The notes beneath the pieces were generated by a model. The model ran no database searches and had not been told where the DNA came from. It worked only from the letters and a program-made list of their open reading frames with translations. Made by a program: the position numbers and the translations under genes. A stretch of 64,000 nt of DNA, from IMG/VR virus record IMGVR_UViG_3300037466_001520; one strand, written 5' to 3'. The stretch's first letter is position 1. Each line of letters opens with the position of its first letter. Origin of the DNA: a virus. Its lineage: Duplodnaviria; Heunggongvirae; Uroviricota; Caudoviricetes. Below are positions 1 through 64,000 of the stretch, piece after piece.

Positions 1-273
1 AAGCAGCTCGACTCGCAGTGGATCCGCCTGCAAGGCACGGTAGCCCAGATGATGGAGGTCAGGGACGCCCTCGACAACGGGGCGGATCACCGACTCGTGG
101 CGTACCCGACTCCGGAGATGAGCTGGCGCTGCACCACGACGGGATGTCCGTTCGCGAACATCTGCACGTGGTTCGACGACGGCTCCGCAGCAGAGGACTT
201 CCTCGAAGATCACTTCCGTGTCGGCAACCCGAACGAGCGCTACGGCTCGGACGATGAAGTTGACACTGTATAG
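1..273 (+). CDS. 3' end of a gene that starts upstream of the window; hypothetical protein with Cys-rich C-terminus (CPFANIC)
   Basis: Frame 1 is open from nt 1 to TAG 271-273 and is GC3-rich; it lies directly upstream of a P-loop ATPase. A nuclease partner role is a guess. Confidence 0.55.
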   Translation, partial: KQLDSQWIRLQGTVAQMMEVRDALDNGADHRLVAYPTPEMSWRCTTTGCPFANICTWFDDGSAAEDFLEDHFRVGNPNERYGSDDEVDTV

Positions 274-305
274 CTTTACCGTAAAACACTATCAAGAAAG
301 ACACA

Positions 306-1208
306 ATGGCAGAAGAAGCCCTAGGTATCCTTGTCCACGGACCGGCTGGAGCCGGTAAGACGACGCTGGGGATGACCGGTCTCCCTCCGATCCTCCTCAT
401 GGACGCCGAGCGAGCTGCGCGCTTCGTCCAGCTCCGCAAGATCAAGTGGAACCCGATGACCGAGGCCCCTCCGGTCTGGGACGGCTCGTGGGACGTGGCG
501 GTAGTCAAGACCCGCGACTGGCCCACCGCCCAGAAGGCTCTGGAGTGGCTCCGCTCCGGGAACCACCCGTTCCGCACCGTCGTGGTCGACTCCATCTCCG
601 AGATCCAGATCAAGGTACAGGAGGCGATCAATGGTCGCAATGAGATGAAGACCCAGCACTGGGGCAAGCTGCTCCAGAACATGGGATCCTTCCTCCGTGA
701 CCTCCGAGACGTCACCGACGAAGAGGACAACCCGCTCCACATCCTTTGCCTCATCTCGACGTCGAAGGACTACGACGGGACGTTCAAGCCGTACCTGCAA
801 GGCTCCATCGCCTCTCAGGTGCCGTACCTGTTCGACATGACGGCGTATCTCTACGTCAATCAGGTCGCCGACGAGCAGGGCGTCGTCTCGGACCACCGCT
901 TCCTGTTCACCGGAAACCACCCGCAGTACGAGGCCAAGAGCCGCGTCCCGGGCGTCCCTCCGACGATTCAGGACCCCAACCTGACCCAGATGATGTACGC
1001 CATCTTCCCGGGTCTCCGCGAGCGCGATGCTGCCGCCTACGCAGCCTTTGCGCAAGCACAGGCGGAAGCCGCTGCTGCGGCAATTCCGGCCCCTCAGGAA
1101 GAGGCCGCTCCAGTGGCCCCTGCCGAGGAAATTCCAGCCCCGCAGGCAGAGCCGATTCCGCCTGTAGAGGATTCTCAGGAATTCAATTTCGAACTCCCCG
1201 AGAATTGA
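306..1208 (+). CDS. RecA-like/AAA P-loop ATPase (recombination-type)
   Basis: Walker A GPAGAGKTT and Walker B-like VVVDSISE; 300 aa; RBS AAGAAAGACACA upstream. Confidence 0.75.
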   Translation: MAEEALGILVHGPAGAGKTTLGMTGLPPILLMDAERAARFVQLRKIKWNPMTEAPPVWDGSWDVAVVKTRDWPTAQKALEWLRSGNHPFRTVVVDSISEIQIKVQEAINGRNEMKTQHWGKLLQNMGSFLRDLRDVTDEEDNPLHILCLISTSKDYDGTFKPYLQGSIASQVPYLFDMTAYLYVNQVADEQGVVSDHRFLFTGNHPQYEAKSRVPGVPPTIQDPNLTQMMYAIFPGLRERDAAAYAAFAQAQAEAAAAAIPAPQEEAAPVAPAEEIPAPQAEPIPPVEDSQEFNFELPEN

Positions 1209-1234
1209 CATTCAAAGCTGTAGAGCTTAGAATA
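1206..1234 (+). promoter_or_regulatory. sigma-70/SigA-type promoter TTGACA-N17-TAGAAT
   Basis: Intergenic position upstream of ORF 1272. Confidence 0.5.
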
Positions 1235-1271
1235 AAAACACAAAGTAACCACCGGAAGGTAACAATACACA

Positions 1272-1874
1272 ATGTCTCCCGCAATGGACTGGGCCGCACG
1301 CAAGAAGATCGCCGCTGAGGCTCCATCCTTCGCACTTCTGGACCCGGGCGTCTACTCCTTCATCGTCAAGGAGAAGCCCACGGCCAAGGACCGCAACGGC
1401 TGGCCGAGCTACACCATCAACCCCTCGGTCGAGGCCGGTCCTCGCGCCAACGCCCGCGTCTTCCACACCTTCTACACCACGGAGAAGCCCGGTGGCATGC
1501 GCTTCTTCTTCGAGTCGCTCAAGGCTCTCGGCATCCCCGAGGAGTTCTTCGACTCCAACCCGTCCGACGAGCAGGTCATCGCGGCGCTCCACGGCAAGCG
1601 CTTCACCGCTGAGGTGACTCACGAGGACTACAACGGCAAGCCGCAGCAGCGTCTTGGCAAGTTCGCACCGGCTGTCGGTGTCGCTGCCGCAGCGGGCACT
1701 CCTGCTGCTGGCGGACCGGGTGTTCCGGCTGCTGCTCCTGCGGCTCAGTTCGCACCCGCTGCACCGGTCGCTCCGGCTGCTCCTGCTCAGCCTGTCGCGG
1801 CTGCTGCCGCTCCGGCAAACCCGTGGGGCACGACGGTAACTCCGCCTCCGGGCAACCCGTTCGCGCAGCAGTAA
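1272..1874 (+). CDS. hypothetical protein with Ala/Pro-rich C-terminal tail
   Basis: 200-aa ORF, GC3-rich; TTGACA-N17-TAGAAT promoter at 1206-1234 upstream. Confidence 0.6.
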   Translation: MSPAMDWAARKKIAAEAPSFALLDPGVYSFIVKEKPTAKDRNGWPSYTINPSVEAGPRANARVFHTFYTTEKPGGMRFFFESLKALGIPEEFFDSNPSDEQVIAALHGKRFTAEVTHEDYNGKPQQRLGKFAPAVGVAAAAGTPAAGGPGVPAAAPAAQFAPAAPVAPAAPAQPVAAAAAPANPWGTTVTPPPGNPFAQQ

Positions 1875-1898
1875 TTCCTGCCGGACAAAACTAACGGT

Positions 1899-1927
1899 GC
1901 GCCCCGTAGTGCGATACTACGGGGCGC
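1899..1927 (+). terminator. stem-loop GCGCCCCGTAG-tgcgata-CTACGGGGCGC
   Basis: 11-bp perfect stem after the stop at 1874, followed by ATCTTTA. Confidence 0.5.
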
Positions 1928-1953
1928 ATCTTTACCCAGCCTTGGAGTCAAAA

Positions 1954-2556
1954 TTGTCTGAAATCACCAAGAAGCACTCCGGAACTACCACGCTGGAAAA
2001 GGTCCGTGAGTTCCACAAGATCTACGACCAGCCAATTCGCGAAAACCGCAGCCTCCGCGTTCTGGAGAAGAAGCTGCGCTTCGACCTCATCTACGAAGAG
2101 ATCGAAGAACTCCGCACCGCTATTGCACGCCGCGATCCCGTCGAGATGTTCGACGCCCTCGGTGACATCGACTACGTCGTGCAGGGAGCCGTCCTCACCT
2201 TCGGCCTCAACCTTTCCAAGGGATACCAGAAGGCGACTGACGGTGCAAAGATCAGCACCCTCACAGCCGAGCTGGCCTATCTCGCGGACGCCCTCGAACG
2301 CGAGGACATCGCCGACACCGAGGACTCGCTCGCAGCCATCTCGAAGACCGTCCACCTCATGTCGGACTCCTTCGGGGTCGACCTCGACGACATCATCGAG
2401 ATCATTCACAAGTCGAACCTGACCAAGCTCGCGGAGGACGGCAGCGTCCTTCGCAACGAGGCCGGGAAGGTCATCAAGGGTCCGAACTTCATCCCGCCGA
2501 CCGAGGGCATCAAGGAGTACCTCGCACGGAAGGGCATCGGCGCGGACCGTGTTTGA
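1954..2556 (+). CDS. MazG-like nucleotide pyrophosphohydrolase
   Basis: EEIEELRTAI ... EMFDALGDIDYVV motifs. The track ATG at 1897 lies inside the terminator hairpin 1899-1927, so the in-frame TTG at 1954 after GGAG is preferred. Confidence 0.6.
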   Translation: MSEITKKHSGTTTLEKVREFHKIYDQPIRENRSLRVLEKKLRFDLIYEEIEELRTAIARRDPVEMFDALGDIDYVVQGAVLTFGLNLSKGYQKATDGAKISTLTAELAYLADALEREDIADTEDSLAAISKTVHLMSDSFGVDLDDIIEIIHKSNLTKLAEDGSVLRNEAGKVIKGPNFIPPTEGIKEYLARKGIGADRV

Positions 2557-2965
2557 TTACGCTGAACTCCGGCGTCACTACGAGGCCATCGGATACGGGG
2601 GAGAGATTCTCGAAGCCCTCGTATCCGTGGCCGTCGTGCTGGACAAGTACGACCTCACCGACCGGCAGAAGGACATCGTCTGCAACCTGCTCTCCGAGGC
2701 GGGCAGGGAGACCCTCAAGGCGCTCCCGCAGAAGGTCTACCAAGGCGAGTGGGAGCCGTTCAACTACGGCAACGTGAAGCTCGGGGACTACGTCCGAGTG
2801 CGCCCCGGGACGTACGACTCGGACACCGGCTCGCTCCACAACGGACTTGTCGGAAAACTGGCCCACATGGCGGGCCGACGCTGCCAAGTGGAGTACTTGG
2901 GAGAAGCCTCGGGGAGGTCGATTCGGCACCCGATGGAATCCCTCGACTCCCTCAAAATCAAGTAG
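2549..2965 (+). CDS. hypothetical protein
   Basis: 138-aa ORF; GTG start overlapping upstream stop (GTGTTTGA); GC3-rich. Confidence 0.55.
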   Translation: MFDYAELRRHYEAIGYGGEILEALVSVAVVLDKYDLTDRQKDIVCNLLSEAGRETLKALPQKVYQGEWEPFNYGNVKLGDYVRVRPGTYDSDTGSLHNGLVGKLAHMAGRRCQVEYLGEASGRSIRHPMESLDSLKIK

Positions 2966-2990
2966 AATTGAAAGTCCGACTAAGTTTGAA

Positions 2991-3230
2991 ATGGACAAAA
3001 TAATGAGTGTGACGCTTTACTCAAAGCCAGCCTGCACGCAGTGCAACCAGACCAAGCGAGACCTCCAGAAGTACGGAATCTCCTACACGGAGATCGACGT
3101 GACGGTCGATGAGGAAGCGTTCAATGCGCTCAAGGAGCGCGGCGTCCAGCAGATGCCAGCCGTCGAGACCGGCGACGACTTCTGGACAGGATACAACCGC
3201 GCCAAGATCAAGGCCCTCGCCGGAGCGTGA
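2991..3230 (+). CDS. nrdH: NrdH-like glutaredoxin
   Basis: CxxC-type motif KPACTQC; ~79 aa; immediately upstream of nrdI-nrdE-nrdF. Confidence 0.7.
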
Positions 3231-3619
3231 TCGTCTACTTTAGCTCGGTCTCCGAGTTCACTCACCGGTTCGTCCAGAAGCTCGGGCTCCCGAGCACGAG
3301 GATCCCGCTGAGTGGTTCGGAGGCCGAGCGTTTCTCTGTCTCTGAGCCCTACGTGCTCATCACCCCCACCTACGGTGCCAACGGTCGAGGCTTCGTCCCG
3401 AAGCAGGTCGTCCGCTTTTTGAACACTGAGGGTAATAGGATACTCTGTAGGGGCGTGGTAGCGAGCGGCAATACCAACTTCGGGAGCGAGTTCTGTCTCG
3501 CTGGCCCGATCATCTCTCAGAAGCTCGGAGTTCCGCTCCTCCACACGTTTGAACTTGCCGGGATGCCGGAAGATGTTGAAGCAGTACTAGAAGGAATGAA
3601 ATTTGTCAAAGATCACTGA
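3227..3619 (+). CDS. nrdI: NrdI flavodoxin-like protein
   Basis: [15 protein letters not shown] ... SGNT signature; GTGA start/stop overlap with nrdH. Confidence 0.8.
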
Positions 3620-5756
3620 CGAAAGCCCCGTCACACTCAACGCGCAACTGAACCTATGGTCGGCGGACAGAAAAGTCCAGTTCGACAAGGACAAGGAAGC
3701 CGCTCGCCAATTCTTCTTGCAGGTTGTCAATGCGAAGACCCGCCACTTCTACAGCCTCGAAGAAAAGCTCGACTTCCTCTTCGAGAACGGCTACTACGAA
3801 AAGGCCGTCTGGGACCAGTACCCCTTCCGCGAGGTCAAGAAGCTTTACAAGAAGATCTACGACAAGAAGCACCGCTTCGAGTCGTACTTCTCTGCGTTCA
3901 AGTTCTACGACCAGTACGCCATGAAGTCCTTCGACGGCGAGATCTGGATGGAGCGCTACGAGGACCGCGTCGTCGCCAATGCCCTCTTGCTCGGACAGGG
4001 TGACGTCGAGAAGGCGAACTACATCGCCGAGGAGATCATCTCAGGCCGTCTCCAGCCTGCCACACCGACGTTCTCCAACGCCGGTAAGGTCGCTCGCGGC
4101 GAGTTCGTCTCCTGCTTCCTCCTCCGCATCGAGGACAGCATGGAGTCCATCGGGCGCGGCATCAACTCAGCGCTCCAGCTCTCCAAGCGAGGCGGAGGCG
4201 TGGCCCTGCTGCTCTCCAACATCCGCGAGGCCGGAGCGCCGATCAAGGGCATCCTCAACATGTCCTCGGGAATCATCCCCGTCATGAAGCTGCTGGAGGA
4301 CTCCTTCTCCTACGCCAACCAGCTCGGAACCCGTCAGGGCGCAGGCGCGGTTTATCTGAACGCCTTCCACCCGGACATCATGAAATTCCTTGACACCAAG
4401 CGCGAGAACGCCGACGAGAAGGTCCGCATCAAGACGCTCTCGACCGGTGTCGTCATCCCCGACATCCTCTTCGAGCTGGCGAAGAACAACGAGGAGATGT
4501 ATCTCTTCTCTCCGTACGACGTCCAGCGCGAGTACGGCGTCCCGTTCGCTGACATCTCGATCTCCGAGAAGTACCGCGAGATGGTCAACAACCCCCGCAT
4601 CAAGAAGACCAAGCCGAAGATCGACGGCGAGCGCACCATCAACGCGCGCGAGTTCTTCACCCAGCTCGCGGAGATCCAGTTCGAGTCCGGCTACCCGTAC
4701 TCGCTCTTCGAGGACAACGCCAACCGCGACCACGCTATCGCAGGCGGACGCATCAACATGTCCAACCTCTGCACGGAGATCTTGCAGGTCAACACCGCGT
4801 CGAAGTACAACAACGACCTCTCCTACTCCGAGGTCGGGCGCGACATCTCATGCAACCTCGCCTCGTTGAACGTGGCGAAGACCATGGAGGGCGGGAACCT
4901 CCGTCGTACGGTGGAGACCGCGATCAACGCGCTCACGACCGTCTCGGACATCTCGAACATGGACTCCGTCCCGTCCATCGTCAACGGCAACGACAAGTCG
5001 CACTCGGTCGGGCTCGGGCAGATGAACCTAGCCGGGTTCTTCATCAAGGAGGGCATGAAGTACGGCGACGAGAACTCGCTGAACTTCACGAACATCTACT
5101 TCATGACGGTGGCTTTCGAGGCTCTCCGCGCGTCGGCACGCATCGCCAAGCGCTACGGGAAGACCTTCGAGGGCTTCGAGGAGTCGAAGTACGCCGACCG
5201 CGCCTACCTCACGGAGAAGTACTCCAACCCGGAGCTGATCACTCCGAACGAGAACACTTCTGCAATTTTTGCAAAATACGGGATCCCGATCCCGACCGAG
5301 GACGACTGGGCGGGGCTCGCGTGCTTCATCGAGTGGCACGGCCTCTACAACGCCTACTTGCAGGCGATCCCGCCGACCGGCTCGATCTCCTACATCAACT
5401 ACTCGACGTCGTCGATCCACCCGGTCGCGGCAGCCGTCGAGGCCCGCAAGGAAGGCCGCTCAGGGCGCGTGTACTTCCCGCAGCCGTACGTGACCAACGA
5501 GAACTTCCATCTCGTGGAGGATGCGTATCAGGTCGGGTGGAAAAGGGTAATCGACGTCTACGCGGAAGCCACGAAGCACGTCGATCAGGGTCTCTCGTTG
5601 ACCTTGTTCTACGCCAACGACGCAACCACCAAGACGATCAACCAAGCCCAGATCTACGCATGGCGCAAGGGGATCAAGACGCTCTACTACGCCCGAGTCC
5701 GTCAGGACGACCTCAAGGGCACGGAGATGGAAGAGTGCGTGGCCTGCTCGCTCTGA
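3603..5756 (+). CDS. nrdE: ribonucleotide reductase class Ib alpha subunit
   Basis: 717 aa; catalytic-site NLCTEI and a C-terminal Cys pair; gene order nrdHIEF. Confidence 0.9.
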
Positions 5757-5770
5757 CCTAGCCTCACTGG

Positions 5771-5794
5771 AGGGCGGGCTTCGGCCCGCCCTTC
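5771..5794 (+). terminator. hairpin GGGCGGGC-ttcg-GCCCGCCC followed by TTCC
   Basis: After the nrdE stop. Confidence 0.45.
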
Positions 5795-5822
5795 CTCGGC
5801 CATTCGACACTGTATCTGATAG

Positions 5823-6788
<966 letters not shown>

Positions 6789-6818
6789 TTTGACAGTGTG
6801 AATCAAGTCGGATAGAAT
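6789..6818 (+). promoter_or_regulatory. promoter TTGACA-N18-TAGAAT
   Basis: Immediately after the nrdF stop and before hairpin 6831-6865. Confidence 0.45.
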
Positions 6819-6864
6819 TATGAATGTCAAGGGGGTCGACCTTGCTGATACCTCCTTCGGCCCC

Positions 6865-6893
6865 CTTGACACTCCTGATTTTTATGATATACT
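6865..6893 (+). promoter_or_regulatory. promoter CTTGAC-N17-TATACT driving the tRNA-Trp/Pro/Gly cluster
   Basis: 14 nt upstream of tRNA-Trp. Confidence 0.5.
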
Positions 6894-6906
6894 GGTGAAA
6901 CCACTT

Positions 6907-6977
6907 AGGTTCAAAGTGTTACGGTAGCACGGTGGTCTCCAAAACCGCAAGCGAAGGTTCGACTCCTTCTGGGCCTG
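6907..6977 (+). tRNA. tRNA-Trp (CCA)
   Basis: Acceptor AGGTTCA/TGGGCCT; anticodon stem GTGGT/ACCGC with loop CTCCAAA; T-arm GAAGG-TTCGACT-CCTTC. Confidence 0.65.
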
Positions 6978-7020
6978 CTTTACAATTTAATATCTTGTGA
7001 TACACTTAGTATCATAATAA

Positions 7021-7095
7021 CGGGGTGTAGCTCAGCTTGGTCAGAGCGCCTGCTTTGGGAGCAGGAAGTCGCACGTTCGAATCGTGTCTCCCCGA
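7021..7095 (+). tRNA. tRNA-Pro (TGG)
   Basis: D-arm GCTCAGCTTGGTCAGAGC; anticodon stem-loop CCTGC-TTTGGGA-GCAGG; T-loop TTCGAAT; acceptor has one mismatch. Confidence 0.7.
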
Positions 7096-7197
7096 CGCTA
7101 GAGAAGTGTTGTTTGCAGTTACTTCATTTGACTCTTAATCAAAAGCGAACTCCCCGTGTTGGGAAATACTGCGAACGCTTTTTCTCTCTAGTTCTTT

Positions 7198-7268
7198 GCG
7201 TCTATGATGTAGTGGTAACATATCAGTCTTCCAAACTGAGTTCGCGGGTTCGAGTCCCGCTAGACGCT
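7198..7268 (+). tRNA. tRNA-Gly (TCC)
   Basis: Acceptor GCGTCTA/TAGACGC is perfect; anticodon loop CTTCCAA; T-arm GCGGG-TTCGAGT-CCCGC. Confidence 0.75.
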
Positions 7269-7397
7269 CTGGTCGCAGATGCGCTCGCTATCCGGTTACT
7301 TCATTCGGCGAAAAATCACCGGACGCGGTTATTTCTCTGCGGCCTTTATCATCCCCGCCCGGGGATGAAGTGACAAACGACGACAGGACAAACAGAC

Positions 7398-8960
7398 ATG
7401 GGTAAGTTCAACACGCCTACTCTCGCGAAGGCCCGCAACGGGTACTCGCCCCTCACAACTTCTTACACTCGCGCCATCAACCACAATGGCGGTGTCGGTG
7501 CGCTCCGTGACCCCAAGTCCGAGCTGTTCCTCACCATCGTCAACGAGTTCGGCGGCGAGAAGCTCTTCCACGAAAACTCGGCTCAGCGTCAGGCACGCCT
7601 CGCGAAGCTCATCCCTGAGGTCGCCGTGGCGGATCCTGCGTGGATCGAGAACCTCGTCGGCTGGCTCCGCAAGGAGTCCAACCTCCGCTCGGCACCGATC
7701 ATCCTCGCGCTGACCGCTGCCAAGGCGCTCAACGACGCCGGGTACGAGGGCGTCCGCAAGATCGTCTCCAACGCGATCCTGCGCGCCGACGAGCCGGGAG
7801 AGGCGCTCGCCTTCTGGTATGCCAACTACGGGCGCAAGCTTCCAATCGGAGTCAAGCGCGGAATCGCTGACGGCGTGGTCCGCACCTACAACGAGTACTC
7901 CCTCGGGAAGTACGACGGCGGAGACAACAAGGGGTTCAGCTTCGCTGACGTCATCAAGCTTGTCCACCCAACGCCCAAGGACGAGCGCCAGTCGGCGCTG
8001 TTCAAGTTCGCGATGGACCGTCGCCACGACTCCTCGGCGAAGCCTGCTGAGATCCTGAGCCAGCTCAACAAGCGCGTGGCGTTCCTTGCCCTCTCTACCT
8101 CGGAGAAGCGCGAGTTCGTCACGGGTCCTGAGGGTGCACAGCGCCTCAAGGACGCGGGGCTCACATGGGAGAACGTCGGATCGACTTCGGGCAAGGGAGG
8201 CCTCGACGCCAAGGCGTGGGAGGCTCTCATCCCGGGGCTCGGATACATGGCGCTCATCCGCAACCTCCGCAACTTCGAGGACGCGGGAGTCTCCGACGAG
8301 ATCCTCGACCTCGTCGCGAAGCGCCTTGCGGACCCGGAGGAGGTTGCACGCTCGCGTCAGCTCCCATTCCGCTTCCTCTCGGCGGCTCGTGCGATCCGCA
8401 GCTACCGCTTCGCGCACCCTCTTGAGCGCGCGCTGGATGCTTCGCTTGCGAATATCCCGTCGCTCAAGGGCCGTACGCTGGTGATGGTCGACCGCTCGCA
8501 GTCGATGGAGTGGTACCGTTCGGAGAACACGCAGATGACATGGGCGGACACCGCTGCCCTGTTCGGAACCGCGCTCTCCATGCGTGCGGAGAGCGCTGAC
8601 CTCGTCGCGTTCGGCTCGACGTCGGAGAAGGTCGACTTCCACAAGAGGGGCTCCGTGCTCAAGACTGTGGAGTCCTTCCAGAACCTCGGCGGGACCGAGA
8701 CCGCTGCGGCCATCGAGCAGCACCTTCGCGGCCACGACCGCGTCGTGCTTCTCACGGACGACCAGCACAACGGACGCTCGCCGTACGACGTGGTCCCTTC
8801 GAACACGCCGATCTACGTCTGGAACTTCGCCGGATACAAGTACGGCGCTGGGGTCTCCGGCCCGAACCGCATCTACATGGGCGGTCTCTCCGACCAGAGC
8901 TTCTCGACGATCCCGCTCATCGAGACGGGGCGCGACTCGAAGTGGCCTTGGGAGTCGTAA
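7398..8960 (+). CDS. Ro60-like (TROVE domain + C-terminal vWA/MIDAS) protein
   Basis: 520 aa; N-terminal TROVE-like region; C-terminal vWA with MIDAS motif DRSQS (TLVMVDRSQSM); followed by Y-RNA-like modules. Confidence 0.7.
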   Translation: MGKFNTPTLAKARNGYSPLTTSYTRAINHNGGVGALRDPKSELFLTIVNEFGGEKLFHENSAQRQARLAKLIPEVAVADPAWIENLVGWLRKESNLRSAPIILALTAAKALNDAGYEGVRKIVSNAILRADEPGEALAFWYANYGRKLPIGVKRGIADGVVRTYNEYSLGKYDGGDNKGFSFADVIKLVHPTPKDERQSALFKFAMDRRHDSSAKPAEILSQLNKRVAFLALSTSEKREFVTGPEGAQRLKDAGLTWENVGSTSGKGGLDAKAWEALIPGLGYMALIRNLRNFEDAGVSDEILDLVAKRLADPEEVARSRQLPFRFLSAARAIRSYRFAHPLERALDASLANIPSLKGRTLVMVDRSQSMEWYRSENTQMTWADTAALFGTALSMRAESADLVAFGSTSEKVDFHKRGSVLKTVESFQNLGGTETAAAIEQHLRGHDRVVLLTDDQHNGRSPYDVVPSNTPIYVWNFAGYKYGAGVSGPNRIYMGGLSDQSFSTIPLIETGRDSKWPWES

Positions 8961-8969
8961 GATACAAAG

Positions 8970-9008
8970 AGTTGACACCAGCTCTGGCTATGCTATACTG
9001 GTGTCAAC
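8970..9008 (+). promoter_or_regulatory. promoter TTGACA-N16-TATACT embedded in an inverted repeat (GTTGACAC...GTGTCAAC)
   Basis: The -35 element is part of the left arm and the -10 lies in the spacer; transcription would run into the YrlA-like/tRNA array. Confidence 0.5.
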
Positions 9009-9030
9009 ACGAAGTTGCTTGATAACTTAA

Positions 9031-9164
9031 CATGACCGAAGCGTAGAGGAAGCTTACTTCTTCTGGTAAAAGAGAGGTTGCGGGTTCGAGTCCCGTCCAG
9101 CCCACGGGTTGGTAGCTCAATCGGCAGAGCGCTATGTTAGCTTCTTCGATCTTTCTCGGTCATG
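9031..9164 (+). ncRNA. YrlA/Y-RNA-like module 1: circularly permuted tRNA-like core closed by a long terminal helix
   Basis: Order: T-arm (GCGGG-TTCGAGT-CCCGT, 9080-9096), then acceptor-like hairpin (CCAGCC/GGTTGG, 9097-9112), then D-arm (GCTC-AATCGGCA-GAGC, 9115-9130). The ends pair: CATGACCGA (9031-9039) with TCGGTCATG (9156-9164), plus a second helix GAGGAAGCT / AGCTTCTTC. Confidence 0.6.
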
Positions 9165-9169
9165 TTATT

Positions 9170-9244
9170 GCCTGCTTAGCTCAGTCCGGCCAGAGCATCT
9201 GTCTTGTAAACAGAGGGTCGTCGGTTCGAATCCGACAGCAGGCT
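9170..9244 (+). tRNA. tRNA-Thr (TGT)
   Basis: Acceptor GCCTGCT/AGCAGGC; anticodon loop CTTGTAA; T-arm GTCGG-TTCGAAT-CCGAC. Confidence 0.8.
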
Positions 9245-9245
9245 C

Positions 9246-9381
9246 GCGTTCAGAAGTGAAGAGATCCGTTACTTCTCCTTCCACGAGACAGGCGCAGGTT
9301 CGATTCCTGCACGCCCTTCCATGGGGCGTTGGTGTAATGGCAGCACGGTTATATACGGAACTCGACTTTTTCTCTGAACAC
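9246..9381 (+). ncRNA. YrlA/Y-RNA-like module 2 (permuted tRNA-like)
   Basis: T-arm GCAGG-TTCGATT-CCTGC (9294-9310); acceptor-like hairpin ACGCCCT-tccat-GGGGCGT (9311-9329, 3' strand followed by TCCA); D-arm GTGTAATGGCAGCAC. End helices GTTCAGA (9248-54) / TCTGAAC (9373-79) and GAG-A-TCCGT / ACGGA-A-CTC. Confidence 0.6.
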
Positions 9382-9384
9382 TCC

Positions 9385-9534
9385 GCTTCACGTGAAGCGT
9401 AGGTGCCGGATACTTCTGGGAGACTGTAGGTCGCAGGTTCGAGTCCTGCCCTCCCGCCTTTTCATGCGGGAGGTAGCTCAGTGGAAAGAGCGACAGTATA
9501 TTTGTTACCGGACCGATTTTTTCTCACGTGATTT
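9385..9534 (+). ncRNA. YrlA/Y-RNA-like module 3 (permuted tRNA-like)
   Basis: T-arm GCAGG-TTCGAGT-CCTGC (9433-49); acceptor-like 7-bp hairpin CCTCCCG-ccttttcatg-CGGGAGG (9450-9473); D-arm GCTC-AGTGGAAA-GAGC. 'Anticodon-stem' equivalent ACTGT (9423-27) / ACAGT (9493-97), then GGT(G)CCGG / CCGGACC, and outer CACGTG (9389-94) / CACGTG (9525-30). Confidence 0.6.
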
Positions 9535-9607
9535 GCCGCTCAAGCTCAGATGGAAGAGCGCCTGATTGAAGCTCAGGAGGCTGTCGGTTCGACCCCGACG
9601 AGTGGCA
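9535..9607 (+). tRNA. tRNA-Phe (GAA)
   Basis: D-arm GCTCAGATGGAAGAGC; anticodon loop TTGAAGC; T-arm GTCGG-TTCGACC-CCGAC. Confidence 0.75.
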
Positions 9608-9612
9608 CGCTT

Positions 9613-9683
9613 TGTCCCATAGTGTAACGGCAGCACGCAGCGCTTTGACCGCTGGCGACTAGGTTCGAATCCTAGTGGGACAG
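9613..9683 (+). tRNA. tRNA-Gln (TTG)
   Basis: U1-A72 acceptor TGTCCCA/TGGGACA; anticodon loop CTTTGAC; T-loop TTCGAAT. Confidence 0.7.
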
Positions 9684-9702
9684 CTCGGGAGTGATCCCGT
9701 AT

Positions 9703-9773
9703 TCCCCGTTGGTGTAACGGCAGCACGACTAGCTCTGACCTAGTCGGACGAGGTTCGAATCCTCGATGGGGAG
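9703..9773 (+). tRNA. tRNA-Gln (CTG)
   Basis: Acceptor TCCCCGT/ATGGGGA; anticodon stem-loop ACTAG-CTCTGAC-CTAGT; T-loop TTCGAAT. Confidence 0.7.
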
Positions 9774-9899
9774 CAATGCCGAGGAATGGAGTGCGCACTC
9801 CAAGTCCTCCCGTCCGGGGAAGTCCTAGGAACCTTCTCTAGACGGCGCGTGAGTGGAACCACCGCCAGTATGTCGAAGTCTGGGGGCGCGGCATTTTAA

Positions 9900-9973
9900 T
9901 GGAGAGTAGCTCAGCAGGTTAGAGCGCCGTCCTGATAAGACGGAGGTCGCGGGTTCGAGTCCCGCCTTTCCAA
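9900..9973 (+). tRNA. tRNA-Ile (GAT)
   Basis: D-arm GCTCAGCAGGTTAGAGC; anticodon stem-loop CCGTC-CTGATAA-GACGG; T-arm GCGGG-TTCGAGT-CCCGC. Confidence 0.7.
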
Positions 9974-9977
9974 CTCT

Positions 9978-10049
9978 GGCTCGGTCTGTGTTGGTACGGA
10001 GCCCGGATTTTCACTCCGGGTGACGCGGGTTCGATTCCCGTCCGAGCTG
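9978..10049 (+). tRNA. tRNA-Glu (TTC)
   Basis: Acceptor GGCTCGG/CCGAGCT; anticodon stem-loop CCGGA-TTTTCAC-TCCGG; T-loop TTCGATT. Confidence 0.6.
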
Positions 10050-10072
10050 CGCAAGAAGCAACTAGGAGAACA

Positions 10073-10351
10073 ATGTCGGATCAGACGGTCATCGACCTCT
10101 ACATCAACGATCTCGCGTCCACGACGCACCAACTCTATCAGGAGAAGGGCCTCAACGCAGATCTGACCAAGGAGAACGCAGACCTCAAGTCGGCGGTCGA
10201 GAGCTTGACGCAGAACAACACTGACCTCAAGTTCGAGATCACCACGCTCCAGCAGAAGTACAACGACCTCAAAAGCGGAGCTGGCGACACTCCTATCGAG
10301 GGACAGGTTGTCCAGCCTGCCACGCCGCCTACTCCGTCATCTCACTTCTAG
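10073..10351 (+). CDS. hypothetical coiled-coil protein
   Basis: 92-aa ORF with RBS AGGAG; terminator hairpin CCCCGCAAGGGG downstream. Confidence 0.5.
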   Translation: MSDQTVIDLYINDLASTTHQLYQEKGLNADLTKENADLKSAVESLTQNNTDLKFEITTLQQKYNDLKSGAGDTPIEGQVVQPATPPTPSSHF

Positions 10352-10361
10352 CAACTAGCCC

Positions 10362-10380
10362 CGCAAGGGGTCTTGTCCCT
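10362..10380 (+). terminator. hairpin CCCCGCAAGGGG followed by TCTTGT
   Basis: After ORF 10073-10351. Confidence 0.4.
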
Positions 10381-10451
10381 ATCGTATAGTCGGTTAGTAC
10401 GCCACCCTCTCAAGGTGGTAGCCGGGGTTCGAGTCCCCGTAGGGATACTGA
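10379..10451 (+). tRNA. tRNA-Glu (CTC)
   Basis: Anticodon stem-loop CCACC-CTCTCAA-GGTGG; T-arm CGGGG-TTCGAGT-CCCCG; acceptor GTCCCTA/TAGGGAT. Confidence 0.7.
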
Positions 10452-10519
10452 GCAGGCCCGTCACGCACTAACCATGCTAGGCAGTCGGAGTGGTTATCCG
10501 GCTAGCGGGAAGCTCATTT

Positions 10520-10605
10520 GGCTAGTAACCCTGCCCGGTGGTAGGCCACGCTTGGAAAGCGTGTGGCAGGCGAAGGTCTGTGAGGTTCGATTCCTCTGCT
10601 AGCCG
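10520..10605 (+). tRNA. tRNA-Ser (GGA), class II
   Basis: Anticodon stem-loop CACGC-TTGGAAA-GCGTG; long variable arm; T-loop TTCGATT; acceptor GGCTAGT/GCTAGCC. Confidence 0.7.
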
Positions 10606-10610
10606 CTTTT

Positions 10611-10696
10611 GGATAGTGACCCCTCCCGGTGGCGGGCCTCGTCTTGAAAACGAGTGGCGGGTGAAAGTCCGTTCGGTTCGACACCGACGCTATCCG
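10611..10696 (+). tRNA. tRNA-Ser (TGA), class II
   Basis: Anticodon stem-loop CTCGT-CTTGAAA-ACGAG; long variable arm; acceptor GGATAGT/GCTATCC. Confidence 0.7.
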
Positions 10697-10749
10697 CAGG
10701 GCCGGTGCATGTTGATCCGAGTGCAGCCGGAGCCGAAGTCCGGCAGGCC

Positions 10750-10835
10750 ACCGGGCAATCGGATTTATGGAAGTTGTTCTCGTCAGGTGACGAGCGCCGT
10801 TTCGAAAGCGGCTGATACTCGAAAGGGTATGGGGT
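10750..10835 (+). tRNA. tRNA-Ser (CGA), class II
   Basis: D-arm CTCG-TCAGGTGA-CGAG; anticodon stem-loop GCCGT-TTCGAAA-GCGGC; long variable arm; T-loop TTCGATA; acceptor pairing imperfect. Confidence 0.55.
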
Positions 10836-10901
10836 TCGATACCTCCTGCTTCCGCGTTAGGCCTCAGGGCTCGCCGAAAGGACCCCTGAGGTCGAATGAT
10901 T

Positions 10902-10969
10902 GGACGGGGCGCTGGGCGCAGTCGAGTCTTACACACTCTTCGCGCAGGGTTCGATCCCCTGACCGTCCA
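10902..10969 (+). tRNA. tRNA-Val (TAC), atypical (short D-loop, mismatches)
   Basis: T-arm CAGGG-TTCGATC-CCCTG; anticodon loop CTTACAC; acceptor GGACGGG/ACCGTCC with 7:66 mismatch. Confidence 0.45.
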
Positions 10970-10970
10970 C

Positions 10971-11044
10971 GGCTGCGTGGCGGAAGTGGTATACGCGCCC
11001 ATTTCAAAAATGGGATGCTGTGGGTTCGAGTCCCACCGTGGCTA
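10971..11044 (+). tRNA. tRNA-like gene, anticodon CAA with a short (type I) variable arm; identity uncertain
   Basis: Anticodon stem-loop CCCAT-TTCAAAA-ATGGG; T-arm GTGGG-TTCGAGT-CCCAC; acceptor with three G-U pairs; a CAA anticodon normally implies a class II tRNA-Leu. Confidence 0.4.
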
Positions 11045-11102
11045 CAATTGGTCCAATTCTGAACGGTAAACTTGTAATACCGTTTCAGAAAAAGGATCCC
11101 CC

Positions 11103-11789
11103 ATGGAACCACGCCTACTTAACTGGTCCCCTCGTCACGATCACCGATCCAAGAACTTCGCAATCGCGGACATCGTCCCATCGGACGTCCGGAAGAATGT
11201 TCTCTGGGGCACAGGCCCCATCCTCGATCAGGGCAAGGAAGGCGCTTGTGTCGGCTTCGGCTGGACAGCACAGCTCCTCTCCACTCCGGAGCCCGTCAAC
11301 CTCGCTCTCACGGCAGCAGCGGTCCCTCACGACCCCACACAGTTCGCCCTGAGCCTCTACCACACCGCCCAGACGCTCGACGACCAGCCCGGGGAGAACT
11401 ACTCCGGAACCTCGGTCCTCGCAGGAGCCAAGGCCGTCACCAACCTCGGATTCCTCAAAGAGTATCACTGGGCGTTCAACGTCGACGACGTCATCAACGC
11501 GCTCATCCACGTCGGCCCTGTCGTCCTTGGAATCGAGTGGCACGAGGGCATGTATGAGGCCCCTGCCGGTCAGCTCACGGTCTCCGGGCCTGTCGTCGGA
11601 GGCCACTGCATCACCGCTGTCGGCTACCGAGATGCGGCATCGTCGATCTCGGGCAAGGAGGCCATCATCCTCCAGAACTCGTGGGGACGTGACTGGGGAA
11701 TGGGCGGACTCGGCCAGATCACCAAGGACGATCTCGCCTCGCTCCTCGCCAACGGAGGAGAGGCCTGCGTCCCGACAAAGCGCGGCTAG
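11103..11789 (+). CDS. papain-like (C1) cysteine peptidase
   Basis: QGKEGACVGFGW resembles the QGxCGSCW Cys motif and GGHCITAVGY the His motif; 228 aa. Confidence 0.6.
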   Translation: MEPRLLNWSPRHDHRSKNFAIADIVPSDVRKNVLWGTGPILDQGKEGACVGFGWTAQLLSTPEPVNLALTAAAVPHDPTQFALSLYHTAQTLDDQPGENYSGTSVLAGAKAVTNLGFLKEYHWAFNVDDVINALIHVGPVVLGIEWHEGMYEAPAGQLTVSGPVVGGHCITAVGYRDAASSISGKEAIILQNSWGRDWGMGGLGQITKDDLASLLANGGEACVPTKRG

Positions 11790-11827
11790 ACTCATTCAAC
11801 ACTGTATGCTATAATCAATAGCATACC

Positions 11828-11853
11828 GCCTAGAGGGCTCAGCCCCTAGGTTT
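11828..11853 (+). terminator. intrinsic terminator CCTAGAGGGCTCAGCCCCTAGG-TTTTG
   Basis: After the protease gene; its U-tract abuts tRNA-Arg. Confidence 0.55.
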
Positions 11854-11926
11854 TGCCTCTATAGCTCAGCGGATAGAGCGCTTCGCTACGAACGAAGAGG
11901 TCGGGGGTTCGAATCCCTCTGGAGGC
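11854..11926 (+). tRNA. tRNA-Arg (ACG)
   Basis: D-arm GCTCAGCGGATAGAGC; anticodon stem-loop CTTCG-CTACGAA-CGAAG; T-loop TTCGAAT. Confidence 0.75.
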
Positions 11927-11955
11927 ACGCAAGACGCAACGAAGGAAATGACGCA

Positions 11956-12111
11956 TGGAACAGCAGGTAATCGAGGCCGTCAGGGAAGCTGTCCGCCAGA
12001 TCAAGTGGAACCTCCCGGATGGCAAGGTACGCTCGAACGCCTACTCCGCAGCCCTCGAAGCTCTGCTCTGGGTCACCAAGGGCAGGGAAGTCGAGCAGTC
12101 AATCGACTAAC
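11956..12111 (+). CDS. small hypothetical protein (51 aa), not in ORF track
   Basis: ATG after AAGGAAA RBS; very strong GC3 bias (MEQQVIEAVREAVRQIKW...); ends just before tRNA-Ser(GCT). Confidence 0.4.
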
Positions 12112-12116
12112 ACATG

Positions 12117-12201
12117 GAGCCGTGGCCGAGTGGTCGATGGCAGCACTTTGCTAAAGTGTAGGGCGTCACAGCCCCGCAGGTTCGAATCCTGTCGGCTCCG
12201 C
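12117..12201 (+). tRNA. tRNA-Ser (GCT), class II
   Basis: Anticodon stem-loop GCACT-TTGCTAA-AGTGT; long variable arm; T-arm GCAGG-TTCGAAT-CCTGT; acceptor GGAGCCG/CGGCTCC. Confidence 0.75.
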
Positions 12202-12209
12202 AGATTACA

Positions 12210-12473
12210 ATGGATACCGTGATGCAACCCGAGATCTTTGAGGTACAGCTCGTCGACAAGAGCCAGATGGCCTCGCAACTCACCGAGGCTTCCTCCGAAT
12301 ACTGGACCGAACAACTCTGCGGATCCTTCGGCAGCGGAGTCCTCAAGTTCGCCACCGGAGGCTACCTCCACGAGGCCGAGGTAGGAGACTGGCTGGTCTT
12401 CTTCGGAGGCAAGGAAGTCTTCGTGATGCCAGACCGCCAGTTCCGCAGACTCTACATCGGAGAGACGCAGTGA
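12210..12473 (+). CDS. hypothetical protein
   Basis: 87-aa ORF, GC3-rich. Confidence 0.5.
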   Translation: MDTVMQPEIFEVQLVDKSQMASQLTEASSEYWTEQLCGSFGSGVLKFATGGYLHEAEVGDWLVFFGGKEVFVMPDRQFRRLYIGETQ

Positions 12474-12600
12474 AGAAGACGCATTTCAGGATCCGAGGGT
12501 TCTACTGTAAGCGCGCGGTCCCTCACGAGGGGCCGTGCCCAATGGAGATGACTCTGTTGGAGAAGATCAAGTACCGACTCAAGACAGGACACTGGCACGC

Positions 12601-12990
12601 ATGACTGGTCCGAAGATCCCCGAGATCGATCAGAAGTTCCGCGACCGCTACACCACGCCGCATTGCGACTCCTCGGTCCTTCACGCTCCCGGAGTCTGTC
12701 AGTACTGCGACAAGTACCCGGACTGGCAGTACTACCGCTCCCTCGCCAACATCGCCTTCACGGGGGCTGAGAACGAGCTTGGCGGAGAGCACACGGCACC
12801 TTGCCCTTCGACGCACTTCCGCAAGCCGGAGGCGAGAGACCAGTGGCCCGGGAACACCACCACTGGGTACACTTTGCCGCCTCTCTACGATCCTTGGGTG
12901 GACGTGGTCGCCGGTCCGGGCTACGACAGGTGGTACAGTTTCAAGAAACGGTTTGCAAAGTTCTTCGGAGTTGACAAGGGCTCGAAGTAG
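12601..12990 (+). CDS. hypothetical Cys-containing protein
   Basis: The ORF track starts it at 12535; ATG 12601 overlaps the stop of a 20-codon uORF (GCATGA). Confidence 0.5.
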   Translation: MTGPKIPEIDQKFRDRYTTPHCDSSVLHAPGVCQYCDKYPDWQYYRSLANIAFTGAENELGGEHTAPCPSTHFRKPEARDQWPGNTTTGYTLPPLYDPWVDVVAGPGYDRWYSFKKRFAKFFGVDKGSK

Positions 12991-12998
12991 TGTATAAT
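12971..12998 (+). promoter_or_regulatory. consensus promoter TTGACA-N16-TATAAT upstream of the tRNA-Leu/Arg/Lys/Val cluster
   Basis: Perfect -35 and -10 hexamers. Confidence 0.6.
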
Positions 12999-13009
12999 TG
13001 AATCTGTAA

Positions 13010-13092
13010 GTCAGGGTGGCGGAATGGTAGACGCGCTACGTTGAGGACGTAGTGGGCGAAAGCTCGTGTGGGTTCGACTCCCATCCTTGATA
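13010..13092 (+). tRNA. tRNA-Leu (GAG), class II
   Basis: D-arm GCGGAATGGTAGACGCG; anticodon stem-loop CTACG-TTGAGGA-CGTAG; long variable arm; T-loop TTCGACT. Confidence 0.7.
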
Positions 13093-13109
13093 CGCAGTAA
13101 ATTTAATAT

Positions 13110-13192
13110 GGGTCCGTGGCGGAACGGCGAGACGCGCTGGTCTTAGGAACCAGTACTTTGATACACTGTGGGTTCGAATCCCACCGGGCCTA
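13110..13192 (+). tRNA. tRNA-Leu (TAG), class II
   Basis: Anticodon stem-loop CTGGT-CTTAGGA-ACCAG; long variable arm; T-arm GTGGG-TTCGAAT-CCCAC. Confidence 0.7.
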
Positions 13193-13193
13193 C

Positions 13194-13266
13194 GCTTTCA
13201 TAGCTCAGCGGATAGAGCAACTGCCTTCTAAGCAGGAGGTCGGGGGTTCGAATCCCTCTGGGAGCA
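13194..13266 (+). tRNA. tRNA-Arg (TCT)
   Basis: D-arm GCTCAGCGGATAGAGC; anticodon stem-loop ACTGC-CTTCTAA-GCAGG; T-loop TTCGAAT. Confidence 0.7.
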
Positions 13267-13282
13267 CGTTACAACTAAACAA

Positions 13283-13363
13283 GCCGGTATCCTAGTGGTC
13301 TAGGGGCGAGTCTGTAAAACTCGTGTCATTGCGACAATGTGGGATCGTAACCCTCTGCCGGTA
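13283..13363 (+). pseudogene. tRNA-Tyr(GTA)-like element with non-pairing acceptor ends and atypical T-loop (ATCGTAA); probable pseudo-tRNA
   Basis: D-arm CTAG-TGGT-CTAG; anticodon stem-loop CGAGT-CTGTAAA-ACTCG; long variable arm; both ends carry the direct repeat GCCGGTA instead of complementary strands. Confidence 0.35.
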
Positions 13364-13446
13364 CGCATCGGAGAGAGCGCGGCGCGCTTTCCGAACAGGG
13401 CTTCGGCTCCGAAATACCGAGATAACACAGCTCGGACGCCGCATTT

Positions 13447-13518
13447 GTCTCTATGGTCCAAAGGCTACGACTTCTGACTCTTACTCAGAAAATCAGGGTT
13501 CGAATCCCTGTGGGGACA
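13447..13518 (+). tRNA. tRNA-Lys (CTT)
   Basis: Anticodon stem-loop TCTGA-CTCTTAC-TCAGA; T-arm CAGGG-TTCGAAT-CCCTG; acceptor GTCTCTA/TGGGGAC (two G-U pairs). Confidence 0.65.
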
Positions 13519-13634
13519 CGCTGCAAGAATACAGGTTCCGGAGCCTAGTTTCGCCAAATAGGCACCCGCTGGTTAGAGTGATGCGAAGCGGCGTGCGGAT
13601 GATTCCAGTATGAAGCACGTATCTTGCGGCATTT

Positions 13635-13709
13635 GCACTTGTAGCTCAGTGGTAGAGCGCTAGTATGACTCACTAGTGGTCGGGGGTTCGAATCCCTCCG
13701 AGTGCACCA
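13635..13709 (+). tRNA. tRNA-Val (GAC), CCA encoded
   Basis: D-arm GCTCAGTGGTAGAGC; anticodon stem-loop CTAGT-ATGACTC-ACTAG; T-loop TTCGAAT; 3' ACCA. Confidence 0.75.
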
Positions 13710-13712
13710 TTT

Positions 13713-13784
13713 GCCTCCGTGGTCCAATGGCTACGACTTCCGGCTTTTACCCGGAAAATCAGAGTTCGAATCTCTGCGGGGGCA
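13713..13784 (+). tRNA. tRNA-Lys (TTT)
   Basis: Anticodon stem-loop TCCGG-CTTTTAC-CCGGA; T-arm CAGAG-TTCGAAT-CTCTG; acceptor GCCTCCG/CGGGGGC. Confidence 0.7.
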
Positions 13785-13786
13785 CG

Positions 13787-13812
13787 GAACCGGACATTCT
13801 GTCCGGTTTTTC
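13787..13812 (+). terminator. intrinsic terminator CCGGACA-ttc-TGTCCGG-TTTTTCT
   Basis: Ends the tRNA cluster. Confidence 0.6.
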
Positions 13813-13826
13813 TGCATATAGGGGGT

Positions 13827-14035
13827 GTCCGATGCCTAAGTCCCGATCCGAACTCATCAACCTCGCCTACGAGTCGACGAAACGGCGACTCGTCAAGGAC
13901 GGCACGGACCCCATGATCGCCTCCTTGCAGGCAAAGATCCACGTTGCAAAACTGTATAATCTGAATAGCTTCCTCGACGTGAACACCCACATCAACGCGG
14001 CCCGTCGAGCAGGACGGTCGACGGACAAGGCTTAG
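13827..14035 (+). CDS. hypothetical protein (69 aa)
   Basis: ATG after RBS AGGGGG; follows terminator 13787-13812. Confidence 0.5.
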
Positions 14036-14137
14036 GACGGTGACCGAGATCACTCAGGTGGGAGGCCTCTGGCCGCTTTGACCACGGAGTTTTGTCGGAA
14101 CAGACGTGTGGGACGCGAGTGGTCGAACCTGCGAAAC

Positions 14138-14165
14138 CCCTGCTCAGCAGGGGCTTTTGCATGTC
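14138..14165 (+). terminator. intrinsic terminator CCCCTGCT-cagc-AGGGGC-TTTTG
   Basis: Upstream of the endolysin promoter motif. Confidence 0.55.
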
Positions 14166-14253
14166 CAAGGTATTTTCCTCAAACAGTTTGAAACATTTGC
14201 CCCTGCCTGCCCAACTAGACTTGAAGGTGTATATCTCTAGTTTGAGGTGAGCT

Positions 14254-16326
14254 TTGAGCACCAACCAGTACCAAGAGGCGTGGATCGCGTCAGCGCCGGG
14301 TCGCAAGGTCGACCGTGACAACGACGCCTCCTTCGACTGCGTCGACGTCCCCAAGGACTACGCGATCAACATCTGGGCTAACACCACTTGGAAGGACGCT
14401 TGGCCGGGAGCAGGCAACGCCTGTGACATGATCAACACCTACAACCCCGAGTACTTCGACCGAATCGACAACGATCCGAACAACCCAGCTCAGATCCCAG
14501 AGCGCGGCGACGTCATCGTCTACGGGGGCGCACCTATCAATCCAGCCGGTCACATCGCGGTCGTCCTCGACGCCGACCAGAACGGCGTGGATGTCGTCCA
14601 AGAGGACTCCTTCATGCAGTGCCCGATGTATGTCGGACGCCTCGGATACACCAACGCCGGAACCGGCGAGTGCACCGGATGGCTGCGCCCCAAGTTCGAC
14701 GCCACCGAGCAGCCCGTCGTCACGACAGCCGGGAACATCACCTTCTCCCAGCGCGTCGTCGGCCAGTACGGCGTCACCGAGCGCGATGCCCCGTCCGCAC
14801 ACGGCAATGCACTTCGCACCTTCGACCCGGGGACCCCTCTCGACTTCAAGGGATACGTTCACGGGGATGCTGCTAACGGCACGGACATCTGGTTCGTCGG
14901 CGCGTACGCAGGGAACTACTTCTCCGCGTCGGCCTTCGACGACTCCTCGGTTGCCGGTCTCTCGGACATCACGCCAGCGCCAACCCCGGCTCCGGCTCTC
15001 CAGCCGTACCAGCGCGTCGTCGGCGTCGACTCGGCGATCTACCGTGACGCCTCGAACACCTCTGGGAACGTCCTCGCCACCTTCAAGAAGGGCGACACGC
15101 TCAACTTCAAGGGCTACGTGCACGGCCAGAACGTCAACGGGACCGACATCTGGTTCGTCGGATCGTACTCGAACGGCTACATCTCTGCCTCCAACTTCGA
15201 CGACTCGTCCACCAATGGCCTCTCCGACCTGACACCTCCCGCCCCGGCTCCTGTCCCCGCTCCCGCACCGGCCCCAGCAGCTTCGGCCACACGCACCGTG
15301 GGAAGCCAGCTCAACGTCCGTGATGCGCCCTACCTCAACGGAAACCTCGTCACCACCGAGCCAGCCGGGACTGTCGTCACCGTCAAGGGCTACGTCCCGA
15401 ACGGCGACTCCGTCAACGGCAACGCGGTCTGGTTCAACATCGACAAGGGCTGGATCTGGTCCGGAGGCGTCGACTCCCAGTCGACCGCAGGCCTCATCCT
15501 CCTGCCGACCCAAGCACGTCCGTCCGCACCGCAGTATTCGGGTCTGAACGGCATCGACATCTCCGGAGCCCAGAAGGGCATCGACCTCACCAAGATCTCG
15601 CTTGACTTCGTGATCGTCAAGGCGACCGAGGGCGTCGGCTGGTCCGACCCGGAGTTCCAGAACAACCTAGGGACCGCGCGGAAGACCGGTAAGCCGGTAG
15701 GCTTCTACCACTTCGCCCGTCCGCTCGCTCAGGCCGGGAACACCGCTCAGGCCGAGGCTGACAGCTTCGTCTCCGTCGTCAAGCCGATCCTCCAGCCCGG
15801 AGACTTCGTCGCGCTAGACTGGGAGGCTGAGAACACCAGCAACGTCGCTTGGGCGAAGGAGTGGCTCGACCGGGTCTCCGCAGCTCTGGGAGTGAAGCCG
15901 CTCTTCTACTCCTACCTGAACGTCCTGTCGGCGAACGACTTCTCGTCGATCTCCTCGGACTACGGGCTCTGGTACGCGCAGTACCCGACCGCAGCGACCC
16001 AGCAGGGCTACGGCCCGGTCGCAGCGCACGCAGCGGTTCCGGGCAACTGGAAGATCGTGGTTTGGCAATACAGTTCAGCGGGTATCCTGCCCGGTTGGAC
16101 AGAAAAGCTAGATCTTGATATCTTGTTTGGTAACGAGGCTGACCTCGCGGCGATTGGATACAAGGCTCCGGCCCCAAGTCCGCAGCCCGCACCGGCCCCG
16201 ACCACGACAACTGACCCGGCTCCGGCTCCGTCCGGGACAGGGACAGGCCCCGACAAGGCCACCATCGTGAGCGTCCTGTCGAGCTTCTTCAAGTGGCTCA
16301 CAGACCTCTTCGTGGCGTCGAGGTAA
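14254..16326 (+). CDS. modular endolysin: N-terminal Cys/His peptidase, three SH3b-like repeats, C-terminal GH25 muramidase
   Basis: TTG start after GAGGTGA; GH25 signature GIDISGAQKGIDL...VIVKATEG; three ~80-aa tandem repeats (QRVVG...FKGYVHG...DIWFVG). Confidence 0.8.
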   Translation: MSTNQYQEAWIASAPGRKVDRDNDASFDCVDVPKDYAINIWANTTWKDAWPGAGNACDMINTYNPEYFDRIDNDPNNPAQIPERGDVIVYGGAPINPAGHIAVVLDADQNGVDVVQEDSFMQCPMYVGRLGYTNAGTGECTGWLRPKFDATEQPVVTTAGNITFSQRVVGQYGVTERDAPSAHGNALRTFDPGTPLDFKGYVHGDAANGTDIWFVGAYAGNYFSASAFDDSSVAGLSDITPAPTPAPALQPYQRVVGVDSAIYRDASNTSGNVLATFKKGDTLNFKGYVHGQNVNGTDIWFVGSYSNGYISASNFDDSSTNGLSDLTPPAPAPVPAPAPAPAASATRTVGSQLNVRDAPYLNGNLVTTEPAGTVVTVKGYVPNGDSVNGNAVWFNIDKGWIWSGGVDSQSTAGLILLPTQARPSAPQYSGLNGIDISGAQKGIDLTKISLDFVIVKATEGVGWSDPEFQNNLGTARKTGKPVGFYHFARPLAQAGNTAQAEADSFVSVVKPILQPGDFVALDWEAENTSNVAWAKEWLDRVSAALGVKPLFYSYLNVLSANDFSSISSDYGLWYAQYPTAATQQGYGPVAAHAAVPGNWKIVVWQYSSAGILPGWTEKLDLDILFGNEADLAAIGYKAPAPSPQPAPAPTTTTDPAPAPSGTGTGPDKATIVSVLSSFFKWLTDLFVASR
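14743..15500 (+). repeat. three tandem ~240-bp coding repeats (SH3b-like cell-wall-binding modules) inside the endolysin gene
   Basis: Repeated protein blocks QRVVGQYGV...FKGYVHG...DIWFVG...DDSS..GLSD, each followed by a PAP linker. Confidence 0.6.
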
Positions 16327-16423
16327 GGATTCACGGCGGGCGCGGATTCGACAGATTCGCGCCCGCTGTCTATCCTTGACGGATTGCCGGAGGGTCCGGC
16401 TCCGACCCAACGTAAGGCAGATT

Positions 16424-17146
16424 ATGACGGTAAAAGAAAATGTAACTACGTTTGGGGCTGCGGCTGGAATCTTCCTCTCCATGCTCAACGTCCCCGCCAC
16501 CATCGACACACCAGCCAAGCCGGTAACTCCTCCGGTGTCCATTGAGCAGGCCACGCCGATCTCTGCTCCGACCAACGCCGTTGTCCAGTTCGAGACAGCG
16601 TCGATCTCTTCGACCCCCGCTCCAGTAGCTCCGGTGGCCGAGCCTCAGTCCGACGAAACGACGACCCCTGAGTCTGCGCCCATCGAATCTCCCGTAGTCA
16701 AGCCCGTGGCTCCGGTTGCTAAGAAGACGACCCCGACGATTGTTCCCGCTGCTGCGACAGCAAACGTGCCCGCAACCACGCAGGCTCCGGCAGCTCCGGT
16801 CATCGGCTCGGTCTCTGGGCTAGGTTCGAGGATCGCCTCGGCAGCGCTCGCGCAGCTCGGCGTCGATCAGGACTGCACGATGCTCGTCACCAACTCGCTC
16901 GCGGCAGTGGGGATCCACTTCCACGGCTGGCCCGCAGGCTACCTCTCGCTCGGTCGCACCGTCCCGGCGTCTCAAGCCCAGCCCGGAGACCTCGTGTACT
17001 ACCAGAACGGCGGGATGGGCCTCGCGCACATCGCGGTCTACATCGGCAATGGTCAGGCCGTGCACGGAGGCTGGAACGGATTCACCACGGCGATTGCCTC
17101 GGTAAACATCGGATCAGGGCCAGTCTTCATCCGAGTTGGCGGATAA
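16424..17146 (+). CDS. NlpC/P60-family peptidase with N-terminal TM/signal anchor and Pro/Ala-rich linker
   Basis: C-terminal Cys...His...His pattern (DCTMLV ... AHIAVYIGNGQAVHGG); alternative start 16376. Confidence 0.65.
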   Translation: MTVKENVTTFGAAAGIFLSMLNVPATIDTPAKPVTPPVSIEQATPISAPTNAVVQFETASISSTPAPVAPVAEPQSDETTTPESAPIESPVVKPVAPVAKKTTPTIVPAAATANVPATTQAPAAPVIGSVSGLGSRIASAALAQLGVDQDCTMLVTNSLAAVGIHFHGWPAGYLSLGRTVPASQAQPGDLVYYQNGGMGLAHIAVYIGNGQAVHGGWNGFTTAIASVNIGSGPVFIRVGG

Positions 17147-17164
17147 GGCTACACTTGGTATAAT
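17136..17164 (+). promoter_or_regulatory. promoter TTGGCG-N17-TGgTATAAT (extended -10) followed by a structured leader
   Basis: Perfect extended -10; 10-bp perfect hairpin at 17185-17214. Confidence 0.55.
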
Positions 17165-17287
17165 AGATCGGTAGTTGATTTACCGGAGGGGCTCTGTTGG
17201 CGCGGAGCCCCTCCACCTTGGCAGTAGGACAGGGTCCAACCAGCTCTCATAAGGCCGGTCGCCGGGATCGTTACCCGGTTCTGCTAC

Positions 17288-17641
17288 GTGCTTATCCTAG
17301 AACCAGTCATGGACACGGACGATGACCCGCTCCTCTTCCTCGCGCTGGACTTCGATCTGGAAGATCTGAAAGTCCCCTGCTTCCAAGCGGAAGCCCACGA
17401 CGATCCGTCGAACGAGATTCACACCGGACCGTCCCACGCAGAGTACTACGTCCGCTTCGAGTGTCAGCACTGTGACACTGGAGGCCACGTTGTGCCTGCC
17501 TGCTCATCGTGGACCCTCTTCCTGACCGAGCTGATGCTCGACCGGCAGTACGGATGGCCCCACGACCCCGGGTGCCAAGGATTCAACCCATACGCGGACT
17601 CGATCACCATCGAGCCGATGAGCCCGAACTCCCATCTGTAA
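17288..17641 (+). CDS. hypothetical Cys/His-rich protein
   Basis: 117-aa ORF (alternative start ATG 17309); follows a structured leader. Confidence 0.45.
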   Translation: MLILEPVMDTDDDPLLFLALDFDLEDLKVPCFQAEAHDDPSNEIHTGPSHAEYYVRFECQHCDTGGHVVPACSSWTLFLTELMLDRQYGWPHDPGCQGFNPYADSITIEPMSPNSHL

Positions 17642-17659
17642 ACTGTATATCGTAGGAAA

Positions 17660-18355
17660 ATGAATCCTCTACTCACCGTCCCGCTCCTCGCACTCGATAC
17701 CGAGACGACCGGCGTCAACTCCTTCGAGGACCGCGTGGTCACGTGCTGCATGGTCTACGACAACGGTCAGGGAGACCAGCAGATCCGCAACTGGGTCATC
17801 GACCCGGGCATAGAGATTCCCGAGGGCGCGTCAGCGGTCCACGGAGTCACGACGGAGATCGCGCGAGCGACCGGCACCAGCCCCGTAGACGGCCTCGCGA
17901 GCATCGCGGCTAGTCTGATGCCCATGCTCGATGCCAAGATCCCTCTCGTTATATATAATGCCGCCTTCGACCTCACGCTGCTCAACAACGAGTTCGCTCG
18001 CCACGGGATCAACTTCCCATACGACTTCGACGAGCACATCGTCATCGACCCGTACGTCATCGACAAGGCCTTCAACCCGTACCGCAAGGGCAAGCGCATT
18101 CTGACGATGACCGCCTCGCTTTACGGTTACGAGCTGATCAACGCGCACAACGCGGAGGCCGACTGCCTCGCGGCCATCGGAGCATTCCGTGGGATGACAA
18201 CGGCCTATGACATCCAGTATTCTCTGGAGGAGCTTCACCAAAAACAGAAGATCTGGAAGTATCAGCAGGCCGAGGGTCTTGAGCAGCATTTCCGGAAGAC
18301 CGATCCGGAGAAGTGCGTCAACCGCGAGTGGCCGTACCAGACGGTTCCGGGATGA
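17660..18355 (+). CDS. DnaQ-like 3'-5' exonuclease (DEDD family)
   Basis: ALDTETTG Exo I motif, HNAEADC Exo III motif. Confidence 0.75.
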   Translation: MNPLLTVPLLALDTETTGVNSFEDRVVTCCMVYDNGQGDQQIRNWVIDPGIEIPEGASAVHGVTTEIARATGTSPVDGLASIAASLMPMLDAKIPLVIYNAAFDLTLLNNEFARHGINFPYDFDEHIVIDPYVIDKAFNPYRKGKRILTMTASLYGYELINAHNAEADCLAAIGAFRGMTTAYDIQYSLEELHQKQKIWKYQQAEGLEQHFRKTDPEKCVNREWPYQTVPG

Positions 18356-18392
18356 TTTGACACTGTTCCAAAGTGTGGTACACTAGATATAT

Positions 18393-18467
18393 CGCAGGGT
18401 AGAGGAGTTCGGAGTCCTCGCTGGCCTCATAAGCCAGAGATCGCAGGTTCAAATCCTGCCCCAGCAA
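18393..18467 (+). tRNA. tRNA-Met (CAT), initiator-like C1-A72 mismatch
   Basis: Anticodon stem-loop CTGGC-CTCATAA-GCCAG; T-arm GCAGG-TTCAAAT-CCTGC; acceptor CGCAGGG/CCCAGCA with C1·A72 and A4·A69 mismatches. Confidence 0.5.
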
Positions 18468-18539
18468 CGTTGTGCTCGTCAGGTACCGTGTGTGGTCGAG
18501 CCAAGCCGAGGTAACTTCTCGGCGACAAAACCTGAGCAT

Positions 18540-18610
18540 TCCCTCATAGCTCAAAGGCAGAGCGACCGGCTGTTAACCGGCAGATCGAGGTTCGAATCCT
18601 TGTGGGGGAG
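18540..18610 (+). tRNA. tRNA-Asn (GTT)
   Basis: D-arm GCTCAAAGGCAGAGC; anticodon loop CTGTTAA; T-loop TTCGAAT. Confidence 0.7.
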
Positions 18611-18667
18611 CTGGACGGGTAGTCCTCTGGCGTCAATGCTTCGGCAGGCGCTAAGCGCCGTTCTATT

Positions 18668-18739
18668 GGGGCCGCATGTACCAAGGTGGCGACGGATCCT
18701 TGCAAGATCTGTGGGCGCGTTCGATTCGCGTCGGCTCCA
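18668..18739 (+). tRNA. tRNA-Ala (TGC), G3-U70 present, non-canonical D-arm
   Basis: Acceptor GGGGCCG/CGGCTCC (G3·U70); anticodon stem-loop GGATC-CTTGCAA-GATCT; T-arm GCGCG-TTCGATT-CGCGT; D region TGTACCAAGGTGGCG lacks a clean stem. Confidence 0.55.
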
Positions 18740-18825
18740 CGCAATTTAATGCCGCGAGGCCGTTAAACATCCCAACAGTGTAGTGAACCAGCCACTCGGT
18801 CCGGTTGAACCGTAATCAACCTCAA

Positions 18826-18897
18826 GGGGCCACATGTACCAAGGTGGCGAAGATCCTCGGCAGGGATCTTGGGTGGATTCGATTTCCACTGGCTCCA
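18826..18897 (+). tRNA. tRNA-Ala (GGC), G3-U70 present, non-canonical D-arm, C33
   Basis: Acceptor GGGGCCA/TGGCTCC; anticodon stem-loop GATCC-TCGGCAG-GGATC; T-arm GTGGA-TTCGATT-TCCAC. Confidence 0.5.
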
Positions 18898-18993
18898 CGT
18901 GTGTTTGAGATTAACCGCACTGACGACTGTGACTCTTCGGTGCGGCTGTATTCTCGTTCCGGATTCGTCACAGCAGACCGGGCGCACACGCAA

Positions 18994-19066
18994 GGCCCTG
19001 TAGAGCAGCGGAGTGCTCGCCACCCTGTCACGGTGGAGGTCGGCGGTTCGAATCCGCTCAGGGTCG
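18994..19066 (+). tRNA. tRNA-Asp (GTC)
   Basis: D-arm GAGC-AGCGGAGT-GCTC; anticodon stem-loop CCACC-CTGTCAC-GGTGG; T-loop TTCGAAT. Confidence 0.75.
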
Positions 19067-19251
19067 CTCGGGAAAATCACAGCCTCGGGAAGTCCAGTGG
19101 TCAGCATAAACTGGGTGGACCGGTGTGAGGATATCGGGAAGTTAACTTAAGTGAGCGGTTCGTGCTGAGAGCCGCCGAATTAGGTCCGGAACGGGGTTAG
19201 GCTCCCGTCCACCCCGAACCGTTTGAAAGTATATATGGTATACTTTCTCTT

Positions 19252-19329
19252 GGTGGGTATAGCTCAGCAGGTTAGAGCGCCGGTTTGTGGCACCGGAGGT
19301 CGCGGGTTCAAATCCCGTTACTCACCCCA
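19252..19329 (+). tRNA. tRNA-His (GTG) with G-1 and encoded CCA
   Basis: Extra 5' G; acceptor GTGGGTA/TACTCAC; discriminator C; anticodon loop TTGTGGC; T-loop TTCAAAT. Confidence 0.75.
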
Positions 19330-19338
19330 AGGAGCTTC

Positions 19339-19959
19339 ATGGACGTCATCAACGCTGGCATCATCTCTGCCTCAAGCATCGCGGCATCGACAACTATCGC
19401 TGCACCCCTTTCTTCGCCGCTAATCGGGACCACTCTGGATCTCGACGGCTTCCGCCACGGGCCATGGGGTCCACCTCAGCAGGGTCACCCCCAGTTCATC
19501 CGCACGCTCTGGGCACCGTACGACAACGTCCACGAGGCCCTCGTATCACTCGTCAACTCGGCCCGTCGTTCCCTCGTGATCGCCATGTTCGGCTTCACCG
19601 ACCGCGAGCTGGCAGCAGCCGTCAAGCGCAAGTTGGACGATCCCAACATCTTCGTCCAGATCACCCTCGATTCCCGTCAAGCGGCAGGCCCTACGGAGAA
19701 GAAGATGCTCGACGAGTTCGGCCTCCTCGACTCGAACCGCGTGGTCGTCGGAAACTCGGAGCACGGCGACATCATGCACAGAAAGATCATGATCATCGAC
19801 GGAGTCTGGCGCATCTCGGGGTCGACCAACTGGTCCCTCGCCGGGGAGCAGAAGCAGGACAACGAGCTTACCGTGATCTACGACGCCATCATGGCGGCTG
19901 AGGCTCGCGCGGTCGTCGACCTTGAGCACAACAAGGCCCTCACCAAGGCCGGTCGCTGA
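19339..19959 (+). CDS. PLD-like (single HKD motif) nuclease
   Basis: HRKIMIIDGVWRISGSTNWS HKD motif; RBS AAGGAG overlaps the 3' CCA of tRNA-His. Confidence 0.7.
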   Translation: MDVINAGIISASSIAASTTIAAPLSSPLIGTTLDLDGFRHGPWGPPQQGHPQFIRTLWAPYDNVHEALVSLVNSARRSLVIAMFGFTDRELAAAVKRKLDDPNIFVQITLDSRQAAGPTEKKMLDEFGLLDSNRVVVGNSEHGDIMHRKIMIIDGVWRISGSTNWSLAGEQKQDNELTVIYDAIMAAEARAVVDLEHNKALTKAGR

Positions 19960-20002
19960 CACCTCGTTTGACACTGGATATCATTTAGATTAGACTGGGC
20001 GA

Positions 20003-20398
20003 ATGGCCCAGTCATACATTCATGCCGAGGCGAGCGCCCGCCACTTCAAGGCTGGCACGCCCGAGGACTACCTGCCGATCCACGAGTGGATCGACCAGTT
20101 CAAGAAGTCCTTCGGTGACGTCCGGCACCGAGCCATGCTGCACAACACCCACGGCCCTTGGATGGCACAGGACGTCTTCGGCCCTTTCATTGAAGTGTTC
20201 GATGAAAAGAACCAGAAGACCAAGAAAGTCCTCGTCCGAGAGATCGCGGAGAACCACATCATCGAAGACCTCGGATGCCTTCCGTCGCCCGAGAAGTGGC
20301 TCGACTGCATGGACTGCAAGGTCTGGATGGGCGGCAAGCGCAACAAGTTCATCGGTCGGGAAGAGTTCCTCGACCAAACCGTGATCAAAGGACAATAG
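20003..20398 (+). CDS. hypothetical protein
   Basis: 131-aa ORF. Confidence 0.5.
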   Translation: MAQSYIHAEASARHFKAGTPEDYLPIHEWIDQFKKSFGDVRHRAMLHNTHGPWMAQDVFGPFIEVFDEKNQKTKKVLVREIAENHIIEDLGCLPSPEKWLDCMDCKVWMGGKRNKFIGREEFLDQTVIKGQ

Positions 20399-20403
20399 AC
20401 ACA

Positions 20404-20865
20404 GTGACAGATTTCCTCGGCGTTCCCGTTACCGGCGAGCCGTCCCGCTTCACCTCGGCTCGCGTCAAGCAGGACGACCCGGCAAAGCTCCTCGAAGCCA
20501 TCAACCGCGTCCTCGACCACCCGCTCGTCCTCTCCCTCAAGTGGACGCAGTACACCCCGTATTTCAATGACGGGGACGCCTGCGAGTTCGGCCTTCACCG
20601 CGAGCCAGCGGTCTCCATCGAAGGCGGAGACGAGGACGAGGGCGACTACGAGGACGGCTTCTACTCGGCGTGGGACCTCGACGGCCACTACTACGAGGGC
20701 CTCAAGAAGCTCGAACTCGGCGACCTCTACGACCGCCTCCGCGCTGCGACCGATGAGCTGTATTCAGGTCGCCACTACGACATCCTCGCCGAGAAGTTCG
20801 GCGATCCGGCTGAGGTCGTGGCGACCAAAGAAGGCTTTCACATCGAGTTCTACGACCACGAGTAG
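20404..20865 (+). CDS. hypothetical acidic protein
   Basis: GTG after AAAGGA RBS, in frame with track ORF 20275; the track's earlier start would overlap the upstream gene by 124 nt. Confidence 0.5.
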   Translation: MTDFLGVPVTGEPSRFTSARVKQDDPAKLLEAINRVLDHPLVLSLKWTQYTPYFNDGDACEFGLHREPAVSIEGGDEDEGDYEDGFYSAWDLDGHYYEGLKKLELGDLYDRLRAATDELYSGRHYDILAEKFGDPAEVVATKEGFHIEFYDHE

Positions 20866-20883
20866 TCCCACCCACTAGAACGG

Positions 20884-20912
20884 CCCGGAGAAATCCGGGC
20901 CGTTTCTGTTTG
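20884..20912 (+). terminator. intrinsic terminator GGCCCGGA-gaaa-TCCGGGCC-GTTTCTGTTT
   Basis: After ORF 20404-20865. Confidence 0.55.
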
Positions 20913-20914
20913 AC

Positions 20915-20943
20915 ACTTCATTGGACGCTGTGTATCGTAGGAT
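20915..20943 (+). promoter_or_regulatory. promoter TTGACA-N17-TATCGT upstream of the GHKL ATPase gene
   Basis: Follows terminator 20884-20912. Confidence 0.5.
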
Positions 20944-20973
20944 CAGAAGCACGAACCGACGAAAGGAAAAACG

Positions 20974-23142
20974 ATGATCATCGAAGCCGAGACCACCGAA
21001 GTAGTCACAAACATCCCTGAGGGCCGGACGAAGCCCATGTTCATCAGCCAAGAGGGTCTGGCGCACATCATGTCGACGCTGACCAACCTCTACCACGACC
21101 CGGAGCTGGCTGTCATCCGCGAGATCACCGCCAACGCCATCGACTCGCACATCGCCTCAGGCCAGACCCGCAAGATCGAGATCTCGCTCCCAGACCGGTA
21201 CACGAACCAGTTCATCGTCGAAGACTGGGGAGTCGGCATGTCCTACGAGGATCTGGACAACCTCTGCCGGGGCTACGGCGAGTCCACCAAGCGCAAGCGG
21301 AACGACCAGATCGGCGCGTTCGGCCTCGGCTTCAAGTCCCCGCTCGCCATCGCGAACTCCTTCACCGTGCGCGGCATCAAGGACGGACGCCTCACGACTG
21401 TCATCATCGCGAAGTCCGCTGACGGCCTCAACAACGTCACCACTGTCGCCAAACAGGACACCGACCTGCCCAACGGCGTCAAGGTCTCCATCCCGGTCCC
21501 CGCCGACAAGCGCATCAGCTTCAACGAGAAGGCCAAGCGATTCTTCCGCTTCTCCGAGCCCAGCCTGCTCTCCGTCGACGGCGTGGAGCCGACGAGCGTC
21601 TACACCTCGGCCCGCAAGGTGACCGACCCCGACAACCCGGACTTCGTCGCATACATCGGCGACGAGACCATGAACGAGTCCGTCGTGGTCATGGGCGGTG
21701 TGCCCTACGCGATGACCTACTCCGAGATGTGCGATTCTCTGGAGCGTCAGGGCCTCACGGCTGGGTCCGCCTTCTACCGGCTCCCCAAGATCTTCCCTAT
21801 CGGCATCGGCGAGGTCGAGCTGACCCCGAACCGCGAGGGGCTCCGCTACACGGACAAGACCATCGAAGTTGTGGACCGCCTGCTCGCCGGATTCCTCCGG
21901 GGCTACACCAAGTCCGCTCAGGAGGCCATCGACGCCATCGACGAGCGCTCGGAGGTCTACGACGAGATCCGCACGTGGGCCGAGAAGCTCGACATCCCGG
22001 CCAAGGACATCCAGTGGCGCGGCGAGGACGTCGTGCGCGAGATCCGTCTGGAGAAGCCCGTCGCGACCGTCCGCCCCAATGTCGGGTGGACGTCCCGCAA
22101 CGAGCACGCGACCCGCTACTCCATCGAACTCGACCGCAAGATCCCGGTCCTGATCATCACCGGGCGCGGCACCGACAAGTACCGCCGAGTCGCCACCTAC
22201 ATCAACGACTACATGGCGCTCAAGAACCACCGCTACCGCGATCTGACCTTCACCTTCGTCGAAGAGCTGACCGAGGAGATGAAGACCCCGTGGCTCATCG
22301 AGAACTCCAACTTCTCCTTCATCGACGCCGAGGCCTTCATGGCAGAGGTCAAGGAGTACCGCAAGTCTCTCAAGCCCGAGAAGGAACCGGCTGAGAAGAA
22401 GGAGCGGGTGAAGATCACCTACCCGGTCTTCGACATCGAGAACAACGCTCTCACCTACGCCGAGCCCAAGGACATCCCGGAGGACGCCTACCTCGTCCGA
22501 CCCGAGGACTTCACCTCGACGACCGCCGAGATCGTCCGGATCTTCGAGGCACCGAGCGGCTGGGGCAAGATGCTCAAGGAGGACCGCAAGGAGATCTGCG
22601 AGGCGTTCGCCGAGGCGATGCCGAACGTCAAGCACCTCGTCTTCCTCAGCTCCACGCGCAAGCTGGAGACGCTGGAGCGCAAGTCCAAGATGACCTTCCC
22701 GGCCCTCGCCGACCTCGCCCCGACGTTCCTCGACGAGATCGAGACAGCGATGGAGGACGCCGACCTCCACCACTACCGCTACTGCAAGAAGATGGCCGAG
22801 TACGACTTCTTCTACGGCCTCGCGGAGGAGGACGGCATCCTCGACCCGCAGTTTGCACAGCTCCGCGCGGACGAGTCCCTCGCACCCAAGGCAGAGCGGC
22901 TGGAGCGCTTCCTCAAGGCCTACAACACGCTTCGTCGTCCCGGAGACCGGTTTGCCCCGGACAACGCGGGACGCAAGCCGGAGTCCATCGAGTTCGACGA
23001 TGACGAGATCCGCAACAGGTACATCCTCATGCGGAGCATGGGCCTCCACAGCAGGAAGAACGACGCGACATTCCGGGAGCACCTGATCTCCTACATGAAC
23101 ACTGTGTACTCGTCGACCCTTGTCGAGTCCGAAGATAACTGA
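20974..23142 (+). CDS. GHKL-superfamily ATPase (HSP90/MutL/TopoVI-like Bergerat fold)
   Basis: N box REITANAIDS, G1 box VEDWGVGMS, G2 box GAFGLGFKS; 722 aa; RBS AAAGGAAAAACG. Confidence 0.7.
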   Translation: MIIEAETTEVVTNIPEGRTKPMFISQEGLAHIMSTLTNLYHDPELAVIREITANAIDSHIASGQTRKIEISLPDRYTNQFIVEDWGVGMSYEDLDNLCRGYGESTKRKRNDQIGAFGLGFKSPLAIANSFTVRGIKDGRLTTVIIAKSADGLNNVTTVAKQDTDLPNGVKVSIPVPADKRISFNEKAKRFFRFSEPSLLSVDGVEPTSVYTSARKVTDPDNPDFVAYIGDETMNESVVVMGGVPYAMTYSEMCDSLERQGLTAGSAFYRLPKIFPIGIGEVELTPNREGLRYTDKTIEVVDRLLAGFLRGYTKSAQEAIDAIDERSEVYDEIRTWAEKLDIPAKDIQWRGEDVVREIRLEKPVATVRPNVGWTSRNEHATRYSIELDRKIPVLIITGRGTDKYRRVATYINDYMALKNHRYRDLTFTFVEELTEEMKTPWLIENSNFSFIDAEAFMAEVKEYRKSLKPEKEPAEKKERVKITYPVFDIENNALTYAEPKDIPEDAYLVRPEDFTSTTAEIVRIFEAPSGWGKMLKEDRKEICEAFAEAMPNVKHLVFLSSTRKLETLERKSKMTFPALADLAPTFLDEIETAMEDADLHHYRYCKKMAEYDFFYGLAEEDGILDPQFAQLRADESLAPKAERLERFLKAYNTLRRPGDRFAPDNAGRKPESIEFDDDEIRNRYILMRSMGLHSRKNDATFREHLISYMNTVYSSTLVESEDN

Positions 23143-23182
23143 TACAGTTTCAAGAACCAACACCAGACAGGAGAAAACCACT

Positions 23183-24328
23183 ATGACCATGTACCACTCG
23201 ATCATCGGGCGGACTCCGGGACGCACGCTCTCCGTCACCTATTCTGACGGAGACATCGCGACGGTCCCGGAGAGCCACGAATCCTTCGAACAGCTCCTCA
23301 ACCTCATCAACTCCGGCGCGGAGGAGGACGAGGTCCGCAACCTCATCGACATCATCCTCGGCGCAGGGAAGCGCCTGACCCAGCTCTCCGAGCGCGTGTC
23401 CTTCAAGGGCCGCACGCTGTTCTTCGACGGCGACCCCATCGACGGCGCGCTCGTGGATACGATCATCGAACTGGTCGCTGCGGGCACGGACGACGAGAAG
23501 CTCCACTCCGTCGTGAACTTCCTTGAGAAGGTCAAGACGAACCCGAACATCACGACCATCGACGGCCTCTACAAGTGGATCACCAACGGCGACCTCGTCA
23601 TCCACCCAGACGGAGACTTCATCGCCTACAAGGGTTGCCAAGGAAAGGGTGACCAGCGTACGTCGCAGTCCTTCGGCACGGCATTCGTCGACGGCGAGGA
23701 GATCACCGGCTACATCCCCAACCCGGATGGCGCTGTCGTCTCCATGCCTCGCTCAACCGTCGACGACGGCAGCTACAACATGTGCTCGACGGGCCTCCAC
23801 ATCGCCACCCACGGCTTCGCGCAAGGCTTCGCCCACGGCGAGGTCATCCTCGTCAAGGTCAACCCTCGCGACGTCGTCTCGGTTCCATCCGACGAGAGCT
23901 TCAAGAAGCTGCGCGTGTGCCGCTACAAGGTGCTGCACGCCGTTGCCGGTCGCCTCGACGGTCGCGTCTACGTTCAGCCCGAGCTGGAGCCGGAGACAGA
24001 GGACCAGACCCCTGAGGAGTTCAAAGCAGCAGCCGAGGAGGTCATCGACGAGGAGACGTGGAACGCGGCTCACGACGCTGTCGGAGACACACCGTTCACC
24101 GTCACCCCGGCTGACGAGGACAATGACGAGGAGATCGCCGAGATCGAGGATCTGCTCAAGCCGGTCCACGAGTACGGCACGGTTGACGCTGAGGAGCCCG
24201 AGAAGGCCCCTGAGGAGCCACAGGAGCCTCTCAGGGAGTCTAACGGGCGCTTCACGAAGGCTGGTGCTGCCCATGAGGCGAAAGCCGCTCTGAGGGACGC
24301 TCTGGGGCGTTTCATCAAGAACAAGTAA
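23183..24328 (+). CDS. hypothetical protein (381 aa, acidic C-terminus), GHKL-ATPase partner
   Basis: ATG after AGGAGAAAA; the track start 23120 would overlap the upstream gene. Confidence 0.55.
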   Translation: MTMYHSIIGRTPGRTLSVTYSDGDIATVPESHESFEQLLNLINSGAEEDEVRNLIDIILGAGKRLTQLSERVSFKGRTLFFDGDPIDGALVDTIIELVAAGTDDEKLHSVVNFLEKVKTNPNITTIDGLYKWITNGDLVIHPDGDFIAYKGCQGKGDQRTSQSFGTAFVDGEEITGYIPNPDGAVVSMPRSTVDDGSYNMCSTGLHIATHGFAQGFAHGEVILVKVNPRDVVSVPSDESFKKLRVCRYKVLHAVAGRLDGRVYVQPELEPETEDQTPEEFKAAAEEVIDEETWNAAHDAVGDTPFTVTPADEDNDEEIAEIEDLLKPVHEYGTVDAEEPEKAPEEPQEPLRESNGRFTKAGAAHEAKAALRDALGRFIKNK

Positions 24329-24369
24329 ACAAACGTGTATACTGGTCTGGCGGGAAACCGCCAGATCTA

Positions 24370-24442
24370 GTCTCCATAGCTCAACGGATAGAGCAGGGCT
24401 TTCCTAAAGCCAAGGTTCCGGGTTCGAATCCCGGTGGGGGCA
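24370..24442 (+). tRNA. tRNA-Arg (CCT)
   Basis: D-arm GCTCAACGGATAGAGC; anticodon loop TTCCTAA; T-arm CCGGG-TTCGAAT-CCCGG. Confidence 0.65.
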
Positions 24443-24608
24443 CGTGGTCCGAAACGGCAGGATACCCAAGAACTCGGGTCACCGGACTGGCCGTGTTGGG
24501 TCCGAACTCCCTTAGTGGGCCGAGTCGCCACATCTACCTCAGGAGGTGAAGTATGGACGCATTCGAGAACAGGTAAGCGGAAGTACCGCTTAGCTGAGGA
24601 GAATAACC

Positions 24609-24983
24609 ATGTCCCGTACCTACAAAGACCGACCCTTCTGGGTCAAGCGTAACGACCGCTCACGTCCCGGACGAGAACGCCACTTCCACGGCGAGTGGGT
24701 TCACCCTTGGAAGAAGGATCCGCACCAGAGCGGGCCTTGCACCATGGGCGAAGAAGTAACTCGCGACAACGTCCACGACATCCTCTGCTACTGGGAGCCC
24801 TTTGATCTTCACTCGGGCTGCTCATGCAACGGCTGGATGGCCGGGAACGAAGGCCCGCGACGTTCCGAAGAGCGCGATGTTTTGCAGCAGTACAAAAAGG
24901 AGCACAACTCGGGAGAGGATGAACTTTCTTTCGAGGATGACGTGTTCTCGACCAACAAGCGACACGATGAGAACTGGTGGTAA
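24609..24983 (+). CDS. hypothetical protein
   Basis: RBS GAGGAG; preceded by a 7-codon uORF (24552-24575, MDAFENR) with perfect RBS and a hairpin. Confidence 0.5.
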   Translation: MSRTYKDRPFWVKRNDRSRPGRERHFHGEWVHPWKKDPHQSGPCTMGEEVTRDNVHDILCYWEPFDLHSGCSCNGWMAGNEGPRRSEERDVLQQYKKEHNSGEDELSFEDDVFSTNKRHDENWW

Positions 24984-25051
24984 CGCCGCCGAGTTGAAAT
25001 CAAAGAATACGCAGTGTAGAATAAGACCCGAAGCACTATCGGGTCTTTTCT

Positions 25052-25474
25052 ATGCCTCCTCGAAACCGTGCAGGTGATGTCTGCGCTGCCTGCCCTGAGC
25101 CAGTAAAGTTGGCTGGAGCAAAATACTGTTCCAATACCTGTCAAATGCAGTACCAGCGTGACCGCTACATCGAGAGATGGTTGGCCGGTGAGATCTCTGG
25201 GAACAGCTCCAAGTTCGACGTACCGGGGCAGATTCGTGCGTGGATCTACTCCAGATACGGGATGATGTGTTGGGAGTGTGGTTGGAGCAAGCCTCATCCG
25301 GATACCGGCATACCTCCGCTACAAGTGGACCACATCGACGGTGATGCAAAGAACAATAGACCCGAGAACCTTCGGCTCCTCTGTGGGAGCTGCCACTCAC
25401 TTACCCCTACTTACGGGAATCGGGGTGGTAGAGTTAGCTCTAGAACACATAGGTATGCTAAAATAGACAAGTAG
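25052..25474 (+). CDS. HNH endonuclease
   Basis: VDHIDGDAKNNRPENLRLLCGSCHS HNH motif. Confidence 0.7.
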   Translation: MPPRNRAGDVCAACPEPVKLAGAKYCSNTCQMQYQRDRYIERWLAGEISGNSSKFDVPGQIRAWIYSRYGMMCWECGWSKPHPDTGIPPLQVDHIDGDAKNNRPENLRLLCGSCHSLTPTYGNRGGRVSSRTHRYAKIDK

Positions 25475-25479
25475 CCAAC

Positions 25480-25555
25480 GCCTGCATAGCTCAGTCGGTA
25501 GAGTGTCACTATGGTAAAGTGAAGGTCCCGGGTTCGAATCCCGGTGTAGGCTCCA
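25480..25555 (+). tRNA. tRNA-Thr (GGT), CCA encoded
   Basis: D-arm GCTCAGTCGGTAGAGT; anticodon stem-loop TCACT-ATGGTAA-AGTGA; T-arm CCGGG-TTCGAAT-CCCGG. Confidence 0.75.
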
Positions 25556-25556
25556 T

Positions 25557-25630
25557 GACCCTATGGCCGAATGGTTAGGCAGCAGCCTGCAAAGCTGTGT
25601 ATACCGGTTCGAATCCGGTTAGGGTCTCCA
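25557..25630 (+). tRNA. tRNA-Cys (GCA), CCA encoded
   Basis: Acceptor GACCCTA/TAGGGTC perfect; anticodon loop CTGCAAA; T-loop TTCGAAT. Confidence 0.7.
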
Positions 25631-25687
25631 CAGGTTGTTTGACACTGTCTATCCTGATATACTTGCCCTAGAAGGGAGGTGGACAGT

Positions 25688-26200
25688 GTGAACACCACAA
25701 TTGCAACGATGTCGGTCGAGGTGCTCAACAGCAGCTACCTCCCGCTCGGCAACACCAGCATGGCTCGCGCGCTAGCGCTCGTCCTCAGGGGAGCCGCTGT
25801 CGTCGAGAAGGCCGACCTTTCCCGCGAGATCCGCTCAGCCGGAAACGTCCTCGCAACCCCCAAGGTGATCCGACTCATCAAGTTTGTCGACGTGCCGTTC
25901 GCCGTCGCGCCTGAGCACTTCACCCGTCTCGGAGTACTCCGCAGGGACAACTACATCTGCGGGTACTGCGGCGAGAAGGGCACGGCTCAGGACATGACGC
26001 ACGACCACATCCTGCCCCGCTCGCGCGGAGGCCTCGACGAGTGGTCGAACGCGATCACCGCTTGCAAATCTTGCAATTCCCTCAAGGCGGACCGGACTCC
26101 CGAGGAGGCCGGTATGGTCCTCCTCTTCGAGCCGACAACCCCCTACAAGATGTACCTCAAGTCGGGGAAGTCCCGTCCGAAGAAGAGAAAGAGGAAGTAG
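25688..26200 (+). CDS. HNH endonuclease
   Basis: CGYCG ... HDHILPRSRGG ... NAITACKSCNSLK; GTG 25688 has RBS GGGAGG 8 nt upstream (track start 25679). Confidence 0.7.
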   Translation: MNTTIATMSVEVLNSSYLPLGNTSMARALALVLRGAAVVEKADLSREIRSAGNVLATPKVIRLIKFVDVPFAVAPEHFTRLGVLRRDNYICGYCGEKGTAQDMTHDHILPRSRGGLDEWSNAITACKSCNSLKADRTPEEAGMVLLFEPTTPYKMYLKSGKSRPKKRKRK

Positions 26201-26685
26201 TGCTCAAAGTCAACGTCGGGTGCGGAGAGTTTCGCGCCGAGGGCTGGGTCAACGTCGATATGACGAAGGTCGAAGGTGGCCCTCAGCCAGATATCATCGC
26301 CTCCGCAACCGACCTGCCCTTTGATTACGCCTCCGTCGACCGCCTCTACGCGGGCCACGTGCTCGAACACCTCACCCCGGAGGACGCTGTCACAGCGATC
26401 CGGGAGTTCATGCGCGTGGTCCGCGCTGACGGCAAGATCATGATCGTCATGCCTGACCTCGACGTCGCCGAGGCGAAGTATCCGGAGCTGGTCGAGTCCG
26501 TCCGCTACGGTGCAGACCGCTGGGGAGGCGACCAGCACCTCTGGGAGAGCCGTCCTGCGACCTGCGCACAGCTTCTTGTGGAGGCCGGGGCACCAGAGGC
26601 TCGACTGATCCCGATCACGTCCCTCATCGGCTCTGAGTGGCCCGTCACTGCGTTCGTCGACTGGCAGTACGCCTTCGAGATCTAG
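26200..26685 (+). CDS. class I SAM-dependent methyltransferase
   Basis: VNVGCGEFRAEGWVNVD glycine-rich SAM motif; GTG overlapping upstream TAG. Confidence 0.65.
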   Translation: MLKVNVGCGEFRAEGWVNVDMTKVEGGPQPDIIASATDLPFDYASVDRLYAGHVLEHLTPEDAVTAIREFMRVVRADGKIMIVMPDLDVAEAKYPELVESVRYGADRWGGDQHLWESRPATCAQLLVEAGAPEARLIPITSLIGSEWPVTAFVDWQYAFEI

Positions 26686-26734
26686 TTCCGCATACGGAAT
26701 CACGCAACAGGCCGTTGCGTAAAAGGAAAGGCCC

Positions 26735-26765
26735 CTCCGAAGAGGGGCCTTTCGCTTTGCCTGAC
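26735..26765. terminator. bidirectional terminator AGGCCCCTC-cgaa-GAGGGGCCT-TTCGCTTTG between convergent genes
   Basis: Lies between the plus-strand methyltransferase gene and the minus-strand gene. Confidence 0.55.
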
Positions 26766-28228
26766 TAGAGAACGGTGAAGCTCTGGATGTCGAGGCCGAT
26801 CTCCTTGTCGACCACGAAGGCGATGAGGCCGGGGTCGGAGTCGGAGCCGGTCTTGTTGGCCCACCAGTCCGAGCCGTTGTCGAGCGTCGGGGCGGCGATC
26901 CAGTACTTCTGCTTTCCGGTGCGCAGCGAGCGTCCCGTGGGCTTGAGCCCGAGGGTGTGGTAGTGCCCGGTGAGCAGGATGTCGGCCTTGGCGAGGGCGC
27001 TGGCCCCGTGGACGTGCTTGGCCCAGAAGTCCTCCATGCGCGCGAGCGTGGACTCGTCTCCGTGCACCGCGCCGATGCCCATTCCCTGAGCCTCGATGTA
27101 GAGCGCCTTCTCCCACTCCTCCGGGTAGGCGAACTCGACGTGGTCGTAGATGCCCGGGTGGAGCGAGTACGCGCGCTCGATCTGCTTGAGCGCGAACAGG
27201 CCCCAGTCGTCGGACGGACGCCCGAGATAGTCCTTGCCCTTACGCCACGCGGCATGGTTCGAGGGGACGCCTCCGACCGTGACCTTGTCGTGCGTCCCGG
27301 CGAGCAGAGCGATGAACTCCTGCTCAAGGGTGACCGCGAGGTCGAGCTGCTGCATCGGCGTGAGGTCGTTCGTGAAGCGCTGCTGCTCGGTGTTCTCGAA
27401 GCCCTCGATGACATCGCCGAGGTCGAGGAAGATCGCCTCGGAGCAGGACTGCTCGGAGATGTAGTCCGCGAGCTTGTCGCGCTTCTCCAGCACGCGCTCG
27501 ATGAGGTCCAGCGAGTCGCCACGGGATCCGACCTTGCCGACCTGCAAGTCAGCGAACGGGATCACGAGCGTGCGATCCGGGTTCCGGTCGACCTTGGGCT
27601 TCTCGTCGACGAAGCGGAGCTGGGTCTTGATCTCCTGCATGAGAGTGGGGAGGTCGATGTCCTCGCCGACGCGCTTCTCGACCTGCACCCGGTACGACGT
27701 GAGCCACTCCCCGTCGTTCCGCTGCTGCCACTTCGAGATGCGGGCCGGTCCGACAACGCGGAACGCCTCCGGGTCGAGACCCATTTCTGCAAGAATTTCA
27801 GAAAAGTCCGAGATGGTGTCGGTCTTCTGCGGAGTGGAGACAAGATACCCAGTGTCACCGTCCAGCTCAACGCGAGGCTCCCAGCCCTTGGGCGGCTTGG
27901 GAGGCGGAGCCACCACTCCGAGGACGGGCTCCTTGGTGCCGGTCCATTGGTACCCGTTGTCGATGCGGATCTGTCCCGGGCTGTAGAAGCCGGGAGTCAG
28001 CGCGGGGTTCAGGGCGAGGTTTGTCCTGATAGTGTGGGACTTGAGGTGGTTGCCTACCGCGTCTGCGGAGATGCCGAGTTCCTTGCCAATCTTGTCGTAG
28101 CTGAGGCCTGCGACCTCGCGCTGCGCGTGAACCCTGCGAACCACGTCCTCCGGCATGTTGCAGATGTAGCACTGCCGGTTGTAGGAGATCAGCCCGTAGA
28201 GCTGGCCTCCGGATTTGGTTTCTGTCAT
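26765..28228 (-). CDS. HTH-domain protein fused to calcineurin-like metallophosphoesterase
   Basis: N-terminal LSYDKIGKELGISADAVGNHL (HTH); phosphoesterase motifs GDVIEG, GTHD, GHYHT; only gene on the minus strand in this neighbourhood. Confidence 0.7.
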   Translation of the reverse strand: MTETKSGGQLYGLISYNRQCYICNMPEDVVRRVHAQREVAGLSYDKIGKELGISADAVGNHLKSHTIRTNLALNPALTPGFYSPGQIRIDNGYQWTGTKEPVLGVVAPPPKPPKGWEPRVELDGDTGYLVSTPQKTDTISDFSEILAEMGLDPEAFRVVGPARISKWQQRNDGEWLTSYRVQVEKRVGEDIDLPTLMQEIKTQLRFVDEKPKVDRNPDRTLVIPFADLQVGKVGSRGDSLDLIERVLEKRDKLADYISEQSCSEAIFLDLGDVIEGFENTEQQRFTNDLTPMQQLDLAVTLEQEFIALLAGTHDKVTVGGVPSNHAAWRKGKDYLGRPSDDWGLFALKQIERAYSLHPGIYDHVEFAYPEEWEKALYIEAQGMGIGAVHGDESTLARMEDFWAKHVHGASALAKADILLTGHYHTLGLKPTGRSLRTGKQKYWIAAPTLDNGSDWWANKTGSDSDPGLIAFVVDKEIGLDIQSFTVL

Positions 28229-28324
28229 GCTTGGATACTAACATACAAAGTGTTGACTGTCTATTAGACACTGTGTATCATAGGAATTTGACCATGCGAC
28301 ACTGGATATGGTAGTATCGCTTTT
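28229..28324. promoter_or_regulatory. divergent promoter region: TAGACA-N17-TAGTAT on minus strand; TTGACT-N17-TATCAT and TTGACC-N18-TAGTAT on plus strand
   Basis: Lies between the minus-strand HTH-phosphoesterase gene and plus-strand gene 28325; contains two GACACTG motif copies. Confidence 0.45.
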
Positions 28325-28768
28325 GTGACACAGACGCAAGACGCGATCAACCCCTCGCACTACAAATCACATCCCAGCGGCCTAGAGGCCATCGAGATCA
28401 TCGAGAACTACATGGTGAACCTCGGCAACGCGATCAAGTACCTCTGGCGACTCGGCCAGAAGGACGCCTCGGCTCAGGAACTCAATAAGGCCCGATGGTA
28501 CGTGCGGCGCGAGACCAAGTACCTCAACGAGACCCAGCAGGGAGCGCACTACAAGGTCTCCTACGTCAACCCCATCACGAAGGGTCTGACGCTCGGCCTC
28601 ATCGAGAGGTACCTCAGCTTCGAGCCCGAGGGGACTCTCAGGGATGCAAAGGAACTCATCATGAGAGCCCCGTTCTACGTCCAGTCTCTCGACGCCCTAG
28701 AGGTTGCCGACAACCTGCTCGCCCGCCTCATCGACGAAATCAATCTCAAGGAATTCAAGTCAGCATGA
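28325..28768 (+). CDS. DUF3310-like phage protein
   Basis: SHYKSHPSGLEAIEIIE N-terminal signature (from memory of the family); GTG start. Confidence 0.5.
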   Translation: MTQTQDAINPSHYKSHPSGLEAIEIIENYMVNLGNAIKYLWRLGQKDASAQELNKARWYVRRETKYLNETQQGAHYKVSYVNPITKGLTLGLIERYLSFEPEGTLRDAKELIMRAPFYVQSLDALEVADNLLARLIDEINLKEFKSA

Positions 28769-28971
28769 CCCCCGCACTGCCCAACAAGGACTCACAGAAG
28801 TTCACAGCGACGATCAACCTCACGTGGGACGCGGAGCTGTTCCCCGGCGATCCGGACGACATGTTCGAGATCGCTGACCTTGAGAAGGAGGCCCTCTACG
28901 ACGGCCTCCGTGGTGCCCTCGGCTCCAGCTTCGACATCCAGATCCGAAAGGTCGTCCCGGTCTACTCATGA
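28765..28971 (+). CDS. hypothetical protein (68 aa)
   Basis: ATGA overlap with upstream stop; RBS AGGAA. Confidence 0.45.
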   Translation: MTPALPNKDSQKFTATINLTWDAELFPGDPDDMFEIADLEKEALYDGLRGALGSSFDIQIRKVVPVYS

Positions 28972-30080
28972 AGGTTCTCTCGCTCGTTGCAGACCAAGGT
29001 GGCTGTGCCTTCTACCGCATGAAGGAACCCGCACGCATCGCGCGGATGCTCGGGGTCGACGTCACCATCGACACGAACATCAACGTCCATGCGACCACGG
29101 ACCCGGCGACGAAGATCACCACAGTCAACGAGGTCTACTCCGACGCGGACCTGATCATCATCCAGCGCCCGCTGAACAACGCCTTCGCCAGCATGGTCAA
29201 GCAGGCCAACCGGCAGGGCATCGCGACCATCGTCGAGCTGGATGACGACTTCGAGATGCTCCACCGGAACAACATGGCGTGGGACGCGACGTTCAACACC
29301 AAGGGCTACGGTCCGGAGTGGATCAAGGCGGCAGCGGAGGAAGCTGACCTCTTCACCGTCTCCACCCCGGCTCTCTCCCGTTACGTCCGCCACGACCGCG
29401 TCGAGGTACTCCGCAACAGCCTCCCGGCCTCCATCTTCGACAACACCCCGGCCTACGAGCGCGAGCGCGATACCGACCTGCCCGTCATCGGCTGGACCGG
29501 GACCATCCAGACCCACCCGGGCGACCTTGAGATGACCCGAGGTGCGCTCCGGACCCTGTCCGGCGTCGACGAGGAGGCCAAGGCTGCGGCTGAGTGCAGG
29601 ACGGTCGACATCTCGACCAAGTTCCACCTCCACATCGTCGGGGACGGAGGGGGCGTCCTCAACGCGCTCAACCTGCCTCAGACCCAGTCGCACCACTTCA
29701 CCGGATGGCTCGACATGAAGGACTACTACGACGCCATCGCCTCGATGGACATCGGGATCGTCCCGCTGGAGCTGAGCCCGTTCAATCAGGCCAAGAGCGC
29801 ACTCAAGGGCATGGAGATGGCGGCGATGGGCGTACCGTTCATCGCCAGCCCCACGCAGGAGTACGAGCGCCTCGCGCTCTACGGAGTCGGTAAGACGGCC
29901 TCAGGCCCCTCGGCGTGGACCAAGCAGCTCTCCCGGCTCATCGAGCGGCCCAAGGAGCGGATCAAACTCGCAAAACAGTATCGAGAAACTGTATATAATG
30001 AGATGGTCTACGAGCGCACAGCTCACGGCTGGATCCGCGCATGGGAGAAGGCCATCGCACACAGGAAGTCCCTCTCATGA
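28968..30080 (+). CDS. GT-B fold glycosyltransferase (GT1/GT4-like)
   Basis: C-terminal nucleotide-sugar-binding region GMEMAAMGVPFIAS ... E; 370 aa. Confidence 0.6.
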   Translation: MKVLSLVADQGGCAFYRMKEPARIARMLGVDVTIDTNINVHATTDPATKITTVNEVYSDADLIIIQRPLNNAFASMVKQANRQGIATIVELDDDFEMLHRNNMAWDATFNTKGYGPEWIKAAAEEADLFTVSTPALSRYVRHDRVEVLRNSLPASIFDNTPAYERERDTDLPVIGWTGTIQTHPGDLEMTRGALRTLSGVDEEAKAAAECRTVDISTKFHLHIVGDGGGVLNALNLPQTQSHHFTGWLDMKDYYDAIASMDIGIVPLELSPFNQAKSALKGMEMAAMGVPFIASPTQEYERLALYGVGKTASGPSAWTKQLSRLIERPKERIKLAKQYRETVYNEMVYERTAHGWIRAWEKAIAHRKSLS

Positions 30081-30304
30081 AGGCTGAAAAGCTAGCCGCG
30101 ATCCTCACCAAGCGGCATGCAGGCAAAGAAGTCCTCGTCTACGACACGCAGACGTCCGAGTTCATCTCACTCGAACCGGAGGACGTGACCCCGGCGTTCA
30201 CCAGCGGAGGAGACACCCTCGGCGTCCACGACCTCGTCGTATTCGAGGATGACGATGAAGACTCGGACGGCCTCGCGAAGGCCGTCGTTCTCTGGAAGTC
30301 ATAG
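30077..30304 (+). CDS. hypothetical acidic protein
   Basis: ATGA overlap; 75 aa. Confidence 0.45.
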   Translation: MKAEKLAAILTKRHAGKEVLVYDTQTSEFISLEPEDVTPAFTSGGDTLGVHDLVVFEDDDEDSDGLAKAVVLWKS

Positions 30305-30397
30305 TCTTCCAAAGATTTTTCTCGGAAGTGCTTGACGGATTTCTCCAAAGTGTTCTACTGTAACCATACAAGGTTGAACACAGGGAAAGGAACCGCA

Positions 30398-31342
30398 ATG
30401 CACGATATCGAAATCCTCGAAGACGGCACCGCCAGCATGTTCTCCGGCGAGGGCATCATGCCTTGGCACCGGCTCGTCGAGCCGGTCGAAGGCCTGCTCA
30501 CCGCCAAGGAAGCGCTCAAGAAAGCGCACCTCGACTGGGAGGTCATCAAGGAGCCCATCTCCTTCGGAGCCGACAACCAGTCGTTCCCGGGATGGCACGC
30601 CACGGTGCGCAAGCACGACCGCAAGCCCCTCGGCATCGTCTCGGACGGCTATCACATCTTCCAGAACCACGAGGCCTTCGACTTCATGGACATCGTCACC
30701 GCCACGGGCGAGGCGAAGTACACCTCAGCCGGATCGCTGGCTGGCGGCAAGAAGATCTTCATCTGCGTCAAGATCGGCGACCGGTTCATGGTCGCAGGCG
30801 AGGACGCGCACGACCTCTACGGCCTCATGTTCAACTCCTTCCACGGCAAGGAGTCCTTCACCATAGCGACGACAGCGATCCGCGCCGTCTGCGCGAACAC
30901 GGTCACCCTCGGCCTCCGCACGGCCAAGACCAAGTGGACGATCCGCCACAAGTCCTCCTTCGAGGGCAAGGCTCAGGACGCCCGCGACACGCTCAAGATC
31001 AGCTTCAAGTACGTCGAGGCCTTCCAGAAGGAGGTCGAGAAGATGATGCAGATCCAGATCGACAAGGACAAGTTCAACAAGATCGTCGAGCAGATCGTCC
31101 CCGAGTCGAAGTTCCAGCACGACAAGGACGTTGCCCAGCTCATGGACATCTTCGAGAACGAGACGACGGTCAACGACACCAACGCCAAGGGCACCGGATG
31201 GGGCGCATTCAACGCGATCACCTTCTTCGGCGACCACCGCAAGCGCTACGTCACCGACGAGTCCCGCTTCAAGTCCATCACGAGCGAAGGCTACGCCGAG
31301 AAGATGCGCAACAAGGCCCACGGCCTCATCCTCGCCGCATGA
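30398..31342 (+). CDS. DUF932-like phage/plasmid protein
   Basis: ~314 aa; IRAVCANTV-type region; RBS GGGAAAGGAA; TTGACG-N18-TACTGT promoter upstream. Confidence 0.5.
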   Translation: MHDIEILEDGTASMFSGEGIMPWHRLVEPVEGLLTAKEALKKAHLDWEVIKEPISFGADNQSFPGWHATVRKHDRKPLGIVSDGYHIFQNHEAFDFMDIVTATGEAKYTSAGSLAGGKKIFICVKIGDRFMVAGEDAHDLYGLMFNSFHGKESFTIATTAIRAVCANTVTLGLRTAKTKWTIRHKSSFEGKAQDARDTLKISFKYVEAFQKEVEKMMQIQIDKDKFNKIVEQIVPESKFQHDKDVAQLMDIFENETTVNDTNAKGTGWGAFNAITFFGDHRKRYVTDESRFKSITSEGYAEKMRNKAHGLILAA

Positions 31343-31491
31343 GTTCGCCGATGTTCGACCTGCCGGACCACTTCCCCATCGACCTCGATGCTCAGGGACG
31401 TGGTCCGGCAGATCCGTTCGACGCCGTACGCACGGTCTGCTGGACATGCTGGCCCCCGGAAAACTGGCCCTGCGAGGCGAGTAGACAGTGA
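31339..31491 (+). CDS. small Cys/Trp-rich protein (50 aa)
   Basis: ATGA overlap; GC3-rich; CWTCWPPENWPC. Confidence 0.35.
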   Translation: MSSPMFDLPDHFPIDLDAQGRGPADPFDAVRTVCWTCWPPENWPCEASRQ

Positions 31492-31573
31492 GTATCTTAT
31501 GATGTAGGCTGAGTCTCAGCTCAACAGCAAAGGTAGGACCCAAAACGACACAACGACAGAAAGACGAAACAAT

Positions 31574-32497
31574 ATGTTCCTTTTCGTAGTATCACTGATC
31601 CTGCTTCTCCTCGCCCTCGGCCTCTTCGTCGCAGCCAAGCTCGCCGGATCCCCGATCCCGGCGATCATCGGAGGGGTGCTCGTCCTGATAGGCGGCTTCT
31701 TCCTCTGGAACCAGTCGACTTACACGCAGGGTCCGGGCTCTGCGAGCGTGATCAAGTCCTTCACCGGAGCCGTCGTCGGCTTCAACGACAAGGCCGGACT
31801 CTCGTTCAAGGCCCCGTGGGACGACACCATCACCTACAACATCCTCAACCAGCAGGTGCTTTTCTCCAACCCGAACAACGTGCACGACGAGCAGAAGAAC
31901 TTCGTCAAGGGCGGAGAGATCTCGATCACCGACAAGGACGGCGTCTCGGCCAACGTCGACATCGCGGTCAACCTCTCGATCCGTGGTGACAAGGTCGTGG
32001 ACATCTACAACCACTACGGCGACGAGAACTCCTTCGAGGCGAAGCTCGTCACGAACGACGTCCGCGCAGTGGTCCGCGAGGTCCCGAACCAGTTCAACAC
32101 CATCGACGTGCTGACCAACCGCTCGGCCATCGAGACCCAGATCCTCAAGGCCCTCCAAGGCCGATGGGAGACTCAGGGCGTGCAGGTCGACTCCGTCTCC
32201 TTGCAGGACATCCGCTACCCGCAGTCCGTGACCGACGCCTACGCGGCAGCGCAGAACTCGCGCACCGCAGCGACGAAGGCTCAGGCTGACCTCGACGCGG
32301 CGAAGATCTCGGCACAACAGCAGGTCGTCTCGGCTCAGGCTCAGGCACAGGCCAACGACATCCTGTCCAAGTCGCTCACGCCGGAGATCCTCCAGCAGCG
32401 CCAGCTCGACGTTCTCTCGCAGTTCGGGGCCAAGGGCAACGCCATCGTGATTCAGGGCGGCTCCGGCACTCCGCTGATTCAGGTTCCCTCCAAGTAA
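31574..32497 (+). CDS. SPFH/band-7 (prohibitin/HflK-like) membrane protein
   Basis: N-terminal TM helices, SPFH core, C-terminal coiled-coil (AQAQAQAND); intrinsic terminator downstream. Confidence 0.75.
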   Translation: MFLFVVSLILLLLALGLFVAAKLAGSPIPAIIGGVLVLIGGFFLWNQSTYTQGPGSASVIKSFTGAVVGFNDKAGLSFKAPWDDTITYNILNQQVLFSNPNNVHDEQKNFVKGGEISITDKDGVSANVDIAVNLSIRGDKVVDIYNHYGDENSFEAKLVTNDVRAVVREVPNQFNTIDVLTNRSAIETQILKALQGRWETQGVQVDSVSLQDIRYPQSVTDAYAAAQNSRTAATKAQADLDAAKISAQQQVVSAQAQAQANDILSKSLTPEILQQRQLDVLSQFGAKGNAIVIQGGSGTPLIQVPSK

Positions 32498-32499
32498 CA

Positions 32500-32540
32500 C
32501 CCTCTGAGGAGGCGGGTCTTCGGACCCGCCTTTTCTTTTG
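32500..32540 (+). terminator. intrinsic terminator GGCGGGTC-ttcg-GACCCGCC-TTTTCTTTTG
   Basis: After the SPFH gene. Confidence 0.6.
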
Positions 32541-32585
32541 CCTTGAAACTGGATATGATAGCGGAGAAGACCTACCGAGGAACCC

Positions 32586-33017
32586 ATGTCCACCGAGACC
32601 TACCTCTACTTCTCCGATCCGACTGACCTTGACTGGATCCGCGAGCAGCTCTCCCTACGCCTCCGCAGCACGTCCAGCTCTGACGACTGCTTCTTCGACG
32701 ACCGCGTCACCGTCTGGCTGGAGCACGGCAACGGAGACTACCTCGTCGAGGAGGATGTCTGGTCGACCGAAGGTCCGTACCTCGACGAGACCGCCTGCTG
32801 GGCTAGGCTCCGCATCTTCGCCTACAACTCTCCGGGGGCTTCCGAAGCCAGCAACGCGCTTCTGCCCATTATGTGGTTCGCGGACTCCCTCGACTTCTTG
32901 GGCAAGGGGTTCCGCTGGTTCGACCCGTTCAGCATGAACACCAACGAGGGGCTCGACTTCCTAGACATCATCCGCTACCACGAGGACGCCGAGTGGAAGG
33001 CCACGCAGGGCGTTTGA
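32586..33017 (+). CDS. hypothetical protein
   Basis: 143-aa ORF. Confidence 0.5.
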   Translation: MSTETYLYFSDPTDLDWIREQLSLRLRSTSSSDDCFFDDRVTVWLEHGNGDYLVEEDVWSTEGPYLDETACWARLRIFAYNSPGASEASNALLPIMWFADSLDFLGKGFRWFDPFSMNTNEGLDFLDIIRYHEDAEWKATQGV

Positions 33018-33049
33018 CAACTGTAGATCTTTACTCTTAGGATAGACAC

Positions 33050-34003
33050 ATGACAACGACATTCGACGAAAACACAAGGACAAAACAACTGGTCCTCCTC
33101 CGAGGACTCCCCGGTTCCGGCAAGTCGACCTTCGCCCGAGCTTGGGTGGACGAGGACCCCGACTTCCGCGTTCGCGTGAACCGCGACGACATCCGCTTCG
33201 CGCTCTTCGGCAAGTACTGGGACCTCTCCCAGCATCAGGAAGAGACGGTCTCGACCATCGAGCACGCGACCTCCACGGCTGCGCTCAAGTCCGGTCTCTC
33301 CGTCATCATCGACGCGACCAACTTCAAGGCCTCGGGCAACAAGGACTGGATCTCGGCAGCGGACCGGCACAAGGCCGAGTTCGTGGTCGTCGACATCGAG
33401 ACGCCGGTCGAGGAGTGCATCCGACGAGACCGGGAGCGTATCTCCCGTCAGGTCGGCGAGCAGGTCATCCGCGACTTCGCCAAGCGCTACCTCCAGAAGG
33501 GCAAGTTCCCGCCAAAGCCTGTGAAGATGGAGCAGAAGATCGCAGAGGTGGGCGCTCCCTACGAGCACACCGAGGGACTGCCCTTCGTCTGGCTCTTCGA
33601 CGTCGACGGCACACTTGCCCGGATGCAGGGCCGCTCACCGTTCGCATGGCACCGCGTCGGCGAGGACACCGTGATCGAGGACGTCGCCCGCGTGGCGCGC
33701 ATCCTCTCGGAGACGTACCCGATCATCATCTTCTCGGGGCGCGACGAGGTGTGCAAGCCCGAAACGTCCGATTGGCTGCGCGAGGTGGCGAACGTGGACT
33801 TCAAGGAGATCCACATGCGCCCCACCTCGACGAACGGGGTCGACCTTCCTGACGACGTCGTGAAGCTGGATCTGTTCGAGCAGCACATCCGAGGCAAGTA
33901 CAACGTCGCCGGAGTGTTCGACGACCGCCTGCGTGTGTGCCGCGCTTGGGAGAACCTCGGCCTGACGCTGTTCCGAGTCGGACCGCTCGACTCGGCCTTC
34001 TAG
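33050..34003 (+). CDS. polynucleotide kinase-phosphatase (T4 Pnkp-like)
   Basis: P-loop LLRGLPGSGKST (kinase) plus HAD phosphatase motif VWLFDVDGTLA. Confidence 0.75.
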   Translation: MTTTFDENTRTKQLVLLRGLPGSGKSTFARAWVDEDPDFRVRVNRDDIRFALFGKYWDLSQHQEETVSTIEHATSTAALKSGLSVIIDATNFKASGNKDWISAADRHKAEFVVVDIETPVEECIRRDRERISRQVGEQVIRDFAKRYLQKGKFPPKPVKMEQKIAEVGAPYEHTEGLPFVWLFDVDGTLARMQGRSPFAWHRVGEDTVIEDVARVARILSETYPIIIFSGRDEVCKPETSDWLREVANVDFKEIHMRPTSTNGVDLPDDVVKLDLFEQHIRGKYNVAGVFDDRLRVCRAWENLGLTLFRVGPLDSAF

Positions 34004-34005
34004 TG

Positions 34006-34036
34006 TAAGCCCCGGGCGAAACCCCGGGGCTTACGC
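34006..34036 (+). terminator. hairpin GTAAGCCCCGGG-cgaaa-CCCCGGGGCTTAC
   Basis: After the Pnkp gene. Confidence 0.45.
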
Positions 34037-34088
34037 TTCACCTCGACACTTTCAAAGATATAATGAGTCAACACCCTAGGAGGCTCTC

Positions 34089-34364
34089 ATGACCACTGCC
34101 ACGCTCGCTCCTCAGCTTCCCTGCGAGATCGTCGACTTCGACGTCGAGGGAACGGAGCCCGTCAAGCTCGACACGACGTTCCGCTGCGACCGATGCCCTG
34201 CGCAGGCGTACGTGCTCGTCACCCTCACCTCCGGGGGCCAGCTCACATTCTGCATGCACCACGCCAACCAGCACCGCGAGGCGCTCCTGCCGATCTCCTC
34301 GGAGTGGTACTCGGAGACCTCGCGCCTGTTCAACGAGAACAAGAAGAAAGGATCGGAGAACTGA
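34089..34364 (+). CDS. hypothetical zinc-finger protein
   Basis: CxxC ... CxH pattern (FRCDRCPAQ ... FCMHHANQH). Confidence 0.5.
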   Translation: MTTATLAPQLPCEIVDFDVEGTEPVKLDTTFRCDRCPAQAYVLVTLTSGGQLTFCMHHANQHREALLPISSEWYSETSRLFNENKKKGSEN

Positions 34365-35095
34365 TGACGACTCTGTCTACTCACGACGTCCGAGCCTACC
34401 TCGTCGGAGGCGCGGTGCGCGATAGGATCCGGGGGATTCCTTCTCACGACTGGGACTTCGCGGTCGAGGCTCGGGACTACGACCACATGGACCGCTGGAT
34501 CCAAGACCTCGGGTTCCGCGTGTTCGTGCGGACCCCGAAGACCTTCACCATCCGCGCCCGCTGCGAGGACTCCGTCAGCTTCGCCGGGATCCAGATGGAG
34601 CACCAGACGTACGACTTCGTCCTCTGCCGCAAGGACGGCGTCTACACAGACGGTCGCCGACCCGACTCGGTCACGGCTGGGACTCTCTACGACGACCTCG
34701 CGCGCCGGGACTTCACGTGCAACGCCATCGCCCTCGCAGAGGACGGGACGTACGTCGACCCGCACAATGGGCAGAAGGCCATCGAGGAGAAGGTTCTTCG
34801 GCTCGTGGGTGGCCGCGAGCGGCTCGTCGAGGACGGCCTAAGGGTGATCCGCGCGCTGCGCTTCTACGTGACCACCGGGTTCACCTTCGACGCCAAGCTG
34901 AGGGTTGCTCTTCGCTCCGACGAGGCGGCGGAGGCGCTGAGCAAGGTCTCTGCGAACCGCATCCGCGACGAGCTGAACAAGATGCTCAAGCACAGCCTGT
35001 TCGATTCCATCGACGTGCTCGCGGAGTTCCCCGACGTCATCGAGATCATCGAGGACAAGGGCGTCTGGCTCAAGGCCACGAGCGAAACGCGCTGA
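34364..35095 (+). CDS. tRNA nucleotidyltransferase (CCA-adding enzyme) / poly(A) polymerase head domain
   Basis: YLVGGAVRDRIRG ... DWDFAV head-domain motif; TGATG overlap with upstream gene. Confidence 0.7.
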   Translation: MTTLSTHDVRAYLVGGAVRDRIRGIPSHDWDFAVEARDYDHMDRWIQDLGFRVFVRTPKTFTIRARCEDSVSFAGIQMEHQTYDFVLCRKDGVYTDGRRPDSVTAGTLYDDLARRDFTCNAIALAEDGTYVDPHNGQKAIEEKVLRLVGGRERLVEDGLRVIRALRFYVTTGFTFDAKLRVALRSDEAAEALSKVSANRIRDELNKMLKHSLFDSIDVLAEFPDVIEIIEDKGVWLKATSETR

Positions 35096-35160
35096 CATTG
35101 GACACTGCGTAAGGTAGAATGTAGGTAGGGCTGATGCCCGCCTAGAGTAAGTGAATAGCG

Positions 35161-36441
35161 ATGACCACTACTTTCGTTCTTGACTCCAGCGTTCTGCTCT
35201 CCGCTGGGAAGAAGGCACTGTATTCGTTCGGTGAGAATGACGTGGTCATTCCATTCACCGTGGTCAAGGAGATCGAGTCCAAGAGGAGCGATCCCGAGAC
35301 CGGCTACCCCGCACGTTCCGTGCTGCGAGCCCTCGACGAGATGAACGACGCCGGAGACCTCAAGGTCGGCGTCCCCCTCGGCGAGGGCTTCGGCACGCTC
35401 AGGGTCGAGGCCAACCACATCGGCGAGACCCCCGACCTCCTGCGCAGCTACCCATCGAACGACACCCGCATCGCGACGGTCGCCTTCAATCTCAAGCTCG
35501 ACGACCCGAACGTCGTGCTCGTCACCAAGGATCTCACGCTCCGCATCGTCGCATCGCTCGTCGACGTCCCGACTCAGGGCTTCGGCGTTGGTGACTTCTC
35601 CACCGAGCACATCGACAAGGTCGAGACCGCGTGGATCGACTCCGAGGTCATCGACCAGATCCACGGCACCGGAGGTGCTCGCCTCAACCTCGACGTTCCG
35701 CTGAACGTGCCGCTGGAGCTTCGCTCGTTCACCGAGCCGAAGAAGACCGCCCTAGTGCTCGCCCAGAAGGAGTACATCTTCCGCAAGGTCGAGGCCCCGA
35801 AGATCTCCGGGCTTGAGTCCCACAGCCGCGAGCAGGCCTTCGCCATCGACTACCTCACGGACGAGGACGTGCAGATCGTCTCTCTCGGAGGCCGCGCCGG
35901 AACCGGCAAGACCACACTGGCCCTCGCAGCAGGCGTCGAGCAGCTCGACAAGCCCTTCAAGAAGATCATCGTCTTCCGCTCCATGCACTCGGTCGGAGGC
36001 GAGGAGCTGGGCTTCCTCCCGGGCACCGAGCAGGAGAAGCTGGACCCGTGGACCAAGGCCATCTTCGACTCACTGGAGAGCTTCCTGACCAAGGGCCAGA
36101 TCGACAAGCTCAAGCGCGAGCAGCGCATCGAAGTCCTGCCGATCACGCACGTTCGCGGACGCACCTTCTCGAACGCCTTCATCGTCATCGACGAGGCCCA
36201 GAACCTCGAACGCGCCACCATCATGACGCTCCTGTCCCGTCTCGGACACAACTCCAAGGCCGTGCTATCGTGGGACGTCTCGCAGCGCGACAACTTCCGC
36301 GTGGGCCGCTTCGACGGCATCTATGAGGTCGTCCGCCGACTCCTCGGCGAAGAGCTGTTCGGGCACGTCTCGCTGCACAAGTCGGAGCGCTCCGCAGTGG
36401 CCGAGCTGGTGTCGCGAAAGCTGGACGACTTCGACAACTGA
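35161..36441 (+). CDS. PIN-domain / PhoH-like ATPase (YlaK-like)
   Basis: N-terminal PIN (FVLDSSVLL ... D); Walker A GRAGTGKTT; VIDEAQN. Confidence 0.8.
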   Translation: MTTTFVLDSSVLLSAGKKALYSFGENDVVIPFTVVKEIESKRSDPETGYPARSVLRALDEMNDAGDLKVGVPLGEGFGTLRVEANHIGETPDLLRSYPSNDTRIATVAFNLKLDDPNVVLVTKDLTLRIVASLVDVPTQGFGVGDFSTEHIDKVETAWIDSEVIDQIHGTGGARLNLDVPLNVPLELRSFTEPKKTALVLAQKEYIFRKVEAPKISGLESHSREQAFAIDYLTDEDVQIVSLGGRAGTGKTTLALAAGVEQLDKPFKKIIVFRSMHSVGGEELGFLPGTEQEKLDPWTKAIFDSLESFLTKGQIDKLKREQRIEVLPITHVRGRTFSNAFIVIDEAQNLERATIMTLLSRLGHNSKAVLSWDVSQRDNFRVGRFDGIYEVVRRLLGEELFGHVSLHKSERSAVAELVSRKLDDFDN

Positions 36442-36477
36442 TTTGTCCGACCCGGGACCCAGTGTTAGCATACACAC

Positions 36478-37149
36478 ATGCAAAACGTCATCCTTCGGGC
36501 CATCACTGGGTCCCGGGCCTACGGGCTGAACCACGCCGACTCCGGCACCGACCGGATGGGTATCTTCGTCGCGCCGACGCTCGACGTCGCTGGCCTCAAC
36601 TGGAGCCAGCACAGGGAGACTTGGTCGAACGCCAGCCCAGACGGGGACGACACTACCTACCATGAGATCGGCAAGTATCTCCGGCTCGTGCTCAAGGGCA
36701 ATCCGACGCTGATCGAGCTGCTCTTCATGAACGAGTACGAGATCCTCGACGAGACCGGGATGGACATCCTGAGCCTGCGCGAGTCAATCGTCTCCGAGAC
36801 GAACATTCGCCCGTCCTACTACGGCTACGCCGCTGCCCAGCTCCGCGAGTTCCAGAACCGCCCCAACCCCAAAGACAAGATGCCCCGGCACTGCCTCCGC
36901 ATCGCGCGTCAGGCCGTCGAGCTGCTGGAGACAGGGACGACGAACGTCCGCGTCTCGGACCCCGAGGAGTACTTCGACCTGACCGAGCTGCCGAAGTACA
37001 GGATCGTCGAGATCCTCGGCGAGGAGGTCGAGAAGATCAAGACCGTCCACACCTCACTACGCCACGAGCCGGACAGGGAGCGGGTCGTCGAGTTCCTCGA
37101 TGCCGTACGGTTCCTCAACACGAAGAACCCCTACGCCTTGACAGTGTAG
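36478..37149 (+). CDS. Pol-beta-superfamily nucleotidyltransferase
   Basis: TGSRAYGLNHADSGTDRMGIF = GS-x9-DxDxD NTase signature. Confidence 0.55.
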   Translation: MQNVILRAITGSRAYGLNHADSGTDRMGIFVAPTLDVAGLNWSQHRETWSNASPDGDDTTYHEIGKYLRLVLKGNPTLIELLFMNEYEILDETGMDILSLRESIVSETNIRPSYYGYAAAQLREFQNRPNPKDKMPRHCLRIARQAVELLETGTTNVRVSDPEEYFDLTELPKYRIVEILGEEVEKIKTVHTSLRHEPDRERVVEFLDAVRFLNTKNPYALTV

Positions 37150-37210
37150 GCTTTACAAATGTAGTATCGTTTGATAAACTGAGGGAGAAGCTTTACCAAG
37201 GACTACCCTC

Positions 37211-37483
37211 ATGATCAATCTGCTCGTCTCCTTCGAGTACGAGACTCTCGGCTCCGAATCCCTGCCTGAGGATCAGCGCACGGGCGTCGGAGCCGTTGAC
37301 GTTTCTGTGGAGAGACTACCGGAAACTATCGAAGAGTTCCGGGAAATCGCCCGCACCATCGGCAAGCTCCGCACACCGGAGAAGACCGAGGACTACAAGT
37401 CCGTGAACATCCTCCAGATCGCCGTCCTCGACAAGATCATCCCGGATAGCGGCGAAGTGCTGGAGGGCGAAATTGTCATCTGA
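37211..37483 (+). CDS. hypothetical acidic protein
   Basis: 90-aa ORF. Confidence 0.45.
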   Translation: MINLLVSFEYETLGSESLPEDQRTGVGAVDVSVERLPETIEEFREIARTIGKLRTPEKTEDYKSVNILQIAVLDKIIPDSGEVLEGEIVI

Positions 37484-37877
37484 CCTCGGACGCTGGTGGG
37501 AGGACGCCGCCTGCCAAGGACAGTGGGCTCTCTTCGACTCCACGAAGCCCACAGACCGCAAGCAGGCAGCAGCCATCTGCGCCGAGTGCCCGGTGCGCTG
37601 GGAGTGCTTGCAGGACTCGCTGAACCGACAGGACCGCCACGGATTCCACGGAGGCGCTGACGAGCTTGAGCTGCGCATCATGCAGTCCGTGAACTCCAAG
37701 GGCGAGACCCACATCTACCCCGGACGCCGGATCCGCTGCGCCTTCTGCGGGCCGCGCTCGACAAAGCACCTGACGGTGCTGGAGCGCCGACGCACCAAGA
37801 CCCACATCCAGTGCTCGCAGTGCGGGCTGGAGTGGTGGACGCGCAAGATCATAAATAAGAAGGCCGACAACTTCTGA
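37473..37877 (+). CDS. WhiB-like Fe-S transcription factor with C-terminal zinc-ribbon extension
   Basis: WWEDAACQGQ ... ICAECPVRWECL (four Cys) plus extra CxxC pairs; TTG start after GGAGGG. Confidence 0.7.
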   Translation: MSSDLGRWWEDAACQGQWALFDSTKPTDRKQAAAICAECPVRWECLQDSLNRQDRHGFHGGADELELRIMQSVNSKGETHIYPGRRIRCAFCGPRSTKHLTVLERRRTKTHIQCSQCGLEWWTRKIINKKADNF

Positions 37878-37943
37878 GTTGACGGTTTGTATCCTGACCT
37901 CGTAAGCTAGCTCCGAAGCTATTACGAAGGCAGGCATACACAC

Positions 37944-40049
37944 TTGAACAACTGGGAGACCCTCTTTGCCCCCGTCCTCGCGAAGGGCAGGCAAGTCCGC
38001 GAGGGTCAGGCATTGCTCGGCAACGCCATCATCAACGCCATCGAGCATGGCGGTAGCCTCCTCGGGGAGGCCGGTACGGGAACCGGTAAGAGCTTCGCAA
38101 CGCTCATCCCGATCATCTCCAAGGTCATCGAGGCCAAGAAGGAGAACAAGCGCTACCGGGGCGTTGTCTCGACCGAGACCAACACCCTGCTCGCCCAGCT
38201 TGTCGACAAGGATCTTCCCTTCCTCGCCAAGCTCTACCCGGGCTTCGAGTACCGCAAGCTCATGGGCCGCTCGAATTACCTGTGCCTCAACGTCGCCAAG
38301 CAGAGTGCGAAGGGTGACCTCCAGCTCGACATGCTCGTCAAGAAGCTGGAGATGCGCAAGGACAGCATCGGGGACGGCGAGAAGGCCGACGTCGAGCGCG
38401 TGCTGAACCGCAAGCTCACCAAGGACGAGTGGGAGTCCATCGCCGGTTCCTCCAAGTTCTGCCCCGAGAACCAGTGCTCCTCGGACGAGTGCTTCACCGC
38501 CAAGGCCCGCACCAAGGCCCTCGAAGCCGACATCGTCATCACCAACCACGCGCTCCTCGCCACCGACACGGAGATGAAGGCCGGGGACGCCCAGTTCAGC
38601 GAAGGCCTGCTCGGGACGATCAACTGCCTCGTGGTGGACGAAGGCCACAAGCTGGAGCCGGTGCTCGTGGACCAGTGGACCAAGCGGCTCTCCGACTGGG
38701 AGCTTCGGGAGATGTCCGCCAGCGTCAACGAGGGCATCTACAACGCCCGCCCGAACTTCACGGACACGGACGGTGTCGCCGATCAGGCAGGGCAAGCCCT
38801 CGCAGGACTCGAAGACATGCTCAAGAACATCCTCCGCTTTTTTGTAAAACTTGCAGAAAAGCGCGGCGAGGAGTGGGACGGCTACTCCGAGGCGCTGTCC
38901 GAGAAGCTCCTCAGCTCCTCGGACTCCTCGACCCTGCTCACGCTCATGGCCGAGTACGAGGTCGAGAACCCCAAGCGGATCGAGGCCGCGATGCTCGCGA
39001 TGATCAACGCCAACGATTACCTCAAGAAGGCTCTCGAAGCAGCCGAGACGCTGGGCACCAAGAGCGTCAAGCGGAAGATCCGCAAGGGCATCACGGCCTC
39101 GAAGAACCTGCTGGAGATCCTCGGGATCATGTCCAACGCACTCCAGACCAAGGAGGGCATCGTCAACCGCTTCGGCACCTTCGGGTGCATCGTGGATGGC
39201 TGGAAGCGCTTCAACGGCGAGCCGGGTCTGACGATCCGCCTCGTGCCGCTGGACGTCTCGGCGCGCGCCCGGTTCATCTGGGAGGGAGTGAAGACCCCGG
39301 TCCTGCTCTCGGCGACCCTGACGGACCTCACGGACCCGTCCAACCCGTTCCGCTACGCTCGCGAGTGCGTGGCCTTCCCTCCGGGGAAGGAGATCCGGGT
39401 GGAAAGCCCCTTCGACCTCAAGACCCAGCAGCTCATCTACGTCACCGCAGGGCAGGACGAGCCAGCCGACGTCAAGGGCGCGCAGTTCTCCTTCAACGAA
39501 CTGCTGCGCCTCGTGGAGGCCTCCAAGGGCCGCGCGCTCGTGCTGTTCACCTCCCGCAAGGAGCTGGACTGGGCGGCGTCTCAGGCCCGCTTCGCACAGG
39601 CTCAGGGGCTCTTCCCGTACCGGATCCTCGTGCAGGAGAAGGACTCGGACAAGGCCCAGCTCGCAGCAGACTTCAAGGAGGACGTGCACTCCGTGCTGTT
39701 CGCCACGAAGAGCTTCTTCACCGGATTCGACGCGCCCGGTGAGACACTGTCTATGGTAGCAATTTGCAAGTTCCCGCTTCCGCGATACAGTGTTGAGTGC
39801 AGGCAGCAGATCGCGCACTGGCGCTCACGAGGGTTCTCCAACTGGTACACACGCGCGGCGCTGACGGACCTTGAGCAGGCCTTCGGTCGGCTCGTCCGCT
39901 CGGACGACTGCCGGGGAGTGCTCGCGCTCCTCGACCAGCGGGCCATGGACTCCAAGTCCAACGTCTTCAAGACGGCCCACCTCGGGCTGACCTCGGTCGG
40001 CTCACCCATCACGCAGGACATCAACCAAGTCTCCGCCTTCTTCAACTAG
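37944..40049 (+). CDS. DinG/Rad3-family Fe-S helicase
   Basis: Walker A GTGKS; DEGH box (VVDEGHKLE); 4-Cys Fe-S segment (CLNV ... CPENQCSSDEC). Confidence 0.8.
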   Translation: MNNWETLFAPVLAKGRQVREGQALLGNAIINAIEHGGSLLGEAGTGTGKSFATLIPIISKVIEAKKENKRYRGVVSTETNTLLAQLVDKDLPFLAKLYPGFEYRKLMGRSNYLCLNVAKQSAKGDLQLDMLVKKLEMRKDSIGDGEKADVERVLNRKLTKDEWESIAGSSKFCPENQCSSDECFTAKARTKALEADIVITNHALLATDTEMKAGDAQFSEGLLGTINCLVVDEGHKLEPVLVDQWTKRLSDWELREMSASVNEGIYNARPNFTDTDGVADQAGQALAGLEDMLKNILRFFVKLAEKRGEEWDGYSEALSEKLLSSSDSSTLLTLMAEYEVENPKRIEAAMLAMINANDYLKKALEAAETLGTKSVKRKIRKGITASKNLLEILGIMSNALQTKEGIVNRFGTFGCIVDGWKRFNGEPGLTIRLVPLDVSARARFIWEGVKTPVLLSATLTDLTDPSNPFRYARECVAFPPGKEIRVESPFDLKTQQLIYVTAGQDEPADVKGAQFSFNELLRLVEASKGRALVLFTSRKELDWAASQARFAQAQGLFPYRILVQEKDSDKAQLAADFKEDVHSVLFATKSFFTGFDAPGETLSMVAICKFPLPRYSVECRQQIAHWRSRGFSNWYTRAALTDLEQAFGRLVRSDDCRGVLALLDQRAMDSKSNVFKTAHLGLTSVGSPITQDINQVSAFFN

Positions 40050-40054
40050 GACCC

Positions 40055-41215
40055 ATGAAACTCTCTGACGTCAGGGGCGAGGTAGACCTCGACCCCGAGG
40101 CCGCTATTTCCTTCATCACCAACTGGTTCCACGCCGAAGACCTCATCACCTTCGTCGGTCGGCGCTCCGTCGCCGAGGACCGCTACAACACCCTCTCCGC
40201 GTCCATGACGGCCATGGAGTTCGTCCAGCTCGTCCGAGAGGACCCCGAGTCCTTCCGGGGGCTGGTCTTCGACTCCGAGGGCGGCACGTGGAACCTCTAC
40301 GTCGGGGTCTGCCCCGTCAAGGAGCCCGCAGCTCCCACCCAGCGCGGGACCGAGGACAACGTCCTCTACGTGCCCGGGGTCTGGGCAGACATCGACGTGA
40401 AGGCCGGGAGCTTCGAGTCGACCGAGGACATCATCGAATTCCTCGGCGAACTCGAACTCGAACCCACGATGATCTGCGGATCAGGCTCGGGCGGCGTGCA
40501 CGCCTACTGGCGTCTGCACTGGGGGACCGCTGGCGACAAGCAGCTCATCGAGCAGTGGTGGAGCTACCTCGCGGAGAAGTCCGCGCCGCGCGTGATCGAC
40601 AAGCTCATCGACGTCACGCGCATCCTCCGTGTGCCCGGGTCGGTCAACTTCCCCAAGCAGACCGGCAAGGCGGACGCAGACACCCGCCTAAAGCCCGTGG
40701 TGCTCTACAGGGCGACCGGAAAGACCTACTCGGCAGAGGAGATCCGGGCAGTCTCCAATGACGCCTTCGAGAGGCGCAGGGCGGCTCGCAAGGCGCTGAT
40801 CCACGCGGACTCGCAGCGCCGCTTCCAGACCGACGCGCTCATGCGTCAGGTGCTCTCGACCGGGCTGCACAACCGCTGGCGGATGTTCCGGGCCATCGCT
40901 TTCATGGAAGACTATTACAACTCCGAGCTGACGTGGGACGAGATCCTCACGCCCTACGGTTGGCAGTGGCTTCGCACACTCCGGGACGGCTCCAACGAGT
41001 GGGCTCGCCCGGGTCGCGCAGAGCGCTCGGCAGTGGTGGATTTCGAGGACAGCCCGGTCATGAGCCTGCTCTCCTCCTCGGAGGAGACCGGCCTGAGCGA
41101 CCTCAAGGATGCCGGGATCGCGCTGACCAAGTTCCGCGTGCTCCTCCGGCTACACTTCGACGACAACCACGAGGCGCTCGTGCAGGACTTCCTCGCAAGG
41201 ATGGACAACAAGTGA
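40055..41215 (+). CDS. primase-polymerase (PrimPol/AEP-like) protein
   Basis: N-terminal region with VPGVWADIDVK-type acidic catalytic motif; 386 aa; placement next to the helicase-primase. Confidence 0.5.
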   Translation: MKLSDVRGEVDLDPEAAISFITNWFHAEDLITFVGRRSVAEDRYNTLSASMTAMEFVQLVREDPESFRGLVFDSEGGTWNLYVGVCPVKEPAAPTQRGTEDNVLYVPGVWADIDVKAGSFESTEDIIEFLGELELEPTMICGSGSGGVHAYWRLHWGTAGDKQLIEQWWSYLAEKSAPRVIDKLIDVTRILRVPGSVNFPKQTGKADADTRLKPVVLYRATGKTYSAEEIRAVSNDAFERRRAARKALIHADSQRRFQTDALMRQVLSTGLHNRWRMFRAIAFMEDYYNSELTWDEILTPYGWQWLRTLRDGSNEWARPGRAERSAVVDFEDSPVMSLLSSSEETGLSDLKDAGIALTKFRVLLRLHFDDNHEALVQDFLARMDNK

Positions 41216-41526
41216 CCAAGCGAGGAACCTCCAACACCAACGACCGGGGGTCCTCCTACGCGAGGCGTGCCCGGAAGCAGTGGCTCCTCGATGAGTTCGG
41301 CGACGGGACCGAGGCGGAGTGCTCATTTTGTCACCGTACGGTGACATTTTCGACGATCAGCGTTGACCGCTATCCCATCCCCGGATGCGAGGGCGGTCGC
41401 TACGTCAAGGGCAACATCCGACCTAGTTGCAATTCTTGCAATTCCAAGGATGGCGGCTTGCTAGGGAACGCAAGGCGACTTGCCCGGTCCGCCGATTCGA
41501 CACTGTTGATGGTAGCCTCCGCTTGA
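41211..41526 (+). CDS. HNH endonuclease
   Basis: CSFCH ... PIPGCEGGRY ... NIRPSCNSCNSK; GTGA overlap. Confidence 0.65.
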
Positions 41527-41562
41527 GGTATGCTGGAACGAGAACGCAAAAAAGGCTACTGA

Positions 41563-43245
41563 ATGTCTGAACAGGAAATCCTCGACCAAATCGTGGTCGA
41601 GATGAATTTGGCCGAATGGTGGACCGAGCTTATCGGCAACCAGAAGATCACCGACAAATTCGACGACGAAGAGGCAGCAAAGGGACTGCCGCGCACCGAG
41701 GTAACGGCAGCGCAGAAGATCAAGGAGAAGTTCGAGAACATCCTCTCCTACACGGAGCGGGACGAGCGCTGGTACATCTGGGACGGACGGGTCCACACGC
41801 CGTGCGAGGGCACGCTCGTGGCCTTCAACGTCGCCAAGCTGTACTACGCGGCCACCTGTGATGCTCTCGACTTCATCGAGAACGCCATCGAGACCGAGGC
41901 CGAAGCGGTCCGCAAGTCGGGCGCTCAGGACTCGGAGAAGAACGCTCAGGCGATCAGGGATAAGTACAACAAGACAATCTTCCCGAAGCACCGTAACTTC
42001 CGCGACCGCATGGCGACCGAGGCCGGTCTGTCCGCACTCGTCCGCATCATGCGATCCGAACTCGTCGTCGACCCCACCAAGTACGAGAACGACCAGAAGT
42101 ACTTCGTCATGCGCGACTGGGTCCTCGACCTCGAAGCGTTCCGCGAGAACGGCGGAAAGGTCACCAAGGGAACCTTCATCCCGCACTCCGCCGACATGCC
42201 GATCACCCGGTACTTCGACGCCGACTACAACCCCAACCTCAACCTCGGCTGGTGGGACCAGTACCTTGAACGGTCGATCCCGTCCAAGGCCCAGCGCGAC
42301 TACCTCCAGATGGTGGCAGGAGCGGCTTACATGGGCATGTCCAAACTTCGCTGCATCATCAACCTCTCGGGCATGCCGGGTACCGGCAAGTCGGTGTTCG
42401 TCGACACCCTGCACAGCCTCGGAAGCGGTGGCGCAGGGTACTCGGAGTTCCCCGACTCCCGGGCGCTGACCAAGGTCTCGGGGCAGAACTTCGAACAGGA
42501 CATGCTGCGCTCCAAGCGCTTCATCGCCATCTCGGAGCCTGCCAGCACCGAACGCATCGACGACGACTTCCTCAAGAAGTTCTCCGGCGACGACTACGTC
42601 ATGACGCGAACGCTGAACGTCAAGTCCTCCGGCTGGATCCCTCAGGGGATCATCTTCGTGGCCTCCAACGCCCCGCTCAAGATCAACACGCGGGACAAGG
42701 CAATCGTCGAGCGCGTCCAGATGATCGAGTTCCCGGTGGAGTTCCAGAAGGTCCCGGCAGGGATGGAGCACACCGTCCCGGAGGAGATCCGGGCCATCGA
42801 CGGGCTTGAGGCGAAGATCCGCGAGGACCGCTCGCGCGTCCTGACGTGGATCATCCTCGGCATGCGCGCGTTCATCCAGAACGGGTGCAAGCTCACCCCT
42901 CCCGACGAGGTCGTGCGGATGGGCTCCCAGAACGTCTCGGAGTCCTCCACGGCGCTGCGCTTCATCGAGGAGTACATGGAGGACGGCCTCATCGAGTTCG
43001 ACCCCGAGGAGGACCCCGAGTACATGATCGGCGAGCAGGAGCTTTACGGTCGGTACCAGATCTGGTGCTCCCTCGTGGGGGAGCGCCGACACCTCAGCAA
43101 GAAATTCTTCGTGCAGGACGTGAATAGGCACTACAATGTAGGTAATAAGACTGCGAAGCACGGAACGATCAAAAAGCTCTTCGGGTTCAGACCGACTCTG
43201 GAGTACCGCGCCCAGTTCGCGATCAAGACGCAGCTTGTGGATTGA
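41563..43245 (+). CDS. D5/P4-type primase-helicase (SF3 NTPase)
   Basis: Walker A GMPGTGKSV; 560 aa. Confidence 0.65.
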   Translation: MSEQEILDQIVVEMNLAEWWTELIGNQKITDKFDDEEAAKGLPRTEVTAAQKIKEKFENILSYTERDERWYIWDGRVHTPCEGTLVAFNVAKLYYAATCDALDFIENAIETEAEAVRKSGAQDSEKNAQAIRDKYNKTIFPKHRNFRDRMATEAGLSALVRIMRSELVVDPTKYENDQKYFVMRDWVLDLEAFRENGGKVTKGTFIPHSADMPITRYFDADYNPNLNLGWWDQYLERSIPSKAQRDYLQMVAGAAYMGMSKLRCIINLSGMPGTGKSVFVDTLHSLGSGGAGYSEFPDSRALTKVSGQNFEQDMLRSKRFIAISEPASTERIDDDFLKKFSGDDYVMTRTLNVKSSGWIPQGIIFVASNAPLKINTRDKAIVERVQMIEFPVEFQKVPAGMEHTVPEEIRAIDGLEAKIREDRSRVLTWIILGMRAFIQNGCKLTPPDEVVRMGSQNVSESSTALRFIEEYMEDGLIEFDPEEDPEYMIGEQELYGRYQIWCSLVGERRHLSKKFFVQDVNRHYNVGNKTAKHGTIKKLFGFRPTLEYRAQFAIKTQLVD

Positions 43246-43260
43246 AAGGTTTGTATCATA

Positions 43261-43578
43261 ATGGCACAGATTGACGTCGACGCACTCACCAATCTGCTCT
43301 GGGCCGAGGGCTTCGAGTACGAGATTCTTGAGGACGAGGCCTGCCAGATCGGCGCTCTGCGGATCTACGGCACGGAGGTCCGGCTGACCATCGAGGAGCT
43401 ATACCCCGAGGCCGATGGCTGGGTTCTCGACCCCACCGTCCTGAGGGTCGAGTACCGCTCCGGGGACCCGTTCTGGGGGTCCGGGGACTATCAGGAGATC
43501 GACATCTACGAGGTCGAGACCGAGGCCGAGCTGTTTCTCCTCATCGACAACGTACTGCTGGCGGAGGCGGCACGATGA
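43261..43578 (+). CDS. hypothetical protein
   Basis: 105-aa ORF. Confidence 0.5.
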   Translation: MAQIDVDALTNLLWAEGFEYEILEDEACQIGALRIYGTEVRLTIEELYPEADGWVLDPTVLRVEYRSGDPFWGSGDYQEIDIYEVETEAELFLLIDNVLLAEAAR

Positions 43579-43769
43579 GGCCGCTCTACGCCCGCACCCA
43601 CAAGCGGCTCCGCAAGCGCCGGAACAAGCTGGAGGCCCAGATCCTCCAGCTCCGGTCGCTGCGCGATGACCTCAGGAGCGAGATCAACCGTAAGCTGGTG
43701 GCACTCGATCAGGTGGCCGAGGCTCAGGAGGCCCTCGAAGAGGAGGAGAAACTCCTCGACGAGGAGTAG
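43575..43769 (+). CDS. hypothetical coiled-coil protein
   Basis: 64-aa ORF; ATGA overlap. Confidence 0.45.
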   Translation: MRPLYARTHKRLRKRRNKLEAQILQLRSLRDDLRSEINRKLVALDQVAEAQEALEEEEKLLDEE

Positions 43770-43847
43770 TTGACAGGTCGTTGGACACGGTACTACGATG
43801 TGTATATGTTAGCCGGACAGGCCGGAAACCACAGACAGGAGAGACCG

Positions 43848-44213
43848 ATGACCGAGACCCTCACCCCCGCAGCAGCCGAAATCCTCGAACAGCTCACCGA
43901 GGAGGAGCTTCTCGCCCAGTTCCACGAGGGTGCTGCCCCTGCCAGTCAGGACATCCTCGACCTGATCGCCGAGTACAAGGCGGCGCACGAGGCCGAGAAG
44001 GAGGCCAAGGCGGCGAAGGAAGCGGCCAAGAAGCTCATCCTCGAAGAGATGGACAAGCAGGACGTCAACATCTTCACCAAGAACGGCGTCCCCGTCGTGC
44101 AGGACATCCACTACCTGCAAGAGGACTGGGACAAGAAGTCCATCCTCAAGGCCTTCCCCGGCGTGATGAAGTTCATCACCAAGTCCGCCCACACCCGCTT
44201 CTCGGTGAAGTAG
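43848..44213 (+). CDS. hypothetical protein
   Basis: ATG after CAGGAGAGACC; TTGACA-N18-TACGAT promoter at 43770-43800 makes the track start 43770 unlikely; two hairpin terminators downstream. Confidence 0.5.
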   Translation: MTETLTPAAAEILEQLTEEELLAQFHEGAAPASQDILDLIAEYKAAHEAEKEAKAAKEAAKKLILEEMDKQDVNIFTKNGVPVVQDIHYLQEDWDKKSILKAFPGVMKFITKSAHTRFSVK

Positions 44214-44216
44214 ACA

Positions 44217-44315
44217 TCCGAAACGTCCGCTGGTAGCGTTGATCTCCAGCGGACGTTTCCCTGTCTGGTCCGTGTTGGAGAAAGGCCCCCGGTTGGATAA
44301 CCTCGGGGGCCTTTC
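44217..44315 (+). terminator. two consecutive hairpins (13-bp stem AAACGTCCGCTGG...; GGCCCCC-...-GGGGGCC-TTTCTTG)
   Basis: After ORF 43848-44213. Confidence 0.5.
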
Positions 44316-44371
44316 TTGCGCTTTGGCATTTGACACTGTATGCTGTTACGGAAGTCTATCTAGGATCCATC

Positions 44372-44581
44372 GTGAAAGAACTTGTAAAGACAACCTCGGC
44401 AGTCCTCATCCCCAAGCGCGACAACTGGCGCTGGGTCATCCGCGAACTCACCGCTGGCCTCGACGTCGAATACTGGCCGCAGAGGCGCACCGCCTCGGGG
44501 AACACCCTCGTCGGCATCTCCTCCTACCGCAAGTCGGACATCGACAAGGTGCTCGAACGGGCCGTCGAGAAGCTCTCCTAG
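44372..44581 (+). CDS. hypothetical protein
   Basis: The track ORF starts at the TTG of the TTGACACTG motif; GTG 44372 is preferred. Confidence 0.4.
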   Translation: MKELVKTTSAVLIPKRDNWRWVIRELTAGLDVEYWPQRRTASGNTLVGISSYRKSDIDKVLERAVEKLS

Positions 44582-46035
44582 CGCCCTCTGAGCGTGCTGC
44601 GCTGGGCGCGGAAGTGCTGGCGGTACGACCCCATACCCACGCCCGGAGAAGGCAGGCGACGGCCCACAGGGCTCGTGGCGCGGAAGCCTCCCGGGTGGAG
44701 TCCCTCGGGCGGGGAGATGAGCACGGAGATGATGCCCCAGACCATCGCGTCCATGCGGTCGGGCGAGGTCGACGTGTCCATGGGATCGTAGAAGAGGAGC
44801 TGGTCCTCAAGCTCGGGGAAGGTGTCCGCCAGCGCCACACGGCCCTGCTGCATCGCGATCACGACCGGCTCGGAGCGCGTTACCTTGCCCTGCTTGGCGT
44901 GGACGAACATGACCTTGAGCGAGGGGTCCTCGGCGTTGATCGCCATTTGGAGGAGCTGACCTCCTTGGTTCTTCTCGACCACGACGAACTTGGTCCGGTG
45001 GGCACGGGCCGCGTCGGCAACCTGACGCGCCCACACGTCCGGAGAGGCGTTGAGCGAGTAGTCCGCGAGGACGGCAGCTCGGCGCTTGGTGAGGTCGCGC
45101 TCGACGGTCGAGCCGATAGCCATGATGCCGCACTCGTCTCGCTGCTTCGGGTCCCCGGAGACGGACGGGTCGACGGCGATGATGCGCAGCGGCCACGTCG
45201 AGGGTACGACCAGACTCTTCGCGGACTCGATCATGTCGGTGGTGAAGACGATTCCCTCGGCGTCGTCGATCATCTCGCCCATAAGCTCCTGCTTGGCGAG
45301 GTCCGAGTTGCCGTATTGACGCACCATGAAGTCGAGGTAGTCCTTGGAGAGCGAGGAGTTCTCGAAGGTGTTTCCTCGAACAATTACGATTTTCTCTTCG
45401 GGGTTCTTCGAGCGCTCGATCAGCTCGCGCATGACCTTCGTACGCTTCGGCGTGGTCGCGAGGAGCACCTGACCACCGCCACCTCCGGGGAGCTGGAGAC
45501 GGGTCGCCATGAGCAGGTTGGAGTACAGGGTCGCGCCGGAGGCGTCGGCTGTGGTGTTCCACGCCGCGAACTCGTCGCCGACCGCGAAGTGGAACTGCGG
45601 ACCACGCGCGGCGTCGGGGGACTCGGAGGAGAGGAGCTGGGCGTAGGAGCCGTTGGGCCAATGCAGCGACGTTGTGGAGGGCTTGTACTCTGGCCGCTCG
45701 TGCTCCGGGTGGACGGCGAGGATTCCGGACTCACCGGTCACGACGGTGTTACGGATGTCCATAACCGTCTTCGCCGCGATGCCGATACGGCACCCCGGAT
45801 ACTTGATCGCCATCTTGCGCACCCACTGGGTCATCGCCAGCGTCTTGCCGAAGCCTCGGCCAGCGATGAGCGCCGTGACGCGCCAGTTCCCTTCGGGAAT
45901 GAGCTGCTCCGGGCGGAGCCAGAACTCCGCGTCGTAGTTGAGCAGCGCCAGCTCTTCTTCTGTGTACTGCGCATAGATCTCCTCCTGCTGCTCAGGAGTG
46001 AGTTCTGCTACCTGCTCGGCAACTGACTTGCCCAT
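44578..46035 (-). CDS. terminase large subunit
   Basis: 485 aa; Walker A-like GRGFGKT; terminase_6-like nuclease C-terminal half; minus strand. Confidence 0.8.
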   Translation of the reverse strand: MGKSVAEQVAELTPEQQEEIYAQYTEEELALLNYDAEFWLRPEQLIPEGNWRVTALIAGRGFGKTLAMTQWVRKMAIKYPGCRIGIAAKTVMDIRNTVVTGESGILAVHPEHERPEYKPSTTSLHWPNGSYAQLLSSESPDAARGPQFHFAVGDEFAAWNTTADASGATLYSNLLMATRLQLPGGGGGQVLLATTPKRTKVMRELIERSKNPEEKIVIVRGNTFENSSLSKDYLDFMVRQYGNSDLAKQELMGEMIDDAEGIVFTTDMIESAKSLVVPSTWPLRIIAVDPSVSGDPKQRDECGIMAIGSTVERDLTKRRAAVLADYSLNASPDVWARQVADAARAHRTKFVVVEKNQGGQLLQMAINAEDPSLKVMFVHAKQGKVTRSEPVVIAMQQGRVALADTFPELEDQLLFYDPMDTSTSPDRMDAMVWGIISVLISPPEGLHPGGFRATSPVGRRLPSPGVGMGSYRQHFRAQRSTLRGR

Positions 46036-46039
46036 ATGT

Positions 46040-46261
46040 CTACCTCGGGGTTAGGACCGCGTAGAGGCTCTTCCCGAGGGACGTCAGGTGGTAGTAGGAG
46101 GACTGCGTCAGGCCTGCGGGGAGATCCTCGCTCACCGTCGCGTCAAGCTCCGCGCCTCGGAAGTATCGAGCAGAGTACTGCTCGGTGATCTGGGTCAGCT
46201 CGTCGGCTGATGGTGGGGCGTCGAGTGCGACAACGGCTCCGCGAAATCGTGCGTCTATCAT
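46040..46261 (-). CDS. hypothetical protein (possible small terminase partner)
   Basis: 73-aa minus-strand ORF immediately upstream of the terminase in the same orientation. Confidence 0.4.
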   Translation of the reverse strand: MIDARFRGAVVALDAPPSADELTQITEQYSARYFRGAELDATVSEDLPAGLTQSSYYHLTSLGKSLYAVLTPR

Positions 46262-46355
46262 ATATACATTCTACCGTCAAACCACACCACACCTGTTGAC
46301 ATCAGGTTTGACACTGTGTACCGTTGGTGGAGTGAAAATCGAAGAGTACAACTCA

Positions 46356-46559
46356 ATGAAGTTGAACGTGCTGCTCGCCTTCTTCTGGATCGTCATCGCC
46401 TTCATCGTGGCGTCGTTCATCATCGTCGGGGGCTACCTCATCGGCAAGAGCGTGCACGACGGAGACGTCCTCCACCAGCAGCAACAGGTCGACTGCATCA
46501 AGGCAGGCGGCGCTCCCAACATTTCCCGCGACAACGGATTGGTCTGCATCAAATCATGA
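46356..46559 (+). CDS. small membrane protein
   Basis: TM helix LLAFFWIVIAFIVASFIIVGG. Confidence 0.5.
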   Translation: MKLNVLLAFFWIVIAFIVASFIIVGGYLIGKSVHDGDVLHQQQQVDCIKAGGAPNISRDNGLVCIKS

Positions 46560-46756
46560 CACAGCGTGAATACCTCATCAGAAAAATCAGGGAAAGCTGG
46601 CCCGACGCGGCAGTCGGCGAGTACCCGGCACGGCATGGATACATCGCACCCGGAGACATCCCGCCCGTGCGAGACGGAGGGCTGACCGAGCGCCTCATCG
46701 AGCACGCCGTCGACACCGTCCTCGCGTCCCTGCTGCTGACGGAGGCGGCAGAGTGA
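46556..46756 (+). CDS. hypothetical protein
   Basis: ATGA overlap; 66 aa. Confidence 0.45.
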   Translation: MTQREYLIRKIRESWPDAAVGEYPARHGYIAPGDIPPVRDGGLTERLIEHAVDTVLASLLLTEAAE

Positions 46757-47238
46757 AGGTCTACATCGGAGGCCGCGCGAGCGGCAAGACACTCCTGACC
46801 GTCAACTGGTACCGAAAGAACCCGGGCGCGAAGATCCTCGTCGCCAGCGGCCAGCGCAAGTATCAGCTCTGGCAGCGGTTCGGCGTCCCGTTCGAGGACA
46901 TCATCACCCCGACCGATCTGGAGTTGCAGAAGCATCGGAGAATCCCTCGGGACACCAAGATCGCCATGGACGGGGTCGAGGAGATCTTCATCAGCCTGTG
47001 GCAGAATCTCCTCAGCCAGATCGGCCCCCACGCGGAGGTCGTCCAGACCACCTTCGACACCACATGGTTTGACAACCACTTCGACACTGTATATCTTACG
47101 GAGGAGAAGACAAGAGGAATCGTTAAGGAGTTCGAGAAGAATGACCAACCAGAAGTTCACGCACAAGAACGGCATGCCCGTGCCCTTTCGCGCGAAGTAC
47201 TACGCCGAGCAGATGCGTCGGCACAAGCGGCGGTTTAG
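46753..47238 (+). CDS. hypothetical P-loop protein (GGRASGKT)
   Basis: Its 3' ~100 nt reads through a promoter-like motif and overlaps the next gene, so the C-terminus is uncertain. Confidence 0.4.
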   Translation: MKVYIGGRASGKTLLTVNWYRKNPGAKILVASGQRKYQLWQRFGVPFEDIITPTDLELQKHRRIPRDTKIAMDGVEEIFISLWQNLLSQIGPHAEVVQTTFDTTWFDNHFDTVYLTEEKTRGIVKEFEKNDQPEVHAQERHARALSREVLRRADASAQAAV

Positions 47239-47578
47239 GATGCGGGTCCTCGGGGGGCTCCTCGTCGTGGTGCTTCTCGTCGGAGGGTACATCGGAATCG
47301 AGTCCTCATGGATCTCGAACACGCGGCAGACGGTTACCTGTACGGTCAACGGCAAGGATCACTCGGTCGCCTCCGACTCGTCGCCGGTCTACCGGGTCTA
47401 CACGGACGAGTGCGACGTCCTCGACATCAAGGACAATGGGTTCACCGGCACGTTCAACTCGGCCTCGATCTACGGCAAGATCCAGACGGGCAAGAAGTAC
47501 ACATTCGTCACGGTCGGACAGCGGATTCCATTCCTGTCTCTGTTCCCCGACATTATCGAAGTTCAGGCGGCAAACTAA
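47141..47578 (+). CDS. membrane protein
   Basis: ATG after AAGGAG; TM helix LLVVVLLVGGYIG. Confidence 0.5.
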   Translation: MTNQKFTHKNGMPVPFRAKYYAEQMRRHKRRFRMRVLGGLLVVVLLVGGYIGIESSWISNTRQTVTCTVNGKDHSVASDSSPVYRVYTDECDVLDIKDNGFTGTFNSASIYGKIQTGKKYTFVTVGQRIPFLSLFPDIIEVQAAN

Positions 47579-47863
47579 ATGCAAGCTATCGACCTCCAGC
47601 CAGCAGTCCACGCCTCGGCCAAGGAGTACTGGAACCTCCGGACCATGCTCGACGGGCGTCCGGAGTGGGACGACCTCGACGCGATCACCCGGCAGGAGGT
47701 CCAGAACCACGCGATCCCGTTCATTTCGCACGCGGTGCCGGAACTATTCAAACAATTCACGCAGCAGATTCTTGATCTGATTATCATGAGCGAGGAGAAG
47801 GGCGTCGACCCGTACCTCATTCTGACGGACATAAAGATGAAGCTGGAGGACCATTCGGCCTAG
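47579..47863 (+). CDS. hypothetical protein
   Basis: 94-aa ORF. Confidence 0.5.
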   Translation: MQAIDLQPAVHASAKEYWNLRTMLDGRPEWDDLDAITRQEVQNHAIPFISHAVPELFKQFTQQILDLIIMSEEKGVDPYLILTDIKMKLEDHSA

Positions 47864-47910
47864 CCGGATCAGGTGCGCTATCATCAAGCTACAGATAGGG
47901 AAGGACAGCT

Positions 47911-48192
47911 ATGCCAGACACTCGTGACCTCGCACTCGGAGCTACCGTCAAGATCTTCCGCTCACAGCGGAGGCTCACCCAGCAGAACGTCTCCAAGCTC
48001 ATGAAGATCCATGGGCACCACACGTGGCACACCTCTACGGTGTCCATGATCGAGCACGGACGGCGACGTCTCCGCATGTCGGAGGCGGGGGCGCTGTCGA
48101 AGACCCTCGGCGTGCCCGTCAAGAAGCTGCTCGAAGCAGCCAACGCGGTCGACCGAGGCTTGACAGGGATCGTCGACGAACGCAAGCGCTAA
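47911..48192 (+). CDS. XRE-family helix-turn-helix regulator
   Basis: LTQQNVSKLMKIHGHHTWHTSTVSMIEHGRR HTH; terminator downstream. Confidence 0.7.
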   Translation: MPDTRDLALGATVKIFRSQRRLTQQNVSKLMKIHGHHTWHTSTVSMIEHGRRRLRMSEAGALSKTLGVPVKKLLEAANAVDRGLTGIVDERKR

Positions 48193-48225
48193 CCCGAGGG
48201 GGCCGAAAGGCCCCCTTTCGCTTGA
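48193..48225 (+). terminator. intrinsic terminator GGGGGCC-gaaa-GGCCCCC-TTTCGCTTG
   Basis: After the XRE regulator gene. Confidence 0.55.
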
Positions 48226-48278
48226 CAGTCGATTGGACATCTGTATATGCTTGCTTCACCAACGACGGAAGGAACGCC

Positions 48279-48521
48279 ATGAAAGACCTCACCGACTTCA
48301 CCGGATTCGACTTCGACGCATGGAAGCTCGACCCCGACCGGATGCGCCCGAAGACCTTCTCCTTCGAGAAGTCCGACTGGGAGCCGCTCCCGGTCAACCT
48401 GCGGATCCACCACAACGCGATGCAGTCGACGTCCATCGGCATGACGCCAGCGGAGCTGGTCGACCTCTACGACACCATCGGGAGGTTCATCCTCGCCCAC
48501 AACCTGCGCGACCACGTCTAG
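48279..48521 (+). CDS. hypothetical protein
   Basis: RBS GGAAGGAACGCC. Confidence 0.5.
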   Translation: MKDLTDFTGFDFDAWKLDPDRMRPKTFSFEKSDWEPLPVNLRIHHNAMQSTSIGMTPAELVDLYDTIGRFILAHNLRDHV

Positions 48522-48559
48522 ACACAAAGCGTTCACTTGAGTATAGTAGGAGGTACGGA

Positions 48560-48790
48560 ATGGCCCAGCTCACACGGGAAGTCATCGAGACGCTCGTCGC
48601 GGAAGCCGAGATGGACATGGTCGACGCGATCATCCACAACGAACAGCTCCACTACCAGCAGTTGAAGGAGACCAGATCATGGTTGCTGAACTTGTTGAAT
48701 CAGCCGTCGAGGATGACCTCGACCTCGAACGACTCATCGAGGACACTGAGATCTACAAACGGATCCATCGAGGAGTCGGAGAATGAGTGA
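48560..48790 (+). CDS. hypothetical protein
   Basis: RBS GGAGGTACGGA. Confidence 0.45.
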   Translation: MAQLTREVIETLVAEAEMDMVDAIIHNEQLHYQQLKETRSWLLNLLNQPSRMTSTSNDSSRTLRSTNGSIEESENE

Positions 48791-49037
48791 GACCCTAGTC
48801 CCAGACCTCAAGCGGGTCACCATTGGGGACGTCATCGGAGGAGTAGAGCGGACACTCGGCGACGAGGGGCTCGAATATCTCCAGACCCTCTTGGAGCTGC
48901 TCGGGCTTGTCGCCCGCACCGACTCCATCGAGGACAAGTCAAAGTCAGGCAGGGACGCCGCGATCTACTCGGAGCTGTGGCTCAAGGTCCAGCGCGAGGC
49001 GGTCCGGGCGGCACGAGAAGGGAACACCGCTTCATGA
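48783..49037 (+). CDS. hypothetical protein
   Basis: ATGA overlap. Confidence 0.45.
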   Translation: MSETLVPDLKRVTIGDVIGGVERTLGDEGLEYLQTLLELLGLVARTDSIEDKSKSGRDAAIYSELWLKVQREAVRAAREGNTAS

Positions 49038-49318
49038 GCAACGTCATCACCGTCAAGCCTCGCGTGCGGAAGCGCCGCGCGATGCAGTACACCGGGACTC
49101 CGGAAAACCTCAAGGAGGTGCAGGAGTTCACCGGGGCAGAGGTCATGGAGCGCAACCACCTCATGGCCCGCCTGCTGCTCCCGGGCAAGACCGAGGTGTT
49201 GACGGTGTACCGCAAGGACTGGATCCTCGAATCGCACGGGGTGGGGCCGAAGTTCTTCGCCCAGAACGACGTCGTGTTCCAGAAGACGTTCAAGGTGGCG
49301 GCTCGTGGGGACGACTAA
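49034..49318 (+). CDS. hypothetical protein
   Basis: ATGA overlap; 94 aa. Confidence 0.5.
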   Translation: MSNVITVKPRVRKRRAMQYTGTPENLKEVQEFTGAEVMERNHLMARLLLPGKTEVLTVYRKDWILESHGVGPKFFAQNDVVFQKTFKVAARGDD

Positions 49319-49550
49319 GCGGCGCATGCGCCTCCGCAAGGCAGAGGCGCGCCCCGAGCTGGCCTGCCCGCACCCGGAGAAGACCCCGTTCAAGACCGAG
49401 GTCGAGGCCTACCACTGCGTGCTCAAGCGCAGCAAGGTCACCGGTCGCGCCTTCCGGGTCTACGAATGCTACACTGCGGATGGTAAGAAGCACTTCCACA
49501 TGACCAAGAAGCTCAACCGAGTTGACAGGTCTCCGGCCCTTGCGGCATAA
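49305..49550 (+). CDS. hypothetical Cys/His-containing protein
   Basis: GTG start; CPHPEK ... HC ... ECY ... HFH. Confidence 0.5.
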   Translation: MGTTKRRMRLRKAEARPELACPHPEKTPFKTEVEAYHCVLKRSKVTGRAFRVYECYTADGKKHFHMTKKLNRVDRSPALAA

Positions 49551-49557
49551 TGGTTGA

Positions 49558-49839
49558 GTGGACACTGTAAACCATACGAATCTGGATCGAGACCCCGAGG
49601 TGTTCATCCACACCTCGACCGAGAAGGAGATCCGCGAGCGGATCCTGCGGCGCGAGGCGACTACCGAGGACGCCGAATGGCTCGCCAACGTCCTCGACCT
49701 CACCCGCGAGATGTACTCGATCCTCAAGCAGATCAACGAGCGGCTCATCGACCGCGCATATACCCCGCCACAACCGGTGCCAATGCCAGTCTGGCCCGCC
49801 CCTAATCCCTACCCTTGGGGCCAACAGATCTGGTGCTGA
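49558..49839 (+). CDS. hypothetical protein
   Basis: The track GTG lies inside a TGGACACTGTAAAC motif and the first 8 codons are GC3-poor; alternative start GTG 49600. Confidence 0.4.
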   Translation: MDTVNHTNLDRDPEVFIHTSTEKEIRERILRREATTEDAEWLANVLDLTREMYSILKQINERLIDRAYTPPQPVPMPVWPAPNPYPWGQQIWC

Positions 49840-49869
49840 CACACCTATGATCTAGAACTGGAGGCAGGC

Positions 49870-50259
49870 GTGAGCCTTGCTTCATACTGCAACAACATAC
49901 ACCCCCACTTCCTCTCCGTCTGGTGGGACGAGCACGGAGAGATCAACTGGAACTCCGAGTGCCCCGGCTACGACGACTGCCAAGTCTGGTACGAGTGCGA
50001 GGCCTGCCCCCACGAGCCATCTCGCGAGGAGCAATTGGAAGGTGTATATATTAGCCACGGCTACGCCCACTTCCTCATCGACGGCTTCTGGGCCATCGAC
50101 GACGGAAACCACCACTGCGCCCTCGTCGCCGATGACGGCGCGATCAACCAAGCAGCTTCGCTCGCCAAGCGCCTCAAGGGAGGCATCTGGCCGGTCTCGG
50201 TCAGGAGCCAGCTCGGCAAGTGGAACGTCCATCACGCCCCCGGAGAATACAGGAAATGA
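49870..50259 (+). CDS. hypothetical Cys-rich protein
   Basis: 129 aa; CPGYDDCQVWYECEACPHE. Confidence 0.5.
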   Translation: MSLASYCNNIHPHFLSVWWDEHGEINWNSECPGYDDCQVWYECEACPHEPSREEQLEGVYISHGYAHFLIDGFWAIDDGNHHCALVADDGAINQAASLAKRLKGGIWPVSVRSQLGKWNVHHAPGEYRK

Positions 50260-50642
50260 CAGACAAGATCCGCACCCACATCGCAGCCACCGACTCTACC
50301 AACACCCTCATGGTCACGGAGAACAACGACGGGGAGCTGGAGGTCAAGATCCTCTGCGCGTACGGCAAGACCGTTGCCAAGATCAACGTCAAGAAGCAGC
50401 ACCTCTTCTCCAGCGTCCCGGTGCCGTTCGGCCAGTTCGAATTCCCCACCACCCCGGGGACCAAGTTCACCGCGTTCGACCCCGACGACCTCGACACCTA
50501 CACCTACGAGACCTTCACGAACGGCTCGGGCGGAACACTCTACGGCCTCTTGAACGATGTCGGCGGGCTGAACTCCGATTACATCTACACCGTCCCGGAG
50601 CTACGCAATCACAGCGAGTTCCTGCTCGTGGCGCAGGACTGA
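50256..50642 (+). CDS. hypothetical protein
   Basis: ATGA overlap. Confidence 0.5.
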   Translation: MTDKIRTHIAATDSTNTLMVTENNDGELEVKILCAYGKTVAKINVKKQHLFSSVPVPFGQFEFPTTPGTKFTAFDPDDLDTYTYETFTNGSGGTLYGLLNDVGGLNSDYIYTVPELRNHSEFLLVAQD

Positions 50643-50711
50643 GAAATCCTTGGGCTGGTCCGGTTGAAAGGTGTATACTTTAGCCAGCCGGACCAGACGA
50701 AAGGACCCACG

Positions 50712-50879
50712 ATGACAGATCCCAGACAGAAGAAGCGCTGGTGGCAGCGCGACAGCATCCACATCCCGCAGTTCAGCTTCTCAGACCTGATCATGTTCGA
50801 CCTCCTCTCCGAGGTCATCGGAGACCTGATCGAGGGCATCGTCGTCATCGTCGCCGAGATCGTCGAGGGGATCTGGTGA
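50712..50879 (+). CDS. small hydrophobic protein (55 aa)
   Basis: RBS AAAGGACCC. Confidence 0.4.
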   Translation: MTDPRQKKRWWQRDSIHIPQFSFSDLIMFDLLSEVIGDLIEGIVVIVAEIVEGIW

Positions 50880-51376
50880 AGCGCCTGATCGCGGTCCTCG
50901 GGATCGCCGTCCTCGCGGGCATCGGCGTCACCGCCTGCGACAACACCACGACGGTCAACTGCCTCGACCGTCAGGCCTACGTCGTCCCGCTGGACGATGT
51001 GCAGGAGGCAGTCCCGGAGAAGGGCGCGGCCCCTCCAGCACCCAAGCCACCGCCCCCGGCACCCAAGTCCGGAACCATCGCGGGCAAGTCGAACACCTCG
51101 GGCGGAACCACCACGAGCACGGTCAAGACCCCGACGACGCGCTTCACCTCTACAGCGCCGAGGACGTACTCCTCGACGACGGCGAGGACCAATTACTACT
51201 ACACCGCCCACTTCTACGACAACGTCCACTACGGCGTCAGCATCAACCCATACGTCCCGCTCCGCCCGTACTACATCGGCTGGGGCTACGTCGGTCCGCA
51301 CCCGTTCCTGACCTACAACTACCTCTACGGCTGGGACGCCGGGTACGTCGCCGGGTCGATGAACAACCAGTGCTAG
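50876..51376 (+). CDS. putative lipoprotein (Pro/Ser/Thr-rich, Tyr-rich C-terminus)
   Basis: GTGA overlap; signal peptide LIAVLGIAVLAGIGVTAC with lipobox-like VTAC. Confidence 0.55.
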   Translation: MKRLIAVLGIAVLAGIGVTACDNTTTVNCLDRQAYVVPLDDVQEAVPEKGAAPPAPKPPPPAPKSGTIAGKSNTSGGTTTSTVKTPTTRFTSTAPRTYSSTTARTNYYYTAHFYDNVHYGVSINPYVPLRPYYIGWGYVGPHPFLTYNYLYGWDAGYVAGSMNNQC

Positions 51377-51389
51377 GAGGCACGAGCAA

Positions 51390-51770
51390 ATGAGCAACTC
51401 CCAATACGGCTGGGTCGGCGGGACGTTCTACTACCGCGACTACGACATGGACGGCTTCGAGTTCTCTCCCCACGAGGAGGGGATCAGCGTCACCGAGTGC
51501 CTCGAAGGCTTCTCCCTGATCCCGTTCGAGGACATCCACCACGTCGCCGCAGCGATGCTGGAATTCAGCAGGCCGCTGGACGAGGACCAGATGACCCACC
51601 TCCCGGTCGGCTCCATCGCGCTCGCCAAGCTCGGCCACCGGACGACCGCCTTCAAGAAGATCGGCTGGGGCCACTGGCTCATCCCGGGCGACAACGAGAG
51701 CATCTCCACGCAGGAGATCCTCCTCGACGGCTGGACGCTCACGCTCATCCACCTCGCCACCGGAGTTTGA
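51390..51770 (+). CDS. hypothetical protein
   Basis: 126-aa ORF. Confidence 0.5.
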   Translation: MSNSQYGWVGGTFYYRDYDMDGFEFSPHEEGISVTECLEGFSLIPFEDIHHVAAAMLEFSRPLDEDQMTHLPVGSIALAKLGHRTTAFKKIGWGHWLIPGDNESISTQEILLDGWTLTLIHLATGV

Positions 51771-51801
51771 CACTGCGGATGATGTGTGCGAGGATGGCGG
51801 T

Positions 51802-51996
51802 ATGACAGAAGAGACCCAGAACGGGCTGCTGAACGCCATGGGCCAGATCGCGACACTCGTCGCGCTCTACTCCGGGTTCAAGCAGCAGTTCCTCGACGCG
51901 GGCTGGTCCCCCGAGGCAGCGGAGCAGCTAGTCATCATCTCGATCAAGCAGAACTTCGCGGAGCAGAACGCTGCGAAAGGCATCGCCAATGGCTAA
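51802..51996 (+). CDS. hypothetical protein
   Basis: ATG 51802 (track 51784). Confidence 0.45.
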   Translation: MTEETQNGLLNAMGQIATLVALYSGFKQQFLDAGWSPEAAEQLVIISIKQNFAEQNAAKGIANG

Positions 51997-52162
51997 TACA
52001 CCGCTGACCATGCAGATCCCGCTCAAGGGCACGCTCTACCTGCGCCTCGACGGACAGGAGCAGGTGATCGAGCTAGGTAAGGTCACCTACCATGCGGACG
52101 TGAACGTCCAGCTCCAGCCGAGCACCATCTCGCCCACCACCTTCGAGTTCAAGAAGAACTGA
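51989..52162 (+). CDS. small hypothetical protein (57 aa), not in ORF track
   Basis: ATG overlapping upstream TAA; nearly all codons end in G/C. Confidence 0.4.
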   Translation: MANTPLTMQIPLKGTLYLRLDGQEQVIELGKVTYHADVNVQLQPSTISPTTFEFKKN

Positions 52163-52179
52163 TGAGCACGATCTTTTGC

Positions 52180-52195
52180 AAGAATTGCAAAAACC
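52180..52195 (+). promoter_or_regulatory. TTGCAA-GAA-TTGCAA dyad (putative operator or mRNA hairpin) just upstream of the RBS
   Basis: TTTTGCAAGAATTGCAAAA; same element at 54461-54475 and 59582-59597. Confidence 0.45.
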
Positions 52196-52215
52196 TACCG
52201 AGGAAGCTCTACTAA

Positions 52216-52551
52216 ATGGGATACGGATTCTACACACTGCCCGATGGCCGGGAGGCCGGGTACCTCGTCGACGCCGAGTGCGACAAGGAGGGCTGCACCG
52301 AGGAGATCGACAGGGGCTTCGACTACCTCTGCGGAGACGCCCCGGACGGGCACCGCTCCTTCGACGAGCCCGGGTGCGGCCTGTACTTCTGCTGGACGCA
52401 CCAAGACGACCACGACTGCCCCAACCCCGAGTGCGGCAAGTACAGCACGGACGGCCACCACTACTGCCAGCTCCCCGCCGACCACGACGAGGGGCACTTC
52501 GACCGGGACTCCGGGGCGTACTTCACCAAGACCGAGGAGGATCTCGTCTGA
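52216..52551 (+). CDS. Cys/His-rich zinc-binding protein
   Basis: Multiple CxxC/HxxC pairs; preceded by a TTGCAAGAATTGCAA dyad. Confidence 0.5.
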   Translation: MGYGFYTLPDGREAGYLVDAECDKEGCTEEIDRGFDYLCGDAPDGHRSFDEPGCGLYFCWTHQDDHDCPNPECGKYSTDGHHYCQLPADHDEGHFDRDSGAYFTKTEEDLV

Positions 52552-53027
52552 TGCGTATCTGGTATGACGCCGAATTCTTGGAGGATGGAAAAACCATCGA
52601 CCTGATCTCAATCGGCATGGTGCGCGAGGACGGCGCTGAGCTGCACCTCGTGAACTTCGACGCCGACTGGCACCGGATCAGCCGCGACGAGTGGCTGATG
52701 GAGAACGTCATCCCGCAGATACAGGGCATGTTCCCGGTGCCCAAAGACCAGCTCGCCGAGGAGGTCCGCCAGTTCGTCACCGAGGGCCTCGCCCCGGGCG
52801 AGACGGCAGAGCTATGGGCTTGGTACGGAGCGTACGACCACGTCGTCCTGTGCCAGCTCTACGGGAAGATGATCAACCTTCCCAAGGGCTTCCCGATGTT
52901 CACCCACGACCTCAGGCAGCTCGCCAAATCCCGGGACCTGCCCAAGCAGGAGGAGGGCAAGCACGACGCCTTGGAGGACGCCCGGTGGGTCCAGAGGGCA
53001 TGGACCCACAACCTGATCTGGAACTAG
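52551..53027 (+). CDS. DEDDh 3'-5' exonuclease (RNase T/oligoribonuclease-like)
   Basis: WYDAEF (Exo I) and HDALEDA (Exo III with His); TGATG overlap. Confidence 0.65.
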   Translation: MRIWYDAEFLEDGKTIDLISIGMVREDGAELHLVNFDADWHRISRDEWLMENVIPQIQGMFPVPKDQLAEEVRQFVTEGLAPGETAELWAWYGAYDHVVLCQLYGKMINLPKGFPMFTHDLRQLAKSRDLPKQEEGKHDALEDARWVQRAWTHNLIWN

Positions 53028-53099
53028 CAGAGAGCGCTCGGTTGACACCGGGCGCTCTTCTGTATATGGTAAGACTACCAACAAGGAAAGGTAGACACC

Positions 53100-53447
53100 A
53101 TGCACCGTATCAAAGTAGACGACCTCCGAGGGATCCGCCCGGGATACGACGTCCGGGTCCCGTACTTCGGCGCTGTCCTCGAAGGGCCGTACGACGACAT
53201 CCTCCTGATCAACGGGGACGAGATCACCTTCAAGGTCGGGGCCAACGACGTCACCCTCACCCGAGACACCGAGATCGGCATCTTCAACGCCTTCGAGCGG
53301 CTCAACGTCTCCGACGCCGTCTGCCTCTGGGAGGACACGGTCGGGGACTCGGGCGATGCACCCAGCAGCAAGGAGCTGCACGATTACACCATCGCCGTCT
53401 TCGAGGACATCAAAGTAGACAAGTGGGCCTCGACCCAGCACTACTGA
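53100..53447 (+). CDS. hypothetical protein
   Basis: 115-aa ORF; TTGACA-N17-TATGGT promoter at ~53039. Confidence 0.5.
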   Translation: MHRIKVDDLRGIRPGYDVRVPYFGAVLEGPYDDILLINGDEITFKVGANDVTLTRDTEIGIFNAFERLNVSDAVCLWEDTVGDSGDAPSSKELHDYTIAVFEDIKVDKWASTQHY

Positions 53448-53488
53448 CCGTGATAGACAGGACGGGCAGGCCGACAGACAGGGACGAC

Positions 53489-53719
53489 ATGCAGACGACA
53501 GCTTGGTTCGTGCGCCACGGGATCGACCTCGGCAGGGTAGTCGAGGTTGGATCTACATCGTTCGAGCGCTTCGGGGCGCTGTCCCGGGTGGGCGCGGCGA
53601 AGCTCGTCGAGACCGTCTTCCCCAGCATCATCGAGGCGCTTGAGCAGCAGGCCCGACGCGAGGGTTCGGAGGCCGCAGCCGACTGGCTCAAGGCGCTCCA
53701 GCAGCGCCCCTTCAAGTAA
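53489..53719 (+). CDS. hypothetical protein
   Basis: In-frame ATG (alternative GTG 53450). Confidence 0.4.
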   Translation: MQTTAWFVRHGIDLGRVVEVGSTSFERFGALSRVGAAKLVETVFPSIIEALEQQARREGSEAAADWLKALQQRPFK

Positions 53720-53811
53720 CGCTCAGAACACGGCAGAAAACCGGCTCAGAGCGCTTGTGTAACTCTGTATATGCTGATAGTCTTTCCATACCAACAGGGG
53801 AGGAGAAAGCC

Positions 53812-54243
53812 ATGGTCAAGACCTACAGGCCGAAGGACCGGGACGTCCAAGCAGCACAGTGGACCGGGGACCTGCAATCGGCCAACGAAATCATCCGGTG
53901 GGCGGAGCGCCTTTCAATCCCAGCCGAATACCGGCTGGCCGAGGACAGCGGGTTCCTCGACGACGTGCTCGTCATCAAGCAGTTCGACACAGAGGTCGTC
54001 TACGTCCACAAGGACTGGTGGCTCGCCTTCGACGGGACGTGGTTCCAAGCCTACGACCCGCACTACTTCCCGGCGCTGTTCGAGGAGGTCGAGGAGGATC
54101 CGCGCATCGAGAGGCTCAAGGCCATGCGCGACGAGTTGGCCGCGATGATCGACGAGCACAAGAACACCCTGCTCGGGCCAGTCCTCATGGCCTACGAAGG
54201 GACGCTGCGCGCGCTCAACTACGCCCTGCTGGAGACCGAATGA
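53812..54243 (+). CDS. hypothetical protein
   Basis: RBS GGAGGAGAAAGCC. Confidence 0.5.
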   Translation: MVKTYRPKDRDVQAAQWTGDLQSANEIIRWAERLSIPAEYRLAEDSGFLDDVLVIKQFDTEVVYVHKDWWLAFDGTWFQAYDPHYFPALFEEVEEDPRIERLKAMRDELAAMIDEHKNTLLGPVLMAYEGTLRALNYALLETE

Positions 54244-54459
54244 TCAAGGAGTGGTGGGAGGACTACTGGGGCATGATCGTCCTGACCGTCGTGGTGGTAG
54301 TCCTCTTCGTGGCGGGCGGGTTCTCTGTCTCAAGCTACTACGACGCCCGCAACTCCTGCATCAACCACGACGGACTCCCGGAGCCCACCGGCTGGTTCGG
54401 GATGGGGATCCAGTGCGTGGACTACCACGGAACAGTCATCAAAGCCGTCCAACAATAAA
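54241..54459 (+). CDS. small membrane protein
   Basis: ATGA overlap; TM helix. Confidence 0.45.
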
Positions 54460-54489
54460 CTGCAAGAATTGCAAGAAGGAAACCAGACA

Positions 54490-54732
54490 GTGGCAATCGG
54501 AGCTACCCTCAAGAAGAACGTCCACGCCCTCACCCGTCGCCGGGACTTCCTCGTGGAGCGGGTGAAGTGCTATCAGGGGAACAGCCCGTCCTACGACAAG
54601 GCAGAGGCCGGGGCGATCAGCTTCGCCCTGCGGATGATCGAGGAGTACCCCGAGGAGGCCCGACAGGTGCTCCACAAGCTCCAGATCGACAAGGGCATCT
54701 ACAAGGCCATGCACGGGGTCGAGGGTGTCTGA
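54490..54732 (+). CDS. hypothetical protein
   Basis: GTG after AAGGAAA; a TTGCAAGAATTGCAA dyad sits immediately upstream (track start 54469 lies inside the dyad). Confidence 0.45.
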   Translation: MAIGATLKKNVHALTRRRDFLVERVKCYQGNSPSYDKAEAGAISFALRMIEEYPEEARQVLHKLQIDKGIYKAMHGVEGV

Positions 54733-54877
54733 GGCCGAGGGAGCGGTGCTGCTCACCGCACTGGCCGGGATCGGGGTCGTCGTCATCATCGCCGGACTCT
54801 CCTTCGTGGGAATGATCTCGGCCTACGTCGTGCTGACGTTCAGCGCGTTCCTGAACAGGTTCCGGCGCAGAATCTAG
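54725..54877 (+). CDS. small membrane protein (50 aa), not in ORF track
   Basis: GTG overlapping upstream TGA; hydrophobic LLTALAGIGVVVIIAGLSFVGMISAYVVL. Confidence 0.35.
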   Translation: MSEAEGAVLLTALAGIGVVVIIAGLSFVGMISAYVVLTFSAFLNRFRRRI

Positions 54878-54949
54878 CCGCGACTTGCGCAGTTGACACA
54901 GCCTGTATATGCTAGACAAACCAACCGACAGACACGGGAGACCAAAGCT

Positions 54950-55207
54950 ATGACCGAACTGAGCAAGAACGAAGCACGCGAGCACGCCCGACGCATCATC
55001 GAGAACGCCAAGGAGGACTCGACCCTCGCCATCGCCGACAAGGCGATCATCGCGGAGGGGCTCTTCCCCGAGGATCTCTCCGAGGTGCTCGCCCAGATGA
55101 GGACGGCGCACGTCCTCGTCACGTGGGACGATGAGGTCGTCGCCGAGCCCGCGAAGGATAAGGACGAGAAGTCCAAGAACCAGACCTCTGCCTCGCCCAA
55201 GGGCTGA
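54950..55207 (+). CDS. hypothetical protein
   Basis: RBS GGGAGACCAAAGC; terminator downstream. Confidence 0.5.
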   Translation: MTELSKNEAREHARRIIENAKEDSTLAIADKAIIAEGLFPEDLSEVLAQMRTAHVLVTWDDEVVAEPAKDKDEKSKNQTSASPKG

Positions 55208-55221
55208 CGATTCGCGCTGAG

Positions 55222-55255
55222 AAGGCCCGCTCCTCAGGGGGCGGGCCTTCGCTTG
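55222..55255 (+). terminator. hairpin GGCCCGC-tcctcaggg-GGCGGGCC-TTCGCTTGG
   Basis: After ORF 54950-55207. Confidence 0.45.
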
Positions 55256-55324
55256 GACAAGGAGTGTAAGACTGTGTATGATTACTACACCGACAGATAT
55301 CAGAGGAGGCAGCAGTTGCTAGAA

Positions 55325-55339
55325 CTTCACTTCACTTCA
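55325..55339 (+). repeat. (TTCAC)x3 pentanucleotide tandem repeat at the 5' edge of a start-less coding-like region
   Basis: ACTTCACTTCACTTCACG read directly from the sequence. Confidence 0.6.
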
Positions 55340-55446
55340 CGTGCCAGTCCGGAGCTAACTACCAGACCTTCGGCGCACACGTCGCCGACAACATCGGGGC
55401 CGTCGTCGAGCGCTACACGCACTGGGGGGAGGGCGGATCCGACCGG

Positions 55447-55599
55447 ATGGCCGTCGTCCTCCAGTTCGACCTCGGCCAGCTCGCGTGGACCATCTGGGAC
55501 ACAAATGCCGAACTGTTCGAGGATTCCGCGTTCCACGGCACCGAGGCCGAGAAGAAGGAGATCGGCGTCGACAACATCCTCTGGAAGGAGACCCACTGA
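55447..55599 (+). CDS. hypothetical protein; the coding-like signal extends upstream to ~55282 without a canonical start
   Basis: First in-frame ATG; the same frame is strongly GC3-biased from ~55342. Confidence 0.35.
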   Translation: MAVVLQFDLGQLAWTIWDTNAELFEDSAFHGTEAEKKEIGVDNILWKETH

Positions 55600-55898
55600 T
55601 GGCCCAAGCAGCAGTCATGGAGTTCGAGGCCGACGACAACCTAGTGCAGGTCCAAGCCCTCTCAGCGGCCATCACGCGCCACCACGAGTCGCTGGAGGCC
55701 GTGCTGGAGCATTACAACCCTTGGGAGGGTCGGGCTAAGTTCACCATCTACATATACCTCCGAGGCGAGAGCCGGAGATACCAGTGGGAATACGAGCGGG
55801 ACTACTTCAAGAACATGATCCTGTGGCCTCTGGACGAGCGGCTCGACCGGCTCAACGTCGAGAACTCGGAGATCACGTGGTACGGAGGCTTTGAGTGA
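55599..55898 (+). CDS. hypothetical protein
   Basis: ATG overlapping TGA. Confidence 0.5.
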   Translation: MAQAAVMEFEADDNLVQVQALSAAITRHHESLEAVLEHYNPWEGRAKFTIYIYLRGESRRYQWEYERDYFKNMILWPLDERLDRLNVENSEITWYGGFE

Positions 55899-56110
55899 TG
55901 GTGGAGAAGAAGCGCAACACCGAGCGTCGGCACGTTCCCGGCGTCGGCAAGGACGTCAAGGTGACCCGGGACGGCGAGGTCTTCGTGAACGACCGAGAGG
56001 TGCACAACCTCCCGGTCATCACGGCCCTTGACGGGACGAGGATGACGCTCCAGATGGCGATCCACAAGTCCTTCCCGGACATACCCATGAGGAGGGTGCC
56101 GACATGGTGA
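55895..56110 (+). CDS. hypothetical protein
   Basis: Overlap coupling. Confidence 0.45.
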   Translation: MMVEKKRNTERRHVPGVGKDVKVTRDGEVFVNDREVHNLPVITALDGTRMTLQMAIHKSFPDIPMRRVPTW

Positions 56111-56364
56111 CGGAGCCGGAGTTCAAGTCGCAGACCCGCGAGGAGCGCCGGAAGAAGGCCGAGTTCCGCAGGGCTCTGGAGCGCAACGCCGAGGCCGCGC
56201 TCGTCCGCAGCGGGGTCAAGTCGCCGTCCATGGGCTTCTTCGAGAAGGACGGCAAGACCTACATGTACCACATCCACCTCAACGAGGAGGGGCGGATGAA
56301 GGAGCGCGTCTACCAAGTGCACGTGAGCCTCCGCCCCATCGTCGAGCACGTAGACAAGGACTGA
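56104..56364 (+). CDS. hypothetical protein
   Basis: 86-aa ORF. Confidence 0.5.
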   Translation: MVTEPEFKSQTREERRKKAEFRRALERNAEAALVRSGVKSPSMGFFEKDGKTYMYHIHLNEEGRMKERVYQVHVSLRPIVEHVDKD

Positions 56365-56365
56365 C

Positions 56366-56653
56366 ATGCACATCGAATTCTCCTGCAACATCACGAAGAA
56401 CCCGGCCCTCGACGACTTCGACGACCTGACACTCCAGATGGACCGCAACTGCGGCGGGGGAGCGAACGCGGAGTTCCGCCACGACCCGCAGAAGAATCAT
56501 CTCATCGTCCTGCTCGACCCCTGCCCAGTCGCCCTCCAGACGTGGGACGCCGAGGACTGGCACCCGTGGGGCATGGCCTGCCTCGACAAGTGCCTCCCGA
56601 TCCTCGACCGGCTGGAGGCCGAGGACATGTTCTTCAAGCTGGTCGACGAGTGA
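56366..56653 (+). CDS. hypothetical Cys-containing protein
   Basis: 95-aa ORF. Confidence 0.5.
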   Translation: MHIEFSCNITKNPALDDFDDLTLQMDRNCGGGANAEFRHDPQKNHLIVLLDPCPVALQTWDAEDWHPWGMACLDKCLPILDRLEAEDMFFKLVDE

Positions 56654-56835
56654 AGGCTTGGGTGCTCAAGTTCCGGAGCTACCGGGGCGGCGACTCGGTC
56701 ATCTGGGACTACGACACGGAGGACGAGGCCAAGGCCGAGGCCGACAGGCGCAACGAGGCCTACCAGTCCGACACCTTCTACGTCGAGCGCTGGGACCCGG
56801 AGAAGTACGGTCCGTGGTTGACACGAACTGAGTAG
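56650..56835 (+). CDS. hypothetical protein
   Basis: GTGA overlap. Confidence 0.4.
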   Translation: MKAWVLKFRSYRGGDSVIWDYDTEDEAKAEADRRNEAYQSDTFYVERWDPEKYGPWLTRTE

Positions 56836-56886
56836 CTGTGTATCTTTATATCTGTCAGCAGGAAGCAGGCAGAAAGGGGGCGCAGG

Positions 56887-57189
56887 ATGCCCGCACAGAT
56901 CAGGAACCTCCAGTGGTGCAAGCCCGGGATGAAGGTCTTCATCCGGGTCGTCGGAGCGGCGGGCGAGAGGCTCGACCCCGCCACTGTCATCCGGTGGACC
57001 AAGACCCGCGTCTACGTCGTGGACGAGCGCGGCAACGAGCGGTCCTTCTACCAGCCCACATGGGCACTCAAGCTCATCGAGTGGAAGAAGCTGCGGCCCG
57101 GACAGGGATTCCGCGAGCTGGTCTCCGAGAACTACCCGACATTCAAGGCCGAGGTTGAGGCCGCACGAGAGGCAGGGATCACCGAATGA
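56887..57189 (+). CDS. hypothetical protein
   Basis: RBS GAAAGGGGG; TTGACA-N17-TATCTT promoter upstream. Confidence 0.5.
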   Translation: MPAQIRNLQWCKPGMKVFIRVVGAAGERLDPATVIRWTKTRVYVVDERGNERSFYQPTWALKLIEWKKLRPGQGFRELVSENYPTFKAEVEAAREAGITE

Positions 57190-57353
57190 CCAAGGTAAAG
57201 TACACCATCGACCTCGACATCGACGAGGAGTCGTGGGACCTCCAGTTCTCCACCGGCAGGGACGCCAAGTCCATCCGGGAGGACGTCAAGAGCTACCTCG
57301 ACACCGTCGTGATCGAGCAGCTCCACGCCATCGACGCACTCAAGACCGCCTGA
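57186..57353 (+). CDS. small hypothetical protein (55 aa), not in ORF track
   Basis: ATGA overlap; GC3-rich. Confidence 0.4.
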   Translation: MTKVKYTIDLDIDEESWDLQFSTGRDAKSIREDVKSYLDTVVIEQLHAIDALKTA

Positions 57354-57413
57354 GCTTGACGCCAGCATTCACAACTTTGTATCTTTAGACCAAACCTACG
57401 GAAGGAACCACCC

Positions 57414-58022
57414 ATGACGACAGTCGGCAGCACGCTCAACAGCGCCCTCACCGGAGCCAACCGCTCCCTCGAAGTCCACAACCCCTCGGACAGTCTGATC
57501 AACTTCACCATCCTGCGCCAAGATACCGGAGCGTTCCTCCCGACCCCGGAGAAGCTCGGGATCACGGTCAACAAGGCCGACTTCCTCGCACTCCCGGAGG
57601 TTGCTGCGGTCACCAAGGAGCGCGCGCTGGCGATGGTCGAGAAGGAGCGCGAGCACTGCCACGAGATGAAGGCTCGCGCCGAGACAGCGGAGGCCAAGCT
57701 GGAGAAGGTCGAGAAGGCCGTCGCCAAGCTGCGCAAGGAGGTCCGCCAGCAGTTCTTCAACGAAGCCAACAAGACCTATGTCGAGGGCGTGATCACCTTC
57801 CTCGAAGAGGCACTCTCCGACGAGCCCGAGTTCGTACTGCCGACCGAGGAGGGCGAGGAGTTCGTCGCCTACATGGGCTCAACCGAGATGCGCTTCAAGA
57901 CGGTCAGGTATCAAGGTGACGGCTCCTACCAGATCTACTACCTCACCGACGCCTCGCTCTGGAACGCCGAGCAGGTCTTGGGCTACCTCAGCGGCCACAA
58001 GAACATCGAGAAGGCCGCTTGA
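57414..58022 (+). CDS. hypothetical coiled-coil protein
   Basis: RBS GGAAGGAACC; TTGACG-N18-TATCTT promoter upstream. Confidence 0.55.
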   Translation: MTTVGSTLNSALTGANRSLEVHNPSDSLINFTILRQDTGAFLPTPEKLGITVNKADFLALPEVAAVTKERALAMVEKEREHCHEMKARAETAEAKLEKVEKAVAKLRKEVRQQFFNEANKTYVEGVITFLEEALSDEPEFVLPTEEGEEFVAYMGSTEMRFKTVRYQGDGSYQIYYLTDASLWNAEQVLGYLSGHKNIEKAA

Positions 58023-58372
58023 GCACGCTCTCGTGGAACCCCAAGGGGCTGCGCGAGTACCTGTGCAGGCAGTCCGTCGTCGCCCCGACCGATGAGGTCG
58101 GGGAGGCGATCTCTGCCCTGATCCGCGTCCTCGACAGCCACAGGCCCCTCGGCTCGGACGGGAAGCACGGAGACAGCCACACCGACTTCTGCGGCTGCAT
58201 CCGGCACTGCGAGCACTGCGACGAGGACGTGGAGATCCGGCCCACCGTCTTCGGCACGACCCGATGGATGCACATCCGGATACTCAAGCTCTGGGACGGG
58301 ACTCCAGTTCGTGCTTCGCTGTGGGAGCGCTGCGAGGGCAAGAACACCACGGCGACCCCGGTCATCGGCTAG
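58019..58372 (+). CDS. zinc-binding protein
   Basis: HTDFCGCIRHCEHCDED. Confidence 0.5.
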   Translation: MSTLSWNPKGLREYLCRQSVVAPTDEVGEAISALIRVLDSHRPLGSDGKHGDSHTDFCGCIRHCEHCDEDVEIRPTVFGTTRWMHIRILKLWDGTPVRASLWERCEGKNTTATPVIG

Positions 58373-58449
58373 GGGTCGGGTTGACACCCGGCCCTTGGCC
58401 GTTCTAATATATACACATGTCAACAAGCACACCGAGCAAGGAGGAAACC

Positions 58450-58743
58450 ATGAAGCTGAACATCGAGTGGACGCAGGACAACGCGGACGAGAAGACCATC
58501 GACCACCTCACCAGCGAGGTCGGGAAGGTCTTCGGCGCTGGCGTCGACTTCCTCGAACTGAGCCGGGGCAAGCTGCGCACCAAGGTCAAGGTCACCGTCG
58601 ACACGGCGCTGCGGCTGCGCGAGGTCGAGGACTTCGCGCACGCTGTCGGAGACAAGCTGAGACGGGAGTTCAAGACCTTCGACGTCCGCAAGCTCACCTT
58701 CACCCCGAGCTTCGCGATCAACCTGCCGGGAGCGGAGGACTGA
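58450..58743 (+). CDS. hypothetical protein
   Basis: RBS AAGGAGGAAACC; TTGACA-N18-TAATAT promoter upstream. Confidence 0.5.
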   Translation: MKLNIEWTQDNADEKTIDHLTSEVGKVFGAGVDFLELSRGKLRTKVKVTVDTALRLREVEDFAHAVGDKLRREFKTFDVRKLTFTPSFAINLPGAED

Positions 58744-58994
58744 TGCCCGAGCACTACCCGCTCAAGCAGAGCCTCGCGAACGAGGTCACCACCATCGTCG
58801 ACGCGGTCCTCGACTTGATCTACAACAAGCCGGTGAGCCCGGACCATGTCGTCTACACGATCTCCAAGTCTCTCGGGAAGGCCTACAACGAGGGCCACAG
58901 CGACGGAGTGATACAGATGAGCCACGCCTCCTACACGGCGAGGGACGTCGCCGAGGCGGTCAAGGAGCACAAGCAGAAGGCGGAGAAGCGATGA
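58743..58994 (+). CDS. hypothetical protein
   Basis: ATG overlapping TGA. Confidence 0.45.
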   Translation: MPEHYPLKQSLANEVTTIVDAVLDLIYNKPVSPDHVVYTISKSLGKAYNEGHSDGVIQMSHASYTARDVAEAVKEHKQKAEKR

Positions 58995-59182
58995 CCATAG
59001 AGTTCTGCGGATGGGAGGTCGGGGACCGCGTGATCGTCGACGCCGGACCGTGGGAGGGCGCAACCGCCACGGTCACCGGGATCGACAGGATGACCGGCCT
59101 GATCTGGTTCACGCCCGACGACCCGGAGTGGTCGACCGGCGAGTGCGCGGTTCGGGCGTGGCAGCTCGTGACGGAGGCATGA
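58991..59182 (+). CDS. hypothetical protein
   Basis: 63-aa ORF. Confidence 0.45.
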   Translation: MTIEFCGWEVGDRVIVDAGPWEGATATVTGIDRMTGLIWFTPDDPEWSTGECAVRAWQLVTEA

Positions 59183-59565
59183 TGGAGGAAGTGAAGAGCA
59201 CCGAGAGGCTCTACACCCACGCCGAGGTCATCGAGGCCGCTATCGCCGGGATCAACTCCTACGAGACCCAGATGCTCCGGATCGCGGACTTGAAGATCAC
59301 CGAGCTAGCCGAGAAGGTCAAGGCCCTCAAGGAGGAGCGCTCGCTGTACTGGTCCCGAGAGGTACACACCGGCTGGACCCGGCTGCGCGAGATCCTCGGG
59401 CAGCACAAGTACATGCACCCGGACCGCAAGCGCGGCATGTGGGAGTGCGAGTGCGGGGACGACATCGGGCCGTTCACCCGGGAGACGACGTACTCTCAGG
59501 GACCGGGTCCCACGCTGCACGAGAAGCACCTCGACCACATCGCCGACAAGCTGACGACAGCATAG
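59179..59565 (+). CDS. hypothetical protein
   Basis: 128-aa ORF. Confidence 0.5.
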   Translation: MMEEVKSTERLYTHAEVIEAAIAGINSYETQMLRIADLKITELAEKVKALKEERSLYWSREVHTGWTRLREILGQHKYMHPDRKRGMWECECGDDIGPFTRETTYSQGPGPTLHEKHLDHIADKLTTA

Positions 59566-59609
59566 CCAGCTTCTCTGCAACAATTGCAAGAATTACAAAA
59601 GGGAGACAC

Positions 59610-59927
59610 ATGCAGACTTTGACCGTATCGCTCGTCGGGATCACGCCGCACGAGGACGAGGAGGAGCACGAGGACTTCCTCTACGGGGTCACGCTCGACG
59701 TCGCCGGGTACGCCATCGCCTCGGTCGGCGGCTGGAGCCACAGCCTCATGCCCAACGGCTGGTCGAGCTTCGACGTCTGGGTCAACGTCCCGGACGGCTT
59801 CGAGTGGTCGGAAGGCCCCAACTGGTGGGCGACCCGGGGCCAGCTCTGGGAGCTGCTCTTCCAGAAGTACGGCATCATGGCGACCGAGTTCATCCTCGAA
59901 ACGATAGAGGACGCCGTCCTTGTCTGA
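59610..59927 (+). CDS. hypothetical protein
   Basis: RBS GGGAGACAC; a TTGCAA dyad sits immediately upstream. Confidence 0.5.
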   Translation: MQTLTVSLVGITPHEDEEEHEDFLYGVTLDVAGYAIASVGGWSHSLMPNGWSSFDVWVNVPDGFEWSEGPNWWATRGQLWELLFQKYGIMATEFILETIEDAVLV

Positions 59928-60225
59928 GTTGCAACTCGTGGACAGAGGCAGGTTCATCACGCCCGTCGCATTCTCCGACCTCGTGTTCGAACCGGTAGAG
60001 GGTCCGGACTGGGGAGACGCGGTCCACTTCACGGCCAAGCAGAGCGTCTCGATGAAGTTCGACGTCGAGGAGATGCACCCCGAGACGCTCGCGATCCTGT
60101 TCGGGTCGTGGGTCTCGGTCGGAGAGCAGCACGCCGCCAAGGAACTCCTCTGGCGGCTCAACCAACACTGGCACGGGAACGACCCGGGCAAGCCTGTCAA
60201 CTGGAAGGGGATCGACGAATCATGA
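59920..60225 (+). CDS. hypothetical protein
   Basis: 101-aa ORF. Confidence 0.45.
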   Translation: MSELQLVDRGRFITPVAFSDLVFEPVEGPDWGDAVHFTAKQSVSMKFDVEEMHPETLAILFGSWVSVGEQHAAKELLWRLNQHWHGNDPGKPVNWKGIDES

Positions 60226-60581
60226 CCCGCACACTAACACTGCCCGAGGCCTTCACCTCATGGCCCGAGGTGCTCACCAACCCGGGCCGGGAGCCGCACG
60301 TGCTCGTGCAGGCACGGCTGCTGGAGCCCGGAGTCGGGATGACCATGAAGGCCACCGAGATCTTCAAGCGCTACTTCACCAAGCCCCTGTTCAACTCCCG
60401 GGTGCCTGACGTCGGAATCGGCGGGGTCATCGGCTACACGAGCCGAGGAGGAGACCATAGGCGGCTGATGCGGGACGAGTACGGCTGGGTCGGGCACGGA
60501 CGCCACTGGACCTCCGGGGACATCTCCAATGACGCCGACGAGTTCGGCGTCAACGTCATCCTCTACGGGATCGGCGGATGA
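60222..60581 (+). CDS. hypothetical protein
   Basis: ATGA overlap. Confidence 0.5.
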   Translation: MTRTLTLPEAFTSWPEVLTNPGREPHVLVQARLLEPGVGMTMKATEIFKRYFTKPLFNSRVPDVGIGGVIGYTSRGGDHRRLMRDEYGWVGHGRHWTSGDISNDADEFGVNVILYGIGG

Positions 60582-60928
60582 CTGGGTCCGCCAAGGTCGA
60601 GGAGCTGATGACGACCCTGCGCCGGTACTTCTACGCCGAGCTGGCCGAGAAGATCGAGAACAGGATCGCCGCGCTACAGTCGGAGCAGAAGCCCGACCAG
60701 AAGGCGGTCCAGATGCTCAACTGCATGCTCGGGTTCATGGACGGATGCGTCGACGGCATCGACAAGGCACCCCACCCGGTCGGAGACCCGGTCCCGAGCA
60801 TGGTCACCGTCGACGGGAAGCGGTTCCGCTGCGAGCGCTGCGGGGCGAACGTCTTCGGCAAGATCCTGCTCTCGGACGGCACCGAGATCTTCCGGTGCGG
60901 CTGCGGGACCGAGTACGGGGCCGAGTAG
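60578..60928 (+). CDS. zinc-ribbon protein
   Basis: CERCGAN ... CGCGTEYG. Confidence 0.5.
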   Translation: MTGSAKVEELMTTLRRYFYAELAEKIENRIAALQSEQKPDQKAVQMLNCMLGFMDGCVDGIDKAPHPVGDPVPSMVTVDGKRFRCERCGANVFGKILLSDGTEIFRCGCGTEYGAE

Positions 60929-60986
60929 CTTGCGCGCTAGTTGAAAGGTGTGTATGGTAAGAGCATCAACCAGACAGGGAGGCAAG

Positions 60987-61268
60987 ATGGCAAAGCTTGA
61001 GATCGAACTACGCACCAAGGAGGGGCGCACCCTCGAAGTCGACGGCCTGCTGCTCAGGATACAGGAGCTAACGCGAGCGAGGTTCAAGAGGGCCAGCGTG
61101 GTCAACCAGATCACGCAGATCGTCACTGCCGAGTACGAGATCGACGTCGACGTCCCATGGCAGACCTACAACGACCTCTGCCTGTCGCTCTACAACTTCC
61201 TGCTGAGTCACATGGAGGTCTCGCTCCGTAAGGCCAATGCCGACTTCGGACGCTGGCGGATCTCTTGA
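60987..61268 (+). CDS. hypothetical protein
   Basis: RBS AGGGAGG; a TTGAAAGGTGTGTATGGTAAG motif upstream. Confidence 0.5.
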   Translation: MAKLEIELRTKEGRTLEVDGLLLRIQELTRARFKRASVVNQITQIVTAEYEIDVDVPWQTYNDLCLSLYNFLLSHMEVSLRKANADFGRWRIS

Positions 61269-61564
61269 GCGGGGTCAGCACGGCCATCTCGGTCTACCTC
61301 ACGCACGGGCATCTCAAGGGCCACAGGGCCGCGAAGACCGAGCTGCTGAGGTCCGCCCGACTGCTGGCCGGGGAGTTCGGCACCAAGGCCAGCCTGCACT
61401 CCGACGCGCCGAGCTGGTGGAAGTTCTGGGAGTCCAAGGGCTCGGTGTCGTTCACCGTCGATGGGCCTGCCGACGAAGAGCTACTCAAGGACCGGCTCGT
61501 CCGGGCGCTGGGGCGGACCAAGTCCGGCTGGCTCGTGTGGCGGGCCGACTGGGAAGAGATCTGA
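61265..61564 (+). CDS. hypothetical protein
   Basis: TTG start; overlap coupling. Confidence 0.45.
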   Translation: MSGVSTAISVYLTHGHLKGHRAAKTELLRSARLLAGEFGTKASLHSDAPSWWKFWESKGSVSFTVDGPADEELLKDRLVRALGRTKSGWLVWRADWEEI

Positions 61565-61566
61565 GA

Positions 61567-61800
61567 ATGTTCGTCCTCAGGCCCGGACTGACGGCCCCTG
61601 CTCCCGGGTCGCAGGACTTCGAGGAGGAGCTTCTCGACGCCCTGTGCACGCCGCTCACCGAGGAGGAGATCACCGACCACGAGAGGTGGATGGCGAACTT
61701 CATGGCGATGGGCAAGCGCAGGCCCGAGCTGTTCGACAAGCCGCCCAAGAGGGTGCGGAAAGTCGAGTTGACATCTGTAGATGATGAAGGTAATCTCTAA
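61567..61800 (+). CDS. hypothetical protein
   Basis: 77-aa ORF. Confidence 0.45.
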   Translation: MFVLRPGLTAPAPGSQDFEEELLDALCTPLTEEEITDHERWMANFMAMGKRRPELFDKPPKRVRKVELTSVDDEGNL

Positions 61801-61830
61801 ACATCAACAGGAAAACTTGAGGAGGCGGCG

Positions 61831-62067
61831 ATGGCGAAGAACGTGAAGTGGACCAATCAGGGGCAGCGCACCGGAAGGCCGTGGCATTGGGCCACTGTCT
61901 ACGTCGGGGATGCCAAGCACGACTTCCTGATCCTCTCGCCCTTCACCGGCTCCGAGTTCTGGACGATGTACCTCTACATCGACCAGCCGAACCACCAGAG
62001 GTTCGACAAGAGCTGGCAGGCCAAGACGCGGGCCGCACTCAAGAAGATCGTACGGGAGGAGTACTGA
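61831..62067 (+). CDS. hypothetical protein
   Basis: RBS GAGGAGG; TTGACA-N17-TAATCT promoter upstream. Confidence 0.5.
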   Translation: MAKNVKWTNQGQRTGRPWHWATVYVGDAKHDFLILSPFTGSEFWTMYLYIDQPNHQRFDKSWQAKTRAALKKIVREEY

Positions 62068-62068
62068 C

Positions 62069-62407
62069 ATGGCACCACAGAGCAGGCTTGAATACCACCA
62101 GCGCAGGGCAGCAGGGGACACAGACTTCTACAAGGAGCGCGCCCTGCTGGCAATCAAGCAACTGGAGTCCAACCTCGACGGGATCAAGGTCGGCATCGAG
62201 AACAACTGGATCCCGGACATCCTGAACTTCGTTGGCAAGACCGGCGACGTCGTCGACTACCTCTCCAAGCTGCAAGGCGCACTCCAGCGCCGGGAGGCCC
62301 TCAAGGACATCGCGGAAGACGACGGCACCGATGGGTACTCCGACGACACCGGACGGTTCGAGTTCATCGAAGACAAGCAGATCGACGTATCGGAGGTTCC
62401 GGATTGA
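62069..62407 (+). CDS. hypothetical protein
   Basis: 112-aa ORF. Confidence 0.5.
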   Translation: MAPQSRLEYHQRRAAGDTDFYKERALLAIKQLESNLDGIKVGIENNWIPDILNFVGKTGDVVDYLSKLQGALQRREALKDIAEDDGTDGYSDDTGRFEFIEDKQIDVSEVPD

Positions 62408-62736
62408 AGACGATAGTGGTCCCCATCGAAGGGGACGTCAGGGTCGAGGACGTATCTAAGATCGACCTCGACTACCTCAGCGGAGTAGTCGGCGGCTACA
62501 TCGAGGCGGTCACCCTGCGGGGCGTGAAGGTCACCATGTATATCAACGAGGAGGGCAAGCTGGACGGGCTCGACGTCAACCGGCGCGCGACCCAGCTCGC
62601 ATGGGCCGGAGGCGGGATCGACTACTCCGACTTCATCGTCGGCAACGTCGTGCTCGTCGGCGCACCGGACACGCTGGGCAACGACACCGGCCTGACCGAG
62701 TGGCAGGTCGAGCGCTTCTCCAAGGCCTTCGAGTGA
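62404..62736 (+). CDS. hypothetical protein
   Basis: TTGA overlap. Confidence 0.5.
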   Translation: MKTIVVPIEGDVRVEDVSKIDLDYLSGVVGGYIEAVTLRGVKVTMYINEEGKLDGLDVNRRATQLAWAGGGIDYSDFIVGNVVLVGAPDTLGNDTGLTEWQVERFSKAFE

Positions 62737-62996
62737 ACGTCGGGACAAGGGTCGTCGAGCTGGAGGGCGTCACGGGCCAGCACCTCTCGGTCGAGCGGAC
62801 CGTGCGGAAGGAGAAGGAGGAGTTCTTCGTCCACCTTACGGGCCTTGATGGCGAGTACTTCGAGAAGAAGGACGCGGTAGTCCTCGCGCTCGGAGTGCTG
62901 GAGGCGGCAGGGTACACGGGGAACCGGCTGAGCTTGGTCGGTCTCGCGATCCGAAGCCTCAGGCAGGCCTCATCGAATGGGCTGGCCGATGGCTGA
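62733..62996 (+). CDS. hypothetical protein
   Basis: GTGA overlap. Confidence 0.4.
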   Translation: MNVGTRVVELEGVTGQHLSVERTVRKEKEEFFVHLTGLDGEYFEKKDAVVLALGVLEAAGYTGNRLSLVGLAIRSLRQASSNGLADG

Positions 62997-63195
62997 GGTG
63001 TACCGCGCCAGCCTGACCGTCCTCGGGGACAAGGCCCACGTGGTCGAGTTCGAGGCCAAGAGCATGAAGGCGCTCAAGGGCGCGATCTACCGCTGGACCT
63101 TCGAGGATCTGGAGGGCGAGAACGTGGAGCAGTTGAACCAGTGGTTCATCGACAACGACATTAAGAGGAGAGTGAAGTGGCAGGGGAAGAAGTAG
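62989..63195 (+). CDS. hypothetical protein
   Basis: ATG overlapping upstream stop (alternative start 62977). Confidence 0.4.
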   Translation: MAEVYRASLTVLGDKAHVVEFEAKSMKALKGAIYRWTFEDLEGENVEQLNQWFIDNDIKRRVKWQGKK

Positions 63196-63518
63196 AAGTC
63201 GACCTCGACATGCACAAGCGGGAGAACCTGATCATCCACATCGAGGGGCTACAGGCGACCCTGACCAAGCGCAACAAGCGCATCGCCGAGCTGGAGGCCA
63301 TGCTAGCCGGGGAGGGTCAGGACGAGCGCCAGCAGCGCGCTCTGGATCGTGCCCGCAAGGAGGGCTGGCAGGCGTGCTCCGAACACCTGATGAGCGTCAC
63401 GGCTGAGGCCGCGCGGCAGCTCGGGAAGGTGCGCCGGGACGCTTGGGACCTCTACCTTGAGAAGGAGCGCGAGGCGACCGCGCGGGCGAGAGGGGAACTC
63501 GATGCTGGATCTGAGTAA
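63177..63518 (+). CDS. hypothetical coiled-coil protein
   Basis: 113-aa ORF. Confidence 0.5.
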   Translation: MAGEEVEVDLDMHKRENLIIHIEGLQATLTKRNKRIAELEAMLAGEGQDERQQRALDRARKEGWQACSEHLMSVTAEAARQLGKVRRDAWDLYLEKEREATARARGELDAGSE

Positions 63519-63726
63519 GGCGATTCTGGCAGGCCAGAGGACGCACATCACCACGCCCCAGAACACGGAGAGGATCATCCGCGCCGCGCTCCCGGAGATC
63601 GAGAAGGCCCTCGCCGATCAGGCCGACACCGAGGCCGACACCGAGGAGAACATGACCATGCGGGTCATCGCCGGGAACGCGGCCACATGGCTGCTGGGAA
63701 AGTCGAAGGAGCACGCCAATGGCTGA
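63500..63726 (+). CDS. hypothetical protein
   Basis: 75-aa ORF. Confidence 0.45.
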
Positions 63727-64000
63727 GGGCAAGGTCTTCATCAACGACGTCGAGTTCCCCACCGGGATCCTGAGGCTGATGTGCGACATGGCCGATCAGG
63801 CGGGTTGGGTCAGGTTCGCCGCACTGCCCGAGCGGGGGCCGATCAAGGTGTCGGAGCCCGAGCCGGGATACCTGCTCATCGACGGGGAGCGGATCGCGGT
63901 CGATGACCTCTTCGCGGACGCGGACAGGCTCTCGGGCCGCGAGACCTACCGCAAGGAAGACGGCGAGTGTATGCCCGAGGTGCTCAGCGACTTCGTCGGC
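63723..64000 (+). CDS. hypothetical protein, 5' part (continues past window end)
   Basis: ATG overlapping upstream TGA; open to nt 64000. Confidence 0.45.

What the first reader, a model, noticed from the sequence alone, without database searches (positions are those of the whole stretch)
7398..8960. Phage-encoded Ro60 (TROVE + vWA/MIDAS) ortholog
The 520-aa protein has the two-domain organisation of Ro60/Rsr: an N-terminal TROVE-like region and a C-terminal von Willebrand A domain with an intact MIDAS DxSxS (DRSQS). In bacteria Ro60 works with exoribonucleases and Y RNAs in structured-RNA decay. A phage copy next to its own Y-RNA-like genes implies manipulation of host RNA quality control or rRNA/tRNA turnover during infection.
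Basis: partly seen in the sequence, partly recalled or inferred. Interest (0 to 1): 0.55.

Follow-up and report, generated by a model that had tools for sequence, protein, structure and literature searches.

The report
Phage Ro60 protein with Y RNAs
This gene encodes a phage copy of Ro60, a ring-shaped RNA-binding protein, and five small Y-RNA-like genes sit around it among the phage's tRNA genes; phage Ro60/Y RNA pairs are already known, so this is a well-supported but ordinary new example.

Summary
Window 7398-8960 (+) is a real 520-aa gene. Pfam TROVE scores above its threshold. A family profile matches every solved Ro60: Thermus phage phiLo, Xenopus, human and Deinococcus Rsr. The AlphaFold model (pLDDT 86) has only Ro60 structures as its top 13 PDB matches, with TM 0.74-0.77 to Xenopus Ro60.

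The MIDAS residues D365, S367, S369, T433 and D454 are invariant in 54 relatives. Four of them align with the Ca2+ ligands in the phiLo crystal structure. H190 aligns with Xenopus H187.

The window is a tailed actinophage, syntenic with Arthrobacter phage Atuin. Atuin's ortholog (52% identity) is already annotated "Ro-like RNA binding protein". Actinobacterial genomes carry 45-51% identical homologs with YrlA-like RNAs just upstream.

Five Y-RNA-like genes flank the gene, each within 0-8 nt of a tRNA or another Y element. They share a covarying two-stem core with conserved loop motifs, and three carry a YrlA-type tRNA-like module.

The most likely mechanism is a Ro60/Y RNA particle that engages a host exoribonuclease such as PNPase. 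The direction of the effect and its benefit to the phage are untested. This is a new member of a known kind and of low to moderate interest.

The parts
7398..8960 (+). Ro60 (TROVE + vWA) coding sequence, 520 aa, about 57 kDa, pI about 9.1
   Evidence: ORF. Pfam TROVE 72 bits. PHROG 850. Matches to PDB Ro60 entries. AF2 model plus Foldseek.
7398..8459 (+). HEAT-repeat / TROVE ring (residues 1-354). The C-terminal helices 498-520 (nt 8889-8957) rejoin the ring. It contains K153, R154, K171, K187 and H190.
   Evidence: Helical repeats in the model. Alignment to phiLo Ro60, Xenopus Ro60 and D. radiodurans Rsr. K153, R154 and H190 are invariant.
8460..8888 (+). von Willebrand A domain (residues about 355-497) with a complete MIDAS: D365-x-S367-x-S369 (nt 8490-8504), T433 (8694-8696), D454 (8757-8759)
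   Evidence: Alternating strands and helices in the model. Integrin I-domain fold matches. All MIDAS residues are invariant. Four align with the phiLo Ca2+ ligands.
7097..7192 (+). Y-like RNA 'Ya' (96 nt, no tRNA-like module), between tRNA-Pro and tRNA-Gly
   Evidence: Composite motif: stem, GAAGUG, UUACUUC, UUUCUC, stem. Cognate stem-2 duplex -11.4 kcal/mol. Gaps of 0 and 5 nt to the neighbouring tRNAs. A counterpart sits at the same position in Atuin.
7271..7344 (+). Y-like RNA 'Yb' (74 nt minimal form), 1 nt after tRNA-Gly and 53 nt upstream of the Ro60 start
   Evidence: Same motif set. Fold z-score -2.9. Conserved minimal copies occur in Atuin and L008.
9028..9167 (+). YrlA-like RNA 'Y1' (140 nt): 10-bp closing stem, conserved internal loop, 8-bp second stem, then a T-arm / acceptor-like stem / D-arm module
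   Evidence: Rfam YrlA 40 bits, E 3e-6, below the gathering score of 69. Fold z-score -4.6. Motif and stem analysis. Ends 2 nt before tRNA-Thr.
9248..9379 (+). YrlA-like RNA 'Y2' (132 nt) with a T-arm, a stem and a tRNA-Gln-like D-arm
   Evidence: Motif set. Sequence read. Counterpart in Atuin at L001 8900-9043. The Rfam YrlA model does not detect it.
9388..9531 (+). YrlA-like RNA 'Y3' (144 nt) with a full tRNA-like module, ending 3 nt before tRNA-Phe
   Evidence: Rfam YrlA 36.2 bits over the whole model, E 3.7e-5. Motif set.
8972..8999 (+). Consensus sigma-70-type promoter (TTGACA, 16 nt, TATACT; TG-extended) between the Ro60 stop and Y1, inside an 11-bp inverted repeat (8971-8981 / 8998-9008)
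   Evidence: Promoter scan gives 11/12 matches. Sequence read.
6790..6893 (+). Two consensus promoters (6790-6818, 6866-6893) ahead of the tRNA-Trp / tRNA-Pro / Ya / tRNA-Gly / Yb / Ro60 run
   Evidence: Promoter scan found 10 sites against 2.1 expected.
6907..7269 (+). tRNA-Trp, tRNA-Pro and tRNA-Gly genes interleaved with Ya
   Evidence: ARAGORN and Rfam.
9170..9608 (+). tRNA-Thr (9170-9245) and tRNA-Phe (9535-9608), bracketing Y2 and Y3
   Evidence: ARAGORN and Rfam.

Best explanation
The gene encodes a functional phage Ro60 (Rsr-type) protein: a ring of HEAT-like helices closed by a vWA domain with a metal-binding MIDAS site. It most likely assembles with the five phage-encoded Y RNAs around it. 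These RNAs appear to be transcribed from consensus promoters together with the phage tRNAs and released by the tRNA-processing enzymes, because every Y element lies within 0-8 nt of a tRNA or another Y element. The conserved stem / internal-loop / stem core (5' GAWGYG..WUACUUC, 3' UUUCUC) is the probable Ro60 docking site on the outer face of the ring. The variable distal modules, three of them tRNA-like, would engage a second host factor, most probably the exoribonuclease PNPase, as shown for Deinococcus, Salmonella and Thermus phage phiLo. The particle would then redirect or restrain structured-RNA decay and RNA quality control in the infected cell. Shown here: the protein family, fold and metal site, the Y RNA architecture with covariation, and their conservation together. 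Inferred: physical binding, processing by RNase P/Z, the PNPase partner, and the direction of the effect.
For: Protein: Pfam TROVE 72 bits. PHROG 850 E 3.9e-43. Profile A1 against PDB gives phiLo Ro60 1.8e-51, Xenopus Ro60 9e-15, human Ro60 3e-13 and D. radiodurans Rsr 1e-12. The AF2 model has pLDDT 85.9 and pTM 0.84. The 13 best Foldseek PDB matches are all Ro60, with TM up to 0.77. The MIDAS residues are invariant. H190, which is invariant, aligns with Xenopus H187, and the H187S mutant loses Y RNA binding (PMC11277228). K153 and R154, both invariant, align with phiLo K141 and K142, whose mutation weakens Yrl2 binding.

RNAs: the five elements are the only + strand WTACTTC sites in 64 kb. 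Y1 and Y3 match Rfam YrlA at 40 and 36 bits, within the 35-58 bit range seen upstream of chromosomal actinobacterial homologs. Across 46 elements from 14 loci, the second stem pairs far better with its own partner strand than with the partner of another element: mean -8.7 vs -3.2 kcal/mol, 0 of 20000 permutations as good, and the cognate partner ranks first in 26 of 46. YTACTTC is about 42-fold enriched in the 700 nt upstream of 80 actinobacterial homologs and present in 73 of the 80. 37 of 46 elements lie within 10 nt of a tRNA or another Y element.

Precedent: YrlA RNAs lie next to Ro60 in more than 250 bacteria and phages (PMC4201824). phiLo Ro60 binds Yrl1 and Yrl2 and forms ternary complexes with host PNPase (PMC12135203).
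Against: There is no experiment on this protein or these RNAs. The YrlA matches are below Rfam's gathering score (40 and 36 bits vs 69), and Y2, Ya and Yb are not detected by that model at all. No PNPase or other exoribonuclease was found in the window ORFs scanned, and the host is unknown, so the partner is a guess. In vitro, phiLo Ro60/Yrl attenuated PNPase rather than stimulating it, so even the sign of the effect on decay is open. Five of the eight phiLo RNA-contact residues are not conserved at the aligned position; for example phiLo R137 aligns with P149. The covariation test selected elements by requiring a closing stem, so only the second stem counts as independent evidence.
Confidence: 0.6

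Rival explanations
1. Counter-defence by sequestration. The Ro60/Y RNA particle exists mainly to titrate or block a host factor, such as PNPase (needed for type III crRNA maturation) or a nuclease-type defence system. On this reading its purpose is immune evasion, not RNA quality control.
For: phiLo Ro60/Yrl complexes attenuate host PNPase in vitro, and the authors propose interference with CRISPR surveillance (PMC12135203). Deleting the Ro60-like gp130 of coliphage Bas63, which also sits next to a tRNA array, sensitises the phage to the Ppl defence system (bioRxiv 10.1101/2024.10.10.617714). The protein and RNA features shown here fit this reading equally well.
Against: Nothing in the window points to a specific defence target. 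The same protein/RNA pair is widespread in actinobacterial chromosomes, where a housekeeping or stress RNA role is the established one. The Bas63 mechanism is only proposed.
Confidence: 0.22
2. The module services the phage's own tRNA supply. Ro60 would act as a quality-control chaperone for the 28 or more phage tRNAs. Alternatively, the tRNA-like Y RNAs would act as decoys for host tRNA-targeting nucleases or tRNA-modifying enzymes, working alongside the phage's polynucleotide kinase, CCA-adding enzyme and RlaP-type nucleotidyltransferase.
For: The gene and all five Y RNAs are embedded in the tRNA array, and this arrangement is conserved in Atuin and other relatives. The window also encodes Pnkp, a tRNA nucleotidyltransferase, a PIN-PhoH protein and RlaP at 33050-37149. 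YrlA RNAs are substrates of tRNA-recognising enzymes (PMC4201824). Comparative genomics describes ROT/TROVE proteins as RNA-repair platforms in jumbo phages (PMC7824862).
Against: The repair genes lie 24 kb away and are not in the same cluster. No RNA ligase was found beside Pnkp. Co-location with tRNAs may only reflect shared promoters and processing. No published case shows Ro60 acting on phage tRNAs.
Confidence: 0.13
3. The protein is a generic vWA/MIDAS protein or a decaying relic with no RNA role, and the neighbouring elements are tRNA pseudogenes or spacer hairpins.
For: The Pfam vWA models and the Rfam YrlA model are all below their thresholds. The Pfam TROVE hit covers only residues 255-335.
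Against: The full-length fold matches Ro60. 76 columns are invariant across 54 homologs, including the MIDAS residues and H190. GC3 is 0.85 and the reading frame is intact. The RNA elements keep a covarying two-stem core plus conserved loops across phages and bacteria. Their T-arm-before-D-arm order is that of YrlA, not of tRNA.
Confidence: 0.03

Closest known systems
Arthrobacter phage Atuin gp111, 'Ro-like RNA binding protein' (OK040794.2), and the other SEA-PHAGES actinophage entries with that annotation
   Same: 52.5% identity over the full length. The synteny is the same: NrdE, NrdF, tRNA-Trp/Pro/Gly, Ro60, tRNA-Thr, tRNA-Phe/Gln, then endolysin. The same Y-like elements occupy the same intergenic slots.
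   Different: There is no nucleotide-level similarity apart from one tRNA. Atuin has six Y-like elements and the window five. The Y RNAs are not annotated in the Atuin record.
Thermus phage phiLo Ro60 with Yrl1/Yrl2 (PDB 9KOP, 9L5Y; PMC12135203)
   Same: It is the best solved-structure match by sequence (E 4e-25 for the single sequence, 1.8e-51 for the profile; 24% identity). Both are phage-encoded and have a HEAT ring with an inserted vWA domain. The four Ca2+ ligands are conserved. Y-like RNAs with a 5'-3' stem and an internal loop are encoded next to the gene.
   Different: phiLo has two Y RNAs upstream that lack a tRNA-like module and carry a CGAA motif. Here there are five RNAs on both sides of the gene, with GAWGYG / UACUUC / UUUCUC motifs, and three have tRNA-like modules. 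Only three of the eight phiLo RNA-contact residues are conserved as basic residues at the aligned position (K153, R154, K187). The model superposes better on Xenopus Ro60 (TM 0.77) than on phiLo Ro60 (0.62).
Actinobacterial Rsr with YrlA RNAs (e.g. Mycobacterium smegmatis, Gordonia, Streptosporangium; Chen et al. 2014, PMC4201824)
   Same: Homologs in Streptomyces, Nocardiopsis, Actinomadura, Nocardioides and others are 45-54% identical. They have 1-4 YrlA-like RNAs directly upstream on the same strand, and these share the YUACUUC motif.
   Different: The cellular loci put the Y RNAs upstream only and are usually not inside tRNA arrays. The window protein clusters with six other viral sequences in a phage-only subgroup at 56-58% identity. 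The strict phage 5' motif is present in only 3 of 80 bacterial loci.
Deinococcus radiodurans Rsr / Y RNA / PNPase (RYPER) and the Salmonella Rsr-YrlA-YrlB system
   Same: Same protein family (profile E 1e-12 to 2NVO). Same logic of a Y RNA tethering Ro60 to an exoribonuclease. The window has both YrlA-type (tRNA-like) and YrlB-type (short) RNAs next to the gene.
   Different: About 18% identity. The protein scores 31 bits against NCBIfam's Rsr equivalog model, whose cut-off is 900. There is no adjacent rtcBA operon, and the PNPase partner is not demonstrated here.
Vertebrate Ro60 (Xenopus 1YVP/1YVR/2I91; human 9NEN)
   Same: The overall doughnut fold has TM 0.74-0.77. K170 and H187 align with K171 and H190. 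The MIDAS motif is present.
   Different: 13-14% identity. The vertebrate Y RNA helix motif (GGUCCGA) is absent, and no La partner is expected.
Coliphage Bas63 gp130 (Ro60-like, counters the Ppl defence system; bioRxiv 10.1101/2024.10.10.617714)
   Same: It is a phage Ro60-like gene placed directly beside a tRNA array. It is the only phage Ro60 with an in vivo phenotype among the papers read here.
   Different: Bas63 is a coliphage, and no sequence comparison with it was made here. Its mechanism is only proposed.

Membership tests
Ro60 / TROVE family (Pfam PF05731) | TROVE domain match above Pfam's gathering score | tested here: met
   72 bits against a cut-off of 23, E 7.3e-20. Only residues 255-335 are aligned.
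Ro60 / TROVE family | Ring of HEAT-like helical repeats closed by an inserted vWA domain (doughnut fold) | tested here: met
   The AF2 model has pLDDT 85.9 and pTM 0.84. Foldseek ranks 1-13 are all Ro60 structures, with E 4e-18 to 6e-12 and TM 0.57-0.77 over about 500-560 alignment columns.
Ro60 / TROVE family | vWA domain with the MIDAS motif DxSxS...T...D | tested here: met
   D365, S367, S369, T433 and D454 are all invariant in 54 homologs. D365, S367, T433 and D454 align with the phiLo Ca2+ ligands D322, S324, T391 and D416. Pfam VWA_2 (23.6 vs 27) and vWA_Ro60 (17.3 vs 27.7) are just below threshold. Integrin I-domain fold matches have probability 1.0.
Ro60 / TROVE family | Conserved Y-RNA-binding surface residues | tested here: inconclusive
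   H190 aligns with Xenopus H187, K171 with K170, K153/R154 with phiLo K141/K142, and K187 with phiLo R173. Five of the eight phiLo contact residues are not conserved at the aligned position. The comparison rests on sequence alignment, not on a superposed complex.
Ro60 / TROVE family | Y RNA gene(s) encoded beside the protein gene | tested here: met
   Five elements lie within 310 nt upstream and 575 nt downstream on the same strand. The same motifs occur beside homologs in phages and Actinobacteria.
Ro60 / TROVE family | Physical binding of Y RNA and of misfolded RNA in the central cavity | not testable with these tools
   This needs EMSA, CLIP or co-purification.
NCBIfam NF041674 'RNA-binding protein Rsr' (equivalog) | Whole-protein score of at least 900 bits | tested here: not met
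   31.4 bits. Atuin gp111 scores 38.7, a chromosomal Amycolatopsis homolog 27.8, and a Nocardioides homolog has no hit. The model is narrow and excludes the whole actinobacterial clade, so this is not a phage-specific failure.
Rfam RF02553 YrlA (Y RNA-like) | Covariance-model score at or above the gathering score (69 bits) | tested here: not met
   Y1 scores 40.0 bits (model positions 24-84, the T / acceptor-like / D module). Y3 scores 36.2 bits (positions 1-114). Y2, Ya and Yb have no hit. Candidates beside actinobacterial homologs also reach only 35-58 bits.
Rfam RF02553 YrlA (Y RNA-like) | Terminal 5'-3' stem with a conserved motif, plus a tRNA-like module in the order T-arm, stem, D-arm | tested here: met
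   The alignments show the T-arm GCGGGUUCGAGUCCCG, a stem, and the D-arm UAGCUCAAUCGGCAGAGC. The closing stems and the second stem covary. The 5' motif GAAGCG is a variant of the published GNCGAA(N)G.
RYPER-type Ro60 / Y RNA / PNPase complex | Y RNA bridges Ro60 to PNPase | not testable with these tools
   No PNPase gene was found in the window ORFs scanned. The host genome is unknown.

The most novel reading that the evidence does not exclude
In this phage lineage Ro60 and a set of five to seven paralogous Y RNAs form an integral part of the tRNA operon. They would be co-transcribed and cut out by RNase P/Z. They would work as a tRNA-mimic decoy or PNPase-capture device that protects the phage's own tRNA supply and transcripts from host RNA-targeting defences. 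That would make the pair a dedicated anti-defence module and not a borrowed housekeeping factor.
Probability: 0.15. Interest if true: 0.6.

Novelty: new member of a known kind. Interest (0 to 1): 0.27.

Why it matters
Ro60 is the Sjogren's/lupus autoantigen, and its bacterial relatives specialise exoribonucleases for structured-RNA decay. Phage copies have been known since 2003. One was solved in 2025 and another was linked to counter-defence in 2024, yet no infection-level mechanism exists. This locus adds a clean, well-conserved example from a roughly 150-190 kb actinophage lineage that has cultured relatives (Atuin on Arthrobacter globiformis). The number and packing of the Y RNAs inside the tRNA array offer a tractable system for three questions: how phage Y RNAs are made, what they tether Ro60 to, and whether the module serves RNA quality control or immune evasion. 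A practical point also follows. The Y RNA genes are not annotated in the related GenBank records, and the simple signature GAWGYG...WUACUUC...UUUCUM would find them.

Tried and rejected
- **Nucleotide search.** Megablast of 7000-9600 against phage records found only a tRNA-Pro match, so no close sequenced phage exists. Protein-level search was needed.
- **Rfam at gathering thresholds.** It found only tRNAs in the window and in 38 related loci. YrlA appears only in E-value mode.
- **NCBIfam Rsr equivalog.** The protein fails it. I did not treat this as evidence against membership, because chromosomal actinobacterial homologs fail it too.
- **GAAGYG pairing with UACUUC.** I considered a hairpin or pseudoknot between these two conserved motifs and rejected it. 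In the GAUGCG variants the UACUUC motif does not change to compensate, so both look like conserved unpaired or recognition elements.
- **Residue assignment from memory.** I first recalled K170/R174 as the Y-RNA-binding residues and H187 as the cavity residue. The review I could read says H187S loses Y RNA binding, so I used that. The primary papers (Stein 2005, the Sim 2020 review) are not held.
- **Partner genes in the window.** I looked for PNPase, RtcB or an RNA ligase among about 35 ORFs scanned and found none.
- **Technical failures.** An NJ tree in Biopython timed out and was replaced by average-linkage clustering on identities. The second Atuin locus (L005) never appeared on the script machine, so window-to-Atuin mapping beyond 100 kb relied on Pfam/PHROG scans instead.
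Full report
**1. The observation**

Window 7398-8960 (+) is an uninterrupted ATG-to-TAA ORF of 520 codons. Its third-position GC is 0.85 (first and second positions 0.62 and 0.46), and an AGGA lies 11-14 nt before the ATG. The longer ORF on the opposite strand (7329-8978, 549 aa) has GC3 0.61 and is the usual high-GC shadow frame. DRSQS is at residues 365-369. The exact protein is on record from JGI and Logan metagenome contigs of up to 153 kb. In an alignment of 54 homologs at 50-73% identity, the first residues M1, K3 and N5 are invariant, so the start is right.

**2. What the protein is**

- **Family searches.** Pfam TROVE scores 72 bits against a cut-off of 23, but aligns only residues 255-335. 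The two relevant vWA models are just under threshold: VWA_2 23.6 vs 27, vWA_Ro60 17.3 vs 27.7. PHROG 850 'RNA-binding protein' covers residues 25-506 with E 3.9e-43.
- **Solved structures, by sequence.** The single sequence hits the Ro60 of Thermus phage phiLo (9KOP/9L5Y) with E 4e-25 over both halves. A profile of the 54 homologs hits phiLo Ro60 (1.8e-51), Xenopus Ro60 (9e-15), human Ro60 (3e-13) and Deinococcus radiodurans Rsr (1e-12, covering positions 24-467). Nothing else scores below E 0.08.
- **Predicted fold.** The AlphaFold2 model built on that alignment has mean pLDDT 85.9 and pTM 0.84. It shows an all-helical N-terminal 350 residues and an alternating strand/helix C-terminal domain. 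The thirteen best Foldseek matches in the PDB are all Ro60 structures (E 4e-18 to 6e-12; TM 0.74-0.77 to Xenopus Ro60, about 0.6 to phiLo Ro60 and Rsr). Integrin and von Willebrand A domains follow, matching the C-terminal part only.

**3. Functional residues**

The MIDAS residues D365, S367, S369, T433 and D454 are invariant in all 54 sequences. In the pairwise alignment to phiLo Ro60, D365, S367, T433 and D454 sit opposite D322, S324, T391 and D416. The crystal structure shows those four residues coordinating Ca2+ (PMC12135203).

In the profile alignment to Xenopus Ro60, the segment MAVTK170YKQR174NGWSHKDLLRLSH187 aligns with YSLGK171YDGGDNK178GFSFADVIKLVH190. H190 is invariant and K171 is at least 90% conserved. 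The H187S mutant is reported to lose Y RNA binding (PMC11277228).

Of the eight phiLo residues whose mutation weakened Yrl2 binding, K141 and K142 align with the invariant K153 and R154, and R173 aligns with K187. The other five are not conserved at the aligned position. The RNA-binding surface is therefore plausibly retained, but not proven.

**4. Genomic setting**

The window is part of a large tailed phage of Actinobacteria.

- It encodes NrdE/NrdF just upstream, a Sak4-like annealing protein, SSB, MazG, an endolysin, rIIA/rIIB, a glycosyltransferase, helicases, a primase and a terminase large subunit.
- ARAGORN tRNA genes, and Rfam adds one more tRNA-like hit at its gathering threshold.
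- The best GenBank phage match to the protein is Arthrobacter phage Atuin gp111 (52.5% identity, full length), annotated 'Ro-like RNA binding protein'.
- Gene order is the same in both phages: NrdE, NrdF, tRNA-Trp, tRNA-Pro, tRNA-Gly, Ro60, tRNA-Thr, tRNA-Phe, tRNA-Gln, then the endolysin.
- There is no nucleotide-level similarity beyond one tRNA.
- In all, 106 phage records hold a homolog. They include Streptomyces and Gordonia phages, crAss-like Bacteroides phages, and Caulobacter, Xanthomonas, Rhizobium and Vibrio phages.
- IMG/VR contains at least 259 viral contigs encoding relatives.

**5. Relation to cellular Ro60**

A scan of one genome per species found at least 361 hits. The best 80 are all Actinomycetota (Streptomyces, Nocardiopsis, Actinomadura, Nonomuraea, Amycolatopsis, Nocardia, Nocardioides and others), at 43-53% identity over the whole protein. 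In an identity clustering of 162 sequences, the window protein groups first with Atuin and five IMG/VR contigs, a phage-only group at 56-58%. It then joins a mixed viral and bacterial cluster at about 50%. Some 'bacterial' loci are evidently prophages or phage contigs, for example those with long tRNA arrays upstream.

All ten bacterial loci scanned in E-value mode carry YrlA-like matches (35-58 bits, E 1.6e-10 to 6e-4) directly upstream of the homolog on the same strand. Nearly every one of the 80 loci has one to four T-arm-like GGTTCRANTCC motifs there. This is the arrangement described for actinobacterial Rsr/YrlA loci and mycobacteriophages by Chen et al. 2014 (PMC4201824).

The protein fails NCBIfam's Rsr equivalog model (31 bits vs 900). 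So do Atuin gp111 and chromosomal Amycolatopsis and Nocardioides homologs. That model is simply narrower than the family.

**6. The Y RNAs**

Five elements on the gene's strand share one architecture:

| Element | Coordinates | Length | tRNA-like module |
|---|---|---|---|
| Ya | 7097-7192 | 96 nt | no |
| Yb | 7271-7344 | 74 nt | no |
| Y1 | 9028-9167 | 140 nt | yes |
| Y2 | 9248-9379 | 132 nt | yes |
| Y3 | 9388-9531 | 144 nt | yes |

- **Shared core.** Each has a closing 5'-3' stem of 5-10 bp and an internal loop with GAWGYG on the 5' side and (U)UUUCUC on the 3' side. A second stem follows, then a conserved WUACUUC at the junction, then a variable distal part.
- **Motif specificity.** The five WTACTTC sites in these elements are the only ones on the + strand of the 64-kb window.
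- **tRNA-like modules.** In Y1, Y2 and Y3 the distal part is a T-arm, an acceptor-like stem and a D-arm in that order. This is the circularly permuted tRNA mimic that defines YrlA.
- **Rfam scores.** YrlA aligns to Y1 (40 bits, E 3e-6) and Y3 (36.2 bits, E 3.7e-5). Both are below its gathering score of 69 but within the range of the cellular actinobacterial candidates. Y2 has a tRNA-Gln-like D-arm and is missed by the model. Ya and Yb are short forms comparable to YrlB.
- **Thermodynamic support** is moderate: z-scores run from -1.6 to -4.6.

The comparative evidence is stronger. The composite motif occurs only on the Ro60 strand. It recurs at the equivalent positions in Atuin and in 12 IMG/VR loci, giving 46 distinct elements in 14 loci including the window.

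The second stem was not used to select the elements, so it is an independent test. Its 5' strand pairs far better with its own 3' partner than with the partner of any other element: mean duplex energy -8.7 vs -3.2 kcal/mol. None of 20000 permutations reached this value, and the cognate partner is the best of 46 in 26 cases.

Cellular loci share the junction motif. YTACTTC occurs in the 700 nt upstream of 73 of 80 actinobacterial homologs, at 2.29 per kb against 0.054 per kb elsewhere (example read).

**7. Expression and processing (inferred)**

Near-perfect sigma-70-type promoters lie at 6790, 6866, 8972 and 12971. The scan found ten sites against 2.1 expected. The one at 8972-8999 sits between the Ro60 stop and Y1.

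Every Y element in the window begins or ends 0-8 nt from a tRNA gene or from another Y element. Across the related loci, 37 of 46 elements lie within 10 nt of a tRNA or another Y element, and 25 of those abut a tRNA directly.

The simplest reading is that Y RNAs, tRNAs and the Ro60 mRNA come from common transcripts. On that reading, RNase P and the tRNA 3'-end machinery define the Y RNA ends. This has not been shown.

**8. Mechanism**

What is established elsewhere:

- Y RNA tethers Rsr to PNPase in Deinococcus and Salmonella, specialising it for structured RNA (summarised in PMC4201824).
- phiLo Ro60 binds two phage Y RNAs with nanomolar affinity through a stem / bulge / stem with a CGAA motif. 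It forms ternary complexes with host PNPase and slows that enzyme in vitro (PMC12135203).
- Bas63 gp130 is a Ro60-like gene beside a tRNA array, and it is needed to overcome the Ppl defence system (bioRxiv 10.1101/2024.10.10.617714).

By homology, I commit to a Ro60/Y RNA particle that engages a host exoribonuclease and reshapes RNA decay or quality control during infection. My confidence levels are:

- about 0.95 that this is a Ro60-family protein;
- about 0.8 that it binds the flanking RNAs;
- about 0.4 that PNPase is the partner.

Two rivals differ mainly in purpose and cannot be separated by sequence. One is counter-defence by sequestration. The other is servicing of the phage tRNA pool, alongside the Pnkp, CCA-adding enzyme, PIN-PhoH protein and RlaP encoded at 33050-37149.

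**9. Novelty and verdict**

Phage Ro60 genes were noted in mycobacteriophages in 2003 and paired with YrlA RNAs in 2014. 'Ro-like RNA binding protein' already appears as the product name in actinophage GenBank records such as Atuin. A phage Ro60 was structurally and biochemically characterised in 2025.

This locus is a new, divergent member of that known kind. The modestly new points are descriptive. There are five paralogous Y RNAs on both sides of the gene, packed tightly among tRNAs. They share a core signature (GAWGYG / WUACUUC / UUUCUM) found in actinophage and, in part, actinobacterial Y RNAs, and these RNAs are unannotated in the related GenBank records. Interest is low to moderate.

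Noticed in passing
window 10519-10605, 10769-10853, 13283-13363: These are tRNA-like genes that ARAGORN did not call. 10519-10605 scores 51 bits on the Rfam tRNA-Sec model and is probably a long-arm tRNA-Ser(gga), as in Atuin. 10769-10853 scores 43 bits, below threshold. 13283-13363 scores 28.1 bits on the tRNA model, at the position where Atuin has tRNA-Tyr.
   Followed up: no
window 8971-9008: An 11-bp perfect inverted repeat (GTTGACACCAG...CTGGTGTCAAC) begins 11 nt after the Ro60 stop codon. It overlaps both hexamers of the consensus promoter at 8972-8999. It could act as an mRNA 3' hairpin, an operator, or both.
   Followed up: partly
window 33050-37149: A run of RNA-repair-type genes: polynucleotide kinase/phosphatase (33050-34003), tRNA nucleotidyltransferase (34193-35095), a PIN-PhoH fusion (35161-36441) and an RlaP-family nucleotidyltransferase (36478-37149). 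Atuin has an RNA ligase (gp173) two genes upstream of its Pnkp (gp175). No RNA ligase was found next to Pnkp here.
   Followed up: partly
window 20974-24328: Homologs of T4 rIIA (722 aa) and rIIB (402 aa) in an actinophage. The Atuin counterparts are annotated only as hypothetical proteins.
   Followed up: no
window 9775-9899, 10698-10768, 10854-10970: Intergenic stretches of 70-125 nt inside the tRNA array match no tRNA, no Y-like motif and no Rfam family. They may hold further small RNAs or processing spacers.
   Followed up: no
window 11103-11789 and 10073-10351: Two protein genes are embedded in the tRNA array: a papain-like (C1) peptidase homolog (PHROG 16701) and a 92-aa protein rich in heptad-like repeats.
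   Followed up: no
window 7350-7368: A GC-rich hairpin (ATCCCC-GCCC-GGGGAT) lies between Yb and the Ro60 ribosome-binding site and has no U tract. It may be a processing or stability element for the Ro60 mRNA.
   Followed up: no
L018 2399-2923; L020, L023, L028, L068 (IMG/VR contigs of about 45-113 kb): A second phage lineage, whose Ro60 is about 45% identical to the window protein, carries three or four tandem Y-like RNAs directly upstream of Ro60. The 5' motif is fixed as GAUGCG and the 3' motif as UUUCUA, and short and tRNA-like forms alternate.
   Followed up: partly
L123 2010-2460 (Actinomadura sp. 7K507) and 73 of 80 actinobacterial loci: Chromosomal or prophage Ro60 homologs have up to three tandem YrlA-like RNAs upstream. 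These share GGYUACUUC and a GUGCGCAGG-type 5' motif. None reaches Rfam's YrlA gathering score, which suggests the Rfam model under-detects actinobacterial Y RNAs.
   Followed up: partly
L109 and L146 (Asanoa spp. genome contigs): These 'bacterial' loci have dense tRNA arrays upstream of the Ro60 homolog: 16 Rfam tRNA hits in L109, and 12 T-arm motifs in L146. They are probably prophages or co-assembled phage genomes.
   Followed up: no

What the first reader, a model, noticed from the sequence alone, without database searches (positions are those of the whole stretch)
8970..9607. Three tandem circularly-permuted tRNA-like RNAs (Y-RNA/YrlA mimics) directly downstream of a Ro60 ortholog, interleaved with real tRNAs
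Between the Ro60 stop (8960) and tRNA-Phe (9535) three elements do not fold as tRNAs in the normal order. Each has a canonical T-arm (GxxGG-TTCGAnT-CCxxC), immediately followed by a 6-7-bp hairpin whose two strands look exactly like a tRNA acceptor 3' strand and 5' strand (e.g. CCTCCCG ... CGGGAGG), then a canonical D-arm (GCTC...GAGC). This T-arm → acceptor hairpin → D-arm order is a tRNA opened at the anticodon loop and closed at the acceptor end. In every unit the sequences before the T-arm and after the D-arm base-pair over long range, for example ACTGT/ACAGT, GGT(G)CCGG/CCGGACC and CACGTG/CACGTG in unit 3. They form an extended, bulged helix where the anticodon stem would be. As I recall it, this is the architecture reported for bacterial Ro60-bound YrlA RNAs (a tRNA-like module plus a Ro-binding stem), and the genomic position next to a TROVE/vWA Ro60 gene fits. 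The 5' strand of unit 1 (GACCGAAGCGTAGAGGAAG) even resembles the conserved 5' end of metazoan Y RNAs (GGUCCGAAGGUAGUGA), although this is a from-memory comparison. Three copies in tandem, each with a different 'acceptor' hairpin, sharing a promoter and processing context with tRNA-Thr and tRNA-Phe, is unusual. It suggests these RNAs are matured by the tRNA-processing machinery (RNase P, RNase Z, CCA addition), and that the phage supplies both Ro and its RNA partners.
Basis: partly seen in the sequence, partly recalled or inferred. Interest (0 to 1): 0.85.

Follow-up and report, generated by a model that had tools for sequence, protein, structure and literature searches.

The report
Phage Y RNAs beside Ro60 gene

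Summary
Between the Ro60 stop (8960) and tRNA-Phe (9535) lie three ~135-145-nt units, each with a T-arm, a 7-bp acceptor-like hairpin and a D-arm, enclosed by a long bulged stem.

A covariance model built only from 54 units of other phages and bacteria finds them at 110, 99.5 and 98.9 bits. The next best window hit scores 29.6 bits and is an adjacent tRNA pair. Pairing is 97% across those 54 units, against 64% when shuffled.

The units occur next to Ro60 homologues in Arthrobacter, Streptomyces, Gordonia and Mycobacterium phages, about 25 IMG/VR contigs and actinobacterial genomes. They are absent from two syntenic Arthrobacter phages that lack Ro60.

They are YrlA-type Y RNAs. That family was described in 2014, including in 22 phages, and was later called "circularly permuted tRNAs" in print.

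- Units 1 and 2 keep an intact anticodon-arm-like hairpin, so only unit 3 is "opened in the anticodon loop".
- Two shorter Y-like RNAs (7097-7192, 7271-7344) lie upstream of Ro60.
- Arrays of this kind, set among tRNA genes, are usual in this phage lineage.

Rfam's YrlA model scores below its threshold here, as it does on other actinobacterial and actinophage loci. Function was not tested.

The parts
7398..8960 (+). Ro60 (Rsr) homologue, 520 aa
   Evidence: Pfam TROVE 7.3e-20 plus VWA_2. The closest solved structure is the Ro60 of Thermus phage phiLo, 9KOP/9L5Y, E 4e-25. It is 52.5% identical to the 'Ro-like RNA binding protein' of Arthrobacter phage Atuin.
8972..8999 (+). Sigma-70-like promoter, TTGACA-16-TATACT with a TG extension, directly upstream of unit 1
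   Evidence: 11 of 12 consensus matches. The region has 7 such sites against 0.8 expected. TTGACA...TACAAT/TATAAT sits at the same place in Atuin and in L007. This is a consensus match only; use of the promoter is inferred.
9030..9165 (+). Y RNA unit 1 (YrlA type). Closing stem 9030-9039/9156-9165; GAAGCG 9038-9043; middle stem GAGGAAGC/GCTTCTTC; TTACTTC 9054-9060; anticodon-arm-like hairpin 9058-9074; T-arm 9080-9096; acceptor-like hairpin 9097-9112; D-arm 9115-9130
   Evidence: R2 110.2 bits. Rfam YrlA 40 bits. Fold z-score -3.8. After permutation ARAGORN reads it as tRNA-Thr(ggt).
9170..9245 (+). tRNA-Thr(UGU), a genuine tRNA between units 1 and 2
   Evidence: ARAGORN. Rfam tRNA 69.6 bits.
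9248..9379 (+). Y RNA unit 2 (YrlA type). Closing stem 9248-9254/9373-9379; GAAGTG; TACTTC 9270-9275; anticodon-arm-like hairpin 9273-9289; T-arm 9294-9310; acceptor-like hairpin 9311-9329 with loop UCCAU; D-arm 9332-9346 (GTGT..GCAC)
   Evidence: R2 99.5 bits. No Rfam YrlA hit. Fold z-score -2.8. After permutation ARAGORN reads it as tRNA-Gly(tcc). Orthologues in Atuin and L007 carry compensatory changes.
9388..9530 (+). Y RNA unit 3 (YrlA type, split anticodon stem). Closing stem 9388-9395/9523-9530; GAAGCG; middle stem GGT(G)CCGG/CCGGACC; ACTGT 9423-9427 pairs with ACAGT 9493-9497; variable loop AGGTC 9428-9432; T-arm 9433-9449; acceptor-like hairpin 9450-9473; D-arm 9476-9491
   Evidence: R2 98.9 bits. 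Rfam YrlA 36.2 bits over the full model. Split stem 5/5 at tRNA spacing.
9535..9608 (+). tRNA-Phe(GAA), a genuine tRNA that follows unit 3 after 4 nt
   Evidence: ARAGORN. Rfam tRNA 59.7 bits.
7097..7192 (+). Short Y-like RNA A (YrlB-like, no tRNA module), between tRNA-Pro and tRNA-Gly. Closing stem GCTAGAGA/TCTCTAGT, GAAGTG, middle stem, TTACTTC, CTTTTTCTC
   Evidence: R1 32.1 bits, full-length model, E 2e-5 over the window. Stem-loop-stem fold with z-score -2.2. Motif spacing matches 19 other short units. R2 did not report it, so support is weaker than for units 1-3.
7271..7344 (+). Short Y-like RNA B (YrlB-like), between tRNA-Gly and the Ro60 start. Closing stem GGTCGCAGA/TCTGCGGCC, GATGCG, TTACTTC, TTATTTCTC
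   Evidence: R1 21 bits. R2 22.3 bits, E 5e-4. Fold z-score -3.2. A similar element sits at the syntenic place in L007, 2366-2448.

Best explanation
The three elements, together with two shorter ones upstream of the gene, are phage-encoded bacterial-type Y RNA genes that partner the adjacent phage Ro60.

Each RNA has two modules.
- A Ro60-binding module. This is a 7-10-bp closing stem ending in G-C and A-U pairs, then an asymmetric internal loop carrying GA(A/U)G(C/U)G on the 5' side and a pyrimidine run on the 3' side, then an ~8-bp middle stem and a conserved UACUUC.
- An apical effector module. In units 1-3 it is a circularly permuted tRNA: T-arm, a 7-bp acceptor stem closed by a loop, U8-A9, D-arm and a variable loop. 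In the two short units it is a simple hairpin.

Inferred steps:
- The RNAs are made as one precursor with tRNA-Thr, tRNA-Phe and the downstream tRNAs, from the promoter at 8972-8999.
- They are released when the tRNA-processing nucleases cut out the flanking tRNAs.
- Ro60 binds the stem and loop module.
- The tRNA-like module recruits a host partner. The precedent is PNPase, giving a Ro60-Y RNA-PNPase decay machine. A tRNA-binding enzyme is the alternative.
- In this way the phage would redirect RNA surveillance or decay, possibly of tRNAs, during infection.

Shown here: the anatomy, its conservation and covariation, family membership, and co-occurrence with Ro60.

Inferred only: transcription, processing, Ro60 binding, the effector and the biological role.
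For: Family and structure:
- Rfam YrlA hits units 1 and 3.
- Model R2, built without the window or its four closest relatives, scores the units at 110, 99.5 and 98.9 bits over the full model. Other window sequence scores 29.6 bits or less.
- RNAalifold on nine units finds the closing stem, T-arm, acceptor-like hairpin and D-arm, with compensatory changes at 16 of 23 pairs.
- On 54 units, 97.2% of cells pair, against 64.4% shuffled and 36-48% with the partner slid. The covariation score is 0.84 against 0.20.
- Middle stem: cognate 8-mers pair 7.19 of 8 on average and 24 of 58 are perfect, against 2% perfect for non-cognate pairs.
- The acceptor-like stem is exactly 7 bp in 41 of 58 units, and U8-A9/G plus a D-arm follows in most of the well-paired units.
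- The tertiary-contact residues named for YrlA are present: GG in the D-loop, UUCRA in the T-loop, a pyrimidine ending the variable loop, and UA before the D-arm (sequence; criteria from bioRxiv 10.1101/312249).

Link to Ro60:
- The arrangement is the same in Arthrobacter phage Atuin and in IMG/VR contig L007.
- The syntenic phages Racecar and Mimi lack Ro60. They have tRNA-Gly, 73 nt (Racecar) or 49 nt (Mimi), tRNA-Thr, 4 nt, tRNA-Phe, with no unit.
- Nearly all IMG/VR loci with units carry a Ro60 homologue.
- Of 120 bacterial loci that match a loose motif, only 6 have units and all 6 carry Ro60. Seven of the 120 carry Ro60.

Precedent:
- YrlA lies next to Ro60 in 254 bacteria and 22 phages, and M. 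smegmatis YrlA, which has a 7-bp stem, is cut by RNase P and gains CCA (PMC4201824).
- D. radiodurans makes Yrn2, tRNA-Asp and Yrn1 as one precursor (same paper).
- Thermus phage phiLo Ro60 binds two phage Y-like RNAs and assembles with host PNPase in vitro (PMC12135203).
Against: - No expression, processing or binding data exist for this phage or any close relative.
- The Rfam YrlA scores (40 and 36 bits; none for unit 2) are below the curated threshold of 69.
- The published 5' motif GNCGAAN0-1G is matched only approximately in unit 1 (ACCGAAG) and not in units 2 and 3 (CAGAAG, GTGAAG).
- No PNPase, RtcB or other known partner gene turned up among the ten large ORFs scanned.
- Alignments A2 and A3 were fitted to the model, which inflates the pairing percentages somewhat.
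- Many IMG/VR loci were recruited with a motif that contains GAAGYG, TACTTC and GGTTCRA. Conservation of those words in that subset is therefore by construction. The loci recruited through the Ro60 protein are free of this bias, and they also carry GATGCG or GGAGCG with TTACTTC.
Confidence: 0.85

Rival explanations
1. The units are decaying remnants of duplicated or fused tRNA genes (tRNA dimers) in a fast-evolving phage tRNA array. On this view they are transcribed spacers with no function of their own.
For: Permuted units 1 and 2 read as clean tRNA cloverleaves. The 5' part of unit 1 gives a weak ordinary tRNA hit of 18.3 bits. Equivalent units in VanLee and GiJojo score 26.9 and 24.1 bits and were annotated as tRNAs. 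Adjacent tRNA pairs score up to 44 bits on the unit model. A dimeric-tRNA origin for YrlA has been proposed in print.
Against: The non-tRNA parts are conserved, and the stems covary, across phages whose Ro60 proteins are only 40-55% identical. These parts are the closing stem, GAAGYG, the middle stem and UACUUC. Short units keep exactly this module and have no tRNA part. The units disappear together with Ro60 in Racecar and Mimi. Adjacent tRNA pairs match only model positions ~32-132, never the full model. A tRNA-dimer origin is compatible with the units working as Y RNAs today.
Confidence: 0.05
2. The units are circularly permuted tRNA genes that mature into working tRNAs, either by circularisation and re-opening at the acceptor end as in Cyanidioschyzon, or as two-piece tRNAs. 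They would then add decoding capacity such as Thr-GGU and Gly-UCC.
For: Units 1 and 2 have a 7-bp acceptor stem, a D-arm, a 5-bp/7-nt anticodon-like arm with U33 and R37, a variable loop and a T-arm. The unit 2 acceptor loop reads U-CCA-U. The possibility that some YrlAs are processed further is raised in the literature.
Against: The relic 'anticodons' differ between orthologues. Unit 1 has GGU but L007 has UUC. Unit 2 has UCC but Atuin has GAU and L007 has UGC. The encoded CCA is not conserved. The window already has tRNA-Thr(GGU) at 25480 and tRNA-Gly(UCC) at 7198. Bacteria are not known to have the splicing endonuclease and ligase route this would need (stated). Unit 3 and 11 other units have no anticodon loop at all. 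The conserved Ro-type module and the co-occurrence with Ro60 would be left unexplained.
Confidence: 0.03
3. The elements are cis-acting processing or regulatory structures of the tRNA operon, such as nuclease entry sites, attenuators or stabilisers, and they act independently of Ro60.
For: They lie inside a tRNA array downstream of a strong promoter, with no terminator between. Other structured RNAs are found in phage tRNA clusters, for example a near-threshold manA RNA match in BRock.
Against: Racecar and Mimi have the same tRNA array and promoter context but lack every unit together with Ro60. In Streptomyces, Gordonia and Mycobacterium phages the units follow Ro60 rather than particular tRNAs. 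In McGee the unit lies next to Ro60 with no tRNA gene within 13 kb downstream.
Confidence: 0.05

Closest known systems
YrlA (Y RNA-like A; Rfam RF02553) of bacteria and phages: Chen et al. 2014, RNA 20:1715 (PMC4201824); structure in Wang et al. 2018 (bioRxiv 10.1101/312249, PDB 6CU1)
   Same: The units are encoded within a few hundred bases of a Ro60 gene on the same strand. The 5' and 3' ends pair into a bulged stem with a CGAA-like motif on the 5' strand. The apical domain runs T-arm, closed acceptor-like stem, UA, D-arm. The D-loop and T-loop contact residues are conserved. More than one copy per locus occurs. The family is already described as 'circularly permuted tRNAs' and has been found in 22 phages.
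   Different: These sequences are too diverged for Rfam's curated threshold (40, 36 and no hit, against 69). The lineage has its own invariant UACUUC and, in the Atuin-like clade, CUUUUUCUC. Units 1 and 2 carry a full anticodon-arm-like hairpin where S. Typhimurium YrlA has a short variable region. There are five units in one locus, on both sides of Ro60.
M. smegmatis YrlA and YrlB, and mycobacteriophage (cluster C) YrlA
   Same: Actinobacterial lineage. The acceptor-like stem is 7 bp, the feature that makes M. smegmatis YrlA an RNase P substrate which then gains CCA. A long tRNA-like RNA and a short hairpin RNA are processed from one precursor. The unit in mycobacteriophage McGee (L130 196-352) matches model R1 at 46 bits and carries GGUUACCUC.
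   Different: McGee has one copy, upstream of Ro60 and away from its tRNA genes. Cleavage and CCA addition are shown only for M. smegmatis.
Thermus phage phiLo Ro60 with Yrl1 and Yrl2 (NAR 2025, PMC12135203)
   Same: A phage supplies both Ro60 and its Y-like RNAs. This Ro60 is the closest solved relative of the window protein. It is the precedent for phage Ro60 plus Y RNA assembling with host PNPase.
   Different: As described, Yrl1 and Yrl2 are stem-bulge-stem RNAs lying upstream of the gene. No tRNA-like module or tRNA array is reported for them.
D. radiodurans Yrn1 and Yrn2
   Same: Y RNAs are made in one precursor together with a tRNA (Yrn2, tRNA-Asp, Yrn1), and several Y RNAs serve one Ro60.
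   Different: The order of the tRNA-like arms differs, and an independent origin has been proposed.
Circularly permuted tRNA genes of Cyanidioschyzon merolae and some archaea
   Same: The 3' half precedes the 5' half, the acceptor end is closed by a loop, and the ends pair.
   Different: Those RNAs mature into working tRNAs through a splicing endonuclease. Here the extended stem is a conserved Ro-type module and the anticodon relics are not conserved.

Membership tests
YrlA-type bacterial Y RNA | Encoded within 4 kb of a Ro60 (TROVE) gene, on the same strand | tested here: met
   Ro60 is at 7398-8960 (+). The units lie 70-570 nt downstream and 54-301 nt upstream, all on the + strand.
YrlA-type bacterial Y RNA | Significant match to the family covariance model (Rfam RF02553, gathering score 69 bits) | tested here: inconclusive
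   Unit 1 scores 40 bits (E 3e-7, model positions 24-84). Unit 3 scores 36.2 bits (E 3.5e-6, full model). Unit 2 gives no hit. All are below the gathering score. So are the McGee mycobacteriophage element (36.1 bits) and the elements beside Ro60 in Streptomyces and Pseudofrankia genomes (36-55 bits). The threshold is therefore not informative for this lineage.
YrlA-type bacterial Y RNA | Apical domain in the order T-arm, closed acceptor-like stem, UA, D-arm, with conserved D-loop GG, T-loop UUCRA and a pyrimidine ending the variable loop | tested here: met
   Read directly from the sequence. Also supported by the fold, covariation, a 7-bp stem in 41 of 58 units with UA/UG after most of them, and the permutation test. 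Unit 2 has UG instead of UA.
YrlA-type bacterial Y RNA | GNCGAAN0-1G motif near the 5' end (presumed Ro60 contact) | tested here: inconclusive
   Unit 1 has ACCGAAG, one mismatch. Unit 2 has CAGAAG and unit 3 has GTGAAG. What is invariant in this lineage is GA(A/U)G(C/U)G, and the base before it covaries as part of the closing stem.
YrlA-type bacterial Y RNA | 5' and 3' ends pair into a stem that links the tRNA-like domain to the Ro-binding region | tested here: met
   Closing stem of 8 pairs, all 8 with compensatory changes across 54 units and 93.7% of cells paired. Middle stem: cognate against non-cognate test.
YrlA-type bacterial Y RNA | Bound by the cognate Ro60 in vivo or in vitro | not testable with these tools
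   Needs RIP or EMSA. The only indirect evidence is co-occurrence with Ro60.
YrlA-type bacterial Y RNA | [quoted passage not shown] | not testable with these tools
   The 7-bp stem stacked on a 5-bp T-stem is present in all three units. Cleavage itself is an inference from M. smegmatis.
Metazoan Y RNA (Rfam RF00019) | Match to the Y_RNA model, with the conserved GGUCCGA/bulged-C helix | tested here: not met
   No Y_RNA hit at E<=10 in 8900-9650. Only CCGAAG..GUAG in unit 1 resembles the metazoan 5' end as recalled from memory.
Canonical tRNA | Cloverleaf in the standard 5'-to-3' order | tested here: not met
   ARAGORN finds nothing in the native units. The Rfam tRNA model gives at most 18.3 bits, against a gathering score of 29.

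The most novel reading that the evidence does not exclude
In this actinophage lineage the Y RNA array may be a set of tRNA decoys or surveillance adaptors built into the phage's own tRNA operon.

[quoted passage not shown] Units 1 and 2 also keep anticodon-arm-like loops. Held on Ro60, such RNAs could soak up host tRNA-targeting defence nucleases. Alternatively they could steer Ro60 and host PNPase towards damaged tRNAs, protecting translation during infection.

The retained anticodon arm of the upstream half and D-arm of the downstream half would also make these units living intermediates of the proposed tRNA-dimer origin of YrlA.
Probability: 0.1. Interest if true: 0.65.

Novelty: new member of a known kind. 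Interest (0 to 1): 0.3.

Why it matters
The result adds a diverged, unannotated set of Y RNA genes to a family whose function in phages is still unknown. Three points have practical value.

- Detection. Rfam's YrlA threshold misses the whole actinobacterial and actinophage branch. Public phage annotations either leave these RNAs blank or mislabel them as tRNAs or small ORFs.
- A natural experiment. Arthrobacter phage Atuin carries Ro60 plus the Y RNAs. The closely syntenic phages Racecar and Mimi carry neither. All three grow on the same laboratory host, so the question of what Ro60 and Y RNAs do for a phage can be tested directly.
- Evolution. The units that keep an intact anticodon arm bear on the published tRNA-dimer model for how these RNAs arose.

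None of this changes how the system is thought to work.

Tried and rejected
- Megablast of the locus against GenBank phages gave no match. Blastn matched only the tRNA-Thr in most phages, plus a 71% stretch in Atuin.
- Rfam at gathering thresholds reported only tRNAs.
- My first motif scan of IMG/VR (GAAGYG..TACTTC..GGTTCRA) was too loose. Most of its 119 loci were chance matches and had to be filtered with the covariance model. The same held for the bacterial genome scan, where 6 of 120 loci were real.
- Tblastn with the window Ro60 did not reach the cluster C mycobacteriophage Ro60. I fetched McGee through a genome announcement instead.
- The supplementary tables of Chen 2014, which list the phage YrlAs, are not held. 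Two reviews by Sim and Wolin could not be read.
- I considered an encoded CCA end in unit 2 and dropped it as a conserved feature. Only 3 of 58 units have NCCA, about what chance gives, and the orthologues lack it.
- I considered decoding function for the relic anticodons and dropped it because they differ between orthologues.
- Ten large ORFs of the window were scanned for partner enzymes such as PNPase, RtcB or a CCA-adding enzyme. None was found among them, and the rest of the window was not scanned.
- Short unit A (7097-7192) was not recovered by the independent model R2, so it rests on R1, its motifs and its fold.
Full report
**What is in the sequence**

The ORF at 7398-8960 (+) encodes a 520-aa protein with a TROVE domain (E 7e-20) and a vWA domain. 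Its closest solved relative is the Ro60 of Thermus phage phiLo (9KOP/9L5Y, E 4e-25). Its closest annotated relative is the "Ro-like RNA binding protein" of Arthrobacter phage Atuin, at 52.5% identity.

ARAGORN and Rfam agree on genuine tRNA-Thr(UGU) at 9170-9245 and tRNA-Phe(GAA) at 9535-9608. These are 2 of the 28 tRNA genes in the window.

Each has a canonical 5-bp/7-nt T-arm, followed immediately by a hairpin of 6-8 bp, then two bases (UA, UG, UA), then a 4-bp D-arm. All of this is enclosed by long-range pairing between the unit's ends. One detail differs: the unit 2 D-arm is GTGT...GCAC, the D-arm type of the window's own two tRNA-Gln genes, not GCTC...GAGC.

**Is it more than chance?**

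- RNAfold energies lie 2.8-3.8 sd below dinucleotide shuffles.
- ARAGORN finds no tRNA in the native units. I then cut each unit in the hairpin loop and joined the D-arm side to the T-arm side, dropping the long stem. Units 1 and 2 became clean cloverleaves, read as tRNA-Thr(ggt) and tRNA-Gly(tcc), with no added nucleotides. Unit 3 did so once a 7-nt loop was supplied.
- The strongest test was a covariance model (R2) built from 54 units of other phages and bacteria. It excluded the window and its four closest relatives. R2 scores the three units at 110.2, 99.5 and 98.9 bits over the full model. The best other hit in the 64-kb window scores 29.6 bits, matches only part of the model, and falls on an adjacent tRNA pair.

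**Comparative evidence**

Atuin (L001) and an IMG/VR contig (L007; Ro60 55% identical) share the window's gene order: RNR genes, tRNA-Trp, tRNA-Pro, tRNA-Gly, Ro60, unit, tRNA-Thr, units, tRNA-Phe, tRNA-Gln.

RNAalifold on nine units from the three phages recovers the closing stem, T-arm, acceptor-like hairpin and D-arm. Compensatory changes occur at 16 of 23 pairs.

Model R1, built from those nine, then found about 60 full-length units. They lie in Streptomyces, Gordonia and Mycobacterium phages, about 25 IMG/VR contigs and a few actinobacterial genomes.

On the 54-unit alignment, 97.2% of cells pair. The figure is 64.4% after shuffling and 36-48% when partners are slid by 1-3 columns. The covariation score is 0.84 against 0.20. 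The caveat is that this alignment was fitted to the model.

The covariance models do not encode the ~8-bp middle stem, so I tested it separately. The 8 bases before UACUUC pair with the best 8-mer in the same unit's 3' region 7.19 of 8 on average, and 24 of 58 are perfect. Against the 3' region of other units, 2% are perfect. There are 48 distinct 5' strands.

**Link to Ro60**

Arthrobacter phages Racecar and Mimi are syntenic with Atuin and the window but have no Ro60 gene. In them tRNA-Gly, tRNA-Thr and tRNA-Phe are separated by 73 nt (49 nt in Mimi) and 4 nt, and no full-length unit is found.

Nearly every IMG/VR locus with units has a Ro60 homologue beside them.

A loose motif scan of 185,579 species genomes returned 120 loci. 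The model accepted units in 6 of them, and all 6 carry Ro60. Ro60 is present in only 7 of the 120.

**Anatomy in more detail**

The Ro-side module is highly constrained. It consists of:
- a closing stem that ends in near-invariant G-C and A-U pairs
- GA(A/U)G(C/U)G
- 10-11 nt containing the middle-stem strand
- (U)UACUUC at a fixed offset
- on the 3' side, the other middle-stem strand and a pyrimidine run (CUUUUUCUC in the Atuin-like clade)

This module also occurs alone, capped by a plain hairpin, in 20 shorter elements.

Two of these shorter elements lie in the window upstream of Ro60. One is at 7097-7192, between tRNA-Pro and tRNA-Gly (R1 32.1 bits). The other is at 7271-7344, between tRNA-Gly and the Ro60 start (R1 21 bits, R2 22.3 bits). 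They correspond to the short "YrlB"-type partners described in Salmonella and M. smegmatis. The locus therefore holds five Y-like RNA genes, not three.

The tRNA-like module comes in two forms that never coincide.
- In 12 units, including unit 3, the five bases before a ~5-nt variable loop pair 5/5 with five bases that mostly start one base after the D-arm. The sequences differ between units (ACUGU/ACAGU, ACGCC/GGCGU, ACCGA/UCGGU).
- In 18 units, including unit 1 (unit 2 pairs 4/5), there is instead an intact hairpin of 5 bp with a 7-nt loop in front of the variable loop. Among the 39 units that form at least 4 of 5 pairs, the second loop base is U in 31 and the sixth is a purine in 33. This looks like a relic anticodon arm, and here the break lies between the D-arm and the anticodon arm.

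The relic anticodons are not conserved between orthologues. That argues against any decoding role.

The acceptor-like stem is exactly 7 bp in 41 of 58 units.

**Comparison with what is known**

All of the following is published:
- YrlA RNAs lie next to Ro60 in 254 bacteria and 22 phages. They have T, acceptor-like and D arms, several copies per locus are reported, and adjacent tRNA pairs are a known source of false positives (PMC4201824).
[quoted passage not shown] It also cites a dimeric-tRNA origin model.
- M. smegmatis YrlA, with a 7-bp stem, is cut by RNase P and gains CCA.
- D. radiodurans makes two Y RNAs and a tRNA from one precursor.
- A phage Ro60 has been shown to bind phage-encoded Y-like RNAs and to assemble with host PNPase (PMC12135203).

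Rfam's YrlA model scores units 1 and 3 at 40 and 36 bits, against a threshold of 69, and misses unit 2. It also gives only 36 bits for the element beside Ro60 in cluster C mycobacteriophage McGee. That is the phage group in which phage YrlAs were first reported. It gives 36-55 bits for the elements beside Ro60 in Streptomyces and Pseudofrankia genomes. The sub-threshold scores therefore reflect the model's reach, not a failure of membership. Rfam's metazoan Y_RNA model gives no hit.

**How it most likely works**

A strong sigma-70-like promoter sits 12 nt after the Ro60 stop (TTGACA-16-TATACT, 8972-8999; 11 of 12 matches). The same arrangement is seen in Atuin and L007, and no terminator-like site was found on the + strand before the following tRNAs.

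I infer the following steps. None was tested here.
- Unit 1, tRNA-Thr, unit 2, unit 3, tRNA-Phe and the downstream tRNAs are made as one precursor.
- The Y RNAs are freed when RNase P and the 3' processing enzymes cut out the tRNAs.
- Ro60 binds the closing-stem and GAAGYG module.
- The tRNA-like module recruits a host factor. PNPase is the one with precedent.
- The 7-bp acceptor-like stems may also be opened by RNase P.

**Verdict**

It is a new, diverged member of a known family.

Its main value is practical. It shows that Rfam's YrlA threshold does not detect this family in the actinobacterial lineage. It shows that these RNAs are unannotated or mislabelled in phage records. It also identifies a natural pair of Ro60-plus and Ro60-minus phages on one laboratory host. 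I score interest at 0.3.

Noticed in passing
window 8971-8981 and 8998-9008: A perfect 11-bp inverted repeat, GTTGACACCAG / CTGGTGTCAAC, brackets the -35 hexamer and overlaps the -10 hexamer of the promoter upstream of unit 1. It could be an operator, or a 3' hairpin of the Ro60 mRNA.
   Followed up: no
window 10519-10605: Rfam's tRNA-Sec model scores 51.4 bits here, but ARAGORN makes no call. It sits next to tRNA-Ser(tga) at 10611-10697. It is probably a second class-II (Ser-type) tRNA, since Atuin has Ser(tga) followed by Ser(gga) at the syntenic place.
   Followed up: no
L003 2704-2775 (Gordonia phage VanLee); L002 2769-2843 (Streptomyces phage GiJojo); L005 2745-2835 (Streptomyces phage Frankenweenie); L130 61-475 (Mycobacterium phage McGee): GenBank features overlie YrlA-like units found by model R1. 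These are tRNA-Arg(tct), tRNA-Arg(cct) and tRNA-Pro(tgg), of which the first two score below Rfam's tRNA threshold (26.9 and 24.1 against 29). In McGee, two small hypothetical ORFs (gp231, gp232) overlie the unit. All are likely mis-annotations.
   Followed up: partly
window 9318-9322: The acceptor-like loop of unit 2 reads U-CCA-U, which is a discriminator base plus an encoded CCA placed just before the 5' strand. It is not conserved in the Atuin or L007 orthologues. Only 3 of 58 units show NCCA, about what chance gives.
   Followed up: yes
window 6790-6818 and 6866-6893: Two further strong sigma-70-like promoters (11 of 12 matches each) lie upstream of tRNA-Trp, with a GC-rich hairpin at about 6828-6868 between them.
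   Followed up: no
window 9775-9899: A 125-nt spacer between tRNA-Gln(ctg) and tRNA-Ile has no match to the Y RNA models and no Rfam match at gathering thresholds. Its nature is unknown.
   Followed up: no
L004 5079-5242 (Streptomyces phage BRock): A near-threshold match to the manA RNA motif (49.7 bits; gathering score 55.2) lies between two tRNA-Lys genes downstream of Ro60 and overlaps an annotated 'collagen' ORF. The window has no such match.
   Followed up: no
window 17660-18355: An ORF with an RNase_T/DEDD exonuclease domain (E 5e-10) lies inside the tRNA-rich region. Whether it acts on RNA or DNA is unknown.
   Followed up: no
L001 4745-4824 (Arthrobacter phage Atuin): At the position of window unit 1, Atuin has only the Ro-side module capped by a plain loop, with no tRNA-like part. 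It also has a fourth, diverged unit before tRNA-Phe (5197-5334). Units are gained, lost and trimmed quickly within the clade.
   Followed up: partly
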